Assembly (NCBI GenBank): GCA_050084515.1
Contig: CM114271.1
Location: forward strand, 22,010,001 to 22,074,000
DNA from: Blasia pusilla
Taxonomy: Eukaryota
DNA length: 64,000 nucleotides
Reading direction: 5' to 3'
Below are positions 1-64,000 of the stretch, piece by piece. The translations under genes and the position numbers were made by a program. The notes beneath the pieces are model-generated. The model ran no database searches and was not told the DNA's origin. It saw only the letters and a list, made by a program, of their open reading frames with translations. Every line of letters begins with the position of its first letter. The stretch's first letter is position 1.

Positions 1-654
1 CCCTGAACCTGCCCTAAAATCTGTAACATGAAGTTGAAATTACGACATACTGGAAAAGTAGTGACGGGGGATATATCATAATGGACCGATGGAAATAGGC
101 ATATAACAATGAAGGAGCTTCCAGATTGACAAAATTCTTCAGAGAAGAAACCTCAACACCTGTTAGAATACCCCAACAAACCACCGCAAGAGGACCTCTC
201 CAACGTATGTTGATGCTTGAGACAGATCAAGGTAAAATCTCTAGAAGTTTGCGCCTTTGTTTGAAACCAATATCCAAGAGAATAAAATGCAATCAAGCAC
301 GCTTGCATGCTCTGTAAGTAGGTCTGAACGGATCTCCAATAGCAATGATTGCATGCAATGGTTTTCCAAGGAGATGTTCAATTTTGACTGCTTCTAGTAG
401 AAAATTCTAGTTTGCACAACAGGTACTCTAAGACATGCAAATATGACAACTTGGAAATGATGCATTATGGTCTGCAGCTAGCAAAATGATGACTCAGAAG
501 AGAGCCCTAGTCCAATACAAGTGATGACCCAGCACTCATTTCATGGTTGCAACATGATGTTGGTCCAAAATTATATAAGGTGCTACTATTACAGGGGACA
601 ATGGTCCTCATTACTCCAAAGAAAACCTCAAAATTCCCAACTTAGAAAACGAAT

Positions 655-3600
655 CTATCCATTCCAACCATTGCCAGTGGCCTGAACTGAAGATTTCCTC
701 CTGTCATTACCTTTGGCCTGAAACTTCTTTTTTGCTGATGCTGTTGTACAAAGAATACACCGCATTCGAGGGGTACCAGACTCTTCTTCATCGTCATCTA
801 CCCTCTGATCATAAATGCTGTCATATCCAAGACTTGCCTGCTCTTTTTTTTTGTTCCCATCGGTTCCGATGCTGGACGTAACATTGAGGCAGGTGACATG
901 ATAGGCATGACTACAGAAAAATGCAACGACTGCAACATTTTGTAAAGCTACGGGATCCAGGCATATACAACATAGCCCACTTCCACTGATTGTTGAAGAG
1001 ATTCTTCCAGGTTTCGTGCCCCGATTTACACTACTTCCCACTCTCTGCATTACTGGAGGTGGCTGTCTGGTATTTTGGTTCTCCTCAGCTTTCACTGCAT
1101 TCTCAGTGCCTCCCACTCGGATTGCGTGTCGAGCTTCATCATAGTATCTCACAAGTAGGTCCACACAATCAGCCTGCAACATGAGGTCACAGAACCATCA
1201 ATCACCTTGAGAGACCCAAACTCAAACAAAAGCTGGGTATGGTTGTCCATATTTATTGTAGAGAAGGTCAAGGAATACCAAACTCTATGGGCCTGCCATG
1301 CCTGCATGATTTCTATTGTAAGTGTAGAAGATTCCCATGCACAGGCAAATGAGAGAAAGTCAATTCCACCATAATGATTTCAATCTCTACTGGCAGCTGA
1401 AGTTAGGAGGTGGATAAGAAGAAAAATGATGAAGCAGCAATGTGATGTGGCCAGAATCCACATTACTACCTTCAATATTTCATTGCATCCAATCCGAAGA
1501 GAAGTCTCGGTTCGATAGTCAGTAATGATCTTCACCAGGCGGTCCCTCAAACTGCAGTGGCCATTTCTGAAACAAATAAGTAACACCTTCTATTGCCAGT
1601 GGGTCTATAGCAATTCAAATCATTGATCAAAGTACCATCAGAATAGATCTATCTGACCCTCAACAAAAAAATATCCCATCTTCCAAGCATCATACCGTGG
1701 AATAGGCAGCCCCCCAGGAACTTTGTGGAGAAGATGTAATGGGTCAATATTCCCCACAGTATGCTCAAGCAGCGCACCAACCTGTGAGTACAGCAGGAGA
1801 AACTAAGTCAGATGAAGAGCCCAGAGTAAATGGAGCAGTATGAAGTTAGAAGTTCAGCGCGATATTTCCAAGGTCCAGTATAGGGAAGGAAATACGAGCA
1901 GTCGTTTCGGAAGCAATCAATGAGGGGAGAATGAGAGGAGGGAAGATACAGAGAATTCGTCTTGGAGATCTAAGATGCTAAGAAGCTGGACTAACAATGT
2001 AATTAGTGATAAGAAAATTAGATAACCATAATCGTTTCTGTTTAGCATTATATATGGTATATAGATGTCCACTCCTTGCACCATACTGCGAATCCAATTC
2101 CTGTGTGTCCCTTCTTTAGATCTCTCTGCCTTGTCGTTTCATCTTCCAGTTTGGTCTCCATAAAGCCAATTGAGACAACTACCTTCAGGTCGCCTCACTC
2201 AGAAATAAAGTGATTGATAGTATGACATTTTACTATGAAAATATGTAGACCTTAGACCTTACAACAACCTCTTGTATGACCTCTTCTTACCAATTCTGGG
2301 TGTTTCAGACTCAGGTTGATAAGCTCTTCCCACAGCTCATCGTCATGCTGAGAACTGATAAATTTGATGGCCTGCACATCCACCACAACCTGCTTTGTCA
2401 AACGATAATCATGATGAGGCATATTTTATCACTGATGTGAGTGATCTGGAAGTCAAGAGTGTCTGTGGGTACAAGCTGACCTCCTCCATGTCCTGGAGCT
2501 TATCAATTATCAGACCCAGAGCTTCCTTAACATTGCCCATTCTCCCGAGCAGAAAGACTCTCTCCCTTGTCAGACCTCTCTTTGTACAGATCTCATACGC
2601 CTGCAAGTCAGACCCATCATTGTTATTGGAAATAACTATGACATCTGCCAATCCTCAAGAACATTCAATTTCACTTCTGCAAAGAATTCATTGAAATGAA
2701 TTAACATTATTGAGTATTATTATGATGGGACAGGAAAACAAGTCTTAGATACCTTATCCAGATTGAAGTGCTGGCTGCTCCGCAAGAATGGAAGAAGCAG
2801 TCGAGGCTCAAAATCAGCATACAATTCCACCTGTGCAAATAGAATTAAACAAGAATTAGACACCCTGTAGTGCAAAGACAAGTTGTCATGAGCTGAACAC
2901 TGTCCCTTTTCCAGTTATGAGACTTACTGAGCAGAAAGAGCTTCAAATAAACACCAGGTACAAGAACTCAATATGATGCTTGTGCTTGAGAGCATACAAA
3001 CCCACCTTCAGAACGGTTGTATAGGACACCAGTAAAACCGAGATCAAACAATCTGTGCAATAGAAACAGAACAGAAGGACTACAGCTATGACAGATGTGC
3101 TGGAGGAAGTACGGGACTACTGAGTGCAGACTAAAGAAATGAAGACAATGATCGGTTTCAAAGAAGACTGCAAGTTCCTGAGCTCAACCTGCATATTGTG
3201 AAACTCTCTGCCTGCATTGGGATCCTTCTCAAATAGTGCATGCAAGTAAGAATGTAGCAGTTGTCTCTGGTCAGGTCCGGCCCTCCGTAGCTGGGTCACA
3301 ACTTCTGAAGCAGTTATCTCGTCATGCTTTTGAATGAGCAGTGAAATTGTCCTCTTTGCATCCAACTTCATCAAAAGGACAACCTGAGAAATGAAAAGTG
3401 GCACCACTCATTAAACATGGGAGTAAGGAGAAAGCAGATTGAAGATTGAAGATATAAAAAAAGAATGGAGCTCAGTCACAGTAAGCCAAGTCCTCTTTAG
3501 AGGGGTGGCGAATGCTCGAGTTTATTTTGAAATGCATGAGGAAAGTGCCAATCTGTGGTCTCGAATAGTTTCAAAGACCTTCCATGCCACCTTGTTGCCT

Positions 3601-6600
3601 TCAGGTGATACTCTGGCAATCATGATTTCCATAACCTGATCCTGGGTTGTGGGATGTAGGTCTCATTCATACTTATTTGTGGTACTTCTTTCAGCAATTG
3701 GTTAGTCAAACGGTTTATAAGGCGGAACAAGGGTTGATGTGTCCTCTAAATTTGACCAAAGTTCACCAGTAGAAGTTTGGTACACATGAACAAACAGGTG
3801 AAAATCTCCATGTAGCCATGGGGGTCTAAATCAATCTAGACAGAAATCTTCACAAGCAAACTATGAACATGTCACAGAGAGTCCTCTTTGACAAGATCAG
3901 CACTACTCCATAGCCATACAATGTACCCAGAAAGGAGAATGTAACTCTTGAAGGTAAATTATCCTTATCTGCTCAGATGATCTTCTCAGATCCAGGTGTA
4001 ATACATAATTTGTGCACCGGCAGAACTTACTTTATCATGCACATCTCGTTGTAAATTGTGCTCCTCGATAAAATCAAACACGTTTGGTCTTTGCAGCTGT
4101 ATTAACACAGATCAACGTGAGACCAAATATGTTTACATGATTGAACCAGAATCCAAGTGGTAATGGAAGACATGTACTGGCATCAATGTATGACTGGATG
4201 GACCATAGTATGACACAGTTGTGCATCCACTGCATCCACTGCAAGCAGTGTAACGAAAACAGAAACACAGCACTCAAATGGCCTAATAATTAAAAAGACA
4301 AATGGTGCCTTCCTTACCTCCACAAATATTGAAAGAGCTTTACTGTATTCTTTATCTGTTACATATAATTCAGCAAGGGCCTGTACCATTTACACGTGTA
4401 CACGTGTCAGCACATGCTAGTGCAATAGTAGGACAAACATTCAAAACCTTCCCAAAAAAAATCTCCAGTTACATATTATTCCACATTCTAGCACCATGAA
4501 AAGTCTTGTTTCCGTAGTATAATCAGACAATATTCTCGACAATTCATTAGTCAAGACACTCCAAAATATTCTTAAAGTCACTCACCGCATTCAATGCATC
4601 AGATTTTGAACTTGTCCCAAGCTGCAATTGTATCGCTGTGGTGATGGTGGAATGCGAGTACAAGGCAGGAGGCCAAGTTCGAATTGTTGTAAGTAACTGC
4701 TCGTGGTAAGTAGGGTTTGTAAGCAAAGCATTGAGAACCACCTGCATTCCACATCACAGTCCTTTCTATGATGAAAAGTGTGCACCTACCATCCTCTTTC
4801 AAACTAAACAATTGCAGGTCTGGCATGTTCAAGAATTGGACCAAGCAAACCTGCTGCACAAATCAGTGAACTCTGAAACCCAAGCATACAGATAGAACAC
4901 TTGCAATACCGCAAATCTTTCTGCAATCACATTGTAGGAAGAAAACCCACAGCCAATTGAATTCCTAACGCTGCTTACTTGGACAAATTGACCATTGTTA
5001 ACACAAAACCTTTTCACCCCCTGACAGAACATGAGCGAACTCACCTCATATACTGTATCTCGAAGTTGGGGATCAGCAGTCGGAATATAAGGAGCAAGAA
5101 CAGGAAGTTGCCTCAAATGAGCGAAGTGAAACACCCACCTGCCATAAAACCAACTTACAGACTGATTCACTAGAAAAAGAACAGACTTCCTCTCTCATGC
5201 AAGAAAAAGGAGTAAATAATACCTCTCCCACGCTGCTGCAGATCCACGCAACAACTTTGGACATAAAGAAGCAGCCTGAGCATACTGCCGTTCTAGAAGT
5301 AAATGGTCCAAGTATCTTGACCCAACCTGCAACCACACAATCAAAGGTAAATAATGACTTTGAAGATAACAGCACATTACGAAAAGCTCAGAAGATAACA
5401 TTTCTAGTTGAAGTGGGAGTTAAATAAGCTAGGTTTTTAAGACTACCCTGAGTAGAATGTTGGAAGGAGTACATACTTCTGACTTTGAAGGAAACAACTA
5501 GTGGCTTTAACTGTACCTCTTCCATCAGCTCTGGGCCAGCTTTTCCAGCCTCCACAGCTGCCAGAGCTTTCTCATGAAAACCATGCTGAAGAAGCCAACT
5601 TACATGATCATCTGCATCTCTGGTAACATTCAATGCACAAAATTCAGAACACACGGAGCAAGCGCATATGTTGATATTGCTAAGCTAGTACCACCAGAAC
5701 TGTTCAACACATTCTGCAGCCTAAATTCACTGCCCAAAGCTGCTGCACAGGTAAGTAACGTATATTGGGGATCCCAATCAGGGAAAGTACAGGGTGTTGT
5801 AAAGAGCTTCCTGGTTGACACTTGGAAGCTCCGCACGAACACTTTGTATGGTCAGCACTCATTATATGAGAGTATCTCCGTCCTCTCATATGCTACCTAC
5901 TTCACTTCTTCTCTCAACACCCATCCCAGTCTCTGGCACCATCCACGCAGGTAACTGGGTCTATGGTCGCAAGGCTAACATAGACAATACTTAATGAGGA
6001 CAATCTGGTAACACTCAATGAGCCACTGCCATACAAGCTCCTGACGGTCCTTAACATCAGTAACACTATACTGTATTTTGTGTGCCATTACATGCAGGCA
6101 GAGAGGGCTGCAAAAGCTAAGAACTCAGAAGGAAACGTGAGTACATTTGTGACAGCCAAGGATAATTCAATCTGAAAAGCAGGGTCAACAGCCACTTCAA
6201 GGAACCTGGGTTAAGATATTAGGGCCCACTTGAACTCATTCAAACCAAGTACTGGAAATAATACTTCGTAGCATGGGAAGATGGAATGCAACAAACAACA
6301 GACCTTGGTCTTGCGATGACAACATCCTTGGGTGAGACAATGTAATATAGAGGTTCATCTCCAGCCACCCACTGACCTCCCGCAGTCCTTTTACCTGTGA
6401 AGAAACACTATAAATGAAGCTTGCAACTCGTTGCCACCGCCTACCAGTAAAGAGACTTCTCAAGCTTTCAATCACTAACCAAAGACATAGTCACAGAGCT
6501 TACCAGTAAAAGGTGCATGGGCAAGCACATAATCCTTGGCCTTATAGTGCTCATACCCATGGACAGGTAGAGCATCCACTGTGAGTTCCTCATTTTGCCA

Positions 6601-8992
6601 AGTCACAATGCGTACCTCTGGTCGATGTGCATGTCCCTGTCTTGCAACCATGACATGTAGTATTAACTTCCATGTGGATATAAAAAAACCACTCTTCAAA
6701 AGAATGGTGCTCTACTTTAACGCCTATCCAACAGATGCTCCCATCGAGCCATGATGGTCTCAACTCACCCTTTCATTCACTGTGCTAGTGGGCACTATAC
6801 TCAGCTTGAAGCCCAACATTTGACTTTGTTTAATGTTCTTCAGATCTACATTAAAGATGAACTGAAAGCTAGAACACAAATTTCTTTTACTCTACAGTGA
6901 AAGTAATATGCCCTTACTATGAAATGTTCCAGAATCAAGGGTTTTCAAGTACCTGCTTCGAAGAAAATCCAATAGTAGGAGTAGTAGCAGAAGTTGTGGT
7001 GGCAGTGGCAGCAACAGCAGCTTCTACTTGACCAGTTCCAGTTTCAGGAAGGTATGCTAAGACAACTAGGGCATCACCATAAGGAGCAAGACCTGATATG
7101 TAATACTCAGTTGAAAAGACAGACAAAATTTCTACATATTTGGATCCAGATCCTATCCCAAGTACACTGCCATTCTTCCCGTCCATAGTTCGAACAGCAG
7201 CAATTTTGATGCAGTTGGCCCAGCCAAGAACAAGCAGGGTATCATCCTGACATTACAATCACATATGTCAGCAGAGAACTTGAAGTTTGTAGGTTTAGTG
7301 CTTTACATAACACAATAAGAGAGACATACACTCACTGATCCAACTGAAGTAGAAATGTGCATCAATTACCTGCCAAACCAAGTGAGGACGTAAAAGTTCA
7401 GCACGTGGACTCCCTTTGGGTCGTTCTGTAAAAAGAAGACGTTGATGAGTTGCTGTATCATACACCTTCACTCCATAATCATTTGCCCAGGCTATGAGAC
7501 TTGTCCTCCACTTGACTGCATGAACAGGACCCTCTCCAGAGTGCAAGACCTGAGAACACCACAGGTAAAATTTAAATTGAGTTTGTAATATTTTCAGTTA
7601 GTCCACCTGAGTACACAAACATTCTCCAGAATGCATTGCCAATAAAATCCCTGTAAGTATTTCAAGACTTCAGAAATTACATCAAATATCACCTGATCTC
7701 GTGACGCAAACCAACCCTTGCTGTTGAAGATAAGTTGCCCTGCCAGACCTCCACTTGCAAATTGCCTGGATGTGTTTCTAGAATACTCTGGATCCAGAGC
7801 TACAGCTTTCATTGGTCTGTGATACTCAAACTTCTCACTCTCGTCGGTGTACAAACTATTGATCACTACAGATCCATCATCTGAACAACTTCCGATAAAC
7901 TCCCCTTGTGCGTCAAAACTCAACTCATTAACAGTGGCAGAGTGTGCTGCAAAGTGTTTCACCTGCAGACAACCAAAGAAAATTTGATTTCATTAAACGA
8001 CGTAATAAGTACCGTGGACACCATTGCATTCCATCAAATCCACTGGAATGATATTCTGCAAACACCCTTTAGCCTCTGATCCAACGTTGGTATCTAAAGG
8101 GAAAATAACTGAACCAGAGTTGAACGAAACTGAACTGAAAAGATCACAAATGTCATGGTGGATTTATTTCCTAATTACGCAATATGCAGAGATTTTTATG
8201 ACAGAATTCCCCAAGTCAATCTCAGGGAGGAGATAATACCATAAATCCTCATTTCTTGTGAGGAGTCCTCGTTCTCACAAAACAAGACTGTATACACGTC
8301 ACTGAAGAGTGAACATACAAAAACCTACAGGATGTCAAGAGAACCCTACAAGGCAATCAATGGCAACCTCCAGAAACCACACTCCAACCCATACTTCCTC
8401 TGGGTTATCACCCTGAGTTTTCAGGCTGAAAGGCTGTGTAGACAAAAATAAAGTTACAGGAAGACTTAGCACAGTTTCTGAATAGCCATTCAGACTCTAG
8501 AAATATCTTCTTCCCATCTGTGATCACACTATCCTCTAGTGCATTCTTTGATGAGTGAACTTGAAATGTCCACCACTGCCGATCCAAACTACCGAATAGT
8601 AAGTAAAGTCATGAGAATGTATAAAGACAACCATAATGGGGGGTCTCATACACTGCCTTACTTTCAATTCACACACTTAACATTAGGGTAAATTTTAAAC
8701 TGGTAGAACATGGTACCTGATTGCCTTGATAGTCAAGAAGATGCACCGTGCCATCATGAGTACCGAGAGCTATGATTCGTTCAGCTACAGTTAGGCAAGA
8801 TGCAGAATCACGTGTAAGTAGAGTGGGCAAGCTTCCAGCCATGCGCTGATACTTCAACTGTGGCTCCTCGTCTTCTCTCACCTCCTCTTCTTCCTCTTCT
8901 GCATCATCTTCCTCATCATCCAGTTCATCATCGCCATCAATACCATCATGCATGGCTGCCTTTGACTTGTCATCAACTGCAAAAGGACCCAT
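655..8992 (-). CDS. VPS41: Vacuolar protein sorting-associated protein 41 (HOPS subunit), multi-exon
   Basis: Exon peptides match VPS41: acidic N-terminus then EEPQLKYQRM (8717-8992); WD40 region HSATVNELSFD...GSCSDDGSV (7693-7962) and HSGEGPVHAVKWRTSLIAWAND (7370-7549); DHVSWLLQHGFHEKAL; clathrin-repeat exons; C-terminal RING-H2 CCICLD...FFCSHAYHVTC...CILC with TAG at 655-657. About 19 GT-AG exons; internal boundaries only partly checked. Confidence 0.93.
5669..5980. repeat. Dispersed solo-LTR-like repeat in a VPS41 intron, copy 1
   Basis: Similar by eye to about 9880-10171 (shared blocks gcctaRattc...aagctgct, cacccatcccagtctct, ctatggtcNcaag...aaca). Starts TGTTG and ends AACA; no TSD found. 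Confidence 0.45.
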
Positions 8993-9879
8993 AAGATCTA
9001 AAGGGTAGGTAGGGCAAGACTTTGGCTCCCTTTCTCAATCCTGCATAATTCAGGACAAGCCAGAATAAGGATTCATTCGCTCATCACATCACTATCAATC
9101 ATAAACAATCAGAATCATCAGAACCCTGCAACTTTTCTCGTTCCTGGATGGTCTTAAAATCTAATGGACAGGGTGACATCAGAACCCAACCTGGTCCATC
9201 TTCAAAAGGATTCCTTGAGAGTACATGCCATAATAAGAATGTAATCTGTAGAATCAAGTGATTATACCATTTTGCTGTGTCACCCAGCAGAAGCCACAAC
9301 TTCAACTCAGCTCTCAGCCTGAAACTGCTTGTAGGCTATTCCGGGACCCTTAGTTCTTCTTACTTCCATAGAAGAATCTTGATATTTTTCATAGACCCAA
9401 CTCTCAAGCAGTTACAACAATGGTAAGACAATGGTTAATAATTGGGTATTACAACTCCTGGGTATAGAATGACATCGTCAAAGACCGATTCTAAGGCATA
9501 ATAGGCTGCCCTGATGCTGATGAATGACTCAGGTGGAACAGAATGTCTTGACGCCAGTGAACCCTCCCAACTGCAGCTGACTTACACCCCCTCTTCAGAT
9601 ATCCAACAGGCTTCGGAGTTCTCTGGATTATTAAAGAATTGGCCTCAAATCAAGCAGACAGTAGGATGTGAACTTCTGGGAAACCTTTCCCTAACACTTT
9701 GGACTAGAAATGTCTATTCTAGGAGGTGCAGGATCTGTGGTAGTGAGGCTACTGCAAGGACTACTAAAGGAGTACAGTCTCATTCTCATGAAAGCTCTAG
9801 TCATTCTCTGGTCACTTATGCACAACATATGCCAAAAGAGCCACAACCTACACTGAAAGTACTATCAAATCCAATTATC

Positions 9880-10171
9880 ATGCTCAGTAGCCTAGATTCC
9901 CTTCCCAAGCTGCTACACCGGTAAAATTTGATTTGGGCGTACTTGTGTTGTAGAGGGGCTCTTAGCTTACACGCAGGCCTTCCACACCCACACTCAACAT
10001 GGCAAGCACTCAAACTGTATGAGACAGTCTCCCACCTCTCACATGCTACTTCTTCACTACTTTCTCCCTAAATCCCTATAAATAATTTCATTCTTCATTC
10101 CCTATGCACCCATCCCAGTCTCTACTACCATCCAACCAGGGAATAGGCTCTATGGTCCCAAGTCTTTAACA
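9880..10171. repeat. Dispersed repeat, copy 2 (upstream of the VPS41 ATG)
   Basis: Diverged match to 5720-5980. Confidence 0.45.
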
Positions 10172-10309
10172 GGCTCTAATCAATGGTGACCTTGTAGCCG
10201 AACTTGCAAAAGATCTTCAAAATGAAGAGATCTTGAATTGAATTCCTGCTCCTGACAATGCAGGGAGGTCTCAGACCCAGGAAGTGGTGCCTCCCACCCA
10301 GGGCATGGG

Positions 10310-10552
10310 TGACCCACACTCAGGAGAGAAATAACACTAGCAAGCCTGAAGTATGGATTAACATGGGCTACGCACCTGGGATGGTGCTTACAACTAAGTG
10401 AGGGGCTCCCTCGTTATTTCTTAAATAACGATGACCCACACTTGGGAGAGAAATAACACTACCATGCCTGAAGTATGAATGAAGTATGAATGAACATTGG
10501 CTATGCTCCTGGGATGGTGCTTACAACTAAGTGAGGGGTTCCCGTGTTATTC
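10310..10552. repeat. Two-copy tandem duplication, unit about 120 bp
   Basis: tgacccacact...gagagaaataacacta...cctgggatggtgcttacaactaagtgagggg occurs at 10310-10420 and 10432-10552. Confidence 0.85.
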
Positions 10553-13500
10553 ATTATTTAATGATGATTTAAAATCACTCATCAAACCCCTTAAAGGTCT
10601 TAAAGATCCTCATGGGTCACAATGAGATCAAGGTGAGGCTTCTAGAGATTCTAATTCATCCAAATCTGCAGTTGATCCCCAGGACCACGACCTTAACATG
10701 ACCAATTTCAGCAATCTGGATTCTGATTGGATGCTCAATTGATCTGGACTTTACAGAAATCTGTGGACAAGCCAACTTAGGTAATACTCTATGGATCTGG
10801 AAGAATTGGGATGTAACTAAACTGATATTGAAAATGAGATGTGTTTTGACGATAAGAATATGAGTTGACAATTGAGGCATGAACAGTAGCAATTACATTA
10901 AACACCATGTTTCAAAATTCAGGGTGCACTGCTGTATATTCTAGTGTGGTGGAGAATAGTTCCATAACTAAATACATGTGTGATTTCATATTCAAATCCG
11001 AAGTATTTCTTAATAATTCCATTGTAGATGAATCGAATGTCACAACAGGAGACTGAAGGCCATGATGTCTCAAAACAAAGAGAGGTCACATATTCAATTT
11101 CTTTATCATTATTTTACAATAAAGAATGAACAGGATGAGAGGAACTGTAGTCCTGCTTGAAAGGAAAAACCCGGCCAGAACCTATGAAGACGGGGGGTCA
11201 CCATTCCTCATTGGCACATGCCTCCTGAGTATCCGACTGGTGGCTGTGTGATTCCCAGCAACCAAAATGAAATTCCTGTGGTCTTAGTCTAAAGAGGATG
11301 CACTTCTGACCACTTGACAAGGTTGAAGATCCACTTGACAAGGTTGAAGATCTCTGACAATTAAGAGTTCTTGGAGCTCAAATTCGGAGCTCCAAGATTG
11401 TTTCAGATCCTAATGTCAACCCCAGTTCGATCAATGCAGCACATCAGGCACTGCTTCTCTTGTTTGATGTTTAATGGATCATGTAATTGTAGCCTTAGTT
11501 CCGAGAGACAGGACAACATGGTGAAAACTTTGAATCACGGTAGCAGAAACTTGGCTAGGGAATTATCTATCCCAATGAATTTATCAGAATCTAAGCCTTC
11601 CTGTCGAGTTCAATATTTAGGCTAATCATTACACGTGCTTTGCAAAGCAAGCCGCTCTGGCTTCCTTGTAAGAAGCTCATGGAGCAATGTGCTGCAGCAT
11701 GCTGGGTTTCGTGTTCATAGGAGATATCTTTAATCTCAGTAACCAACGGAATCAGCTTGTAGAAGCATCAGACACAAGACTTCAAACAACAACGTAGATC
11801 ACGGCAGCAATCGATGAAGCTAATATTAGTCACTCCAGCAGCGGCAAGCAGAGAATCAGACAGAGAGGGGGTCCGCATTCATGATAACGCGATGCTTTAG
11901 ATACGAGCTGAATGGAGCTTGAATCTATTTTCCAGGTCCCTGTCAGTGCCACTCCAGATACCACCATCAAGAGTAACCCATTGACTTGGATTGTAGGAAG
12001 TAAACTTAGGCAAGGCTCATCTATCTGTCCCAGTCATCCGTTATACAGTCCACGTCGAGCGTTTTCGGGAGAACCACTCAGCTTCGAGAGTAGAGATAGT
12101 ACTCGGAGCAGCTATCAACGTTGCACATGTGGGAAATTGGATTCAAGCTAAAATGGAATTTGATCGATGACTGTACCGAGAATCTACTGATTGATCGGTG
12201 GCTGAAATGGGCTAAAACAATGAGCCCACTGGAGGAGGGAAATCTAAGTTGTACAATCGTAAATCTCTTACAAACGTGTTCAGCTATCCTGGAGATAGCT
12301 TCGGACTCAGGATAGAATAGCAAAACATACAAACAAGAAGAGGACTGATTGAGAAAGTTGGTCGAGGGTTCTAAAGATCGAATCAAAAGCACCAATTCAG
12401 ATCGACTCGCCTCGACTCAAACTTCAAAACCAAGTGAAGTTTGAGCCTTCTGGGGGATGTATATGCCTATCTCAGTCCCTACATGGATTGGTGCCAATCC
12501 TCAAAAGCCGAGATGCCAATCTCCGAAAAGTTACGACAATTCTTCGCCATAAAAGTTGAAAGGACCTGGATGAGGCAGCGGCAATGAAGGTAGGCCGCAA
12601 GGTTCCCTCAGTCCGAAGTCCTTTGTTTTGATGTATTCCACGGACACCACTAATCGATGAATAAACCTTAAAACAGAGAATTACACCATGAGATTGCTCT
12701 CTCCTAATGGACTTTATCCTCTCCGGATCTGAAACTGCTGCGGACATCCTGCAAAGACCATGCCAGTGCCTGCACCAGCAAGTCTACGACGGAAGAGCAC
12801 ACGACGGGTATACCAGTGAGTCCCAGATTGACCATGACAGTTCGATTCTCGGAGCGTGGAGGGTCAGCCAGAGCACCACCTTTTGAATAGCACGTTCCCC
12901 CCGATTCGATGTTCGTTAACGGTCAACCTACTCTCTCTGCCGGAGCACCAGCTTCTTCTTCACAGCAATTTTCCCCGCAAACATAACGCGTCTTCATGCC
13001 ACGGAACTCCTTCCAAGGCTGTCAGTCTTCAGAGGACAGCGAAGAGAGTGAACCGGCCTACCAAGTTCGCGCGCGGACAGATCCGAGGACTTTCGGGTTA
13101 TTCTGCTCTCTGCTGGAAAGGAGGTGAAGGAGTAGCAGAACAAAATGGAGGAGACATTGCTTGGACCTGAATTTGAGCGACCTGAACGTGATTGATCCAG
13201 CGACTGCTTCGGCTCTCAAACGCTTTCACAATAATATCTTTGATTGGTTGATTGGGATACACGTACAGACTAAAACTCTAACTAGAGCTTCCCGATTGAA
13301 TGCTGGTCCTTCGAAAACACAAGGCTGGTGGGATTCAAGTTTCAAACTCGCACTCCAGTGAGCGAGTGGAACCGAATGGGGAAGAGTTCATACGAATCCG
13401 TCCCTAATTTTCCCTCCCTCTTGCCGTGCGCAAGTCGGTGTGACACTGGGCCGAGTTGGTAGGGGGGGGGATACGAGGTAGAACAAGCGAGATTACTAGG

Positions 13501-13649
13501 AGTTGTGGCGGAAGCGAAGGAAGAACATTCCACGGGTTTCCGTTTTTTGAAGGCCCATGGCTTTTCGGGTGACGGGGGAATGAAGGGGTTTGGAGGAGTC
13601 TCTTACGTGAACCAAAAAGGGAGGCCTCCTATTACCCGAATTCACCGAT

Positions 13650-15130
13650 GGCAATATCAACTATGTATATAAAAACATAATTATCACCAAGAGGACCTCT
13701 CCCACCTCTTGAACCCTCTTCAAAATCTCATTGTCTTGGGCATGCAGCATAGCTATGTAGACTTGTTGCTGCATTAGAGACATCACACTAGCTAAAAATA
13801 ATCCACTTCTCAACGGAAGATGATAAGCATAATAAGTAAGGAACAAATCAAACCTCTCCCTCGTAGTCCCATACATCTCTATAGCTAGGGGGACAAATCG
13901 ATATCCGTCATGAAGTCAACTATAGAGATGGGTCTTCTTCGCCGCATCCGCCACTCCTAGTAACAATCTCTCTTGTGCCACCACATGGGCTCACACAACC
14001 TCTTGTGTAGGATATGTCGCTACAACATCGACCATTACCACCTCAGCCTCCCATATCACATAAAAATCAATACAAATAAGGGAATCTCCCATGAAGTAGT
14101 GCCGCTCTTTGGTGTAAGTACATCATGCAATATGGAAAGCAATGAGGAGGAGGTGAGCCCCCACACATGACTTGGCCCCCTTCTAAGAGCCTTCTTGGAG
14201 CAAAAGCGAATACGGGCCCGAACCTCCATGAGAATACCCCCATCCCACAAAGTGCCTCTAAAAACTACCTCAAAAGCCAAGGGTGCCACTAACTCATTCG
14301 AGAGAAGATCTACCATGCCAAAAGTAATTGATCAAGAAGCCTCTCTACAAGCTAACTCTCCCATGGGGTCACTCTAATTAGTCCGGTCTTAAAAGATCCC
14401 CCGAACACATGTAGGATCTTCCTATCGAATGATCTATAGAGAGTATAAAGATGAATAGGCATCCTAGAGGAGAGAATGCCATAAGCAACATAAGGATCGC
14501 CAATCCTCATGAGATTATTGATGTCGATCAAATCCTCAATAAGAAGTCACCTCCCCTAAAAACTCCAAAAAAAGTCTCGCCTCCCAATTGGAACTCCCAA
14601 GACAAGAAGCCCTCCGGCATGTGTCATGAATCTGTCATGCAAATGAAGACCATCATTTGTGTAGGTCTGATTGAGACTCTGCCTTGCACTTTCCCATCTT
14701 CATCACGAGGTCGAGAAGACCCAACACATGCCAAGTGCGCAAAAAGCCCTAAAGTGCAGGGACGACTAGATCTCCAAAGCCAATAATATGAGTATCATCT
14801 CCCAAAAAGGGAAAAATGCAACTCATGACAAGGGAGATGAAAGCCTCCACCGTAGAGAGAAGTGCTCAATAATGAGCCAAAGAAAAAGGCACAACACCCA
14901 TGGGGTCACCTTGACAAGTACCTATGATGGACTCCAAAAATCGCGACGTCTTCCTCAATCCAACCATGGTGGAAATAGAGGGTTGACGGGATTGTATAGA
15001 AAGTTGGAACAAAGGGAAGGAGGCTCACGTACGATGGGCCAACCGCATCCCTCGACTTTGTGAAGAGAGCTACTTGTAACACTAATTTGAAGGCGTTCTC
15101 TATCCACTTGGAGAACCATCCACTAAGGGT
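13650..15130 (-). mobile_element. Decayed 3' fragment of a non-LTR retrotransposon with restriction-like endonuclease (CRE/R2-type)
   Basis: The minus strand reads VMVDVVATYP and GYRFVPLAIEMYG...FDLFL...QQVYIAM, the typical RLE C-terminus. Broken by stops and frameshifts; limits approximate. Confidence 0.6.
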
Positions 15131-16104
15131 GGGGGTGGGTATTCTAGCAGGAGAGAGGAAGATAGTCTAGTCTCTCTTCTAAATAAATCCCAAAATCCTT
15201 GACCTCTCCTAAAAAATTTCCTCTATTTGTTAATATTATCCTCTACTTCAAATGAAATAAATGTTTGAAAGAAAATGACAAGGGAAAAAACTAATCTCAT
15301 TTTTCAAACCAAGATATGAAGATGGAAATGTGAAGATCACTCCGGACATGCTTAAATCACTCTCTCTATAAGTTAGTGTTTCTAGAGCATGAGGATATCT
15401 TATAATTGCAGAACCATCAGATGGAATTTTATTACTACAAAACTAATTATAGTTGTTCAAAATACACTTTGACTTTGGGGTCTAATCCAAGACTCCCATT
15501 CTCATTCCCAACACTTTGTTAGAATTCAACAACCAATAATGACAATCTTGGAGATAAAGGAATTGAAAAAGAGGAGAGTTGATTTGGTGAAATGCGCTTA
15601 CTCATAGACTCCATTATTCCTTCATTGTATTTGTCCTTCATTATTCTTGCATGTTGCAATAAAAGTATACTAAAGATGAACTTGGACTTGGAAGAGAGAG
15701 TATACAATGTTGACTAGGCAAACACATAAGGAGTAAAGAACCATTTTGGGTTTGTGGAGTATCGTGAGGGCGTATGAGGCATTGTAATGGTTAGTTTATC
15801 ATTGATCTCATAAGGTAATCCTCTAACATTTTGAATAGAGACAAGTTCCAAGAAGTGAGTAGAAAAGAGATAGCGTGGATGTGAAGTTGGTAGAAAGTGG
15901 AGGATTGCAATATTGCCAACAATGACTTAGAAGACTTGGAGGCCTCGAATGACTTACAAGACTTGGCTCAGGAATGGCTACATAGAGTCTTTAGAAGGCT
16001 GGTGGGCTTTTGGAAACCATGATTAAACATAAATGTCAGAAGTGAAGGAAGCCAACAACAATGCCTAAAGGAAGGAATGAGAGGAAAAGAGAAGCAATCA
16101 GCTA

Positions 16105-16900
16105 GCCAACCTGTCAAAATCCGACACATTGCAAGACTTCACAAGTGAAGAACAAAATCATTCATTGAATGAAAATTAGAGATGGGGAATAGAAACAAAG
16201 AATGAAATGAACAAAAACAACATGAAAAATCAGAGGCTAGAATATAAAATGAAGGAATGAGAAGAAAGAAGAGAATTTAGACAAGCAACTTGTCAGAATC
16301 TGACAGGTTGCAAGACTTTAGAAGGGAAAAAACTCTTGCAACACATGAAAAATCATAGATAAAAAAAAAGAAAAAAAAAAGAGAATGTAATAAATAGAAG
16401 GAAATCATCTTGACATGCAACTAGTCGGAATTCGACAGATTGCGTGATAGAATGTAAGAAAAAAGAGGTAAGAGAAAAGAAAGAATGAAGTTACTAGAGA
16501 CATTGTGAACAACATGTAAGAATTACACTTGTTGTTAGACTTGACCATGGTAAAATTCTAAGCAAAACCTTGAAATACATATGAAAAAATGATAAAAAAA
16601 ACACACAAGTTCCATTCCGACATGCAACCCGTCAGGATCCAAATGAGGAAAATAATGAGAGGAAAGACATGACCACTGAAAAATTGAAGGAAATAGGAAC
16701 CTAATATATATACATATACATATGAAGGTAGAGAAAGGTAGGAAACACACAAGTTCCATTCGGACATGCAACCCGTCCAAATCAGATAGGTTGCAAGATA
16801 TGATGTAAGAAGAAATAAACATCCATATGAAGAAATGATAGGAAACACATAGGTTCTATTTAGACATACAACCCATTCAAATGCAACAAGTTGCAAAACA
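16105..16900. repeat. Array of about 6 imperfect 30-bp palindromes separated by A-rich spacers
   Basis: Core (T)GCAACCTGTC-N5/6-GACAGGTTGCA near 16105, 16285, 16416, 16622, 16766 and 16866. Confidence 0.65.
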
Positions 16901-17084
16901 TGATAAAAAGAGAAACAGTTTTGAGACTTGACTCATCAAGGGTAAGAAAAAAGAAAGAATTATGATAACATAGACGCTACTTGCAAGTTATCAACAACCC
17001 ACAAGATGCAACACACAAAAATTGCAAACTTTTGAGTTGTTGAGGTGATCTTATGATGGAGTTCAGAGACCATCATTACTTACA

Positions 17085-17507
17085 GTGGATGTGACTGTGA
17101 AAGATTCGTCCACCACAATCTTGGACGGTGTGCAAATGATCCAACACTCGCCACATCCGACATCATCGCCGATGCTATCCACAATCACACCTAATGCACA
17201 CTCACCATCATTGGGGCTTGAGTGTCACTTAATAATGGGACAGTCTCCAAAATGTAGGTTGGAGAACATCTTCGGGTAGTTTGCAAGTGTCGAAGAATTC
17301 GCAACATTCCCCAAAACATGGCTGACCTCGGGTCTTGTAAACAAAGTCCTAAACCCGCTGAAGAATTATCGTGACATAGCCATCCTGCCACCACTAAATG
17401 AATTAGACCAACCCTATCCAAATCCTATGCCCCCAACAATGAAATTTCGGCCAAAAATACATGTTGATATCCCCTGATTATAGACATGGGCAATAATTGA
17501 GGATACT
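17085..17507 (-). mobile_element. Older methyltransferase-gypsy copy, left piece (MTase motifs III-VIII)
   Basis: The minus strand reads YPQLL...RGYQH...HLVVAGWLCHDNSSAG...TYILE...AHRPRLWWTNL, homologous to 24820-25230 (+). Confidence 0.85.
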
Positions 17508-18777
17508 TGTGATACCCACAATTTTGTACTTTTGAAGAAATACTTCTTTTTATTCAACGAAGGCTTGTATATATATTATGATTTTGATTATTATATATTA
17601 TTATGGGGAGGAATGAGTAAGATTAAAGTGAATCACGAAGCTCCAAGGACAAGGCAGAGAGATAGAAAATCAAGGATAAAATAACGAAGTCTCAAGACCC
17701 AGCAAGAAGCTTCGGAACAACAACGAAGCCCTGTGAAGCTCTATTAAGCTCTGGCTATGAAGTGCTTCGCTCTATAACGAAGTATAACGAAGCATAACGA
17801 AGCGTAAGAGAAAGAAGTACTTTGCTCTTGAACGAAGCACGAAGAACGAAGCACCTGGAACAAGAACAAAGAATGGAGCGCTTCGTCTTCAGATCAGGAG
17901 AAAGAGCTTCGTCCTCAAGCGAAGCAAAAGAGGTTCAGACTTAGCAGCGAAGCGAAGCTAAGATTGACAGTGATTTCAAGCGACATATAGTTAGAACAGT
18001 TAGAATAGGAAAAGACGCAACCCTTTGTATCAGATTGGTAGTTATGACAGTTTTATTCTGCAGATTCTCAGGGATCATAGGAAAAGCAAAGAGCACCATA
18101 GATCTAGGTAGTTACAAATGTTGAAGAGACACCATCTTCATAAAAAATGCTTCGAATCTTTGGATCACTCCTCCTTCAGAGAGTATTTAAGAAGCATAGA
18201 AGTAGCTATCATTATCATTCTCTTACGAAGTCCTCATGCTGTATGGTCCGAGCAAGGGAGTAGTACCCTCTTGAGCTTGTATACACTTTGAAGCTTTCTC
18301 ATTCTTGATGGAGTAGTAAAGCAATCATTCATTCATTCTGATGTGCGATGCTTATATCTGAATATTCTTTTTGGGTCTGCAGAGTGAAGAGTGAATCAGG
18401 CCAACCTTTCTCATCAATGGAATAATCAACATAAAGTTGTAGGAAATCTGTTTGACAGAGAGTAGCCTGCCGAGACGGATTGAGTTCCGAAAGTAGGAGA
18501 AGCCAGCTTTCATGTTGAGGTCTCTGTGAGGTTTCTTGATATCGAGAGAAATCAGCCTAAGCATGCTGTCAACTCCACTAGAGAGAATTGAGAAAAGAAA
18601 CTTTGGTACTAAGAAAGATCTGAATATATTGATAAGACATTGAATATAAACCATACACATTTAAATACAACTATTACAATAGAATTGTAATTTCGAACTC
18701 TCTTTTCATCAAACAATGATCCTCTTGGGGATTGAACTTAGTAAACGACTGTAAAATAGAAACTCTTGTACATTACA
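17508..18777 (+). repeat. 5' LTR of the Athila-like element
   Basis: Starts TGT right after the TSD. The last 97 bp (18681-18777) match 36521-36618. Many (A)ACGAAG(C) motifs in 17630-17960. Confidence 0.8.
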
Positions 18778-18795
18778 TATAGAACCAAAACTTTT

Positions 18796-18813
18796 TGGCG
18801 TCGCTGCCGGGGA
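18796..18813 (+). promoter_or_regulatory. Primer binding site, tRNA-Asp type
   Basis: TGGCGTCGCTGCCGGGGA, two mismatches from the plant tRNA-Asp PBS TGGCGCCGTTGCCGGGGA. Confidence 0.8.
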
Positions 18814-21800
18814 TCATAAGATTTTTGGAGAGGGAGAGAGACACATGGGGAATCCAGGAGCGGGGAAGGAAGCCTCGTCTCCTAGAAGACCCAACCATCT
18901 AGTTCTTACGAAAGACCATCTGCTATCTCTAACTATCCCCCTAAGACAATGGATGAAAGAAGATAACAACCGGTTTGCTGCATTGATGCTAGAAAAGATA
19001 GAACAATTAATTAGTATTTTCAAAGAACCAATCGCCGAACGGTGCTTTGCCCATGAACGTCAGTTGTACTTGATGATGACCCGATACTTCTGTTTATGGG
19101 AGGAAAACATGGCAGGAAGATTAAGAGCACCTGCACAGTCTTGTAGGCTTTAGGAATTAGGAATTAGGAAGATCTAATTTCCCTCCATGGATCCCTACCT
19201 TGTGGCAATCGTGGGTGCGGAAGCAAGCTCCCGAATCCCAGAAGGGACTCATGGAAGTCTCCCGGCCCTCTTTGCGAGATCAACGAGTTGATCGATGCAA
19301 TAAGCAACAAGAAGATCACCCGTATTGGAGACCGCAGGGGGTGTCTCCTAGTCTTGTCTTTGCACGAAGCCCAAGAGCAAGAAGAGGGACAGGAATACGC
19401 TCCCCAACACGTCTCTTGCCAGTTTGCAGTCGGACGAAGAGTCAACCTTTGGGGACTCGGGGGACGAGGAGCCGACCAAATCAACTAGATCGGAACCGCT
19501 GCCTCCTCCCTCCCGAGCATCAAGCCCGGGACCCAGCAGTAGACATTTCCCAATGGCCAACACTAGGAAGACGCTGCTAAGATATCCCACGTTTGCAGGG
19601 GGACGGCGAGATGATGTTGACAACTTTGTGCTAGAATTTACCCATGTAGCCAAGGCTAATGGGGAAGGCTCAGAGGAGGATTTGTTGGGAGTCTTTCCTG
19701 GCATGCTTAAGAAGCAAGCAAGCCAATGGTACGAGGGTCTCGGAGCGGACGTCACGGAAACCTGGAAAAAGGTACTGGAGGCCTATCTTCATGAGCTTTG
19801 TGACCTAGAGTTCGAGGACAGGCTTTTGACGAAGCTTCGCGACCTGAAACGTAAAAAGAAGGAAACTCTCAGGGAATACACCCAAAGGTTTCGTAGCCTT
19901 GTGAATAAACTTGAACACACTACTACCTCACAATTGGTAGATTGGTTTGTATCGAGATTGTCCAAAGAAATGGACCGGTATTGTCGGCGAGGCCAATGAG
20001 ATTCCCTGGAAGAAATCATAGCATCTGTAGAGGCGTATGAGGCCTCCTAGAAGTCCCGTAAAACACAAAGACGGCGTCATCAACGACGAGGTTCTTCGCA
20101 AACTAGTTCTTCGTCCGAGGACGAAGCGTCCTCTACAGACACGAAATCCTCTACTGGGAACACCTCGGAATCCTCGAACTCCAAAAAAGATTTAAAATCT
20201 AAGCGGAAAAGAAAAAGCACGCTCCACCACTCTCCCAAGCATTCTCACATCTGAGTAGCCGATACTCCGAGATCTATCGTGGATAGGACGTAGGAGCCAA
20301 CGGACTATCTTGAGTGTAACTTTGTCCCACTGTGTCCGATGAGGTTGAGGATAGGTCCATTTTGTGAGGAACGTCGTTTCTCATAACTTTCATGTCGAGG
20401 TCTTCCACAGCCTGGTGACTTGTTGACCAGGTCACCCGCCCTTGGTAACCTATGCGCGCAGGTTACCAAGGGGAGGACTATTTTTAGGGTAAGAGCCTTT
20501 TGGCTCTTCCCAACCCTATATAAGAGAGGAAGATGGCTTTCCTAAGCCATCTTTCTCATGTTGGGCCGTTGGAGCACCTCCCTTGTATGTGTGTGAGATA
20601 GGACTAGGGTTCTAACGTCCGAATTCCTTGATAGCACAGGGTGGACGAGGCTCGATATGTCGATGTAGATTGAGCCATTTTTACTACTCTTTATTTTTAC
20701 ATGAGAAAGATGTCAGGGGGCTGGTGGGAATTTGTTGTTTGCAGGTAGGCAAGCGAGTTGCCTTGGTCGGGAGCCCGTGGAGACGTTGGTTGGCGTCGTA
20801 TTTGTCATTTTTTCTGTTGGGAAGGCCGTGGGCGGAAGCGCTGTCCGTTTTTTTCAGATTTTGCTGGTGCGGATTGATGGGGGACAGCAAGAGGGTGAAG
20901 CCCAAGTTGTGACAGCAGGTATAGCGTCGTCTAATAGCGGGAATGTCGGGATTTAGCAGGAAGGAGAGTTAGGGCTTGCAGCCACCGGGGGGCTGTCAAG
21001 TAAAGGGCATTTAGGTCAGGGGGCGCGGACGGGTGAACGGCGACGGTCGCGGATGGGAGGACGGCAATGGTCGCGGATGGGAGGATGGCGACGGGCGGCG
21101 ACCGCGCGTGGAGGAGTGCATGGGCAAACGTGGTAGGACCGGATGTGGTGGAGTTGCAGGGGCTGAACGTGGTAGCGCAGTCCGACATGGTATCACAGTT
21201 GGCCGGAGTGACGTGGTAAAGTCGGACGTAGTCGAAAGGGAAGACATGGTTGGGAGCCGACCAGGGTGAGTCAGGTTACATGCCGCGTGTGGGGATGGAC
21301 GGAGAGGTTTGCGCGACAGGGCGTTGCGAGAGTTGACGATGGAGGGGCAGTGCAGATGATGCCGAAAGGTTGTCCACATTTGTTGACGGGAGGATCGACG
21401 TGTTGGTCGAGGAGAGTGTTGTGTTGCGGAGGTTGTCATATCACATGGAGGAGGGCATGTTGACGGAGCAGCAATTGGAGGGCATGATTAGGTTACCCAT
21501 TCAAGTCCCTTTTCCCGCACTTGCCGTGTGTGATTAAGAGTGATGGGTATCCGGTAGTAGCTGGTGCTAGGTGGGTCCAGCGATGGTGACGAGTGTAGAT
21601 TCTTTTCATGTGTAGCATGTTGGTGGATATATGGCGGTTGCCGAGTAGGGGTCGCGTGTATGATCTGAGAGAGTGTCGCTACGTTAGGTGAGTCAGTTGG
21701 GAGGCTCATGGTGAGCCTGAGTGCTGAGTGTGCGTGAGGCCGGGTATGTCATCAGGGGATTGATGTTAGCATAGGTGAGCTAGTGAGGCGTGTGGGAGAC

Positions 21801-22035
21801 TCTCGGTGAGTCTGAGTGCTTGAGCGGGTGAGACAGGGTTTGTCATCACGGCGTTCTTCCAGGGTTCGGAAGAACGGGGTAGTGCGAGCAGTAGTAGTGG
21901 TGTGATATGGAGTGGAGTGAGATACCAAGGGGTTCCCGTGAGGAGCTACCTCAACATCCATCTGTGGTTGGATCGTCATCACTATACATTGGGTCTGGTG
22001 ACGAGCTTGTAGACAGAGACAGTAGTACTTGGCAA

Positions 22036-24300
22036 GAGATGGACGACATGGGCCATCGGGGCATGCGTCGTTTCTCGGGTGCAGTGGGCACCATCGACTT
22101 AGATGATTTTATCCAGGAGTTCGACACGTGGTGCAACTTCCAAGAGATACTGACCCCGACACGATTCAACCCTTTCATGGCATGGAAGGGGTTGTTCTAG
22201 CACTTGGAGGGTCCTCCGATGGATGACTACATGGAGTTTCGATCACTACATTCTGTAGAGATCGATGCTTGGAGGATGTATTGGGCTCCTGGGTATGTGT
22301 CCACTAGTGGTTGCGAGGCATATGATGGGATTGTGAGAGGAGAGAGACCCACACCATCAACCCGGAGACTAGATGGAGAGGAGGGCAGTGAGACAGGCGA
22401 TGTGGCAGAGACCTTTGGTGGTAGAGGGCCACCCAGCTTCAGCCCCACAGTGGAGTTCTTTCGACAGTTGGGGAAGAGCTACCAAGGCGTACGCACCGAC
22501 AAGTTGAAGAGTCTATAGGATTTTCAGCGACGATCGGGTGAGAGTCTGAGAGAGGCATTCACACGCATGAGGAGGCTAATCATTGCTACGTATGGAGTAA
22601 CTGAGGCGCAGTCAGTCCAATATTGGTACGGGGTTTAGGGTTTAGGGTATTGGTACGGTGCTGATTCACACAGCGAAGCCTACATTGAAGGTAGTCTTTG
22701 AGTTTTCTGAGCGTATTGAGCTCAACATGAGTGAGGAGCAGGTAGTGACCGCTGGATTTTCCCGAGAGTCAACGGGTCCACGAGCGACGGTGACCCTACA
22801 GATGCCACTGCGACCACCAACACCACGGGAGCGGGCTAGTGTGCCGAGAGAGCAGGGCGGGTACTGTGAGCCTATGAGGCAACGACCCGTAACTACATAT
22901 GTTGCCCAGCAAGAGTCGATGTGGTCTTGTTGGACGTGTGGAGGGGCCCTTAGGCAGAGAGACTGCCCACAGCATGGGAGAGGACCACCAACACCTCCGT
23001 TTGCTCAAGAGCCACAGAGGATGGCCCCACCACAGCACTAGTGTGACTATTGCCACAGATATGGTCACACTAGGGATAGATGTTTTGACCTTCACCGAGG
23101 GGCACGTCCAGAGGTAGGTCGAGGGACTGGGGGCGGTCGTCTTGGAGGAGGTTGGGGAGTTCTTCTTGGACGTGGTGGTAGAGGACCACCACCAACCAGA
23201 GGAGATGGAGCAGGAGCACCAGAGCCGGCACTTCTCTCACGCATCGATCAGTTGGAGCAGAGGATTGCTGCCATGACCATGATGCAGCTTAGGGAAGGCA
23301 CGGAGCTGCGAGCAGCTGGTGTGACTCTAGCTTCTACCTCTTACCCTGACTCGGGTGAGGATCTCGCCAATATGTGTAGTGCAGCCCAAGTTGAGGAAGC
23401 TGCAGTGGTGACTCGGGGTGTTGCGAGAGGCACAGAGCCAACGAGAGGTGGAGTTGAGATTGACCCACCAGAGGGGACCGATGGGCCGCAAGCCAGGGTT
23501 CCACAGTCATTCACGTTGTCGGAGGCACTACACACACCATCAATGGTGCCTCAAAGACCAGCGGTGCCTACAACTCAACGTCGACCATAGTGTTGGAGGT
23601 GGCCACCAGAGTGAGTCAGACTCCACTATTTTCTGCCATAGAGTGGCGACGTTGGGAGTTGGACCAGTCGAGGTGTTCCGGCTGGCCGCCACGTTGTGTG
23701 AGCGTGGAGAGATGACAGCTTCTTGTTTAGAGGTAGTTGAGGAGGTGGTGGACTTGCCCTCAGAGCCGGTGCTTAGGACGTTCCTGATAGAGTCATGGCA
23801 TGCGGGGGCGCGAAGTTGGTAGATATGCCAGCTCGACCTGCCATAGAGCGAGCAATGGTAACACCTGGAGTAGTGTTACTGGATAACCGAGCTGGAGTAT
23901 TTCGCTTGGTTAGTCCGACGGGGACAGTATACCACCCGCAACGCGTCCTACTTGATTCGGGAGTGCAATCCTTGGTGTTAAGGAAGGCGGCGTGTTTAGC
24001 GTTGGGGTTACGGAAGGCCGACATTGAGCCTTGTCCCTTCCAGATACAAACCTCGATTGGAGGCGTATCACCCACTCACTATATGACTCGACAGGAGATT
24101 GTTGTCAGAGTCCAGCCATAGCATGCGACGGATAGTGCTATGGTGCGCACACGTGCGATTACTACACCAGTTGAGTCGTACGATGTGTTGGTGGGGAGTA
24201 CAGTGTTATATCCCCTAGGATTCATCCTTGACTTTTGGGAGGAGACCATTGCTAATCGGCCAGGGTGGCGGTCAGGTGATGGCCGGATGAGTCAGTTACC
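22036..24300 (+). pseudogene. gag and aspartic protease of the MTase-gypsy element
   Basis: FSGAVGTIDLDDFIQEFDTWC; zinc knuckles CWTCGG..RQRDC and CDYCHRYGHTRDRC; protease RVLLDSG...YDVLVG. Several in-frame TAG stops. Confidence 0.8.
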
Positions 24301-24669
24301 CGTGCAGTTTGCGGGACGAGGTGGTCGATCACGAGGCGAGTCTGTGACCACGTTGGCGATTTTCACAGGTAGTGTTAGCTGGCCAGGAGAGTTGTTGGAG
24401 GGGAACGCACATGCGGAGGATGTCCCAGTAGCGGATAGTCCCACGGAGAGACAGGCCATGGCGGGTGTCTCTTCCCATGTTGGCGAGACCTCTTCACCAT
24501 TGTGGGATACGACTCGAGAGCTACAGAGGAGTGCTGACGACTTGGTGAGGCAGGCGTGGAGTCATGCTTTTATCCCGGAGCAGCGAGAGTCACGTGGCGA
24601 TCGGGCTCTTGGAGTGGAGATGTTGACTCCACTGGATACCACAACCGTTTTGTGGCAGAGCCCAGAGGA

Positions 24670-25625
24670 GGGTGTTAGCGTGTTAGATCTCTTGGGAGGG
24701 ATTAGCACCGGATTGGCTGCAGTATTGCAGGCGGGCATACGAGTGCATCAGTACCTTTATGTGGAGAGAGATGAGACCGCGCGGCGAGTATCATTACGTC
24801 ACGTGGCGAGATTGGTCCAGAGGTATCCTGGGCTGTTTTTGGTATCTGCAGTACGGGGATATCAGCATACACTACCCGCCAAAATCTCTTTGGTGGGGCC
24901 GCAGGATCTGGATAGAGTTGGCACCATTCATTTGGTGATTGCTGGATGGTCATTTTAGGGTCATTCATCAGCTGGCCGAGGATTTGGATTGCAGGATCCG
25001 ACGTCAGGGATGTTTTGGGAGATGATGCGAGTAGAACGACACTTGCAGGAGAGTCAGACATGTTCTCCAACGTACATCTTGGAGAACGTGTCGTTGTTGG
25101 GAGACACTCGTGCACGTGTGATGACGAGTGTGTATAAGGTGAGGTCCTGGTTGGGACCTGCTGTGTTATTAGATGCGGCGAGAGTTGGATCACGTGCCCA
25201 TCGTCCACGATTGTGGTGTACGAACCTGATACCAACAGAGGTACTGAGTCGAGCATACGATGGAGTCCAGAGAGAACCACATCTCATAGTGGATGCTATT
25301 TTTGGGCTTAGGGCGTCAATCTCAGGTGGTGACACGGGATGATAGACCCCTGTTGGCCATGGCCAATAGGGTGGGGGAGTTGAGGGCAGCCTTACCTACG
25401 TTGGTGAGCTTCCCACCATCCCATGCCTTTTGTCAGGGAGGGCCAGGCATGATTTGGGATGAGGTGACCGGAGCATTGGAGGAGCCTACAGCAAATGAGC
25501 GCGAGCGCGCCATGGGTTTCGCTACCGATACTACGACGGTGCCAGGGATGACAGAGGCATCCCGAAGACAGGTGTTGGGGCAGGCAATGGACCTCAACTG
25601 TCTCACATGGATAGTCAACCTAGGT
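24670..25625 (+). pseudogene. DNMT3-like C5-cytosine DNA methyltransferase catalytic domain within pol
   Basis: Motif I VLDLLGGISTG, II YLYVERD, IV IAGW(SF*)GHSSAG, VI YILENV, VIII DAARVGSRAHRPRLW, IX NERERAMGF, X RRQVLGQAM, in canonical order. One stop and one frameshift. Confidence 0.88.
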
Positions 25626-25892
25626 ATGGCTGAGCAGAGACGGATGCGAGTGTCATCCATGCCGTCACGTCCACGAGTTGGACCATAGCCTACAGGGTCT
25701 GTACAAGCATTGGTTGGGGGCGAGATGAGGAGAGATAGGCACCCATGGACTTCTTGGGACGTCGTTCGAGCAAAGAGTGTGAAGGCGGCTAGAGTAGCAC
25801 ATATTCATTTTTTGGATGTGGAGCATGGTGGAGAAGGTCAAAGTGAAGTGGCTGTTGCAGAGGTGGCTAGGGTTGCTACATAGCAACCAAAG

Positions 25893-28800
25893 ATGAAGGT
25901 TTTGTCCTCTCCGAGTGAGGTCACGATGGAGACTTGGGAGCCTGTGATAGGTCTCAAGTTGATAGGAGGAGAGCGACGGCGAGTTCATAGGTTTCTGAGA
26001 GGGCATGTCAGTTGTTTTGCCTTCAATATGAGAGACTTGGGTACGCTGAAGGGTCCCGGGATACGGATTGAGTTGGCTAGTGATACCCTGATCTTTCGTC
26101 GACCCTACAGATATTTTGATCTGGAGCGAGCCTTGATTCAGAGTAGGAGTCATGACTTGTTGGAGGTAGGACTTGTGGAGTTATCACATGGGGAGTATGC
26201 ATCTGCCACAGTCATGCCGGCGAAGAAGGATAGGTATGGCAATTGGACGGATAGGCGGATGTGTGGAGATTACCGTCCTATCAACCGACAGACGAGGTCA
26301 GATCGATACGGCATGCCTACTCCTGAGGAGATCTTTGATGCGGTAGGGCATGCAAAGATCTTCAGTACTTTAGATCTCTGTGTTGGCTATCATCAGCTTC
26401 CTATCTGGTTGGAGGACAGGGAGAAGACAACATTCTGGGGGATAGATCGGTTCCGGAGAGATTGCTTGTATTAGTGGCGGTTCTTACCATTTGGGTTGAA
26501 GAACGCGCCTGCAGAGTTTCACAGAGTGATGGATAGGATTCAGGCTGGCTTGGATTTTGTACGATGTTACATAGATGATATTCTTATCTTCAGTTCCATG
26601 GTTGAGGAGCATGAGCGACACTTGGAGGAGGTGTTTTGGCGATTGCAGTTACATGGACTGAAGTAACATCCAGGCAAGTGCAAATTCTTTCAGGAGCAGA
26701 TTGAGTACTTGGGACACACCATATACCCGAGTGGGTTAGGCGTTCAGCAGACAAAGGTAGAGGCTATTGCACAGATTCCACGCCCTACAGATGTGAGTCG
26801 AGTCCGAGCATTTCTTGGACTGGCAAACTTCTATCGACGGTATGTCAAGGGTTTTAGTGCGATCGCAAAGTCTTTGACCTTGTTGATGAGACTTGATCAG
26901 GTTTGGTTGTGGGGAGATGATCAGGAGCGAGCATTTCAGGAGCTCAAGGACTGGTTGACATCCTCACCCATTTTACAGAGACCGTTTAGGGATCGCCCAT
27001 TCCAGTTACATACGGATTGGAGCATGTTGGGTCTAGGAGCAGTGCTTACTCAGAGGGATGATGAGGAGAGGGAGTTCGTTGTGGCTTACGCGAGCCGATC
27101 AAACAACATTGCAGAGGCGAAGTACAACTCCTACGAGGGAGAGTGTTTGGCTGCAGTGTGCGCCGAGGCACATTTCAGGTGCTATTTATTCAACAACCCT
27201 TTCACACTTATCACTGATCATCAGCCGTTGAGGTGGTTGATGGAGTCCGACAAGCTTACGGAAAAGCTTGCCAGGTGGGCTCTATTACTACATGAGTATG
27301 AGTTTGAGGTGGTTCATAGGCCAAGTCGGCTGAACCAGGATGCGGATGGGTTGAGTCGTAACCGATGTCCAAGTAGAGAGACGACCTTGGAGCTCGATGG
27401 CACGGAGAGAGTGATGAGGAGATGGTGCCCGGTTGGCATGCATCTGCCTATCTTTGTTGGTTGACTATGGCAGGTCAGCCACAGGTGATGACTCCTGTGG
27501 TAGGGTTGGATGATGAGTCTTTCGATCCGGAGGTTAGTGAGGAGGCGACAGTTGGTCGTGATATCCATGACGATGTGGAGGTTGTGGAGTTCTTGCGCAC
27601 AGGCGTCATAGCGAGTACAGTGAGTGCTAGGGAGCGGGATCGGATCCTACAGAGAGCCAAGAGGTTCACGTGGGAGGGGACTCACATTTTGCGGGTATGG
27701 GGAGATGGTAGGATATGAGTGGTACCTCATCCTTTCCAACGAGCACGTGTAGTGCGACATGCCCATGAGGAGTTGGGACATTTTGGAGTAAAGCGAACTT
27801 ACAGCTTACTCCAGGTTCAGTATTGGTGGCGCGGCATACATACTGGGGTACAGCAATTTGTGGCTAGATGTATGGTATGTGATAGAGTGCAAGCATCCTT
27901 CAATGCTCCCACTCCACAGTTACATCCTTTGCCGATTATGGGTTTAGGTTATCGGTGGAGTTTAAACTTTGCGGGACCTTTGCCATTGACGAGGCGTCAT
28001 CATATGTACGTGTTGGTCATGGTGGAGCATTTTTCCAAGTGGATAGAGTTGGTGGCACTACCAGACAACGCGAGTGAGGGAACAGCTTATGCATTTCTAG
28101 ATCGTGTGCTTAGTCACTTTGGCGCACCGGCGGAGGTGTTGACTAACCAGGGTACCGAGTTCAGGGGAGAGTTTCAGGCCTTCGTGATCAGGCGCTGATA
28201 GATCACCGCACCACGTCCACAAATCATCTTAAGACGGATGGGTTGGCGGAGAGAATGGTACAGACGGTGAAGAGAGGATTGCGCAAGTATGGCTTGCAGC
28301 GGGGACAGTTGAGGGAGTGGGACCTACACTTGCCATGGTTGGCTATAGGTTATCGCTTTAGTCGGCAAGCATCCTTGGCGTCATTTTCACTGTACTTTTT
28401 GCTCTTTGGGAGAGAGCGAGATTTAACTGCAGCGATTCGACTTGACATGGCGGAGGTGTTAGATCTTGATGATCGAGATGTGTGGGTACAACCATGTTCT
28501 CAGAGGGCGGAGGTTTTTCGTAGAGTTATGCATATGGCCTTTGAGAACTTAGCTATTGCCCAGCATAGAGATACATTAAGGTACGCTACCATTCGTGAAG
28601 GAGGTTATCGTCCAGGGATTAGGAGGTTTTATCTTGGAGATTACGTATATTTATAGTAGGTGGCACCCACGACGCTAGATGTCACTGCAGGGCGCACGAT
28701 CATACGTGTGCGCGAGGTATTACCGACCGGAGTCCTCATGTTGGAGAGACGGGATGGTATGGTTTGGAAGGATCATGTGCACAATTGTGCGCCATGTCAT

Positions 28801-28998
28801 CTTCCGAACGTAGATGGGACAGTGGATCCGAGCTTGGCAGTGGTACCTGCAGGCTTGAGGTGTATGTTGTGCGGATCTGCGAGGGGTGCAGCCACCATAT
28901 TGGTATGTGATGGTTGTTCTCGAGGGTGGCATATGTCATGTCTGACCCCCCCTCTTGATGTGGTTCCCACGGGACGATGGATGTGTCCGAGATGTGTA
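25893..28998 (+). pseudogene. RT, RNase H, integrase and C-terminal PHD finger of the MTase-gypsy element
   Basis: RMCGDYRPIN, PFGLKNAP, CYIDDILIFS; LHTDWSMLGLGAVL; HAHEELGH...CMVC, SLNFAGP, LTNQGTEF, GLAERMVQTVK; C4HC3 PHD at 28861-28998. Confidence 0.9.
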
Positions 28999-29813
28999 TA
29001 GGGTAGTAGGTCATGTCAGAGAGATGTGATATTTTCTATCTAGAGTTGGGGGGATCCAATTGCCAACTAGGGGGGCGGTTTTGTGATCTCCATGTATATG
29101 TATGAGTTGATTTTTGTACATGTATGGATCGACCCGTGTGTGGGGAAGATCAATGTTATGTGGTGTAGATGTGACTAGCGATGTATGTTGTGTAGCAATA
29201 TGTATGCGCACGACAGCTCTCACATCTGAGTAGCCTATAGGCTGAGATCTATTGTGGATAGGGTGTAGGAGCCAGCGGACTATCTTGAGTGTAACTTTGT
29301 CCCACTGTGTCGGATGAGGTTGAGGATAGGTCCATTGTGCCACGAACGTTGTTTCTCATAACTTTAATGTTGAGGTCTTCCACAGCCGGGTGACTTGTTG
29401 ACCAGGTCTCCCGCCCCTAGTAACCTGTGCACGCACGTTACCAAGGGGAGGGCTATTTTTAGGGGAAGAGCCTTTTGGCTCTTCCCAACCCTATATAAGA
29501 GAGGAAGATGGCTTTCTTAAGCCATCTTTCTCATGTTGGGCAGTTGGAGCACCTCCCTTGTATGTGTGTGAGATAGGACTAGGATGCTAACGTCCGGATT
29601 CCTTGACAGCACAGGGTGGACGAGACTCGATATGTCGATGTAGATTGAGGAGTGGAGTTTTAGGCCGGGTGTGCCGTTGTGGGATCTCCATGTATATGTA
29701 TGAGTTGATTTTTGTACATGTGTGGATCGACCCATGTGTGGGGAAGATCGGTGTTATGTGGTGTAGATGTGACCAGCGATGTATGTTGTGTAGCGATATG
29801 TATGCGCACGACA

Positions 29814-32800
29814 ACATCGAAGGAAAACCATACCAGCAAAGCACCTTCCCCAGCGGTCGGAAAGTCCAGTAAAGGGGACAGCGAGGAAGGCAGGCAAGTC
29901 TGCCATTGAAGAGCTTAGTAAACAAATGGTGAAATTGAAGGTACATCTGGCGGCCCAGAAGGATCCCAGAAGACGACCAGGTCTGATGAGGCCCAACATC
30001 TGGTGCAATATCTGCTACGGAACCCAAGGGCATACTGCTCAAGAATGTCATACTCAGAGAGATTTACATTGGATCCAAGAAGATCCAACTACACAAGAAG
30101 GGTGGTATGAACCCGAACAGTGAGAAGGGTGTTATGCAATCCAAGCTATGCCATCGCCTAATCCCGGACAAAGTTGGATCACCCGATATGTGCCTCCGGA
30201 ATACGGGGATTAGAGACCCCTAAGACAGATTATGGGCGCGGCAGCCTTCACGCCACCCATAAAAAGGAATTGTTGTTATAAGTGCGGAGCAGCTGACCAT
30301 TGGGCTAATAATTGCCCAAATCCAAAGCGGCCAGTAGGACTCAATCCATTGTGCAGAAATTGCAAAAAGGGCGGGCACACTGCAGTGGAATGCCCGGAGC
30401 CCAAGGTCCCACGGTTGTTGGTAAAGTATGTCAATACCCCAGCAGCCCAACCAGAGTCCAAGAATGACGTAAATGTGCAACTCGTCCGAGTGGAAGAGTT
30501 AGGGTCCCCCAGGACAAGGCGAGTGAGTCACTATCAGGGAGGAGGACTGCGACAGAACGGCGGCCGAAGAATCATCAAACTGGCCCAAGGAGCTCCAAAA
30601 CACCGTTCTTACTGTCACCACGAGGTCCAAGAACCAGACCGCTGGGACCCCAAGGCAAGGAAAGGTGCTTCGTCTTCGCGCGAAGCTAAAGACCCCAAGA
30701 CCAAAAGTGTCGACGACTTCCGCGGCGGGAAGGCCATCCTAAAAGGCGATGTTGACCCGGCCTTCAATCAAAGTCACCCTAAGTACTTCCATCAAGATAT
30801 CGAGGACCAGGTTTGGGCTCAAGTGCGCCAGGACCAAGGGCCAGAAGGGAGGCAGACCACAGAGAAGGCGAGAACCAGAATGATTCCGGCAGTACAAGCC
30901 ATCGTGACGTCACCTCTGGTCTTGGAAGCCTATGACTTACTCATGGACTTGACATAAACCCTGGCCAATATAACCCTGCTGCAATTATTAATGGATAACC
31001 CTGTGTACGGCAAAATTTTGCAGCAGTGGAAGATAAGCCGCAGAAAACCCAAGAAGTCTGCAAAGAATCTACCAGTAGTGGATCTGTTCTGTATCAAAGT
31101 GGAAGATTTGGGAGCCCCAGAGGTAGAAGTGGAGATTGAGGGACACACCATTAAGAAGGTCCCCATTGACTTGGGAAGTGGAATTAACATAATGACGGAA
31201 CAGACGGCCCAAGCACTAGGATACACGGAGTACGAGCCCACCGACAAGTATCTACGGTTCGTGGATCAGTCCCGGAAGCGACCCCTCGGACAACTCACTC
31301 AGATCCTGACCATGCTCGGCGAAGTGCTATTTCTGTTGGACTACTTAGTGTTGCAGCCCTTAACAACCACTGACTATCCTTTGCTTATTGGAAGAACCTG
31401 GCTCTACGGTGCGAGAGTGACTACGGACTGGAAAAGGAGATGATTCACGTTTCAAGCTCCGGACCAGATCTCAAAGCGACTCATCAAGTTGTCGTGGAAA
31501 TCACGACCACCCCAAGGAGAAACACCACCAATTGATGAAGGCTATACGTCAGATCAAGAGCGGACTATAGCTACGGAGTCCTCGTATAATGTGTATTATT
31601 TAGAATGTTACGAAGAGGAAGAGAAGCTGGGTCATAGCACATTCCACTTCACAGAAAATATGGTTCAAGAAAAAGACTACATAGAGGTCTTAATTACATG
31701 TCATAAGTCTCTACGCCTCTTGGCGGATTTGTCTCCAACCGAACTCATTAAGTACAAAAGGTCATTGTTTGAGTATTTGGATGTGTTTGCGTACTCCATG
31801 GATGAAATGACATGCATTCCAGCATGGTATGGTGAACACCGAATTGATCTAAAAGAAGGTGCGGTCTCGATACGGATGAGGCAATATCGTCTCGACCCAA
31901 AGTACTCGTTGTTAGTCAAGGACGAAATCGACCAGCGTCTCGAAGCAGGAATAATTTATCCTGTGTTAAGTAGCGAGTGGGTGTCGCCCACTGCAATTGT
32001 ACCCAAAAAACAAACGGGAAAAATCAGAGTGTGCCAGGATTATCGGAAATTGAATTCGACCACCTTAAAGGACCATCACCCCCTACCTTTCACTGACAGT
32101 ATTTTGGACAAAGTCGCCGGCCACGAGTGTTATACCTTCTTGGATGGATACTCGGGTTATAACCAGGTATCCATAGGAGAAAAAGATCGGCCCCTCACAA
32201 CTTTCACGACGGACTGGGGAACTTTCGTGTATCGTGTGATGCCCTTTGGGTTGTGCAATGCGCCGGCCACCTTCCAATGGTTGATGATCTCCATCTTCCA
32301 AGAGTATCTGCGGAAGTTTGTTGAAATTTTCCTGGACGACTTTTGTATCTTCAGTATCGAATCCAAACACTTGGAAAAATTAGAATAAACCCTTGCTCGT
32401 TGTCGCGAAGTGCATTTGTCCGTCCATCCGGAAAAATCGTATATTGCCATGAAACAAGGGATTTTGTTGGGGCACAGAGTGTCGGCTCAAGGAATTGAAG
32501 TTGACAAGGCCAAGGTGGATATTATTGTCATATTAGAACCACCCACAAATCTTCGAGAATTGAGAGGATTCTTGGGACACGTCGGATATTACCAACGGTT
32601 TATTAGGGTTTATGCCGTAAAAGCAGGAGCCCTTACCGCGTTACTTAAAAAAACTACCGAATGGGAGTGGACTCCACCCTGCCAAGCGGCATTTGACGCC
32701 TTAAAGGGAGCACTACAAAAGGCTCCTGTACTTCGGTCCCCTAAGTGGACCAAACCCTTCCACTTATATGTGGACACATCCTCGTTTGCCATTGGAGTGG

Positions 32801-34597
32801 TGCTCAACCAACTGGATGAGAACAAACATGATTTCCCGGTTTACTGTGCAAGCCAGCAACTGTCTTCAGCGGAACAGAAATATACAATTACCGAACGAGA
32901 AGCGTTAGGCATGGTCTTCTCGTGCAAAAAGTTCCGTCACTATTTATTAGGGTACGAGTTTGTCTTCCATGTAGATCATTTCGCGCTCCGACCATTAATG
33001 GTTAAGGCGGACCTGTCAGGTCGCATTGCACGATGGATCCTGTTACTCCAAGAATTCACATTTTATGTCATTACCCGTGCCGGCAAGTTTCATACCAACG
33101 CGGATTTTCTTTCTCGGTTGAGGATGATGAAGGCGGACCTCACACAATCCGTGGATGACACCTTTCCCGATGAAGACCTATTCCTGATAACGGAGGACCG
33201 TTGTGCCAATCCTTTTATGAAGATATTTTGCGTTTCTTAATTACTTTGCGACTTCCCGCCCCTATGACAACGGAGGAACGAGCAGTCTTTTTACATATGA
33301 TAGGACCATATGAGATATATCAGGGGATACTATTCAAATTAGGTGCGGATGAAGAGTATCGGCGATGCTTGGAAGTAGAAGAAATCCCCCACGTCATCAG
33401 AGCCATGCATGCGGCTGATTCTGGTGGACACTACGCTGTAAAAAATACCGTTAAGAAAATATTGGCCGCACGTTATTGGTGGCCAACTATGTACCAAGAT
33501 GTAGGTTACTTTATCCAAAGTTGTGATGCATGCCAAAGAGCAGGTCGACCAACGGCTACCTCAAGGTGGCCTTTGATACCCATCATGCCGCTAGCGCCAT
33601 TTGAAAAATGGGGTATTGACTTTGTGGGCCCCATTTCCCCCGCTACTCGCCACACAAGGCAAAAATATATTTTGATAGCTACCGACTATTGTACCAAGAT
33701 GATGGTGGAGGTGGTGGCCACGCGCAAAGATGATAGTGGGGCTGTGGCCAAATTTTTATACGAAATGATTATCACTCGGTATGGCTTCCCGTTGGAATTA
33801 GTAAGCGATCGAGGCACCCATTTTCTGAACCAAACTATTTAGTCCTTAACGTCACACTTTCTCATTAAGCATCGAAAGACCATGCCCTATAACCCTAAAG
33901 CCAACGGGTTGACTGAAAAAATCTAACGGCCTGATCTGCCGGATATTGAAATCGATTGATGGTAACGTATTCCTATGATTGGGACATGAAAATTTCCGCG
34001 GCATTGTGGGCATACCGAATAGCCGAGAAGGTTACTACAAAGTATACCCTGTTCTTCCTGACTTATGGCGTTCATCCCTTAACACCTATTGAATGGGCTT
34101 TGCCCACTTATCGAGTGTTGGAAGGAACAAGAACGGAGGCAGTCGGTGAGGTTTTACAAGGAAGGAATGAGACCTTAGTTGCGTTGGAGGAAGCACGCAC
34201 GTTGGCTTTACGCCACACCAAACATGTGCAAAATGAACGCAAGCAACGATACGATCGACATCTCCGGCCGCAATCTATAAGCATTGGAGATCTGGTGCTG
34301 TTGTATGATAACCGTTGGCTAAAGTTCCCCAGAAAGTTAAAATTAAATTGGATGGGACCCTACCGGGTATTGGCCATCTATGATAACGGATCACTACAGT
34401 TGGGGACCTTACAGGGCAAATCCCTGCCCACTCATGTCAATGGGATGCATGTTCGGCGGTATCATGAGCCTCAACCCTACCGGAGGGAAGGGGGTGAGCG
34501 ACTGCTTGAAGCTTTGCAAAAGGGCAAAGCGCCAGGATACTGGAACTTCACAGAAGCGCGATGTATGGGAGCTTTGCAGAAGCGCGAGAGTTTATGA
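29814..34597 (+). pseudogene. gag C-terminus and pol of the Athila-like element
   Basis: CNICYGTQGH, CYKCGAADHWANNC, CRNCKKGGHTAVEC; RVCQDYRKLN, MPFGLCNAPATFQ, IFLDDF; LYVDTSSFAIG; integrase core; GPY tail WMGPYRV. Confidence 0.88.
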
Positions 34598-34711
34598 GCT
34601 TCGCAAAAGAGCGAAGCGCCAAACTGACTGTTGCAGTCCCGGCGCCAAGGCTAGAGCACGCATAACGCTGGGACTATATAAGCGTCCCTACTTAATCGGA
34701 CGGGTATTTTC

Positions 34712-36346
34712 ATGGATGGAGTCACCACAAAGTTGCGTAGCAGACCAAAGCGGGGCGTTCACCGAGATCAACCTACCAGCATGCCTCATGAAGACTCCAC
34801 GCCCATTTTGCGAAGCGCGGCCATGCCTATGGTCAAGCTGTCACCAGAGTTGGTCAAAGCGCTTGAGGAACGGTCTTTGGCGACTTTCTTTCAAACAAAT
34901 TGGACCTTGACGTCCGGGGAACTCCTTGGGGAGCTTCGTTCCTCGACTGCAGAAGCCAAGTTTCGAAGAAAGGGTCTTTGATATCGAGCTCAGCCACAAC
35001 AATGGACGTCGGATGACTGGCGAGCAACTTATATGCTCCCGGCCGCTCCAGAGGTATGATTATGACACCGAATTTATAAAGCACAAAGATTTGTTGGCAC
35101 TCGGTTGTGTAACGTCTGATCGCCTTGGTAGGAATGGCTACAAGGCTACTTCGTTGTCACCGCCATTGTTTGGATAGTTTTGCAAGCATGTGATGACTAT
35201 GTTTTATCCTGCTCGTTCTTACTACCTCACAAATAAGCTCTTCAAGATGTGCTATAGCCTTTGGAATCAGTACCTGGACCCCGAAGCACCGGGAGTCGAC
35301 TTCGCTTCTTTTGTGGACGGGCACGTACGCGCAATGCTAGAAGCACTTCATTGGAGCACGAAGTCATTCCCGTCTCCTTTTTTAATCCATATATATATTC
35401 ATAGGCAGGAATTGACGGCCAACGAGGCGCTAGATTGGTCGCAAGTCACTCCCGTCCGCCTGCCAAGAAAGAGTGGAATGGTCACTAATGGGAGCCGCGA
35501 AGTCACCCCACCACGCGAAGCAGCCCCAAAGCAACATCCGCATACTTCAGCTTCAGGGAAGGCCGAGGTGTTCACCGAATTTCCAAGACCAAAGCGCGGC
35601 AGGGTCAATTTCGAAACACCCTCGGAAGCAGAACCCGCAACTCAGGAGGACTCCGACGAGACGCCTCGTGCTAACGATCACCGTCCTGCTCTTCGTCTTA
35701 TGTCCCAGACAGCCAACGACATGGTGTGGTTCCTAAATTTGGCTGTCCCGGTCATGATTAACTTCAACATGTTCTCCACCAAGAAGACACAACGGCAGTG
35801 GACGAGTATTTACAAGCCCTTTATGACCTCAACTGGAGGGCCCAATCTTCGTCAGAGAACAAAGCACAACGCAAAGTGGCGGAAGCAAATCTTCAGCTGT
35901 GGGATCAAGAACTCAAAGACACTAAGACGACGCTTCGCAAAGTTCAAAGCGACTTGGTCCAGAGTTAGTACAAAGCACGGAACGCACGCCAATGAGAGAG
36001 CTTGGCGATTAACCTGGAGTGTGGCGCTGATCAGTTAGCTTCGCAGGTCAAGGAAGCTTCGCAATTGATTCAACAATATCGACACCAAATGCATCATATT
36101 AGCAACGAATTCAAGAAATTGGCGACACAACATCCTCAGTCTTCAAAGTTGCTTCAAGAACACCAAGAAACAAACAAAGACTTAGTGGCCCAGTGGTCGG
36201 TTGCTATAGGGAGGATTGCTGTCTTGGAGGCAGAACAAAAGTTGCTCAACAAAGTGGAGTTAGACCCAGAAGATGTCAAGGAGATTCAAAGTCAAATAAA
36301 TCTTCTTTATAATCCTATCTTGTTTATTACCAGTTATCATCAATAA
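34712..36346 (+). pseudogene. Extra ORF downstream of pol (unknown function, coiled-coil-like C-terminus), frameshifted
   Basis: Consecutive sense ORF pieces 34712-34981, 34926-35177, 35190-36038 and 36002-36346 between the integrase and the 3' LTR remnant. Confidence 0.55.
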
Positions 36347-36618
36347 TTACATAATCTCGGTGACATTACAATGTACATAAGCATTAGAATGCCATCAAGA
36401 CACATTGTAATGGGTAAGAGGTTGGTTATCACCTCTTCCTCCGAAATCTTAGATTATTCTTTCCTCTTGTTCTATATTTTTTATCTCCATCTAACCTGGT
36501 TGATATGAGGCTGTCTCCTCAGAAATTGTAATTTCAAACTCTCTTTTCATCAAACAATGATCCACTTGGGGATCGAACTTAGTAAACGACTGTAAAATAG
36601 AAACTCTTGTACACTACA

Positions 36619-37560
36619 ATACTTATGGACTAGTCGTGAGATATTGTGTAATGAGAGTCTATGTACGGTCTTATCCCTCTCAACATAAAAGTATATATGT
36701 TCTCGTACTCCGACCTACAACACTCCGACCAAAGTAGTACTAATCCCTCCAAAGAGATCTAGTATCTGTACACCCTCCTCAGGATACTCCCACACAATTG
36801 GTGTGGTGTCCAAGGATGCCAACATCTTCACTGCTAGGGCATGCGGTAACTTTGTCGCATCTCACTTTGAAGCATAGGCTCGTTTCCACGCCTGCCCCAT
36901 GAGCTTGTTTGCACTCCTCTGTATATCAATGCTCATTCCCCATAGAGCAAAAAAAAAGGATCGCCAATAGATGTGGTCATGCTTGTCATCGCATGAGCAT
37001 CGCATGCCATTTCTCAAGACTATCCTCTACAAGAATATCCTCTACATGGGCGTTCCCATGCAATGAATTTCCATGCCAACATAATCTGCCACAATAATTG
37101 CAACAGTTGTGGTCGACTTTGGGAGTGAATCACCAAGTCTCCCTGCACACCGCACGAGTAGCTGATTGGCTCATCCCTCACTTGATTTCTAACCTGGTTG
37201 ATATGAGGCTGTCTCCTCCCAAAAGCAAGTGTAAATCCTAGGGGATACAATGAGGTATTCCCTACCAAAACATCGCAGGACTCGGTCGGCATCACCATTG
37301 CTTGGATCCACACCATTGCACTATTAGTAGGATGATAGGGTCGTGAGGCATGTACTGTGTTGGGGATGTGCCTCCTAGTGGAGTCTGAATCTGAGACGGA
37401 CATGGAGAGATCTCACGTTTCCGCAATCCCATCACTACATATGTCGCCTTCCTCCACATAAGGGATTGAGCTCCTAAATCAAGAAGAACACGCTGCAAGC
37501 GATACATGACTCAAGACGGATCAACCAAATGGAAAACTCCATCTTGGTTGTCAAGACAAA
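36619..37560 (-). mobile_element. Older methyltransferase-gypsy copy, right piece (protease to MTase motif II)
   Basis: The minus strand reads LDNQDGVFHLV...RVLLDLGAQSL...SCDVLVG...YPLGF...ISRLVHKY and joins the left piece in frame across the TSD. Confidence 0.85.
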
Positions 37561-39949
37561 AAATCTTGAGGAGACGATAACTTCATGAAATGTTTTTAAT
37601 AATAAAAGAAACTATCAATCAACAAGTTGATCTAGTTGTGTATCACGATGGCTTTCATCTATTGGATTATGTAGTAGGTCTCGATCCTAAATGTTTTGAC
37701 TTTATGTGTCTCACTTTGCATACAAAAGACTCCATGACCAATAAATCAACATAAATCAAAGAGTATGAATTAATTACTCTATTCTCCACCGAGTTCATCC
37801 GTCCGTCGAAGAGGCCGCACTCATCGAGAGGAGTGTTTTTTTAACCCTATTCTCTCATTGCAAATTTCATTCTCCATGGTGGTGTATGTGTGTGAGGGCC
37901 GTTTCCCACCAGTTATGCTTGTTTAGCAGTTTTCCACATTGAGGCGTGCCACATTTAAAGAGTAGTTACAGAGTTGTTAATTGAAGAAGACTAACTACTT
38001 AAGGGATGAAAAAAACCTCCTTTATTAGTATAAATCCTAATGAAGGACCTATTATGTCCTTGCAAAATCAAATCTATAGTGTACAATTTTAAAACCGCTC
38101 CAATTAAAAATTCTTTTCAATAAATTTGAGCTTAAGTTGGGGAAAGAAATTGGTTGTTCCTTTGTGAGGAGGACAAACTGCTGACACGTGAAAGGATGAA
38201 TGAAGTGGTTGTTGATATGTGGAGGAAATGAAGGTGTGAGTTCATCTCACAATGGATTTTTCTGATGCGATTATATGCGAGGGAATGCACGATCACTAGT
38301 TTGATCTATAATTATCATGTGGAGAGAGATAAATCCAATAAGATTTGCATCCTTGAAAATTGATACAATGGAAGCCTTGCATATTTCTCATATCTTGTCA
38401 TTTATATGTGAGAGGCTTATAGAAAACCCTCAAAATGAGATGATTCCACTGTTCCTTGTTAAAAAAAAATGCCATGATGTTAGTATAGAGTGAATTTACA
38501 AGTGGAGCCCGAATAGTCCCAAAGGTGGTTTGAGGTGGAAAGCATGCAATTTTCTTCCATTTTCTCTGTCTAAGGGATTGGAAGAAAATATTGATAGATA
38601 CATCCAAAAAAACTATATTGTAATATAAAGAAAGAAAAAATTAATGGGGAAGTTACTATTTGTGGGAGTTATGTGAAAAAAAAGTGAATCAATATCAATA
38701 TTATTATTGGAGAGTGCCCATAAGATTCCGGAGCTCATTTCCTATTGACATTGCCATTTTTTAACCAATCGGATCATGACACGTGTGCTTAGATAATTTA
38801 GAGTGACTTTGGAGAATAATGAAGTTAGGGGTCAATTAGAGGTCTACGAGGATCAGTAATGATGGGTGTTTCAAATTACTCATCATTAGATACCTACCGC
38901 GGGTCTTTCAAATGGAATACCCATTCGCAAAGTTACTTCTTTGGGCATCCCGATGGTTAGTGCTTGGAGTTCTTCTTTTTGAGCTTGCTTTCCTAATGAC
39001 GGATTTTATAGAAAATCCACATAATGTACCCAAATGAATGGTTAGGACACAATTGAGGACACAATAATGAAATTAGGACACACTTTTTTTCATTATTTTG
39101 TAAAAAAAGTGATGCATAAGAGGGCATCCTTGCTTGCTAGATCCTGATTTTTTCGGATACATGTTGTGTCCTATAAATCCCTTCCTCAAATGATTCCATT
39201 CCAGGTCAGATTTAACCCAACCCCGGGTTTATGATGGAACTCAAAGCCGGTCAACGATTCAGGTGCTCGTCGGAGCTCGGTACTACCCGTAAAGAACAAG
39301 CTTCCGTCACAACGTATTCTGGCACGACCAGAAGTGAATACTACTACGGTGTACAACAAAAACCGGTCGCTTCTGAAAGACCCGGTTTTGAACGTGGAAT
39401 GAAACCCTGGAGTAGCCGGCCCGGGCGCTGTAGACTACCAAAGAGCAAAGTTCTTCGTAGAGGACCGGCCACTGCCGGTTGCGCGGTCTCGTGAGTCCAG
39501 TCGTGCGTTATGGCAGAACGAGGCGAGAATTGTTCCTCGTCTGCGTCGGTGCGGTGCAGCCCATCGCAGTGCGCAGGTGAGGTGAGGTGAGGGTAGGAGA
39601 GAAGGGACGGGAGGGGAGAGGACGGATTCGAGATTTGGAATACTGTGGATGTGGCGTGACTTCTAATGCAAGTTTGCTGCGTTGCAGCCGAAGTTGTCAT
39701 GCAGGGGAGGAGTGTCTGATGTGAGGATTGATGTGCATATTTCTGATGTGTTGGACGCAATTCTGAGAGAAGGGATGGATCGGAGGGGAAGATGAAGCGA
39801 TTTGGATGACCTTTGCAGTTCGGTTTGGATGATTCTGACGGGGAGGACAGCGGTGTCTTCAGGACTGAGAATTACGATATTTGGTCGTTGTTCTGATCGC
39901 TAGTGAAGAGGAATTGGCCGGGAAGGCAGACTACTGACGATCTGCAAGG

Positions 39950-42724
39950 ATGAAGCGCGTTTTTGGAGTAAAGAAAGAGAAAGCTTCTGCTCCCACGGTC
40001 GAGGAAGCAACTGAGCGTGTGAGTTTCCATTATGTAGTGTGCCCTGAAACCTGGTGGTTTGTTTAGGACTTTTGAGTTGTGAGTTGGTCGTCGCTCGGGA
40101 GAACGGATACTGGACATGGCAACATGCGGCCGGTCCCATTAGAACTGGATGTCCTGGTAAAATGGTCGAAAGAATGAGCGGAATCTGGAGATGTTGTTTC
40201 CTATTTCCGCTTCAATAGAGCACTTGGAAGCTCTTCGAAATAGGTTCGCGGAACGTACTTGTGGACATTTGTATCAACTTTGTCATTAAAATGTGCAACT
40301 TTGCTTCTCATTGGTAGTCGAAACGAAATCGTGTTCACGGACTGCTCAGACGTTTGACTTCGCCAGATACAAGTGGATAATATGCTTTAACGCTAAGTAG
40401 AAAGACAACTCTGAGTATGGTGTTCGGTCTGTGCAGATGAACAAGAGAGGAGACAATGTTGATGAAAAAATTAAAAAGCTGGATGCTGAGCTTGTCAAGT
40501 ACCGAGAACAAATTAAAAGGACAAGGCCTGGTCCTGCTCAGGAGGCTGTAAAGGCTCGTGCCATGAGAATTCTTAAGCAGAAGAAAATGTGAGTTAACTC
40601 TTTAGAATTGTATTCAGTCGATTCAACCTACAATTGAATTACCCGATAGCTGGGATCTCCTGAACGGGAAGAGGCTTTTATTATGCAACCAAACGAAGAA
40701 TACCTGGAACAATATCAACCAGGGTATACGGCTGTTCATCATTCCTTACCGCATCGCCCTTACTCTGGAAGGTTCCACTTACACCGCTGAGGCTCCACTT
40801 CAACATCTTCTCAAACTTCGCTGTCGGTCATACTGACAAGGGTCAAAATGCATCCTTGGCGCAATTTATCCTAAAATCTTCATCAGGATACTCTCACATT
40901 GCCACCTTGAGAGAGATTCTCGAGCTTTTGCTTTGCTCGCTTTACTTTTCATTCCTCTGACTTTCTGCCTCGGCAGGTACTTTTAAACTAAGGGGAATTG
41001 TAGGATGCGGTATGATATTTTGATTCCACTGACATGCAAGTAATAACCCAGTTTCGTAATTGGATTATCGCTGACCCACGAGGTCCTCCACTGTCCTGTC
41101 AGGTATGAAGGACAACGTGATCAACTATACAGCCAAACATTCAACCTTGAGCAAGTTGCATTCGCCACAGAAGGAATCAAGGATGCTCAGCAGACTGTAT
41201 GATCTTATGCACCCTCTCGCCATCTTTCTCCTGATCGGCTGCCACCTTACCTCCCCTACTGCACTTCATTGCATGTTGATGCAATGTAGTCTCTCATGGA
41301 GCAGCTATTTCACGTACACACTGCTTAGTGTTGCTGCTATCTTCTTCGTCAAGCAGTATGGTGATCCTTTTGTTCTTGTTCACCTTGAGCTGTCCTGGAT
41401 TTCAAGAGTTAACACTAACATTTGACATCAAATCAAATCGGAGACAGATGTCAGCAATGAAGGCGGCCAACAAGGAGCTGAAGGGAACTATGAAGACATT
41501 GAAAATCAATGACATTGATGTGAGTTAAAGGGCCATATTTTCTTTCTCCCCATTCACGAGCAAATTTCTCTTGCTGACTGACCATTTTAACTCACTTTCA
41601 AGGGCCGTTTTTCTAGGGCATGCTCTCTGCAGATAAGCCATGAAGAGGGTTACTGACACGAGATATATGACCACATCTGTTACAGAAAATGCAAGATGAA
41701 ATGATGGACTTAGTGGACTACAGCAATGAAATTCAGGAATCCTTGGGACGCAGCTACAGTGTGCCTGATGATATTGACGAAGATGAACTTATGGGAGGTA
41801 ATATGATTCACTTCTGCTATCCACATGTGAAGGATCTTTCTTTCTCCTGCATAGAAGTATGGTAATTTATATATCCTATATCCACGTTTAGGACTTGGCT
41901 GACAAAAATCAGATAGAGTTCAACTTAAGCAACAAGAATGTGAGAATGTTGCATGATGTGGTGGTAAATGTAGTGCCATTGACAAAAATCCATCAATTTC
42001 TCCCTCAGATCAGCATGTATTCTCGTAGGTGTGGTAGTGTTTTGCAATGTTTAGGGTGTCAGTAATTTGAAGATTCTAATATTTGTACTCGCGAATCTCT
42101 TCATTCATTCAATTGAAATAAATCAGTTACTTAATTCGTTTTGGTGGAATTGGTCTCCAACAGAACTTGCAGCATTAGAGGAGGATATGGGAAGTGAAGA
42201 TGTGTCTGATGGGGTACCAGCTTACTTGCAACCCGACAAGGAACCCGAGTATGAGCCAGATCTGAATCTGCCCTCGGCACCCTCTGGGCAAACTCCTATT
42301 CCTCAGGCTACCAATGCACAGGTTTGCTCTTCTATATGAGTAATGTATGTTCATATGGTCAGTGTGTTGGTATCTGGTCCTGCTATTTCAAATCCTGCTG
42401 AATTCTTGAAGGCTCTAGTTGAAGGGTTCTTAGCTCTGGATGTTTCTTCCTATGGATCTTGCTTCCTGTGATGCCAAAACATTCTCAAAGGGTAGTTATA
42501 AGAAGGTTGTGATCTCTTGTCATTCTCTTGCAACTTTTGTCATCAAACAAATCAAGAAAAGCTGAAACAGATGGGAGGTGGATGGTTGTCTTCCTCCCAT
42601 CGGGGAAGAGTCAGGAATAATACTAACATGGAACATCATTGTTCCTGACAGAGGGCTTAACTGTGATGGACAGGTTGATGAATATGGCTTTCCTGCAGCT
42701 CCAAGGGCCTCAGTCCGAACATGA
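39950..42724 (+). CDS. VPS60: Vacuolar protein sorting-associated protein 60 / CHMP5 (SNF7 family, ESCRT-III associated), 7 exons
   Basis: MKRVFGVKKEKASAPTVEEATER (39950-40018), MNKRGDNVDEKIKKLDAEL...RILKQKKM, YEGQRDQLYSQTFNLEQV, MSAMKAANKELK, MQDEMMDL...DIDEDELMG, ELAALEEDM, VDEYGFPAAPRASVRT* (TGA 42722-42724); GT-AG introns. Confidence 0.93.
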
Positions 42725-43819
42725 TCAAGGACCTGTCTTTTGAGATTTGATTTCACATTTGATAAAAGAGGTGGATGGTTGGAAAGTGGATCACCACTGA
42801 CCTATAAGATTACCTGGTTGTAAAGCCCTACACTTCTCCTATCAATGAATATGCCGAGAAAAGTCCCAAAGTAGGACCATCATGGAGGGTCCTTGTACAG
42901 AGAGCAGTGTCGAGCTCAATTTGAAGCTTTAATCATGGCTTCTGAGGGTTTGTTTTCATCTTCATGTCACAGTTGTACAGAAAAGCTGTGCCTATTTATT
43001 TGGTCGTCCTATCACCTTCACATCCCTAATTATGTCATGGGATATCACGATTTAAGGAGACACATGGGAGAAGTGGGATATTACTGGAGCCTCTTTGGAG
43101 AAGTGGGATGTTATGAGGCCTTGGTACTCAATATCAGATCCTGGTAGCATTTAGAGGGAGTTGACTTGGCACGGAAGTTAGTATCTTATATTATCACTAT
43201 TGAAAGTGACATAAAGTTAGTGAGTTTTCCTTGCCAGTTGTAAGACCATTTTATTGGATCTGAAATTCATCATTAGCCAATGAAATCACGGCAGCATATT
43301 TGAGGGCCAATTTAAAAGGGTTTATGAATAAGTGATCGCTATGTAATGGGCATGATCAAAGCTCCTGATTGAATGTGCAGCAAACTTGAAATCAGTTTAG
43401 GGAACTCACTGTACATCTTTATTTTCCTCCTGAACATATCTCCAAAAAATAAAATTCGGTTCTTCAGTTGAAAAATCATTCAGATAAATCAGATCTAGGC
43501 TGGAAAAGACAATTTACGTACCAAAATTCACCTTCTAATGCACTTATTATCCACTTCTGTCATGGAAAGGGCACTGCATCTAAACTTTTGACCGTCCTGT
43601 TTGAACAGTGTCTCACAATTTATCCAACTTGGATCAACAGACACCGCCATACAATGCAGTTGTAAGATTACAGGGTCTAAGTCTGCTGTTAACTCTTGCG
43701 CACAGGAGTCCACCTCAACTTATTCTTCTGTTTGGTCCAAGGTGGCTTATAAAACTATAGCCGAGGTTGCCCTAACCCATCCTTCCAGACCGGTGTCTAA
43801 GCTGTATCCACATGTGGCC

Positions 43820-46800
43820 TCAATCCAGGCGTGAAAGGATTGAATCTGCAAACTTCTGCTGCCTGCACATTCAACTCACACAATGATGGTGTGAAGTAAC
43901 CTGAGCCTCCAAGACTGCTAAGACTAAAAAGTCCAACATTTCTAGGCAAATTGAAGACAAAAGAACAGTGCCATTTAAAGTTGTGAGAGAACTCACTTTT
44001 TCTCAGTCAGTTTGATACTTGGCCGGTAATACTTCAGATAGCCATCCCATGGAACCTTCTTAATTCCTGCTCTATCAGCAATCATGTCTCGAACTCTGTA
44101 GCATATGGCAATAATTCTAGTCAGTTTGCAATGCCCCCAATCCTCTGAAACTCATTTTGGAAGCTGTACTTCTGCATTGTGTTGCAACAAAAAACCCTCA
44201 ACAGAGGGGATGTTACTATCTTGGTGGTTAGAATTACAGTCAGTGACCAACATCAAGAACAGTGTAACAGAGATGGAAGAATTCCTAAAAAGAAAAAGAC
44301 AGCGCCTAAATGAATTGAGAACTTGCCTGAGATACCTTGTCTGGGACTCTAAACCACAGCACATTGATCAGTGAAAGACCAGGTGAATACCTCTCAGCAA
44401 ATTCAATCGGGGTCTCGCCTGGGCGTAGTGTCTGGGGTTCAAGGTACCATACATCACAAACGACTGCCCACGATGTCATGAGCCGTATCAAGTGCATTGT
44501 GAATGACTGCCTGCCACCAAATCATGAACGGACCGTCAACACCCATCACCAAGCTCTTGATACATGCATGTAAAAGAGCAAAATGCAAGTTTCTGTGAAC
44601 TGCACAATTTTTTACTCCTCCCCCCAGAGGTTGCAACCATAATCATCTCAAATTCAGATCTGGATGCACCTAAACTGGAACAAAACAAGTCATCAACTGG
44701 AACAAGGACTTACTTCTTGCTGTTCCAAAATGCATCAACAAAGATTTTGTTGTACTTTATTGCAATGGGGCACACTGTGCAGTCCAGCTCAAAAGCACCC
44801 TGTACTCACTTTGGGCACCCTTAGTTCAATGCCTGACAAGAGTACCACACTGGTCCCTCATGAAAGCAAGAGCCATCATATGGCCCACAGAGCAGAGTTC
44901 TTCACAGTGACGAGAAAACAAATATAGGATACCATCTTGCAGTAAATACCTTCTTGAACATCACTGTGTACTCATTGTTTACACAGGTTCCTTCCGGAAA
45001 TATGAGCAGTGGATTGCTATCGTGATGCTCTACATGTTGCTTGAGCCTGTAAAAAAATCAACAATGTCACAAACAGAAATGAACATCGAAATGCAGTGGG
45101 AATGACAATAAGCTCAAGAGAGGAATGTTTCATCAGTTGAGACAGGCCTTTCCTTCCGCCACAGTTAAGAGTCCCACATTATTGGGCCCATTTGGTTGAT
45201 AGCACATCATTGTTATGAAATTTGCTACAAAATGATAGTTGTTAGGACTCCTTGGGGAGAGACACAACAGTGTAGGAGGGGATGTGAAGGCCAACAATGC
45301 CACATACTTGTCAACATCAATGCTTGGAGTCCTCCAACAACTTACTTCTGAGCAACAATAAGTCTGTCCTTGGACTCTGTGCGGTCAAACCAGATACAGC
45401 CCAAGCTTTCCAAAACAGTGGTCTGCAGCAACCCTGCCAACACAGAATGTCAAATCTTGACACATCATTGCTGGCTGCAATCAACCTTGGAGAAACTGAC
45501 ATTTAAATAAAACCAAGGGCCCTAGGGACGTGCTGCCATTAGTATCACAAAGAACTTACCAACCCATCCAGGATGCTTCTGCATAATGACTGCAAAAGCA
45601 GTCATTTGCTCCAATATTATAAAATCAATCATAGATGTATGATTTGCTACAAAGACCTGTCTCCACAGAAGATGAAATTTATTATTCAAAGGGCATACTT
45701 CTGGTTCAGATATTCACTGATCTTTCTAGCTAATGAAAACATTTCTATTCATCAGGTACATGTAAGACCCAGCAGAAAATCTTACATTTTAATTCAATAA
45801 GTCATTTGCAGCATAATTTCCTGATGCACTGGCAAGAAGAACAGAGGCAAAACGACCTGGATGCCAGTTTTGACAACCGAACCTGGAAAAAAGAAAACAA
45901 GACAATTCATCCTGAAAGAGGATAGTGGTGAATTGCTAATGTCTCCGACAGAACCAGTATGAGATGCGCAAATCACCTGCTTGGGGCGTCGACTGGGTCG
46001 TGGGCCATGATACTTGACTACGCCTGTCCAAGAAGCAACAAACACGCTGCAGATGAACTCCACTAAACCTCGCTGTGATAGGAAATACATCCATACTCCG
46101 AAGTCAGATCAGAATAACACGGATAAGCTGCAAACTTTTGTCTTTCCCTTCTCTTTTGTTCTACTGCAGTACCCCAGGAACATTCTCAACAGCTTGTCAG
46201 GTCTGATGTGACAACTACCAAATGGTATCACAATTGCGCATGCAAAATAAGTCACATCTAAGTTCCCCATGAGACATACAAACCCACACGAAGCTGTGAA
46301 TAATGATTCAGACTAGCGCTGTATATGACTGAAGAAGCCAAACTATTCGCTTCACCCTTCCTATATAAGTATGCCATTTATTCAACTGTAAACAAAGGAA
46401 AATGAATTTTGACTTACTTCAATTGTCTTCCGCAGATTCTCATGATTTTTTATCCCAAAATGAACAGGAAGAAATAATCCAAGAAAAATGATCCATCCTA
46501 TTGTAAGCAGCACAAGCCTGTGATTGAAGGTTTCTTAGCACACTTGGCCAATATCAGGTCAAAGAAACAACGCAGATTTTCTGTCCTCGGAACTTCAGAT
46601 CATAAGTAATAAACTGGAAGTGATCACAGATCATTCAACAATGGCCTCATTATAAGATCCTTGAAGTCAAAAACATCTACTTCGTGAACAACTAAGGCCA
46701 TTTCTAGTGGTGTTTCTTTGGCAAGTACCAGCGTACCTGATGGGGAACAAAATTCCATATCGTACAATAAGTCCCAAGACCCAGAGAGGAAACAAATATA

Positions 46801-47736
46801 TATTCCAGTTCCAGGGCTCTGGTGCGTTAGACTTGAAGCATCTGGTAAATGAGTCCTGTCACCAAGAAACTTACTTGTCATTGCATTGCCGTCATGGATT
46901 TTTTACTGGACAAACCATCCAACCCGTCGTTGGAATACTAATGAGAGGAGCTTTTGATATATCCTAGCAGTTGCTTAGTTTGAAGGCAGCTAAAAGGTTC
47001 TTTCTGTCTTGTGTTCCCACATGTCCGAAGAAAAGAACGTCTAATGTCCTGGGTTTCTTACATCGACGCGGCATTGAGGGACGGATCTGGACTAGCATGT
47101 AGAGCCGAAGAGAAACAAAAATTTGGAGGAGTTTAGAAACTTACATCTATAATCGCACTTGCTGCCTCGTTCAGTACGGGAGATATGTCTAAGAGATCAC
47201 GACTGAATCTTGTCAAGGATAAAACTTCTTGAAACTAGGTAGTTATATGTAAAATCAACCGGATTGAGTAAGATAAAATCTACTGAATAAGCGGTAGGCT
47301 AAAAGGAATCATCGAACAGACTGTTAGAAAAATACTATAAAGGATTTTGGATTCGAGTGATGAATTAAGAGCAGAAGGCAACAGTCTTCTCATATAGCAG
47401 TGTTCTCAGAGAAAATAAACTGAAGGACTCCATTCAATGCATTCTAAATTCTGTCTCCATTGTAGCGCTCAGTGTGATATTCTCACCGTTGTGACAGTCA
47501 CACAGATGAGTAAAGTATCCACATATTAGGTCTGACACAAATTCAGCAGAAGTTCAAATCCTCGAAGTTTAAAAAAAGGGGGAACGTCAGGGTGCAGCAC
47601 AAGATGGCGGATACAGCAACACCTTGTCCTTGTCCGCCTTGTACGCTGTATCAGACAGCAAATCTTCAACATGCCTCTGGTACAAATTGATTTCGGATTT
47701 GGAGGGTTTGAACAAGGAGGCGTCGCGTCCTTGCAT
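43820..47736 (-). CDS. GPAT9: Glycerol-3-phosphate acyltransferase 9 (ER), about 12 exons
   Basis: MQGRD...KSEINLYQRHVEDLL (ATG 47736), RDLLDISP, DSFTRCFKSN..EPWNWNIYLFP, VASWTGVVKYHGPRPS, ANHTSMIDF, LLIFPEGTCVNN, WYLEPQ, VPWDGYLKY, QQKFADSILSRLD* (43820). Confidence 0.93.
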
Positions 47737-50199
47737 CGTGCAAATGAGATCACGAACCACGGTCAAAGCCTAGCTGCACCTATTTTCTCAGGATCCGTAT
47801 TCGTCGCCAATTCCTTCTGCGCAATGCTCACGGGATTTCACTGACGGCTACCTTCTTTCCTCACTCCAACTTTCTAATCGCCTTTCTCTGACGATTGATT
47901 TGCATAGACCCGAACCCCTTCAGGGAAATCCCGCGCACTAATTCTTCGTCGGCTCCGCCACGGATGCATGGAGAGGCCTTGCACGGAGCTTTGCGCGTTG
48001 ATGAGGGAAGGCTCGGCTACTGACGGACGGACTCCACCTTATGTATGACTCCGGCACCCATGGTCCATCCATCTTCATATTGTGTGGAAGGCTCCTATGG
48101 ACCTCCTGCTAAAAAACAAGACCACCTCCAATTTATGAGAAGGTGTTCATTTTTAGCACCTCTCTTTTTGATATAATAGTCTATGCCCTCGGAGATGCAC
48201 CGGTTAGAAATGGCTAGCCCATTATTCTAAAATGTGACTCCATAATAATTTGACATATCCCCAAAACCCCGCCTCATATGGTGGCAAATTTGCATTGGTC
48301 AAAGTTGTTCGACGTCCAATGGTTACGCAATAATAGTCTAGATGGGTAATTTAAATTACCCTTCATTACCCTAAAGCATTCCATTGATTTGACGGAGCCC
48401 AAATGACCATAAGAACTGCAAGTACAAGTATGTGGAGACAAGTGGTGAACTTCTATTGGTCAAGATTGTCAAGTGTCGATGTCTCAGGTAAGCATTGTGA
48501 GATGCATATCTCTGATAATAGTATAGATGGCAATCTGGTCTTACTCAACAAATTGTGAATGCCTGTCCATTGTAGATCTTGACTTCCTTGATTTCCTAAA
48601 CGATTAGACAAAAAATTTCCACTGGAACATGAGATCGATGGTATTTAGGGGCAATCCTTATTCAACGAGGATTAGGCTATTGACTTCATCACATATGATA
48701 CATAGCTAATATGCTCCCACCACTCAGAAGCTGATATTTTTATTTGATCACGCTTGGCCATATTTTTGAGGACTCTCAAATTATTCCTCTCCAAATCCAA
48801 TTAGATTGCCAACCAAATCCATATTTCCGGACCTTGCTTACATACTCTAACTTCCATTAGTTACCCCTATTTGGCAATGGTTGTAAGGTTTTATTGACTA
48901 CCAACATTAACTTACAAGTATAAGTTGCAAACTATAGCAGTTGTGGAAAGTGAAACATATAAAGATGATATAGTTTATGCAATTATCGTAAGAACCCTTT
49001 CCAGCCAGCAAGTTGTAAAGATTACAAGGAAAAACTACTCAAGCCTAAGATATGAAAAACACAGGAAATTCTAAACAAGGAGTTTTCCTTATTTGTGGGC
49101 TATGCTATGACTGGTCATAAGAATTAAGGGTTGACATTGTATGGAAAATACCTAGTAGTTGTTAAATATTCATCTCCCCCTAGACTTAAGTATCTTCTAC
49201 TTTTGAGAGTAAGGACCGTATCACGATTTTCACATTTTAGGAGATGTAAGTCATAATGATTTTCGGGGTTTTTTTTGCCAATAATAGCATATAATTTATG
49301 TATCATGGCCATGTTTTTCTAATATGGTGTGTAGTTTCCAAAATTGGCTTCCCATGGAAATACCTCCTATCCACGTGGCAGGAAGGCCAACAATATTGCA
49401 CATCCAATGATTCAATCTCCAGGTCAGTCGGCATTGAGCACGCGCGTAGCATGAGCAAACGTATGGCATGCATACCTCAATTACTACATGAGTGTTTTTC
49501 AGTGTATATGATTTACTTCAGGCATTTGTGTAGCCTTACTGGCTTGTTAAATGCTCAATATTTTTTTATGGTGAACACGTGCTTTCAAATTAGATATGTT
49601 AATATTGTTGTATGTAGTGGGTGGCCTTTGCAGACGATAAATCTACCAGAAGCTCAAGAGGAAGCTTCATGATTATTCTAAGTTCATGGAATTGTTCAAG
49701 CTTTATTCCACCTACAAGTTGAGCATAATGGGTTGCAACCTATTGGCACGTCAAGTTAGCTTCAATGAAGTCGATACCATTGAAGGCCATCACTTCCTTC
49801 TGAAACTTGATTACACATGGACAATGATTACTTGTTGGATATCATATAGAAAAATAGCATTGGATATAGTGGACACAAGTATATAAGAAAAAAATATGCA
49901 AGAAACACATAGGTCCCTATAACAGGGGGATGTTTCTTCAACTCCTAGAATGAGGAAGCCTAGGACTTGCATTGATCAATTAAGCGGCTCATCTTTCGAC
50001 TAGAGATTTTACCCCCAAGTAGGACTCGTCAAGGCCTAAGCTGTTGACATACCTAAGTTGGGCATCTTTTGGTGGAACAACCTGAGGCTGGTTGTCATGG
50101 GGGAGTGTAGGCTTATCATTCAGGATCATCTTGGCGAAATCAATATATGATATTGGTATCTAAATCATGTTTGTTAGTGAATGGCCACACGAATACATT

Positions 50200-53100
50200 G
50201 GTTACGGACAAAGGGATGTTATATACCAATTAGGTTAGTGTTTTGCATATACTGGTCGGGTTGGTGCAAGAAGGTAGCTAGTGTAGATACAGTAGCATGT
50301 TGATCGTCGGAGTTGTTGTCACTCAATATAATTGTCCCCGGACGCTAGGCAGCTAGTGGCAACGAAGATTACTCCACAATATGGAGCTGGGCAATAGCTG
50401 TAACGGACCTCTTGTCATGGCCTTTTGCTGGTTGCCATACTATTGAGATGCAATTGTTGTAAGCTAGACATGACGTAATTAGGCAGAATAAGTGGATTGA
50501 ATACCAAACTCAAGCAGATCTAAAGGTGAAATGGAACCAAGAATTTGAAAAATTGCCCTGGTTTTAACTCGGGTGAGCATCACTTATACAAGCCCAGGAG
50601 CAAAGGTTGCTTTTATAACTAGCAAGCATTCATTCTTAACAATCATGCCCTCACTCTTATGTCACATTATAGTATAACCTAAAATTAGGGGGAAGGTTTT
50701 TTTTAATATCCTTCTAGTTAGGCCCATAATGCAAAGTAGAGAAAGAAATTGGTTATAGTTACATGAATAATTCTGCCATTAGATTGTAGCTTCACAATAA
50801 TTGCTCTCATTTGATGGTCTTCATGGACACATTCTAGTATATTTGCAAATGCACCATTCACGGCTTGATTAGCGATATCAATATCAATATCAATAACTCT
50901 ACAACCAATTGCAAGAAACTGAATTTGATATAAAGTAGTATTGTGAATCCAATGATGAAACTGTGGCCCAATAGGGGCATTTGTTGTAATGGGGACATGG
51001 AATATGTCCTTGTAACCATAAAACCTCTAAAGAGCAACAACGTTAAAAAGTTAGACATTGCATGGATGTGAACATATGGATTACATGTGTGTCTCCATCG
51101 AGAAAGTCAATTGCGCTAGTCTCATCAATGAAAGAGGTGGAAAATTGACCGTCTATGTCATTTTGGGTTGGTTGAGTAAGCCTTATATGAGACAAAATGT
51201 CGAGGAATGGTAGATCAAGGCTATTCCTTATCCCCATAGATAGCTGGAATTTCGGCATGTCACCATAAAATGGGGAGGATGATATGTGGCAAAGCAAGCA
51301 TAGCATAGGCGACTTATTGCGGCATACATGTGGCACTTAGGATAGATCACCAACAAGTATGAGGAGCTTCTTTGAGAAAGGGTTTGGACCATAGGATATT
51401 GATACTAGTATAGTCTCATGGCGAAGATATGCAACAACCTAGGTGCTAACATTGAGCATTCGTCTATTACTACAACCCTAGCATTCCTTAGTCAGGTATA
51501 TTGATCAGACACATTGAGGGCAGATCATCTTTAATCGGTATACCGAAGGTGGAATATATAGTTGTGGCACTCTCGTGAAGACGAAGAGCAACAATACCAC
51601 TAGTTGTAGAAAGCAAGGATGTAGTAGAGACCGACTCCTAGTACTTCCGCATGAAATGAATGAAAAATGTTTTCTCGCAACTTGGTGGAGCATTGAGCAG
51701 TATTCAACCAGACGCCATAGACTTTAGCTGTCCAAACAAGTCTAGTTGCTCTACATTGAGCATGTGGGTAGGGAGGGTATCAAAATTCAAATACCCCTAT
51801 ATGGTCAGGAACAAGGAATTAAATGTTGTTTTCTGTAATTTCAATATACATGGAAGGGCACACATCAAACTAAAGGTGTGGACGAACAATATCTAATACT
51901 TTTGATATAATTTGTCCACTATGTAGGTTGCTCCAAAGATAAGCTACGGCGCGCTTCCTAACTTCCTCTACAATACACTACAAGTCCTTGAATATTTTTC
52001 TATATATGTACTCATGTAGGTAAGACCAATCAAGGGAAGAAGCAATCAACAGCTCAGTTTTAGATGTGAAACTGATATTCCTTGACTTGCATACAAAAAT
52101 TTGTTCCACTGGTGTAAGGGATGATGCTTAGTGAACCCGACTATGCGGTTTCTTTTGCATACTAGATTTCCAACGTAGTCAGAATTGACAAGATCCTTGT
52201 CAAGTCTTGACTTAGTCCTCAATAGTTCATAGCTCTCCTAGAATCACATAAAGGTCAGGTTAGAAAGGGAGTGCGGACGATGACAATGGAGAATCATGGG
52301 ATGGATACAAAGAGTTGTCGAGTTCTTGTATAACGCAGTGTGTCGGCATGGTGGGTTGGAGTCAATATACATAACGCCCTCGGATCTTTGAATCATTGGT
52401 ATCTTGAGGGTTGTCAAGGTTGCCTCAGTGGATGAAACAGATCTGTTCAAAACCAAGCCAGATATCAATCTCAACCTAACTTCATCAAGGCCATCAAGGC
52501 TAAGGTACTTAGTGCACTTAGAAGTGATGTTGAGAGAACCTTAGGGTTCATATTTGAGGGCACTTAAGGAGGTAGAACAATCACTGCACGTTTGTAACAC
52601 GTTGAAGGTTCATGAGTGCCCCCCATTATAACAAAAAGAAGAAAGTGACGAACCTCAATAAATATGCACGATGGAAAACCCATCAAAAAAGAAGAAGAAG
52701 GGGACTCAAAGAGTCAAGTATGCAAAGGCTACATGCAGCCTTGAAAAAGAAGAAGGGGGCATTCCCCCTATTGATTAAACTCACCAATAGCATAAACAAT
52801 ATTAGCAACTCCTAGTGAACTATGAGTACTACTAAGTGGGCCTCTAGCGCCGCCATCTCCCATAGCTTGAGCCCACCGCAAAAGCCCATTGGCCTAGCGA
52901 CACTGCAAAGCTATGGAGATCCGTAGCAAAAAAGTAGGATGATATGGTATGATGTTGCGGTGTTGGCTGCCACGTATGTAGTATACTCACTTCAGGGTGG
53001 CTAGGTCTGTCGATGATCTTTCTTGATAAGTAGGTGGAGCGGGGAAGCCCATCCTCCATTAGGGTGGATGGTGTGCTATCCTATTTATAGTGCACACACT

Positions 53101-54006
53101 CCATTTGCAAGTACGGATCTATTTGGTTTGACGTAATGATGCAACTTAACTATTGTGTCGAGACAATTTTGCGGTATAGGAGCCATATCACGTGCATAAT
53201 GAATGTAGCAAAAAATCTCGCTGGTGACGTAATTAACATCATTGGCATCTTCCATCAAAAAAATGTGAGAGTGCACATTGCCCCTATTATGCAACTCAAA
53301 CTTGACAAGATAGTTAGTTACACGAGCAAGGATTTGGGGGCCATTGAGTACATTATTAGGAAAAAACAATTCACCGCGTGTATAGAACAATATTGCGCAT
53401 TCGACTTGGACATCCCTCCACGAGAACTTATGATTAAATCTCTCTAGAAGCTACTCAATATCGTGGACTTCTAGCTACTTGTTGTTAGAAACTTCATTTG
53501 AGGTAAGGGTTAAGAAAAGGTCGGGCATGCCGCACTTGTTCACCATTGCTTTAAGGTCGCACATGTGATATCGGTGGTATCAGTGCCACGATGGATTGCT
53601 AGGGAGTTGGGCATTGAAACCATACCTAGATAGTTGAGAATACTGGTCTTCATGAGGGATCTCTAGTTGCCTCCTTTATAATTGCTCAAGCTCGGGGTTG
53701 AGTACACATGTGTAGGTGGAGGACACAATAGCAAGAGATTGCCTTAGGTGGTGCATAACAAGTAGGTATGGTTTATAGAGTAAACACACTAAATAATTGC
53801 TTGATGCAACACCGAATGTAGTCAACAAATGTTGTAGTACCACATAAATATCCCCTTACGTGTGGGAACAACAATGGAAATATACTCGTTTCAATAGTTA
53901 GTCTAGCATCAGGAGACACACCATTGCTATCACTAAGAAATTGATCTCTACAATGTGCACTCTCTCTAAGAAAAACACGTCCACTATGAAAGATATCATA
54001 GGATAG
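50200..54006 (-). mobile_element. Decayed Helitron Rep/PIF1-helicase region
   Basis: The minus strand reads FPLLFPHVRG, DLKAMVNKCGMPDLFLTLTSNE (Rep motif 1), FELHNRGNVHSHIFL (HUH motif 2), VVIDECSM (Walker B) and ILVGDL. Many stops; ends not located. Confidence 0.8.
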
Positions 54007-54484
54007 TGTCGTGCGCATACACACCGCTACAAAATCCACATTGCTGGTCACATCTAAACACCACACAACACTGATCTTCCCTACACACGGGTCGATCCAC
54101 CCATAAACGAAATACGCTCACCCATATACATCGAGACTAAACAACCAAATCAAAATAAAATCGGTTGACCTGACCTTCAAACTCCACTCATGAATCTACA
54201 TCGGCATATCTAGTCATATCCACGCTCTAACCTCCTCATTCACGCACACCAAAAGTACTCCAAAGACTCCCTTTTTTTTTAATAGCCATAGGCTAACCTT
54301 ATGCTAGCAAGTTGTTGCACTTCCTTGAGGCTTAATGCCAACCCAAGCTGCCCTCGCCGAAGTCTCGCAACCCTGAGAGTTGCCGCACTTCTTGAATACT
54401 CAGACCTGGCTTGGTCTGCCGACTTTTGAGTTGAGCGCATCTCGACGACGGCCCTACCTCGATCCAACGATGAAGAACGTCACA
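54007..54484 (-). repeat. Solo terminal repeat related to the MTase-gypsy A-x-B unit
   Basis: The reverse complement of 54007-54220 matches 29630-29813 (gatgtagatt..gagtggagttt...ggatcgacccgtgtgt.gggaagatc...tatgcgcacgaca). The boundary at 54484 is tentative. Confidence 0.7.
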
Positions 54485-54951
54485 CATGTGCTTACTGCCA
54501 CGTGGATGCCTTCACCTGTCTCTTGAGGCACTCATATGAGCAGTCGTTTCGTCAAGTGCGGCCTACGCTGCACAGAGCTCTAGTGGTCTCCGTGAGCGTA
54601 GACGCATTTCTACCGTTGAAGCTGGTTCTTTATCATTTGTAACACCCACATCAGTAGAGGAAGGCCCAAACGTTAGAGAAACCCTAACTCGGGAATTGTG
54701 AGGTGTGAAACGAGAGGGAGATATTTCCCGTCGTCCTCTGTCGTGGGGTTATGGGGGTTTTGCAACTCCGCTGTCCCCCGACCGAGATTCAGTAAATTGA
54801 GGGAGGCGCCGATCGATAAAACTCGACGCAAGTGTGGGATCGGCAAGTCGGGATCGCTGGACATGTTGAGCTTTTTGTCAGGAGCTCAGTAAGGAGCGGA
54901 ATGATGAAAATTTGAGGTCGGTACAGAGGAATTCGAGGCACGCGAGACGTA

Positions 54952-57900
54952 ATGTGGAGGGTAGCGCTGCGCCAGCTGACGCGGAATCAGCAAGCGGGCG
55001 CAGGGGAGAGGATTGGAGTGGGATTGCAGGACACTTGTGGAGGGTGGAAATATCGGTGTGTGAGGCAAACGAGCAGTTCCGGTGCTGCTGCAGAGCCAGC
55101 AGCGGACGTCTGTAAGGCGGATTTAGCGGAAGTTCGATGGGAGTTTCAAAGTATTGGATTTTCTTCTTCAGCTACATCATTCAGTACACCAGCATTATAT
55201 TGCGACAAGTTGAACCCCTTAGAAGCGAGTGTGACAGCATTGGATACAGCTCTGCACAGCGTCGTGCACCTGCCATTACTTGCCAACCAGATATGGTGGA
55301 TGCAATGGTTGTCGGATTCTAAATCAGATGGATCTGATTACGGGCAGGGGCTCAGATCTGGTATCTCATCGGTGTCTCGTCACCGTCCTGGTGCCAAAAA
55401 CTTCGCTAGTGCGGCCGCATTGGAGCAGGAAGACGAGGACGAGGAAGAGCAGGCAAGTAGAGAGAACAGAATTGTAGAAAACGTTGCCTCAAAAATTGGC
55501 CGACATAAGCGTAAAGGACAGTACTCGAAGTTGTACGATCGTCAGATGAAAATAGAGTCGCTGGCATGGGAAAGCGCAGCTGCAGAGTACCGGGAACTTA
55601 TGTTGGAAATGTGCAAGAAGAATTTGGCACCCAATCTTCCTTTCGTCCAGTCCTTAGTACTAGGGTGGTTCGAGCCACTGAAGAATGCAATAAAATTTGA
55701 GCAGGAGGCCATAGAAAACTTAGAATTTAGGGAGCACAGGGCTGGTTATGGTCCTTTTCTATGTCAGCTTCCTGCGGACATGCTTGCGGTCATCACTATG
55801 CATAAGATCATGGGAATGTTGATGAGCGACTTGTCCGCTGGTGGTTGTGTGAAAGTTGTGTCGGCTGCCATAGCCATCGGTGAAGCTGTGGAACAGGAGG
55901 TGAGTTCTTAATTCATAACTCAATGTTCTGCTAGCTCCCTTGTACTTTCGTGAGCTCTAGCTGGCCTGGAATTTTTTCGGAGGAGGAAGATTTTGTGCTC
56001 TGCGTTTCTGTTCGATTATATGCGTCAAAAGTTTAAACTTCAAGGGCTTGGCAAGCTCTTGACAAGGCACGGCACAGACTAATAGTGCATATGGAGTTAG
56101 CGACACGTTTAACATCACAAGTGGCTGTACTTATGGGTGGGCGGGTGGGATTCTTGTATTTCTGGCCTAAATTCTAAGGCTGGTGTGATCACAGGTTGGA
56201 ATATACAAGCTTCTCCGAAAAGCTACCAAAAAGAAGAAAGGGAAGAGTGATCCGAAGGACTTGGATGTGGCAAATCAAGCTGCTGCCAGCCCTGCCAAGC
56301 CAAATGTGCAGCTGAAGGAGAAAGTGAAGAAGCTACTGAAGCAACAGAAACTCCGGATTGCTGGCAGTCTTGTTAGACTTGCCAATGGCGATGAACCATG
56401 GGGAGGCGAAATTAGATTAAAGGTGTGATACGTGATTGGTGATCAGGAAATACTTAAGTCTTTTCGACTTGACCTGAGTTGCAAAGTTTTTGGCATATTA
56501 ATGCTACGAGCTTGAATGCATGCAAGTCTGGTACAATGCCTGGCAATTACGTGGCCTATGACCCACTAAATTCTAATACTTTTTTTGCTTACTGTCCAGC
56601 TTGGGTGTCGCCTGATTGAAATCATGATTGAAGTGGCTTTGCTACAAACCCCAGCCAGTCAGACTGGAGAAGATATGGGAGAACTCCGGCCAGCATTCAA
56701 GCACACTATGAGAGTCTTCCCAGGCCAGAAGTAGGTAGATTCTGCATAGCTGTCTGTCAGGCAATGTTGAACAAGTAACAGGGATATTTATTGCCGTGAG
56801 GCCTTGATTCGGTTGTGTTCCTTCGTATTAGCAGCATTTCCATCAGATCATAAATACTTGGAGTTCTCTTGCAATGCAGTGCGGCCCATATGTTTGGAGT
56901 TGTTGAATGCGATCCTCTAGTGATGCAAGAACTTGACAAGTCGGTAAGTACCTCCTTTATTTTGATCCCAGCATGATCGAATGGTCAAAATCAAGAAGAT
57001 CTGGAAGCTAAGAGCGCAAATGAAAGTAGTAGAATTCATGCAATGAAGTGAGGCCGCAAAATTCATCTTGAAGGTTTATTTCTTAACTATCACACTGCCG
57101 CCTTCAATTAGACAGTGCCGCAGGAATGAAGTCACCTGCTTTATTATCCAAGAAAGATCAATCTTGTTTCCAAGGATGCCCTAATTCCGTTTCCATATCA
57201 ATTGGATCAGTCGAAAGGAAGTCTAAATGTTAAGAAAATGTCTCGTAGAGATTCAATGTGCCACATGAAGGTCATCTTTTGTGGGTGGGAATTGGTCTGC
57301 TTCTACCTCTTGAACCTGTCACCGACTTGACAATCTGCCATTTTGACGATTGCAGGTGAGGCATATGGTCATGCCCTACATGCCGATGTTGGTTAGACCG
57401 CGCAAATGGACAGGGTAATAATCAAAAGCATTCATGGATTGTTAGGGATTGTGAGATTGCAGTGATGCATTCTGGGCCTCAACTATCTTGTTGAAAGTGA
57501 ATACATGTCAAGTACTCTCTGTCAGCCAACAACCTAGCCTAAACCGTGAGATCCAATGTCTAGAGAAGGCTGTTGCTCATTTCAGAAATGTTGCGGACCT
57601 TTTCTAGATTTGCGACTGGTGGTTACTTGATTCTGCCGGCAACTGTGATGCGGATACATGGAGATAAGCAACAACGGGATGCTATACAGAAGTCCTCTCG
57701 GATGAGCACTCAAAATGTGTTTCATGTAAGTAGTGCTACTGTGAGGAAACCGCATCAACTACAAGATTTCAGTTTACTAAAGGTCCTCTGGACTGGAATT
57801 CATAGAGTTTTTTGACATGGTGCTGCCCTTACTGTGATTTGCAGAGTCGTTAGGATGTAGTTAAAGACCTGCTGGAGTGTTGAAATTTGTTAATATCTAG

Positions 57901-60900
57901 TTTAGTCATGCTCTAAAAATAGTTAGTCAGATACTAACTTAGTTGGATACTAATTTAGTTAGCTAGAGATAACTTAGTGTTCCTCTATCTTTTAGGGTAA
58001 CCTTGAATTAGGGCAATTCTCGAGTTAGGGTTAGCCACCATCTGTTATTTAGGGTATGGATCTGTTCAAGAAGATTTAAGGGCCAGAAGTGCTCACCCTG
58101 ATGTATATAATGTCTCTGTTTAGAGAGCAGAAGCCAATTCTACAGCATGCACAGTTTTGGTGAGGACTCCTGAGGCTCTTGGTCCTGCTGCAGAGTGATC
58201 AGAGAGTAGGAAGAGGAGATTGAGACTAATTGCTGTGCTTGCTAGAGCCTCACTGGAAGGCAGGTTGTTTTGTCTAGTATGCTGATGGAGATTGTTTGTG
58301 CTCAATGGTGAGCCATGTCTGATCTCTGAGCTGGTGACATGTGAGGACCTGTAGTGTGAGTGCAAGGTGTGGCTGAGTAGAATCCTTCTTAGTATCTCTT
58401 AGATAGTAAGAAGAGTCACATCATGGTAGGGCTCTGATTTGGCAATAGAGATAGGAACTGATTTGCTGATTGTGTACAAGCTGAAATCATGGATGGTCTA
58501 GCTGATGCTAGCTCTGACTTTGTACAAGGAGATACTTCTGCTGGTCAATCATATTCTCAGGTTATGGGCCCACCCCAAACCTTTTCCTTAGTGATTTCAG
58601 CAGTGTAGAGAAGTTAGATGGTGGGAACTATAGAGAATGGTCCAGAACCATGATGGACATTCTAATGCTGAAAGGGTTGTGGGTGTATGTTGAGATGAAA
58701 CCTCACAATCTAGAAGAGCTTGTGGTAAACTTCGCTTGGAGACAGCAAAATCAGTTGGCAGCTATCTTACTCAAACAGACCCTGAACTCCTCTATGAGGG
58801 AGTTGGTGGATGGTATAAGCAATGCTTGGGAGATCTGGTCCAAGCTGAAGAGTTTGAACAAGGAGTCAGCTTTGACTCTAGCTATGCCAAGATGGAAGAC
58901 ATTGAGCTCGACAAGGATGGCTGACACAGATAGAGTTGCAGCTCACATTGCCAAAATGGAGTCAACTTTTGCACAAGTGAAAGCAGATGGACAGGAACTG
59001 ATTCCTATATGGAAGGTAACCCTGTTGCTATCCTCCTTACCTCCTCGATTTGATACAATGGTTACAATCTTTGAAACCTGGGAGGCAGATTTGCTTACAT
59101 GGGAATCTGTGACCAACAAGCTCCTGAGATATGATCAGAAGGAGAGGTGATTGTGGAAGAAACAGTCATGCTCAACAGGGATAGGAAGTGGAAAGAGACC
59201 AGAACTTGTTACATTTTGTGCAGAGAAGGGACATCTTGCTCGCAATTGTCCAAAGAAGTTGAAAAGGGGAGAGAAAGTTAAAAGGAGTGGATCTGCAGTC
59301 AAGAATCAAGAGAAGTTGATGGAGAAGCAAAGTACCTCCTACAGGGAGAAGGATAAGGCAAAGGTTGCTGGAGTGATGACTACTGAATACACATCTGATG
59401 AAAGTTACTGTTCTTTCATGATGGCCTCGTGTGAGAAAGATCTCAAGAGGAGCAGTGGATGGTGGGTGGACTCCGGTGCAACATCACATGTCTGTTATCA
59501 AGAGGAGTTGTTCTCAGACCTAAAACCAGCAAGTAATCATCACGTGAGAAGTGCTTCTGGATTGTTAAGTCCTGTGGGAGGGGTTGGCTCAGTTTCTATT
59601 TTCTTCAGTGCTGATGAAAGCAAATTGATGAAATGGCAGCTATGGAGTGTTATATGTTGCAGATTACATAAAAATCTGTTGTCAGTTAAGAAATTATTGA
59701 GGCAGGAATTGATGTGCACTTCTGGAACTCAAACCAGACTTGCACACTTGAAAGAAATGGGAAAGTCTTGTGCCGAGGAGTGGTACAAGGAAATTTGTTC
59801 AAACTGCTGGAATGTGATCCAGAGGAGCAGGTAAATCTCACTGAGAATAGGAGCTTGCTGAATCTGTGGCATTGCAGATTGGGGCACCTATCGAAACACA
59901 GCATTCGAGCTCTGCAAGGAATGTCATGTGGTGTGGAGATTGAGAAGTCACAGAAGCTTGAGTTCTGTGAGGCTTGTGTGCAAGGGAAAGCTCACAAGTC
60001 ACCCGCTCCCAGAAGGTCACTTAACAGGTCTGAAAGATTATTGGACCTGATTCACTCTGATGTGTGTGGACCAATGCCTGTAAAGTCACTAGGAGGAGCA
60101 CGCTATTTTGTGTCATTTGTGGACGACAAGAGTAGAAAGAGCTTTGTGTACCTGATAAGCAGCAAGGCTCAAGTTCTAGAGAAATTTGTTATCTTTGTCA
60201 ACATGACAGAGAGGCAAGTTGAACGAAGAGTGAAGAGACTTAGGTCTGATGGAGGAGGAGAATATGCAAGTAAAGACTTTCAAGCATATCTCTCAGCCAA
60301 GGGGATATTAAAAGATGTTACGGCACGTGACAGCCCCCACCAAAATGGAGTAGCTGAAAGGCTGAATAGAACCTTGCAAGAGAAAGCCTTGAGCATGTTG
60401 CAACATGCCAAGCTTGGTCAAGAATTCTGGGAGCAGCTACCATGACAGCGAATTATCTGAGGAACATCAGTCCCACAGCGGCCTTGAAGAATGTAACTCC
60501 AGAAGAGTGCTGGTCTGGTAAGAAACCTGACATTTCTAGATTGAAAGTGTTTGGTTGTGTTGGCTATGCCCTCACCCCTGATACACAAAGGAGGAAACTA
60601 GATGCAAAGGCTGACAAGTACATATTTGTTCCTTGAAGGGCTGAAAGGATACATGTTGTATAATCCTAGAACCTGCAAGGCAATTGAAGCAATGATGTGA
60701 CTTTTGATGAGAAGAGTTTTTGGAAAGACTCTGAGCACAAAGAGTCAATGGTCACCAGAGTGATGCCAGTAATCACTTCTGTTGTCACTCCTGTAAACAT
60801 CCCTGTAGTGTCGAACTCACATCAAGATGCTGATAAGGAGGAAGTATCAAAGGATACACTTGCAGAATGTAGTGGAGGATTAGATACTTGCACCCAAGGT

Positions 60901-63669
60901 GTAAGAGAGGAAGATCATGTTGAAAATGATCAGCCTATGAAGGTGTACCAAAGGAGAAGTGCAGCCAAGCAAGTTCTAGAGGCACATGAGTCCACAGAGG
61001 GAGTGATCAAGGAGATCTCAGAGCAAAGGAGATCTGGAAGAATTTCCAAACCTGTAGAAAGGTTGGGATAAACGAAGCTCATTCTATTGAAGAAGGAGTT
61101 GTAGAGCCCAACTCTTTGAGTGAGGCTATGAGCAGGAATGATTCGAAACAGTGGGAGCAGGCTGTGGCAAAGAAAAGGTCTCATTAGAGAAAAATGAGAC
61201 ATGGGAGTTTGTAGATTTGCCACCTGGTAGAAAGACCATTGGTTGCAAATGGGTCTTCAGAATAAAAGGGGACCAAAGAATGAGATCTTGAAGTACAAGG
61301 CACGTCTGGTTGCAAAAGGCTTCAATCAGGAGGCTGGTTTAGACTATCAGGAGACCTTTGCTCCTGTTGCAAGGTATGGATCCATTAGAGTTCTCTTGGC
61401 ATTAGCAGCTCAACATAATTGGGAGGTGGAACAGATGGATGTGAAGACTGCATTCTTAAATGGAGAACTGAAAGAGGAGATCTACATGGAGGTACCAGAT
61501 GGTTATACTCATCCAGGCAAGGTGTGTCTCTTGAAGAAAGCCCTTTATGGCCTAAATCAAGCACCTAGATGCTGGTATGAGAAGATGGATGCTTACCTGA
61601 TCAGGAAAGGATTCCAACGTAGCAATGCAGATCAAGGAGTGTACTCCTTAGACTCCACTATGTACATAGCATTGTATGTTGATGATCTTCTGATGCTAGG
61701 AGGAGCTTAGACACTGTAAAGAGAGTGAAGAAAGACCTCTGTCGCAACTTTGAGATGGTTGATCTGGGTCCAGCAAAGTGGCTATTGGGGATTCAGATTG
61801 AGAGAAATCGGGAAGAGAGCTGGATACGATTGAGTCAAGAAAAGTATATAGAGAGTATCTTGATCAGGTACAACATGCAAGATTGTAAGCCTGTATCAAC
61901 ACCCCTAGATCCTGGCTGCAAACTCAGCAAAGATATGGGAATTTCAACTGAAAAGGTTGACAATTTGCAAGCACTATATCAAAGTGCTGTAGGGTCATTG
62001 ATGTTTGCTATGGTCTGTACCAGAGCAGACTTAGCATACCCAGTTGGTGTCTTAGCCAGGTACACCAGCAAACCTACAATAGAACATTGGAAATGTCTGA
62101 AGAGAGTACTCAGATATTTGCGTGGCACAACAAGAACATACTTGGAATACAGGCATCAAGAAAATGGACCAATCTTGGAAGGGTTTTCAGATGCAAGTTG
62201 GGGAGATGATACTGATGAAAGAAGATCAACAAGTGGATATGTCTTCTTGTTAAGTGGAGGGGTGATCAGCTGGTGCAGTAAGAAACAAAGAACTGTTGCA
62301 CTCTCTACAACTGAGGCAGAGTACATGGCGCTTTCTCTTGCTGCTCAGGAGGTGATCTGGTTAAGGAGCTTATTGAATGATCTTGGATATGAACAGATGA
62401 CTCCTACATCCCTACAGGTTGACAACAAAGGAAGTATTGCATTAAGCAAAAATCCTGTTCATCATCCTAGAACAAAACACATAGACATCAAACATCACTT
62501 TGTAAGAGAAATGATAGGAAGAGAAATCTCCTTGGTTTACTGTCCAACAGAGAATATGGCAGCTGATGTCCTGACCAAACCTCTGTCACAGGACAAACAT
62601 AGAAAGTGTATATCTATGATGGGCATTACTCTAAACTCTCATTAAGAGGGAGTGTTGAAATTTGTTAATATCTAGTTTAGTCATGCTCTAAAAATAGTTA
62701 GTCAGATACTAACTTAGTTGGATACTAATTTAGTTAGCTAGAGATAACTTAGTGTTCCTCTATCTTTTAGGGTAACCTTGAATTAGGCAATTCTCGAGTT
62801 AGGGTTAGCCACCATCTGTTATTTAGGTATGGATCTGTTCAAGAAGATTTAAGGGCCAGAAGTGCTCACCCTGATGTATATAATGTCTCTGTTTAGAGAG
62901 CAGAAGCCAATTCTACAGCATGCACAGTTTTGGTGAGGACTCCTGAGGCTCTTGGTCCTGCTGCAGAGTGATCAGAGAGTAGGAAGAGGAGATTGAGACT
63001 AATTGCTGTGCTTGCTAGAGCCTCACTGGAAGGCAGGTTGTTTTGTCTAGTATGCTGATGGAGATTGTTTGTGCTCAATGGTGAGCCATGTCTGATCTCT
63101 GAGCTGGTGACATGTGAGGACCTGTAGTGTGAGTGCAAGGTGTGGCTGAGTAGAATCCTTCTTAGTATCTCTTAGATAGTAAGAAGAGTCACATCATGGT
63201 AGGGCTCTGATTTGGCAATAGAGATAGGAACTGATTTGCTGATTGTGTACAAGCTGAAATCATGGATGGTCTAGCTGATGCTAGCTCTGACTTTGTACAA
63301 GGAGATACTTCTGCTGGTCAATCATATTCTCAGGTTATGGGCCCACCCCAAACCTTTCTCCTTAGTGATTTCAGTTTACTAAAGGTCCTCTGGACTGGAA
63401 TTCATAGAGTTTTTTGACATGGTGCTGCCCTTACTGTGATTTGCAGAGTCGGTAGGATGTAGTTAAAGACCTGCTGGAGTCTGTGTGCACAGTCTTTTAT
63501 TGGCAGATTCCTATGCTCCTGGTGCTTCCTACTAATTTTTTCTTTTGGTTTGTAGGCCCTTGATACGCTGGGTTCGATTCGGTGGCGAGTGAATACTAGA
63601 GTTTTGGATGTGATGGAGCAAATATGGCAAGAAGGAGGACGACTGGCTAAGATGGTGGATGCTGAAAAC
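54952..63669 (+). CDS. RPOT: Nuclear-encoded phage-type (T3/T7-like) organellar RNA polymerase, first 7 exons; continues beyond the window
   Basis: Exon 1 54952-55899 (MWRVALR transit peptide-like start; RQMKIES.AWE.AA.EY; LAPNLP..LGWFEPL; AVITMHK). Further exons at about 56195-56422, 56600-56730 (LGCRLIE), 56880-56943 (GVVECDP), 57356-57414 (PYMPMLVRP..WTG), 57608-57725 (GGYL) and 63556-63669 (ALDTLG..WRVN). Confidence 0.92.
57765..57878 (+). repeat. 114-bp host intron segment duplicated at 63367-63480
   Basis: gatttcagtttactaaaggtcc...gacctgctggagt occurs on both sides of the copia element, with one substitution. Confidence 0.92.
57878..63374 (+). mobile_element. Young Ty1/copia LTR retrotransposon in RpoT intron 6
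   Basis: LTRs 57878-58559 and 62653-63332, identical except two 1-bp homopolymer indels; PBS GGTTATGGGCCCA; PPT AAGAGGGAG; gag, CCHC, protease WWVDSGAT, GAG-pre-integrase WHCRLGH, rve IHSDVCGP, RT YVDD, RNase H FSDASW...TKHIDIKHHF. Confidence 0.95.
58560..58572 (+). promoter_or_regulatory. PBS complementary to the internal (half-molecule) region of initiator tRNA-Met; contains the gag ATG
   Basis: GGTTATGGGCCCA directly after the LTR end CA, as in Drosophila copia/Ty5/Osser-type priming. Confidence 0.85.
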
Positions 63670-64000
63670 GTTGGTAACAGCTACCTATTTCTTCAGAAAA
63701 ACTTTGTTTTTGCAAGTAAAGTAACAATGTTAGTCTCTTTCTTGCCTTGATTGTAATGAAGAATGTAAAGTACATTAAGTATTGAAGATGGCTGTAATCA
63801 GCCCAGTGTCTCAGGTACAATTTGTGGCACTCTGTACCTTATTATCCTTTCATTTTCGGGGAAGACTTATGCTATGTCAACTCTCAGGCTGGTTACTAAT
63901 TGATGGATAAAAGATGAGACTTTGTGGTTCATGAGACTTTGCGACCTTCGGGAAATTCTATTACTTGGCTTATGCTGATGGATGCAAATTGTGGATATTC

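Follow-up and report, generated by a model that had tools for sequence, protein, structure and literature searches.

The element at positions 20243–29813 of the window (the whole 64-kb stretch of DNA analysed here) raises the question of how direct repeats of the split type came to lie on a retrotransposon with a DDE-type integrase. In the textbook view, what an LTR retrotransposon inserts is the linear product of reverse transcription, and split direct repeats are the accepted mark of tyrosine-recombinase elements, which go through circles. The initial annotation had reported split direct repeats on an integrase-encoding gypsy element, which proved to be its true layout, and had offered either an unusual replication route or a one-off rearrangement or chimera as the cause.

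A repeat search of the window gave two direct repeat pairs, 20243–20542/29218–29517 and 29070–29215/29668–29813, and together with alignments it yielded the layout A1-coding-B1-GC-A2-27 bp-B2. In blastn, A1 (20243–20674) and A2 (29218–29649) were 92.6% identical over 432 bp, and B1 (29075–29215) and B2 (29673–29813) were 93.6% identical over 141 bp. The non-coding parts are as follows.

20243–20674, + strand: A1, the left repeat, starting with TCTCAC, with a TATA-like box at about A position 273 found by eye (repeat search, alignment, blastn).
20675–20699, + strand: y, a T-rich 25-nt segment that lies between x and B in other copies (contig joints).
29068–29078, + strand: the PPT, TAGGGGGGCGG, 2 nt upstream of B1 (sequence; the same tract is flush with B1 in L003 and L009, two loci described below).
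29081–29215, + strand: B1, a TG/UGUA-rich repeat ending in ...GCGCACGACA (repeats; 3' half conserved in L003).
29216–29217, + strand: the GC dinucleotide of the internal B/A joint, missing at both inserted termini (sequence, L003, L009).
29218–29649, + strand: A2 (repeat search, alignment, blastn).
29650–29676, + strand: the x spacer with a PBS-like stretch starting with TGG; y is deleted here (L009 has an analogous 20-nt spacer starting with TGG).
29677–29813, + strand: B2, with the right terminus ...CACGACA (repeat search, alignment, blastn).

The left end of the element consists of A only. As first reported, no B-like sequence follows the 432-bp A1 in the alignments; in addition, local alignments of B and A against 20675–21900 scored no higher than shuffles, leaving no hidden B in the leader. 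The right end reads B1, GC (29216–29217), A2, the 27-nt spacer (29650–29676) and B2, at the positions originally given. Both A copies start with TCTCAC, in agreement with the TC start noted before, and the internal joint is ...GCGCACGACA-GC-TCTCAC. The PPT adjoins B and not the start of a terminal repeat; the element has no two complete, identical LTRs with a PBS after the 5' LTR and a PPT before the 3' LTR, and its direct repeats are split in the DIRS manner. The statement that no PBS follows A1 holds for this copy but not as a general feature, since the 24-nt x segment, with its TGG-starting stretch, was lost from A1 and is kept by A2 and by other copies. Contig joints connect 29672 to 20674 and 20696–20699 to the start of B, and y stands directly 3' of A1 because x is deleted in this copy.

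The surroundings of the element record how it was inserted. It is nested in the gag of another gypsy element (the host), whose Retrotrans_gag domain lies to its left and whose zf-CCHC and RVT_1 domains lie to its right.

18683–36618: the host, a conventional Ty3/gypsy element with two plain 95-bp TG...CA LTRs.
20239–20242, + strand: the left target-site duplication GCAT, in the host gag (host frame phase; GCAT/ACAT match at 3/4 positions).
29814–29817, + strand: the right target-site duplication ACAT (host frame phase).

The host gag frame stops at 20242 and is back in phase at 29818, and it becomes continuous only when the element is taken out together with 3n+1 nt, here 4 nt. The whole element, beginning exactly with A and ending exactly with B, was therefore inserted in one piece and left a short target-site duplication of 4 bp (GCAT/ACAT, 3/4 matching), which is the signature of a DDE integrase.

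The divergence of the repeats bears on the proposed chimera. An exact count gave 32 differences between A1 and A2 (18 transitions and 14 transversions), close to the first estimate of about 30 with many transversions. Six transitions had been reported between B1 and B2; this is correct for a 131-bp core, where they are the only differences, but over 141 bp there are nine (6 transitions and 3 transversions). The contrast between the pairs, taken as a hint of a chimera, has no statistical support: the A pair diverged by 7.4% and the B pair by 6.4%, equal in rate (Fisher p=0.85) and in spectrum (p=0.71), which fits both pairs having been made at insertion. A one-off post-insertion rearrangement, chimera or misassembly, in which the conventional LTR would be A-x-y-B, could draw on the leader beside A1, which is unique in the genome, on two 24-nt indels between A1 and A2, and on a transversion cluster at A positions 19–24 and 120–126. 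It would, however, require one and the same 137-bp module to have undergone two exact events, and the exactly restored host ORF, the equal divergence of the repeat pairs and the absence of a hidden B in the leader all speak against it, as does the recurrence of the layout in L009/L003 and in print (PMC5890265). We consider this explanation very improbable and already largely refuted by the L003 and L009 data.

The coding region was then compared with known domains and with L003.

20700–21897, + strand: a G-rich leader of about 1.2 kb, with a 24-bp tandem repeat in three copies at 21024–21094 (depth, GC skew, TRF).
21898–23590, + strand: a gag-like region broken by in-frame stops, with CX2CX4HX4C knuckles in translation (translation only; no Pfam match).
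23777–24121, + strand: a protease-like region with an LLDSG motif seen by eye (translation; blastn to the L003 region with Asp_protease_2).
24671–25620, + strand: a Dnmt3-like C5-cytosine methyltransferase domain, degenerate through a frameshift, a stop codon and a mutation of motif IV.
25884–27464, + strand: RT (fragmented) and RNase H (Pfam RT_RNaseH 9.2e-32; RT by homology).
27719–28656, + strand: integrase, with an H2C2 zinc finger and an rve core; both catalytic Asp residues are Asn.
28660–29001, + strand: the PHD finger at the integrase C-terminus (Pfam PHD 2.6e-11; same domain in L003).

Pfam matches in the element were RNase H, Integrase_H2C2, rve and PHD. RVT_1 gave no match in this degraded copy, and RT was assigned by homology to the host RT and to ORF2 of L003, which carries RVT_1 (62.8% nucleotide identity over 26010–28956). 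The order is the gypsy-type PR-RT-RNase H-IN, with RT_RNaseH, Integrase_H2C2 and rve in the element and the full set including RVT_1 in L003, whose domains are DNMT, RVT_1, RNase H, H2C2, rve and PHD. In both, the integrase C-terminus has a PHD finger instead of a chromodomain. The catalytic triad is D, D, E in L003 and N, N, E in the window element, and hence the window copy is inactive. All top PDB matches of the methyltransferase region were the DNMT3A catalytic domain, although weakly (E=0.044). PF00145 falls below the cut-off in the window copy and above it in relatives and L003; it is present in 22 of 26 homologues (Marchantia, Calypogeia and Sphagnum), and the PCQ motif is kept in the family consensus. 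The best protein matches were liverwort and moss proteins (37–59% identity), and the lineage appears to be widespread in bryophytes. The window holds further relatives.

36619–37555, − strand: a PR/Dnmt3-like fragment of a second, older Gypsy-DNMT3 element, continuing at 17511–17101.
17101–17511, − strand: the rest of the older Dnmt3-like fragment, with the motif IV Cys kept.
54007–54719, − strand: a diverged A'-x'-y'-B' copy with the same right terminus ...GCGCACGACA and no upstream B (blastn).

Judged from its predicted domains, the element is a degraded "Gypsy-DNMT3" Ty3/gypsy element with PR, a Dnmt3-like domain, RT, RNase H, a DDE-type integrase and a PHD finger. It is an old, dead, structurally typical copy of this streptophyte gypsy lineage, which captured Dnmt3 in Pol. 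No tyrosine recombinase domain was found in the element, in the two long ORFs of L003 or in 10 other ORFs of each; the family encodes an integrase and no tyrosine recombinase. A recombinase acting in trans from DIRS-type elements of the same genome would account for a repeat layout that recombinase elements use. The 4-bp target duplication, the lack of a recombinase domain in both elements and the intact DDE integrase retained by the lineage nevertheless make it the least probable explanation that we considered.

The copy at 54007–54719 is probably a solo unit with an uncertain left boundary. It ends in ...CACGACA, like the window element, and its target duplication may be ATATC/CTATC, which is not above chance (positions scanned by eye). 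L009, an independent young copy of another family from another organism, shows the right-end order again: the PPT, then B1 (2311–2416), GC, A2, a 20-nt spacer starting with TGG, and B2 (2779–2884). Its B2 equals B1 at 106/106 positions and is followed by an unrelated 21-nt flank; the L009 contig is without its 5' part. L003, an intact 9158-bp relative of L009, has the order PPT-B-GC-A-leader-gag with B once. It is a collapsed or circular assembly, so that termini cannot be read from it. As the 9158-bp unit of L003 holds a single B, a model in which B also follows A on the 5' side was discarded for its family. Among the element, L009, L003 and the contigs examined, only the window element is full-length with its two termini and their flanking DNA in view. 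The RNase H region found two loci in metagenomes (45% and 19% identity), neither a family member, and scans of viral contigs for family members gave nothing or phage-type methylases only.

The leader of the window element is single-copy at ≥85% identity over 20700–21432, as measured by depth in the source organism's contigs. Since its first 730 nt are single-copy at this threshold, other copies in the genome do not show their 5' side directly. The GC skew is +0.38 to +0.51, unbroken over the whole leader, and the L003 leader is of equal length and also has a G-rich repeat (27 bp, three copies). The single-copy status may thus reflect fast decay of a CpG-rich leader that matches L003 in skew, length and tandem repeat.

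Joints in contigs and RNA reads addressed the composition of the repeats in other copies. Of the source organism's 122 joints, the best 15 included 14 running from y to the start of B, one from x to y, and none from the PPT to A. In a second organism (X6), one contig passes from the end of the integrase across the PPT to B, with 7 differences over 355 nt. Another leads from A across 30 nt of x-y to B; it is covered about twice as deeply as the internal contigs and does not branch where y ends. This pattern would be compatible with B standing after each of the two A copies in X6. The loose end after y in eight X2 contigs gave 16 matches against 17 expected, none of them informative. In one RNA run, 99 reads cross from the end of B into GT-TGTCAT.... 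On sequence, this is read as a B/A joint from a subfamily that is expressed and begins with the canonical TG; the 30 letters after B had no match in the window at ≤3 mismatches and no significant alignment to the element. We had earlier read the sequence as B followed by the leader, a reading dropped for the joint of another subfamily. The first eight letters of this sequence recur at 21433.

These data can be set against a replicating form that is conventional, with LTR = B-GC-A at both ends; this copy and L009 would then be occasional products of tandem LTRs or of two-LTR circles that inserted again. In favour of this form, B-GC-A is indeed bounded by the PPT and PBS-like signals, and the circular order of L003 is equally compatible with it. 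Against it, the y-to-B joints are numerous and varied and occur also in X6, in RNA and in the diverged copy at 54 kb. Each of the three termini observed is a B end, and the published drawing of the Klebsormidium family shows split repeats (PMC5890265). This explanation is improbable; the frequency of y-to-B joints, together with the position of every observed terminus at the B end, led us to reject B-GC-A at both ends as the form that is inserted.

The B/A joint itself has the structure of joined ends. It consists of the two inserted termini placed end to end plus two extra bases. The right termini of the element, the 54-kb copy and L009 are followed by a base other than G in 3/3 cases, and internal joints have GC (GT in RNA). 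In L003 and L009 the joint is a perfect 10-bp palindrome, …GACA-GC-TGTC… (the GACAGCTGTC junction). Outside the coding regions, significant conservation between the element and L003 is confined to the 3' half of B together with GC (score 24, reached by 0/500 shuffles). By its sequence the joint looks like an LTR-LTR circle junction, and the earlier proposal that it behaves as an end-to-end (circle-type) junction is supported.

We conclude, with a probability of roughly 80%, that A1-leader/coding-PPT-B1-GC-A2-spacer-B2 is typical of the lineage and was inserted by the integrase. That this layout also involves some permuted or circular intermediate is somewhat less certain but still probable. 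The unusual replication route is thus the favoured of the two options first offered, as the layout recurs in L003/L009 and in the Klebsormidium Gypsy-Dnmt3 elements (PMC5890265). The data suggest that an ordinary integrase inserts a circularly permuted DNA copy. Conventional reverse transcription would give a linear cDNA whose LTR, between the PPT and the PBS, is B-GC-A. This cDNA would then close into a two-LTR circle, with the PBS segment staying at the new A/B joint, and the integrase would cut one of the two palindromic ...CA-GC-TG... sites and insert the permuted linear DNA. Only insertions from two-LTR circles would keep a complete A downstream of B1, and a read-through transcript from such an insertion could hand the promoter portion of A on to the following round of replication. 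A...B-A-B would thereby be the sole heritable form, with A1=A2 and B1=B2 identical at insertion. The opening of the circle at the palindrome, as a specific step, is tentative. More doubtful still is an obligatory circle stage throughout the clade, in which the native substrate of the DDE integrase would be a palindromic, end-to-end att site within the RT-defined LTR and proviruses would be circular permutations of the cDNA. The start of both A copies with TC instead of TG and the depth of the X6 A-to-B contig without a branch count against the main reading, a lineage-typical layout that the integrase inserts from a permuted or circular intermediate.

The same lineage-wide layout could arise with no circle, by extra template switches on the terminal redundancies of A and B, as proposed for Ngaro/PAT; the linear cDNA would run from the start of A to the end of B and the integrase would act on ordinary linear ends. 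The layout is that of Ngaro, PAT-like and VIPER elements (PMC6681497, PMC9210276), and RNA reads crossing the B/A joint show that a transcript with both repeats exists. The spacer from A to B (x+y) is about 48 nt in the window family, longer than a tRNA-copied PBS; template switching explains this more easily, and a PBS kept at the circle junction fits L009 better than the window family. On the other hand, B starts flush with the PPT in L003 and L009, and A of L009 ends in CA followed by the TGG-starting spacer, so that conventional priming predicts ends at these places and not at the B/A joint. No primer site was found next to the end of B or the start of A, and the palindromic joint with exactly two extra bases looks like ligated ends. 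No tRNA gene is present in the 64-kb window, and no tRNA complementary to either spacer was identified. We regard template switching as unlikely, and favour permuted insertion.

At least two families, and from print a third, now connect split repeats with an ordinary DDE integrase and a target duplication. If permuted insertion through cleavage of a circle palindrome is correct, retroelement circles, the "dead-end" forms, can act as productive intermediates, and LTR-finding software that expects two complete LTRs would mis-annotate the lineage. If the clade-wide circle stage is also correct, an integrase element would have converged on the genome logic of DIRS/Ngaro, with a natural "circle junction as integration substrate". 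The lineage's own Dnmt3 and PHD finger bear on the interaction between transposons and host chromatin.

Among known systems, the closest is KnitGypsy-Dnmt3 of Klebsormidium nitens, for which de Mendoza et al. (2018, PMC5890265) described gypsy domains and repeats "the same as that of a DIRS retrotransposon". By that description, the window element shares with it a Dnmt3-type domain inside Pol and the A-coding-B-A-B layout (also seen in L009), whereas the hosts differ, the best matches of the window element being in liverworts and mosses. The initial annotation had taken the layout to be foreign to integrase-encoding LTR elements, but it already appears in a figure legend of that paper; this kind of layout has been in print since 2018 but is barely studied, and the window element is a further case. 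In section 9 and the legends, the text gives no termini, target duplication, junction sequence or mechanism for KnitGypsy-Dnmt3. Ngaro, PAT-like and VIPER elements share the split repeats A1...B1-A2-B2 and an internal joint of right and left termini, but they encode a tyrosine recombinase, whereas the window lineage has a DDE integrase with an H2C2 finger, gypsy-type RNase H/IN and a 4-bp duplication. Palindromic LTR-LTR junctions can be cleaved by retroviral integrase, as reported for foamy virus and HIV-1 (PMC1905944, PMC1180852, PMC4372172), and permuted insertion would give this cleavage a natural counterpart. Retroviral two-LTR circles have the same ...CA-NN-TG... palindrome of abutted LTR ends, which a DDE integrase can cleave to regenerate insertion-competent ends. 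In retroviruses, however, the abutted ends are those that reverse transcription produced, and cleavage there gives back the normal linear order. In the lineage studied here the PPT and the PBS enclose the palindrome, so that cleavage at it permutes the genome. With conventional Ty3/gypsy elements such as the host at 18683–36618, the window element has in common the gag, PR, RT, RNase H, IN order, the PPT and a short duplication. It differs from the host, which has two plain LTRs, in having no complete terminal LTR pair, a Dnmt3 insert and a PHD finger, which stands where chromoviruses have their chromodomain.

The initial annotation had described split direct repeats at the two ends of the element, and the repeat search, blastn and the alignments all placed them where it had put them. 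The repeat search returned the direct repeats 20243-20542/29218-29517 and 29070-29215/29668-29813, and reported no inverted repeats. A1 and A2 are 92.6% identical over 432 bp and B1 and B2 are 93.6% identical over 141 bp (blastn), and the right end is ordered B1, GC, A2, a 27-nt spacer (x), and B2. Downstream of A1, the register of A2 is lost immediately in the alignment, and no hidden B or A was found 3' of A1, where local alignments to 20675-21900 were no better than shuffles.

17101-17511 and 36619-37555, minus strand: Dnmt3 fragments of a second, older Gypsy-DNMT3 element
18683-18777 and 36524-36618: LTRs of the host gypsy element, plain TG...CA, 95 bp
20243-20674: A1
24671-25620: Dnmt3-like domain of the element
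28660-29001: C-terminal PHD finger of the element (Pfam, 2.6e-11)
29075-29215: B1
29218-29649: A2
29673-29813: B2

The A copies differ at 32 of 432 positions (18 transitions and 14 transversions) and the B copies at 9 of 141 (6 and 3). The two pairs are not distinguished by the rate (p=0.85) or by the spectrum (p=0.71) of their differences, and look to be of equal age. The suspicion of a chimera, raised earlier from the A and B differences, is therefore unsupported.

The flanks of the element belong to another gypsy element, with Retrotrans_gag on the left and zf-CCHC and RVT_1 on the right. The gag frame of this host has its last base at 20242 (...AAG CAT) and is picked up again at 29818 (CGA AGG...); the intervening ACAT (29814-29817) repeats GCAT (20239-20242), and the frame is kept only by a duplication of 3n+1 nt. 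The frame interruption and the ACAT/GCAT repeat show that the inserted DNA starts with the first A1 base and ends with the last B2 base, as one unit with a 4-bp target duplication. The inserted termini, TCTC...GACA, correspond to the internal joint divided in two, each half lacking one base; both are without the G and C present between them at that joint.

A profile of DNMT-RT relatives, searched against prokaryote genome contigs, found one locus, the 9285-bp contig L003; its bin is labelled cyanobacterial, but the contig is evidently contaminating eukaryotic DNA. L003 is intact: ORF1 encodes a protease and PF00145 (45.9 bits), and ORF2 encodes RVT_1, RNase H, H2C2, rve, and PHD; no recombinase was found in 10 other ORFs. 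Since its ends are identical over 127 nt, the assembly forms a 9158-bp cycle, either through collapse of a repeat or because the DNA is a true extrachromosomal circle. Along the cycle, the integrase stop is followed by the polypurine tract (PPT; CTAGGGGGGGCAC), by a TG-rich B with the end ...TTTACACGACA, and by GC; then come A (TGTCACGGG...), a leader of 1.19 kb, and gag, and B is present once. Of the non-coding sequence, significant conservation between L003 and the window element is limited to GC and the 3' half of B (score 24, reached by 0 of 500 shuffles). In L003, GACAGCTGTC forms a 10-bp palindrome without mismatch. The long ORFs of L003, gag-PR-DNMT and RT-RH-IN-PHD, lie in the same frame, separated by a single stop codon (3489-3491) that could represent programmed read-through or a single mutation. 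The L003 leader contains a 27-nt A run (~8152-8178) in an AT-rich stretch.

Comparison of the non-coding part of L003 with the same bin revealed another contig, the 2905-bp L009 (87.5% identity to L003 4635-7395), with the following order.

to 2310: integrase end, then PPT
2311-2416: B1, followed by GC
2419-2758: A2, ending ...GACACCCA
after A2: 20-nt spacer, TGGCGATTTGCCCTTCTCTC
2779-2884: B2, followed by 21 unrelated nt to the contig end

B2 of L009 matches B1 at 106/106 positions, and A ends in CA, followed by the 20-mer starting with TGG. The A end is common to both contigs; in L003 it leads into the leader instead of B. L009 is a young copy, from another family and organism, with the arrangement B1-GC-A2-spacer-B2-flank of the window element. 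The initial annotation had also offered a one-off rearrangement as an explanation; the finding itself is real and is not a rearrangement. The independent family settles the recurrence of the layout. The two eukaryotic retrotransposon contigs also indicate that the bin is contaminated.

The region 19700-30400 was compared at 85% likeness with three DNA runs, two from the organism carrying the element (X1, possibly the source sample, and X2) and one from another organism (X6), and with an RNA run (X20). The family is highly repeated, the summed X1 depth being 7,000-75,000 versus ~0-120 in the flanks. Among the best 15 of 122 joints, 14 connect the end of y (20696-20699) with the B start (29078-29085 or 29676-29685), one leads from the end of x (29672) back to 20674, and none joins PPT to A. 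The y-to-B and x-to-y joints in the DNA runs indicate that the common form is A-x-y-B, and that the window copy lost x beside A1 and y beside A2. An X6 contig across 28753-29107 passes from the integrase end through PPT to B with 7 differences in 355 nt. In addition, 99 RNA reads go from the last B base into GT-TGTCAT..., which we read as a B|A joint of an expressed subfamily with A starting with TG. The first 8 letters after B in these reads, GTTGTCAT, recur at 21433-21440, close to the point where leader similarity to other copies resumes; the match may be due to chance or may mark a second att-like site.

Two observations count against reading the split layout as that of the lineage. An X6 contig runs from A through x-y and 30 nt into B at about twice the internal-contig depth, with no branch, and the sequence after y in most copies is unseen, because 20771-21484 has single-copy depth. 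The leader segment 20700-21432 is single-copy at 85% likeness. It is CpG-rich (55-65% G+C) and shows a strong G-over-C skew (+0.38 to +0.46) that is unbroken into the shared leader. The A unit and gag lie as far apart (~1.2 kb) as in L003, and in both leaders a G-rich unit of 24 to 27 bp is repeated three times, at comparable offsets. The skew continuity, the L003-like length, and the triple repeat make a foreign insertion unlikely, and the single-copy leader is probably native and fast-decayed. At 21186-21200, within a cluster of five GAC(A/G)TGGT motifs (~21128-21250), ...CCGACA is followed by a TGG-starting stretch, which we take to resemble a primer-binding site (PBS) of the initiator-tRNA type.

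A diverged relative on the minus strand (~54719-54007) has the A end, x', y', and B' contiguous, with no B-like sequence upstream, and stops at the same ...GCGCACGACA as the element. About 200 bp from this solo-like A'-B' unit is an ORF (54916-55911, plus strand) that matches the N-terminal domain of single-subunit, phage-type RNA polymerases (RPOL_N, 5.8e-29), probably an exon of a host organellar RNA polymerase gene. A young Ty1/copia element (57765-63480; copia-type gag, rve, and RVT_2) is unusual in its outer parts. Its 114-bp block at 57765-57878 recurs 3' at 63367-63480 (99.1%), and a 728-bp repeat (57874-58600 and 62649-63374, 99.6%) spans the LTR, the PBS region, and ~170 nt of 5' leader plus gag; the PBS and gag start therefore come after the 3' LTR. 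The element is bracketed by the 114-bp duplication with an 8-bp overlap (GATTTCAG), and looks like a copy longer than a unit, inserted by repair instead of normal integration.

Every reading frame of the split-repeat element is interrupted by stops. Pfam recognized RT_RNaseH (9.2e-32), Integrase_H2C2 (3.3e-15), and rve (1.7e-09) besides the PHD finger, and a scan of 10 further ORFs detected no tyrosine-recombinase domain. In the integrase, both catalytic Asp residues are replaced by Asn; the intact relative has D, D, and E. For a 400-residue stretch between the protease-like part and RT, the best solved relatives were all DNMT3A catalytic domains, a weak match (E=0.044) covering motifs I to VIII. 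Among 8000 scored candidates, 26 homologs of the stretch (E<=0.001) were found, all Marchantia polymorpha, Calypogeia fissa, or Sphagnum fallax proteins; 22 of them contain PF00145, and one has RVT_1 and RNase H too. The catalytic PCQ motif is kept in the family consensus and lost from the window element. Taken together, the domains, the DNMT3A-like stretch, and its homologs identify the element as a degraded Gypsy-DNMT3. The window holds two separate Gypsy-DNMT3 elements within 64 kb, the older being split by the host gypsy element. Between the left older fragment and the host left LTR lies ~1.2 kb of A-rich, low-GC sequence (17512-18682), which may be a further nested piece; on the right, the host LTR directly adjoins the older fragment. 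Fusions of PF00145 to gag/PR or RT in Marchantia, Calypogeia, and Sphagnum proteins suggest that the lineage is widespread in bryophytes.

The mechanism that we propose draws on the encoded DDE integrase, the 4-bp duplication, the equal A/B divergence here, and the identity of B1 and B2 in the young copy. In both families, B starts flush with or within 2 nt of the PPT. Priming at PBS and PPT would give a linear cDNA whose LTR is B-GC-A, and end joining that retains the PBS segment would yield a two-LTR circle in which a new A-spacer-B joint is present once and the palindromic ...CA-GC-TG... site twice. Integrase would then cut one palindrome of the circle and insert the permuted DNA; foamy-virus and HIV-1 integrases are reported to cut LTR-LTR junctions (PMC1180852, PMC1905944, and PMC4372172). 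Insertion of a one-LTR circle would leave A...B only, and the promoter part of A could not then be passed to the next cycle, which would account for the persistence of the A...B-A-B form. If both palindromes were cut, an A-spacer-B mini-unit would be set free, and copies such as the 54-kb one may have arisen in this way. The weak points are the x+y spacer of the window family (~48 nt), which is longer than a tRNA copy, and the primer tRNA, none being identified by a tRNA gene search of the window. Direct template switching on doubly redundant RNA may be the route instead of the circle.

In the literature searched, the Gypsy-DNMT3 lineage was described only for Klebsormidium, and no termini, target duplications, junction, or mechanism were found for such elements; supplements may hold more. 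The split layout of KnitGypsy-Dnmt3 from Klebsormidium nitens is noted by de Mendoza et al. 2018 (PMC5890265), and a 2026 preprint (10.64898/2026.05.21.726589) refers to 'streptophytes (Gypsy-DNMT3)'. The element is thus a dead member of a lineage whose split layout has already been noticed once in print, and its kind is already known. The present analysis adds the footprint of the insertion, the palindrome at the joint, repeat edges that are PPT-flush and TGG-flanked, the recurrence in a second family, and a testable mechanism; should this mechanism be confirmed, it would be an unusual one among integrase elements. Chromoviruses have a chromodomain at the integrase end, whereas the window element and L003 (6459-6593) have there a PHD finger, possibly a chromatin-targeting module beside the Dnmt3 domain.

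Follow-up and report, generated by a model that had tools for sequence, protein, structure and literature searches.

A decayed gypsy-type element carries a methyltransferase domain in pol

The window that we analyzed is a stretch of 64,000 nucleotides. Positions 20243-29812 hold the remains of an element whose domains are laid out as a single gag-pol frame in the order gag, aspartic protease (PR), DNMT3-like methyltransferase (MTase), reverse transcriptase (RT), RNase H, integrase (IN), and PHD finger. Two pieces of an older copy of the same family lie on the opposite strand. The features of the young copy at 20243-29812 and of the older copy are as follows.

17101-17574, minus strand: older copy, MTase motifs IV to VIII (AGWLCH, ILETV, GSFAHRPRLWWTNL), found by tblastn and truncated past motif VIII
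20238-20242, plus strand: 5' target-site duplication AGCAT, identical to AACAT at 4 of 5 bases
20243-20674, plus strand: terminal repeat A1, 92.6% identical to A2 over 432 bases without gaps (K2P 0.078)
20675-22038, plus strand: leader from A1 to gag; a 24-bp tandem repeat lies at 21024-21094
22039-23590, plus strand: gag with two zinc knuckles, decayed, found by tblastn with residues 1-494 of Marchantia P0004
23777-24121, plus strand: aspartic protease, a weak PF13650 match (E 0.046) that aligns with the PF13650-bearing protease region of relatives
24122-24670, plus strand: PR-MTase linker, in the frame common to both neighbors
24671-25625, plus strand: DNMT3-like C5 cytosine methyltransferase, decayed, with motifs I, IV, VI, VIII, IX, and X (the next six lines, all from read-through P0001)
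24680-24739, plus strand: motif I, VLDLLGGISTGLAAVLQAGI
24932-24976, plus strand: motif IV, LVIAGWSF*GHSSAG
25070-25093, plus strand: motif VI, TYILENVS
25187-25228, plus strand: motif VIII, GSRAHRPRLWCTNL
25497-25520, plus strand: motif IX, ERERAMGF
25563-25598, plus strand: motif X, RRQVLGQAMDLN
25884-27461, plus strand: reverse transcriptase and RNase H with two in-frame stops, from Pfam on read-through P0455
27719-28653, plus strand: integrase (H2C2 zinc domain, core, and C-terminal part) with one frameshift (PF17921, 6.8e-16; rve, 6.5e-10)
28660-28998, plus strand: PHD finger ending the integrase frame, after two TAG stops (PF00628, 2.6e-11)
29075-29215, plus strand: internal repeat B1, 93.6% identical to B2 over 141 bases (K2P 0.067)
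29218-29649, plus strand: repeat A2, pairing with A1
29673-29812, plus strand: terminal repeat B2, pairing with B1; the element end, uncertain by 1 to 2 bases
29813-29817, plus strand: 3' target-site duplication AACAT, one mismatch to AGCAT
36619-37576, minus strand: older copy, protease, linker, and N-terminal part of the MTase with motif I ILDLFGGIST, found by tblastn with pieces of the young copy and Marchantia proteins

The first-pass annotation described this locus as a Ty3/gypsy element with an MTase built into pol between PR and RT, and both the domain matches and the frames agree with that description. By Pfam, the Pol order is the PR-RT-RNase H-IN of Ty3/gypsy elements, with RVT_1 and rve. 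RVT_1 lies at about 26253-26723 (E 1.7e-26), and the same P0455 read-through matches RT_RNaseH (3.4e-31) and RT_RNaseH_2 (5.4e-29); the RT/RNase H region matches Marchantia P0010 at 66.6% identity. Among solved structures, the intact relative P0071 comes closest to the Ty3 and PFV integrases, with Ty3 at the top. The gag region aligned by tblastn with residues 1-494 of P0004 at 57% and 38% identity, the frame changing once. Its zinc knuckles were seen in the open reading frame translations, and a Pfam scan of two gag pieces returned no match.

The PHD finger is in frame with the C-terminal part of the integrase. At the integrase C terminus, Pfam gives PF00628 and no chromodomain match, so the element does not qualify as a chromovirus. 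PF00628 is also on record for 118 of the 120 relatives listed. The best solved relatives of this finger are the PHD fingers of MLL3, CHD4, WSTF, KDM5A/B, ATXR5, BHC80, UHRF1, and AIRE, many of which read unmodified H3K4 or H3R2.

We found that motifs I, IV, VI, VIII, IX, and X of the MTase are colinear on the plus strand and follow the ordinary order, as had been claimed. The domain was also correctly placed as continuous with the protease and just upstream of RT: PR (23777-24121) and the MTase up to 25339 occupy one frame, interrupted by stops at 24119-24121 and 24956-24958. The second of these stops falls in motif IV, where PCQ has decayed to TCA TTT TAG (S-F-stop, 24950-24958), just as the first reading of the sequence had it. 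The MTase domain contains one frameshift, a +1 shift near 25298-25310, and the element as a whole has about 12 stops. The young copy is dead, and no enzyme can be made from it.

The repeats of the element are arranged A-coding-B-A-B and are flanked by a 5-bp target duplication. Its long terminal direct repeats and short target-site duplication are those expected of a Ty3/gypsy LTR element; the extra B1/B2 pair is unusual for Ty3/gypsy. The near-equal K2P distances of A1/A2 (0.078) and B1/B2 (0.067) suggest that the members of each pair were identical at insertion. When the element is excised together with one copy of the duplication, the interrupted gag open reading frame of another gypsy element is rejoined in frame. 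The window shows triple nesting of insertions. This nesting, the split repeats, and the PHD finger behind the integrase had escaped the first-pass annotation. TG...CA termini are absent, the element beginning TCTCAC and finishing GCACGAC. The only primer-site motif tried, that for initiator Met, had 2 matches against 5.5 expected, none of them adjoining A1.

The methyltransferase is conserved across a family of elements

The MTase of the window finds 32 longer proteins and 145 of similar length, with E values down to 1e-144. Among the longer homologues, 15 of 32 are from Marchantia, and Calypogeia, Sphagnum fallax, and Closterium contribute 1 each; PF00145 is on record for 27 of the 32. The 145 proteins of similar length include sequences from Riccia and two more Sphagnum species. 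In all, the named relatives come from Marchantia, Calypogeia, Riccia, Sphagnum, Closterium, and Haematococcus. A profile search returned 514 clusters (50% identity) at E <= 1e-30, and its 150th best match was still at 5e-70. The best 150 representatives all belong to the element family, with no host plant DNMT3 or DRM among them. The family is nested in a far wider green-lineage set of gypsy elements with an integrase-PHD fusion, and the same MTase occurs in many of these. Marchantia and the other bryophytes have many such gene models in each genome, including several that are truncated. One metagenome bin labeled as a bacterium carries such a sequence.

The first-pass annotation had derived PCQ as the consensus of the two copies in the window. 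Natural intact relatives display it directly. Among the 32 longer relatives, motif IV reads PCQ in 27 and ECQ in 1, the segment being missing from 4. The AGW anchor is kept in 124 of the 215 proteins that match the domain, and in these the next residues are PCQ (98), ECQ (18), PYQ (3), or one of 5 singletons, the window copy being one of the five.

A match to PF00145, for which the Pfam gathering threshold is 22 bits, had been proposed as a check. The window copy itself falls short, at 13.7 bits for the piece and 12.1 bits for the read-through, whereas all eight intact relatives scanned reach the cutoff. Seven of these score 35 to 46 bits, and P0031 barely passes at 22.8; P0191, from a separate scan, scores 42.7 bits. 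The subthreshold score thus marks the window copy as a relic of a member of the family and not as a working one.

The older copy made it possible to compare two members in the same DNA. It is cut at 36619 by nested insertions. At 17379-17371 on the minus strand we confirmed the reported CTA TGT CAC, in a stretch that reads AGWLCHDNSSAG (L-C-H). The piece with motifs IV to VIII is about 61% identical to the young copy in protein and 71% in DNA. No gag, RT, or integrase of the older copy was detected by tblastn, including searches with Marchantia proteins; therefore, the Ka/Ks comparison was confined to the protease and the MTase. Ka/Ks was about 0.23 for motifs IV to VIII (pN 0.20 to 0.24, pS 0.56 to 0.60), a rough value because synonymous sites between the two copies are near saturation. 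It was 0.14 for the protease. The linker is less conserved, with a Ka/Ks of 0.35 for a block that also takes in motifs I to III. These values, rough as they are, point to purifying selection on the MTase domain. The first-pass annotation had named two grounds for abandoning its reading, absence of the MTase segment from other members and neutral evolution. The segment is present in many members, and the Ka/Ks of the catalytic core speaks against neutrality.

The methyltransferase resembles DNMT3

We compared the family profile with solved structures. It matched DNMT3A at 64.8 bits, in a colinear alignment, DNMT3C at 58.8 bits, and DNMT3B at 54 bits. Scores for other classes were 30.7 bits for M.HaeIII, 28.2 for tobacco DRM, 24.4 for M.HhaI, and 17 for Arabidopsis DRM2, and there was no DNMT1 or CMT match at E <= 0.01. 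Among solved proteins, DNMT3A is also the closest to the decayed copy by itself (E 4e-4), again in a colinear alignment. Given this match and homologues reaching 1e-144, chance occurrence of the motifs was rejected. P0191, an intact relative, was modeled by AlphaFold with a pLDDT of 85.1, and the best 50 Foldseek matches of the model are all DNMT3A, DNMT3B, or DNMT3C, with E values from 1.5e-17 and a target TM of about 0.8 for DNMT3 catalytic-domain chains. Thus, the profile scores and the predicted fold bear out the earlier description of a DNMT3-like, nonpermuted enzyme. They support assignment of the MTase to the DNMT3 type, as judged by comparison with solved animal and plant structures and not from a rooted tree.

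The likeness to the host enzymes, represented by mammalian DNMT3A, DNMT3B, and DNMT3C, consists of the best sequence and fold match, colinear motifs, and a short region between motifs VIII and IX. However, identity between the solved DNMT3 chains and the family MTase is merely about 20%. The surroundings also differ. By Pfam, the catalytic domain has no PWWP or ADD beside it; protease lies upstream and RT downstream. The element MTase is embedded in a polyprotein, whose only chromatin reader, the PHD finger, sits at the end of Pol past the integrase. The plant DRMs (domains-rearranged methyltransferases) have a distantly related catalytic fold, and their solved chains match weakly (the 28.2 and 17 bits given above). 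Their motif order is permuted, whereas that of the element MTase is ordinary.

Related copies are transcribed

Expression was assessed from raw RNA reads of organism A (three runs) placed on the element; the run index lists no RNA run that contains the stretch itself. Reads cover 30 of 30 bins in all three runs, and the first mate maps to the minus strand in 30, 30, and 29 of the 30 bins. Few reads are at least 99% alike (2 of 885, 14 of 909, and 9 of 912). At position 24950, all 49 of 49 RNA reads have C, where the window copy has T. The RNA reads stem from related copies and point to one transcribed strand, the strand being inferred from the usual library design. The best DNA run of organism A carries just 0.34 of the sampled window words; organism A is therefore no more than likely to be the source of the window.

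The family extends a kind of element known from an alga to land plants

As the first-pass annotation stated, DNMT-bearing retrotransposons have been reported before in dinoflagellates and charophyte algae. Among them are elements of Symbiodinium and of the alga Klebsormidium (de Mendoza et al. 2018, PMC5890265). According to the figure legends of that paper, KnitGypsy-Dnmt3 of Klebsormidium nitens is a gypsy element with a DNMT3 in Pol and DIRS-like A-coding-B-A-B repeats. As far as the paper's main text and legends describe it, this element shares with the window family a nonrearranged DNMT3-like domain in the Pol frame, the repeat arrangement, and purifying selection. Its host is an alga, whereas the window family belongs to a land plant lineage, with relatives in liverworts and Sphagnum. 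The main text treats the domain as having been acquired in the K. nitens lineage and contains none of the words "Marchantia," "liverwort," and "PHD."

The K. nitens protein KFL_015960010, an integrase with PHD that may belong to the published element, shares 48% identity with the window. It falls in a fully supported clade (29 of 158 rows) that also holds the window, Marchantia, and the two full DNMT-RT-RH-IN-PHD proteins. No Klebsormidium MTase occurs among the 32 longer homologues or among the 120 listed of the 145 of similar length. The apparent kinship with the Klebsormidium element is thus drawn from the integrase-PHD part and a figure legend, the MTases not having been compared directly.

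Other published elements are more distant. In SymbioDIRS-Dnmt3 of Symbiodinium, Pol likewise contains a DNMT3-like domain, the repeats are arranged A-coding-B-A-B, and two domain orders coexist (main text of PMC5890265). However, it is a DIRS element with a tyrosine recombinase, whereas the window element has a DDE integrase with PHD and gypsy-type RT/RNase H. The chromodomain gypsy-type elements cited in the available text of PMC6673714 likewise fuse a chromatin reader to the integrase end; in the window element, this reader is a PHD finger and is paired with an MTase. EpiLTRs, as outlined in the available text of the preprint (bioRxiv 10.64898/2026.05.21.726589), are LTR elements that also join DNA MTase and chromatin reader. 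They combine an adenine methylase, a DNMT4-like cytosine methylase, and a chromodomain, whereas the window element pairs a single DNMT3-like enzyme with a PHD finger. Our literature searches found no land-plant description, in agreement with the earlier statement that no well-described land-plant family was known; further species, possibly with bryophytes among them, may be listed in the supplements to de Mendoza 2018 and the 2025 MBE paper. The portions available of two further papers, PMC11982613 and 10.1101/363937, are irrelevant to land-plant DNMT-bearing retrotransposons. Thus, the kind of element is already known from one alga, and the present family extends it to land plants.

Discussion

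We consider it very probable that 20243-29812 is a dead copy of a Ty3/gypsy-type element, that its MTase was inherited and selected within the family, and that the family is the bryophyte sister of KnitGypsy-Dnmt3.

Descent of the bryophyte and Klebsormidium MTases from one streptophyte ancestor is at issue if the enzymes were captured independently or the element moved horizontally, which we regard as unlikely. Retrotransposons have taken up DNMTs repeatedly, judging from the available text of PMC5890265 and 10.64898/2026.05.21.726589. Sphagnum fallax lies among the liverwort sequences in the methyltransferase tree, not outside them, and the domain has two positions in Pol, since in some relatives it is found between RNase H and integrase. 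However, the two positions form separate, supported clades in the methyltransferase tree, which fits old splits and not fresh captures. Domain order and A-coding-B-A-B repeats are common to the bryophyte elements and the Klebsormidium element as its paper's legends portray it, and so, judging from KFL_015960010, is the integrase-PHD fusion. This Klebsormidium integrase-PHD sits inside the same fully supported clade.

What the enzyme does is a separate matter. In intact relatives, it would be translated within Pol and would travel with RT and integrase. It could then add 5-methylcytosine to the new cDNA or to DNA at the insertion site, and the integrase PHD finger, by reading the unmodified H3 tail, might direct insertion into chromatin without H3K4 methylation. 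This specific mechanism is tentative, and we would put it at somewhat below an even chance.

The domain may instead have been retained for something other than de novo methylation of DNA, such as methylation of element RNA or service as a mere DNA- or chromatin-binding module of Pol. In the sole published assay of the Klebsormidium element domain, carried out in yeast, no methylation was detected, a result that the authors call inconclusive in the main text, and they raise RNA methylation for another class of retrotransposon (PMC5890265). The ECQ found instead of PCQ in 18 of 124 anchored sequences can be counted on the same side. However, the SAM-binding motif I, PCQ, ENV, and the arginines of motif VIII are kept across very divergent members. 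The nearest solved proteins are the DNA enzymes DNMT3A, DNMT3B, and DNMT3C and not the tRNA enzyme DNMT2, and a pure binding role would need no catalytic cysteine. We think such a role improbable, more so than independent capture.

It is highly improbable that the bryophyte models are domesticated host MTase genes and the window a host pseudogene amid transposon debris. Databases do list the models as ordinary hypothetical proteins, one of them named DNA (cytosine-5)-methyltransferase. However, in these models gag, protease, RT, RNase H, or integrase is read in one frame with the MTase, each genome has many of them with several truncated, and the window copy lies between repeats and a target duplication. 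A single capture event, in which the window copy took up a fragment of a host DNMT3, or an assembly chimera, has nothing but the weak Pfam score of that copy in its favor and can be dismissed, given the much older second copy with the same protease-MTase junction, an architecture common to dozens of named and hundreds of further relatives, junctions spanned by DNA contigs and RNA reads of related copies, and Ka/Ks well under 1.

Methylation usually silences transposons. Transposon-borne cytosine MTases are therefore a paradox. A speculative reading, to which we give less credence than to the enzymatic mechanism above, is that an old and very diverse gypsy lineage of green algae and bryophytes carries a writer/reader kit, a DNMT3-like enzyme with a PHD finger for the H3 tail, and uses it to mark its own cDNA or landing site. 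Because the enzyme is paired with a PHD finger and can occupy either of two places in Pol, such a kit would seem to be old and modular. If so, it would mirror the catalytic and ADD parts of host DNMT3, in a lineage that is still transcribed in bryophytes and has relatives in the model Marchantia. For annotation, liverwort and Sphagnum models named "methyltransferase" or hypothetical protein are fragments of retrotransposon Pol. If the lineage is abundant and transcribed in bryophytes, with its many annotated Marchantia polymorpha copies, its function may be tested in a genetically tractable land plant with methylome tools. Should the kit reading hold, transposon methylation in bryophytes could be partly written by the transposons, which would choose their own chromatin fate.

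The methyltransferase domain lies in the Pol frame of a dead gypsy element

The first-pass annotation had claimed a Ty3/gypsy retrotransposon with a DNMT3-like methyltransferase between protease and RT. The element is a decayed one at 20243-29812 on the plus strand (the young copy), and its methyltransferase domain is as follows.

24671-25625, plus strand: C5 cytosine methyltransferase domain, by read-through translation

The read-through peptide has an X in place of the single in-frame TAG and another where the frame shifts. The motifs follow the ordinary order (I, IV, VI, VIII, IX, X), and the domain shares one frame with the aspartic protease (23777-24121). RVT_1 (E = 1.7e-26) and then RNase H lie 3' of it, followed by the integrase (H2C2, 6.8e-16; rve, 6.5e-10) and, in the integrase frame, a PHD finger (PF00628, 2.6e-11). 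Catalytic motif IV is decayed (TCA TTT TAG, 24950-24958). Motif order, protease frame, downstream RT, and the decayed motif IV were all as the annotation had described them. The same is true of CTA TGT CAC at motif IV of the older copy. This second family member lies on the minus strand in two pieces (37576-36619 and 17574-17101) and has the same protease-methyltransferase junction. The methyltransferase feature is real and had been read correctly. A match to PF00145 failed for the window copy itself (13.7 and 12.1 bits, below the Pfam threshold of 22) and held for all eight intact relatives scanned: seven scored 35-46 bits, and the database protein P0031 barely passed, at 22.8.

Self-comparison of the window revealed repeat A, of 432 bases (20243-20674 and 29218-29649, 92.6% identical), and repeat B, of 141 bases (29075-29215 and 29673-29813, 93.6% identical), in the layout A1, coding region, B1, A2, B2. 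The K2P divergences of the two pairs are similar (0.078 for A and 0.067 for B), which is consistent with each pair having consisted of identical copies when the element inserted. The termini are other than TG...CA, and a search of the young copy for a primer-binding site found none. A 24-base tandem repeat in 3 copies (21024-21094) lies in the long leader separating A1 from gag. AGCAT and AACAT flank the element, which interrupts a different gypsy element within gag: the gag ORF at 19352-20242 resumes at 29818, and removal of the element and one duplicate leaves an in-frame junction. The tblastn path along the young copy has six frame changes and about a dozen in-frame stops; this copy is dead. 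Its neighbors in the window are as follows.

19352-20242 and 29818 to about 36618: second Ty3/gypsy element, unrelated, without methyltransferase
57765-63480: young Ty1/copia element, with ORFs matching copia gag, integrase, and RVT_2
54916-55908, plus strand: phage-type (organellar) RNA polymerase N-terminal domain (RPOL_N), 5.8e-29
658-1197, minus strand: Vps41-type RING finger, 1.3e-11

The second gypsy element encodes PR, RT, RNase H, and IN as well as a gag that contains a CCHC knuckle, and is about 30-35% identical to the methyltransferase element in RT and IN. Its ends may correspond to a direct repeat of 95 bases (18683-18777 and 36524-36618), the two copies of which are 95.8% identical. 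The methyltransferase element sits within its gag, and it sits within the older methyltransferase copy. Since the second gypsy element, together with the young copy, splits the older copy's methyltransferase, there are three nesting levels. The terminal repeats of the copia element (57765-58600 and 62649-63480) are about 99.6% identical. The RPOL_N and RING finger segments are likely host gene exons adjoining the transposon nest. A stretch at 54007-54226 on the minus strand matches the methyltransferase element's A end plus B repeat at 73-80% identity and is probably what remains of the terminus of a third copy of the family.

The domain is DNMT3-type and recurs across a large family

Database comparison shows that the methyltransferase (METHYLTRANSFERASE) is a feature of the family. 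The decayed window peptide matched 32 longer proteins, with E down to 1.8e-144 (15 from Marchantia polymorpha, one each from Calypogeia fissa, Sphagnum fallax, and Closterium, and 14 others), and 145 of similar length, including those of Riccia sorocarpa, Sphagnum troendelagicum, and S. jensenii. Several single matching proteins join protease, RT, RNase H, or integrase to the methyltransferase, and two of the relatives, P0087 and P0185, have the whole order DNMT-RT-RNase H-IN-PHD without a stop. Of the 32 longer relatives, 27 have PCQ at motif IV, 1 has ECQ, and 4 have lost the motif by deletion. The AGW anchor is kept in 124 of 215 domain-matching proteins, and 98 of these 124 have PCQ. A domain profile matched 514 clusters of a representative library at E <= 1e-30, with the 150th best match still at 5e-70; thus, the family is very large. 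The annotation had named absence of the segment from other members as evidence against its reading, and we found many relatives that carry it. P0220, which is 45% identical to the window peptide, is labeled as a DNA cytosine methyltransferase from a metagenome bin of Candidatus Obscuribacterales; because it is nested inside the eukaryotic retrotransposon clade, the probable explanation is misbinning of a eukaryotic contig.

We compared the family profile with all solved structures. DNMT3A was the top match (64.8 bits, 3.1e-17), followed by DNMT3C and DNMT3B, far ahead of M.HaeIII (30.7 bits), tobacco DRM (28.2), M.HhaI (24.4), and Arabidopsis DRM2 (17); no DNMT1 or chromomethylase was found at E <= 0.01. 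The DNMT3 match is colinear from motif I through motif X. We also made an AlphaFold model (pLDDT 85.1, pTM 0.87) of P0191, an intact relative 65% identical to the window peptide by BLASTP, and DNMT3A, 3B, or 3C occupied every rank of the best 50 solved structures listed. Judged against solved structures, profile and predicted fold show the putative family domain to be DNMT3-type.

The domain is under selection, and related copies are transcribed

Across the catalytic core, DNA identity between the young and older copies is 71%. With synonymous sites near saturation, Nei-Gojobori Ka/Ks between them was 0.14 in the protease, 0.23 in motifs IV-VIII, and 0.35 in the linker plus motifs I-III. Neutral evolution, which the annotation had also counted as contrary evidence, is not what the value over motifs IV-VIII indicates. 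Identity between the window and Marchantia is 55-56% in protease plus methyltransferase, 67% in RT plus RNase H, and 75% in integrase-PHD. The family encodes a DNMT3-type domain that appears catalytically competent and has been maintained by selection within Pol, together with a PHD finger on the integrase.

Raw RNA reads from three runs of organism A, a coded organism containing parts of the window DNA, were mapped to the element at a likeness of at least 88%. Every one of the 30 internal-region bins was covered, and the first mate was minus-strand in all 30 bins for two runs and in 29 for the third; given the usual stranded library design, the RNA is sense. Few reads were at least 99% alike (2/885, 14/909, and 9/912); the RNA therefore derives from related copies and not from the young copy. 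At position 24950, where the young copy has T, C was present in 49/49 RNA reads and in nearly all DNA contig depth. Organism A is likely the source of the window, and we put this no more firmly since its best DNA run contains just 0.34 of sampled window words.

The integrase-PHD region links two architectures

The integrase-PHD part matched 156 proteins, and a PHD finger is recorded for 118 of the 120 listed. Identity is 75% for Marchantia Mp_7g09570 and 48% for Klebsormidium nitens KFL_015960010, and six of the relatives are Haematococcus lacustris proteins. The best solved relatives of the PHD finger are those of MLL3, CHD4, WSTF, KDM5A/B, ATXR5, BHC80, UHRF1, and AIRE, many of which read the unmodified H3 tail. 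In many integrase-PHD relatives, the methyltransferase has an alternative position, at the RNase H/integrase boundary; the order RT-RNase H-DNMT-IN-PHD is found in the database proteins P0067, P0111, P0125, P0126, and P0166, the last from the chlorophyte H. lacustris. A tree built from 96 methyltransferase domains groups the window with Marchantia, Calypogeia, and Sphagnum in a clade of 23 that has full support, and the second architecture forms a separate supported clade of 35. P0030, from Sphagnum fallax, was placed among the liverwort sequences, not outside them, a position that may be due to horizontal transfer or to poor resolution. We also built an unrooted FastTree tree from 158 integrase-PHD regions. 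Here the window groups with Marchantia, the Klebsormidium protein, and both first-architecture full proteins in a clade of 29 that has full support and also includes 22 proteins lacking a methyltransferase between RT and integrase. We consider independent capture or horizontal spread, instead of vertical descent from a Klebsormidium-like ancestor, to be unlikely.

Relation to known elements and possible function

KnitGypsy-Dnmt3 of Klebsormidium nitens is a gypsy element with a non-rearranged DNMT3-like domain in the Pol frame, for which Ka/Ks is < 0.2, and its repeats are described as DIRS-like, a layout given elsewhere in the same paper as A-coding-B-A-B (de Mendoza et al. 2018, PMC5890265). 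The window element is like it in gypsy type, in the DNMT3-like domain in the Pol frame, and in the A-coding-B-A-B layout. The words Marchantia, liverwort, and PHD are absent from the main text of PMC5890265. Two later papers mention DNMT3 in streptophyte gypsy or copia elements only, citing the 2018 work. Our literature search found no land-plant description of the family, and its Marchantia gene identifiers were in none of the papers searched. That retrotransposons can carry PHD fingers is already known in general terms.

De Mendoza et al. proposed that such enzymes methylate retrotranscribed cDNA; methylation by the Klebsormidium domain was undetectable in yeast, a result that the authors themselves judged inconclusive (PMC5890265). 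That the domain serves in RNA methylation or in pure binding seems to us improbable. A one-off capture, a chimeric methyltransferase stretch, and a domesticated host gene are each effectively excluded.

The young copy, itself dead, adds a new member from land plants to the DNMT3-carrying gypsy elements, a kind already known. We tentatively suggest, as one possible way for such an element to work, that the DNMT would accompany RT and integrase and methylate the new cDNA or the insertion site, and that the PHD finger would steer integration to chromatin without H3K4 methylation.
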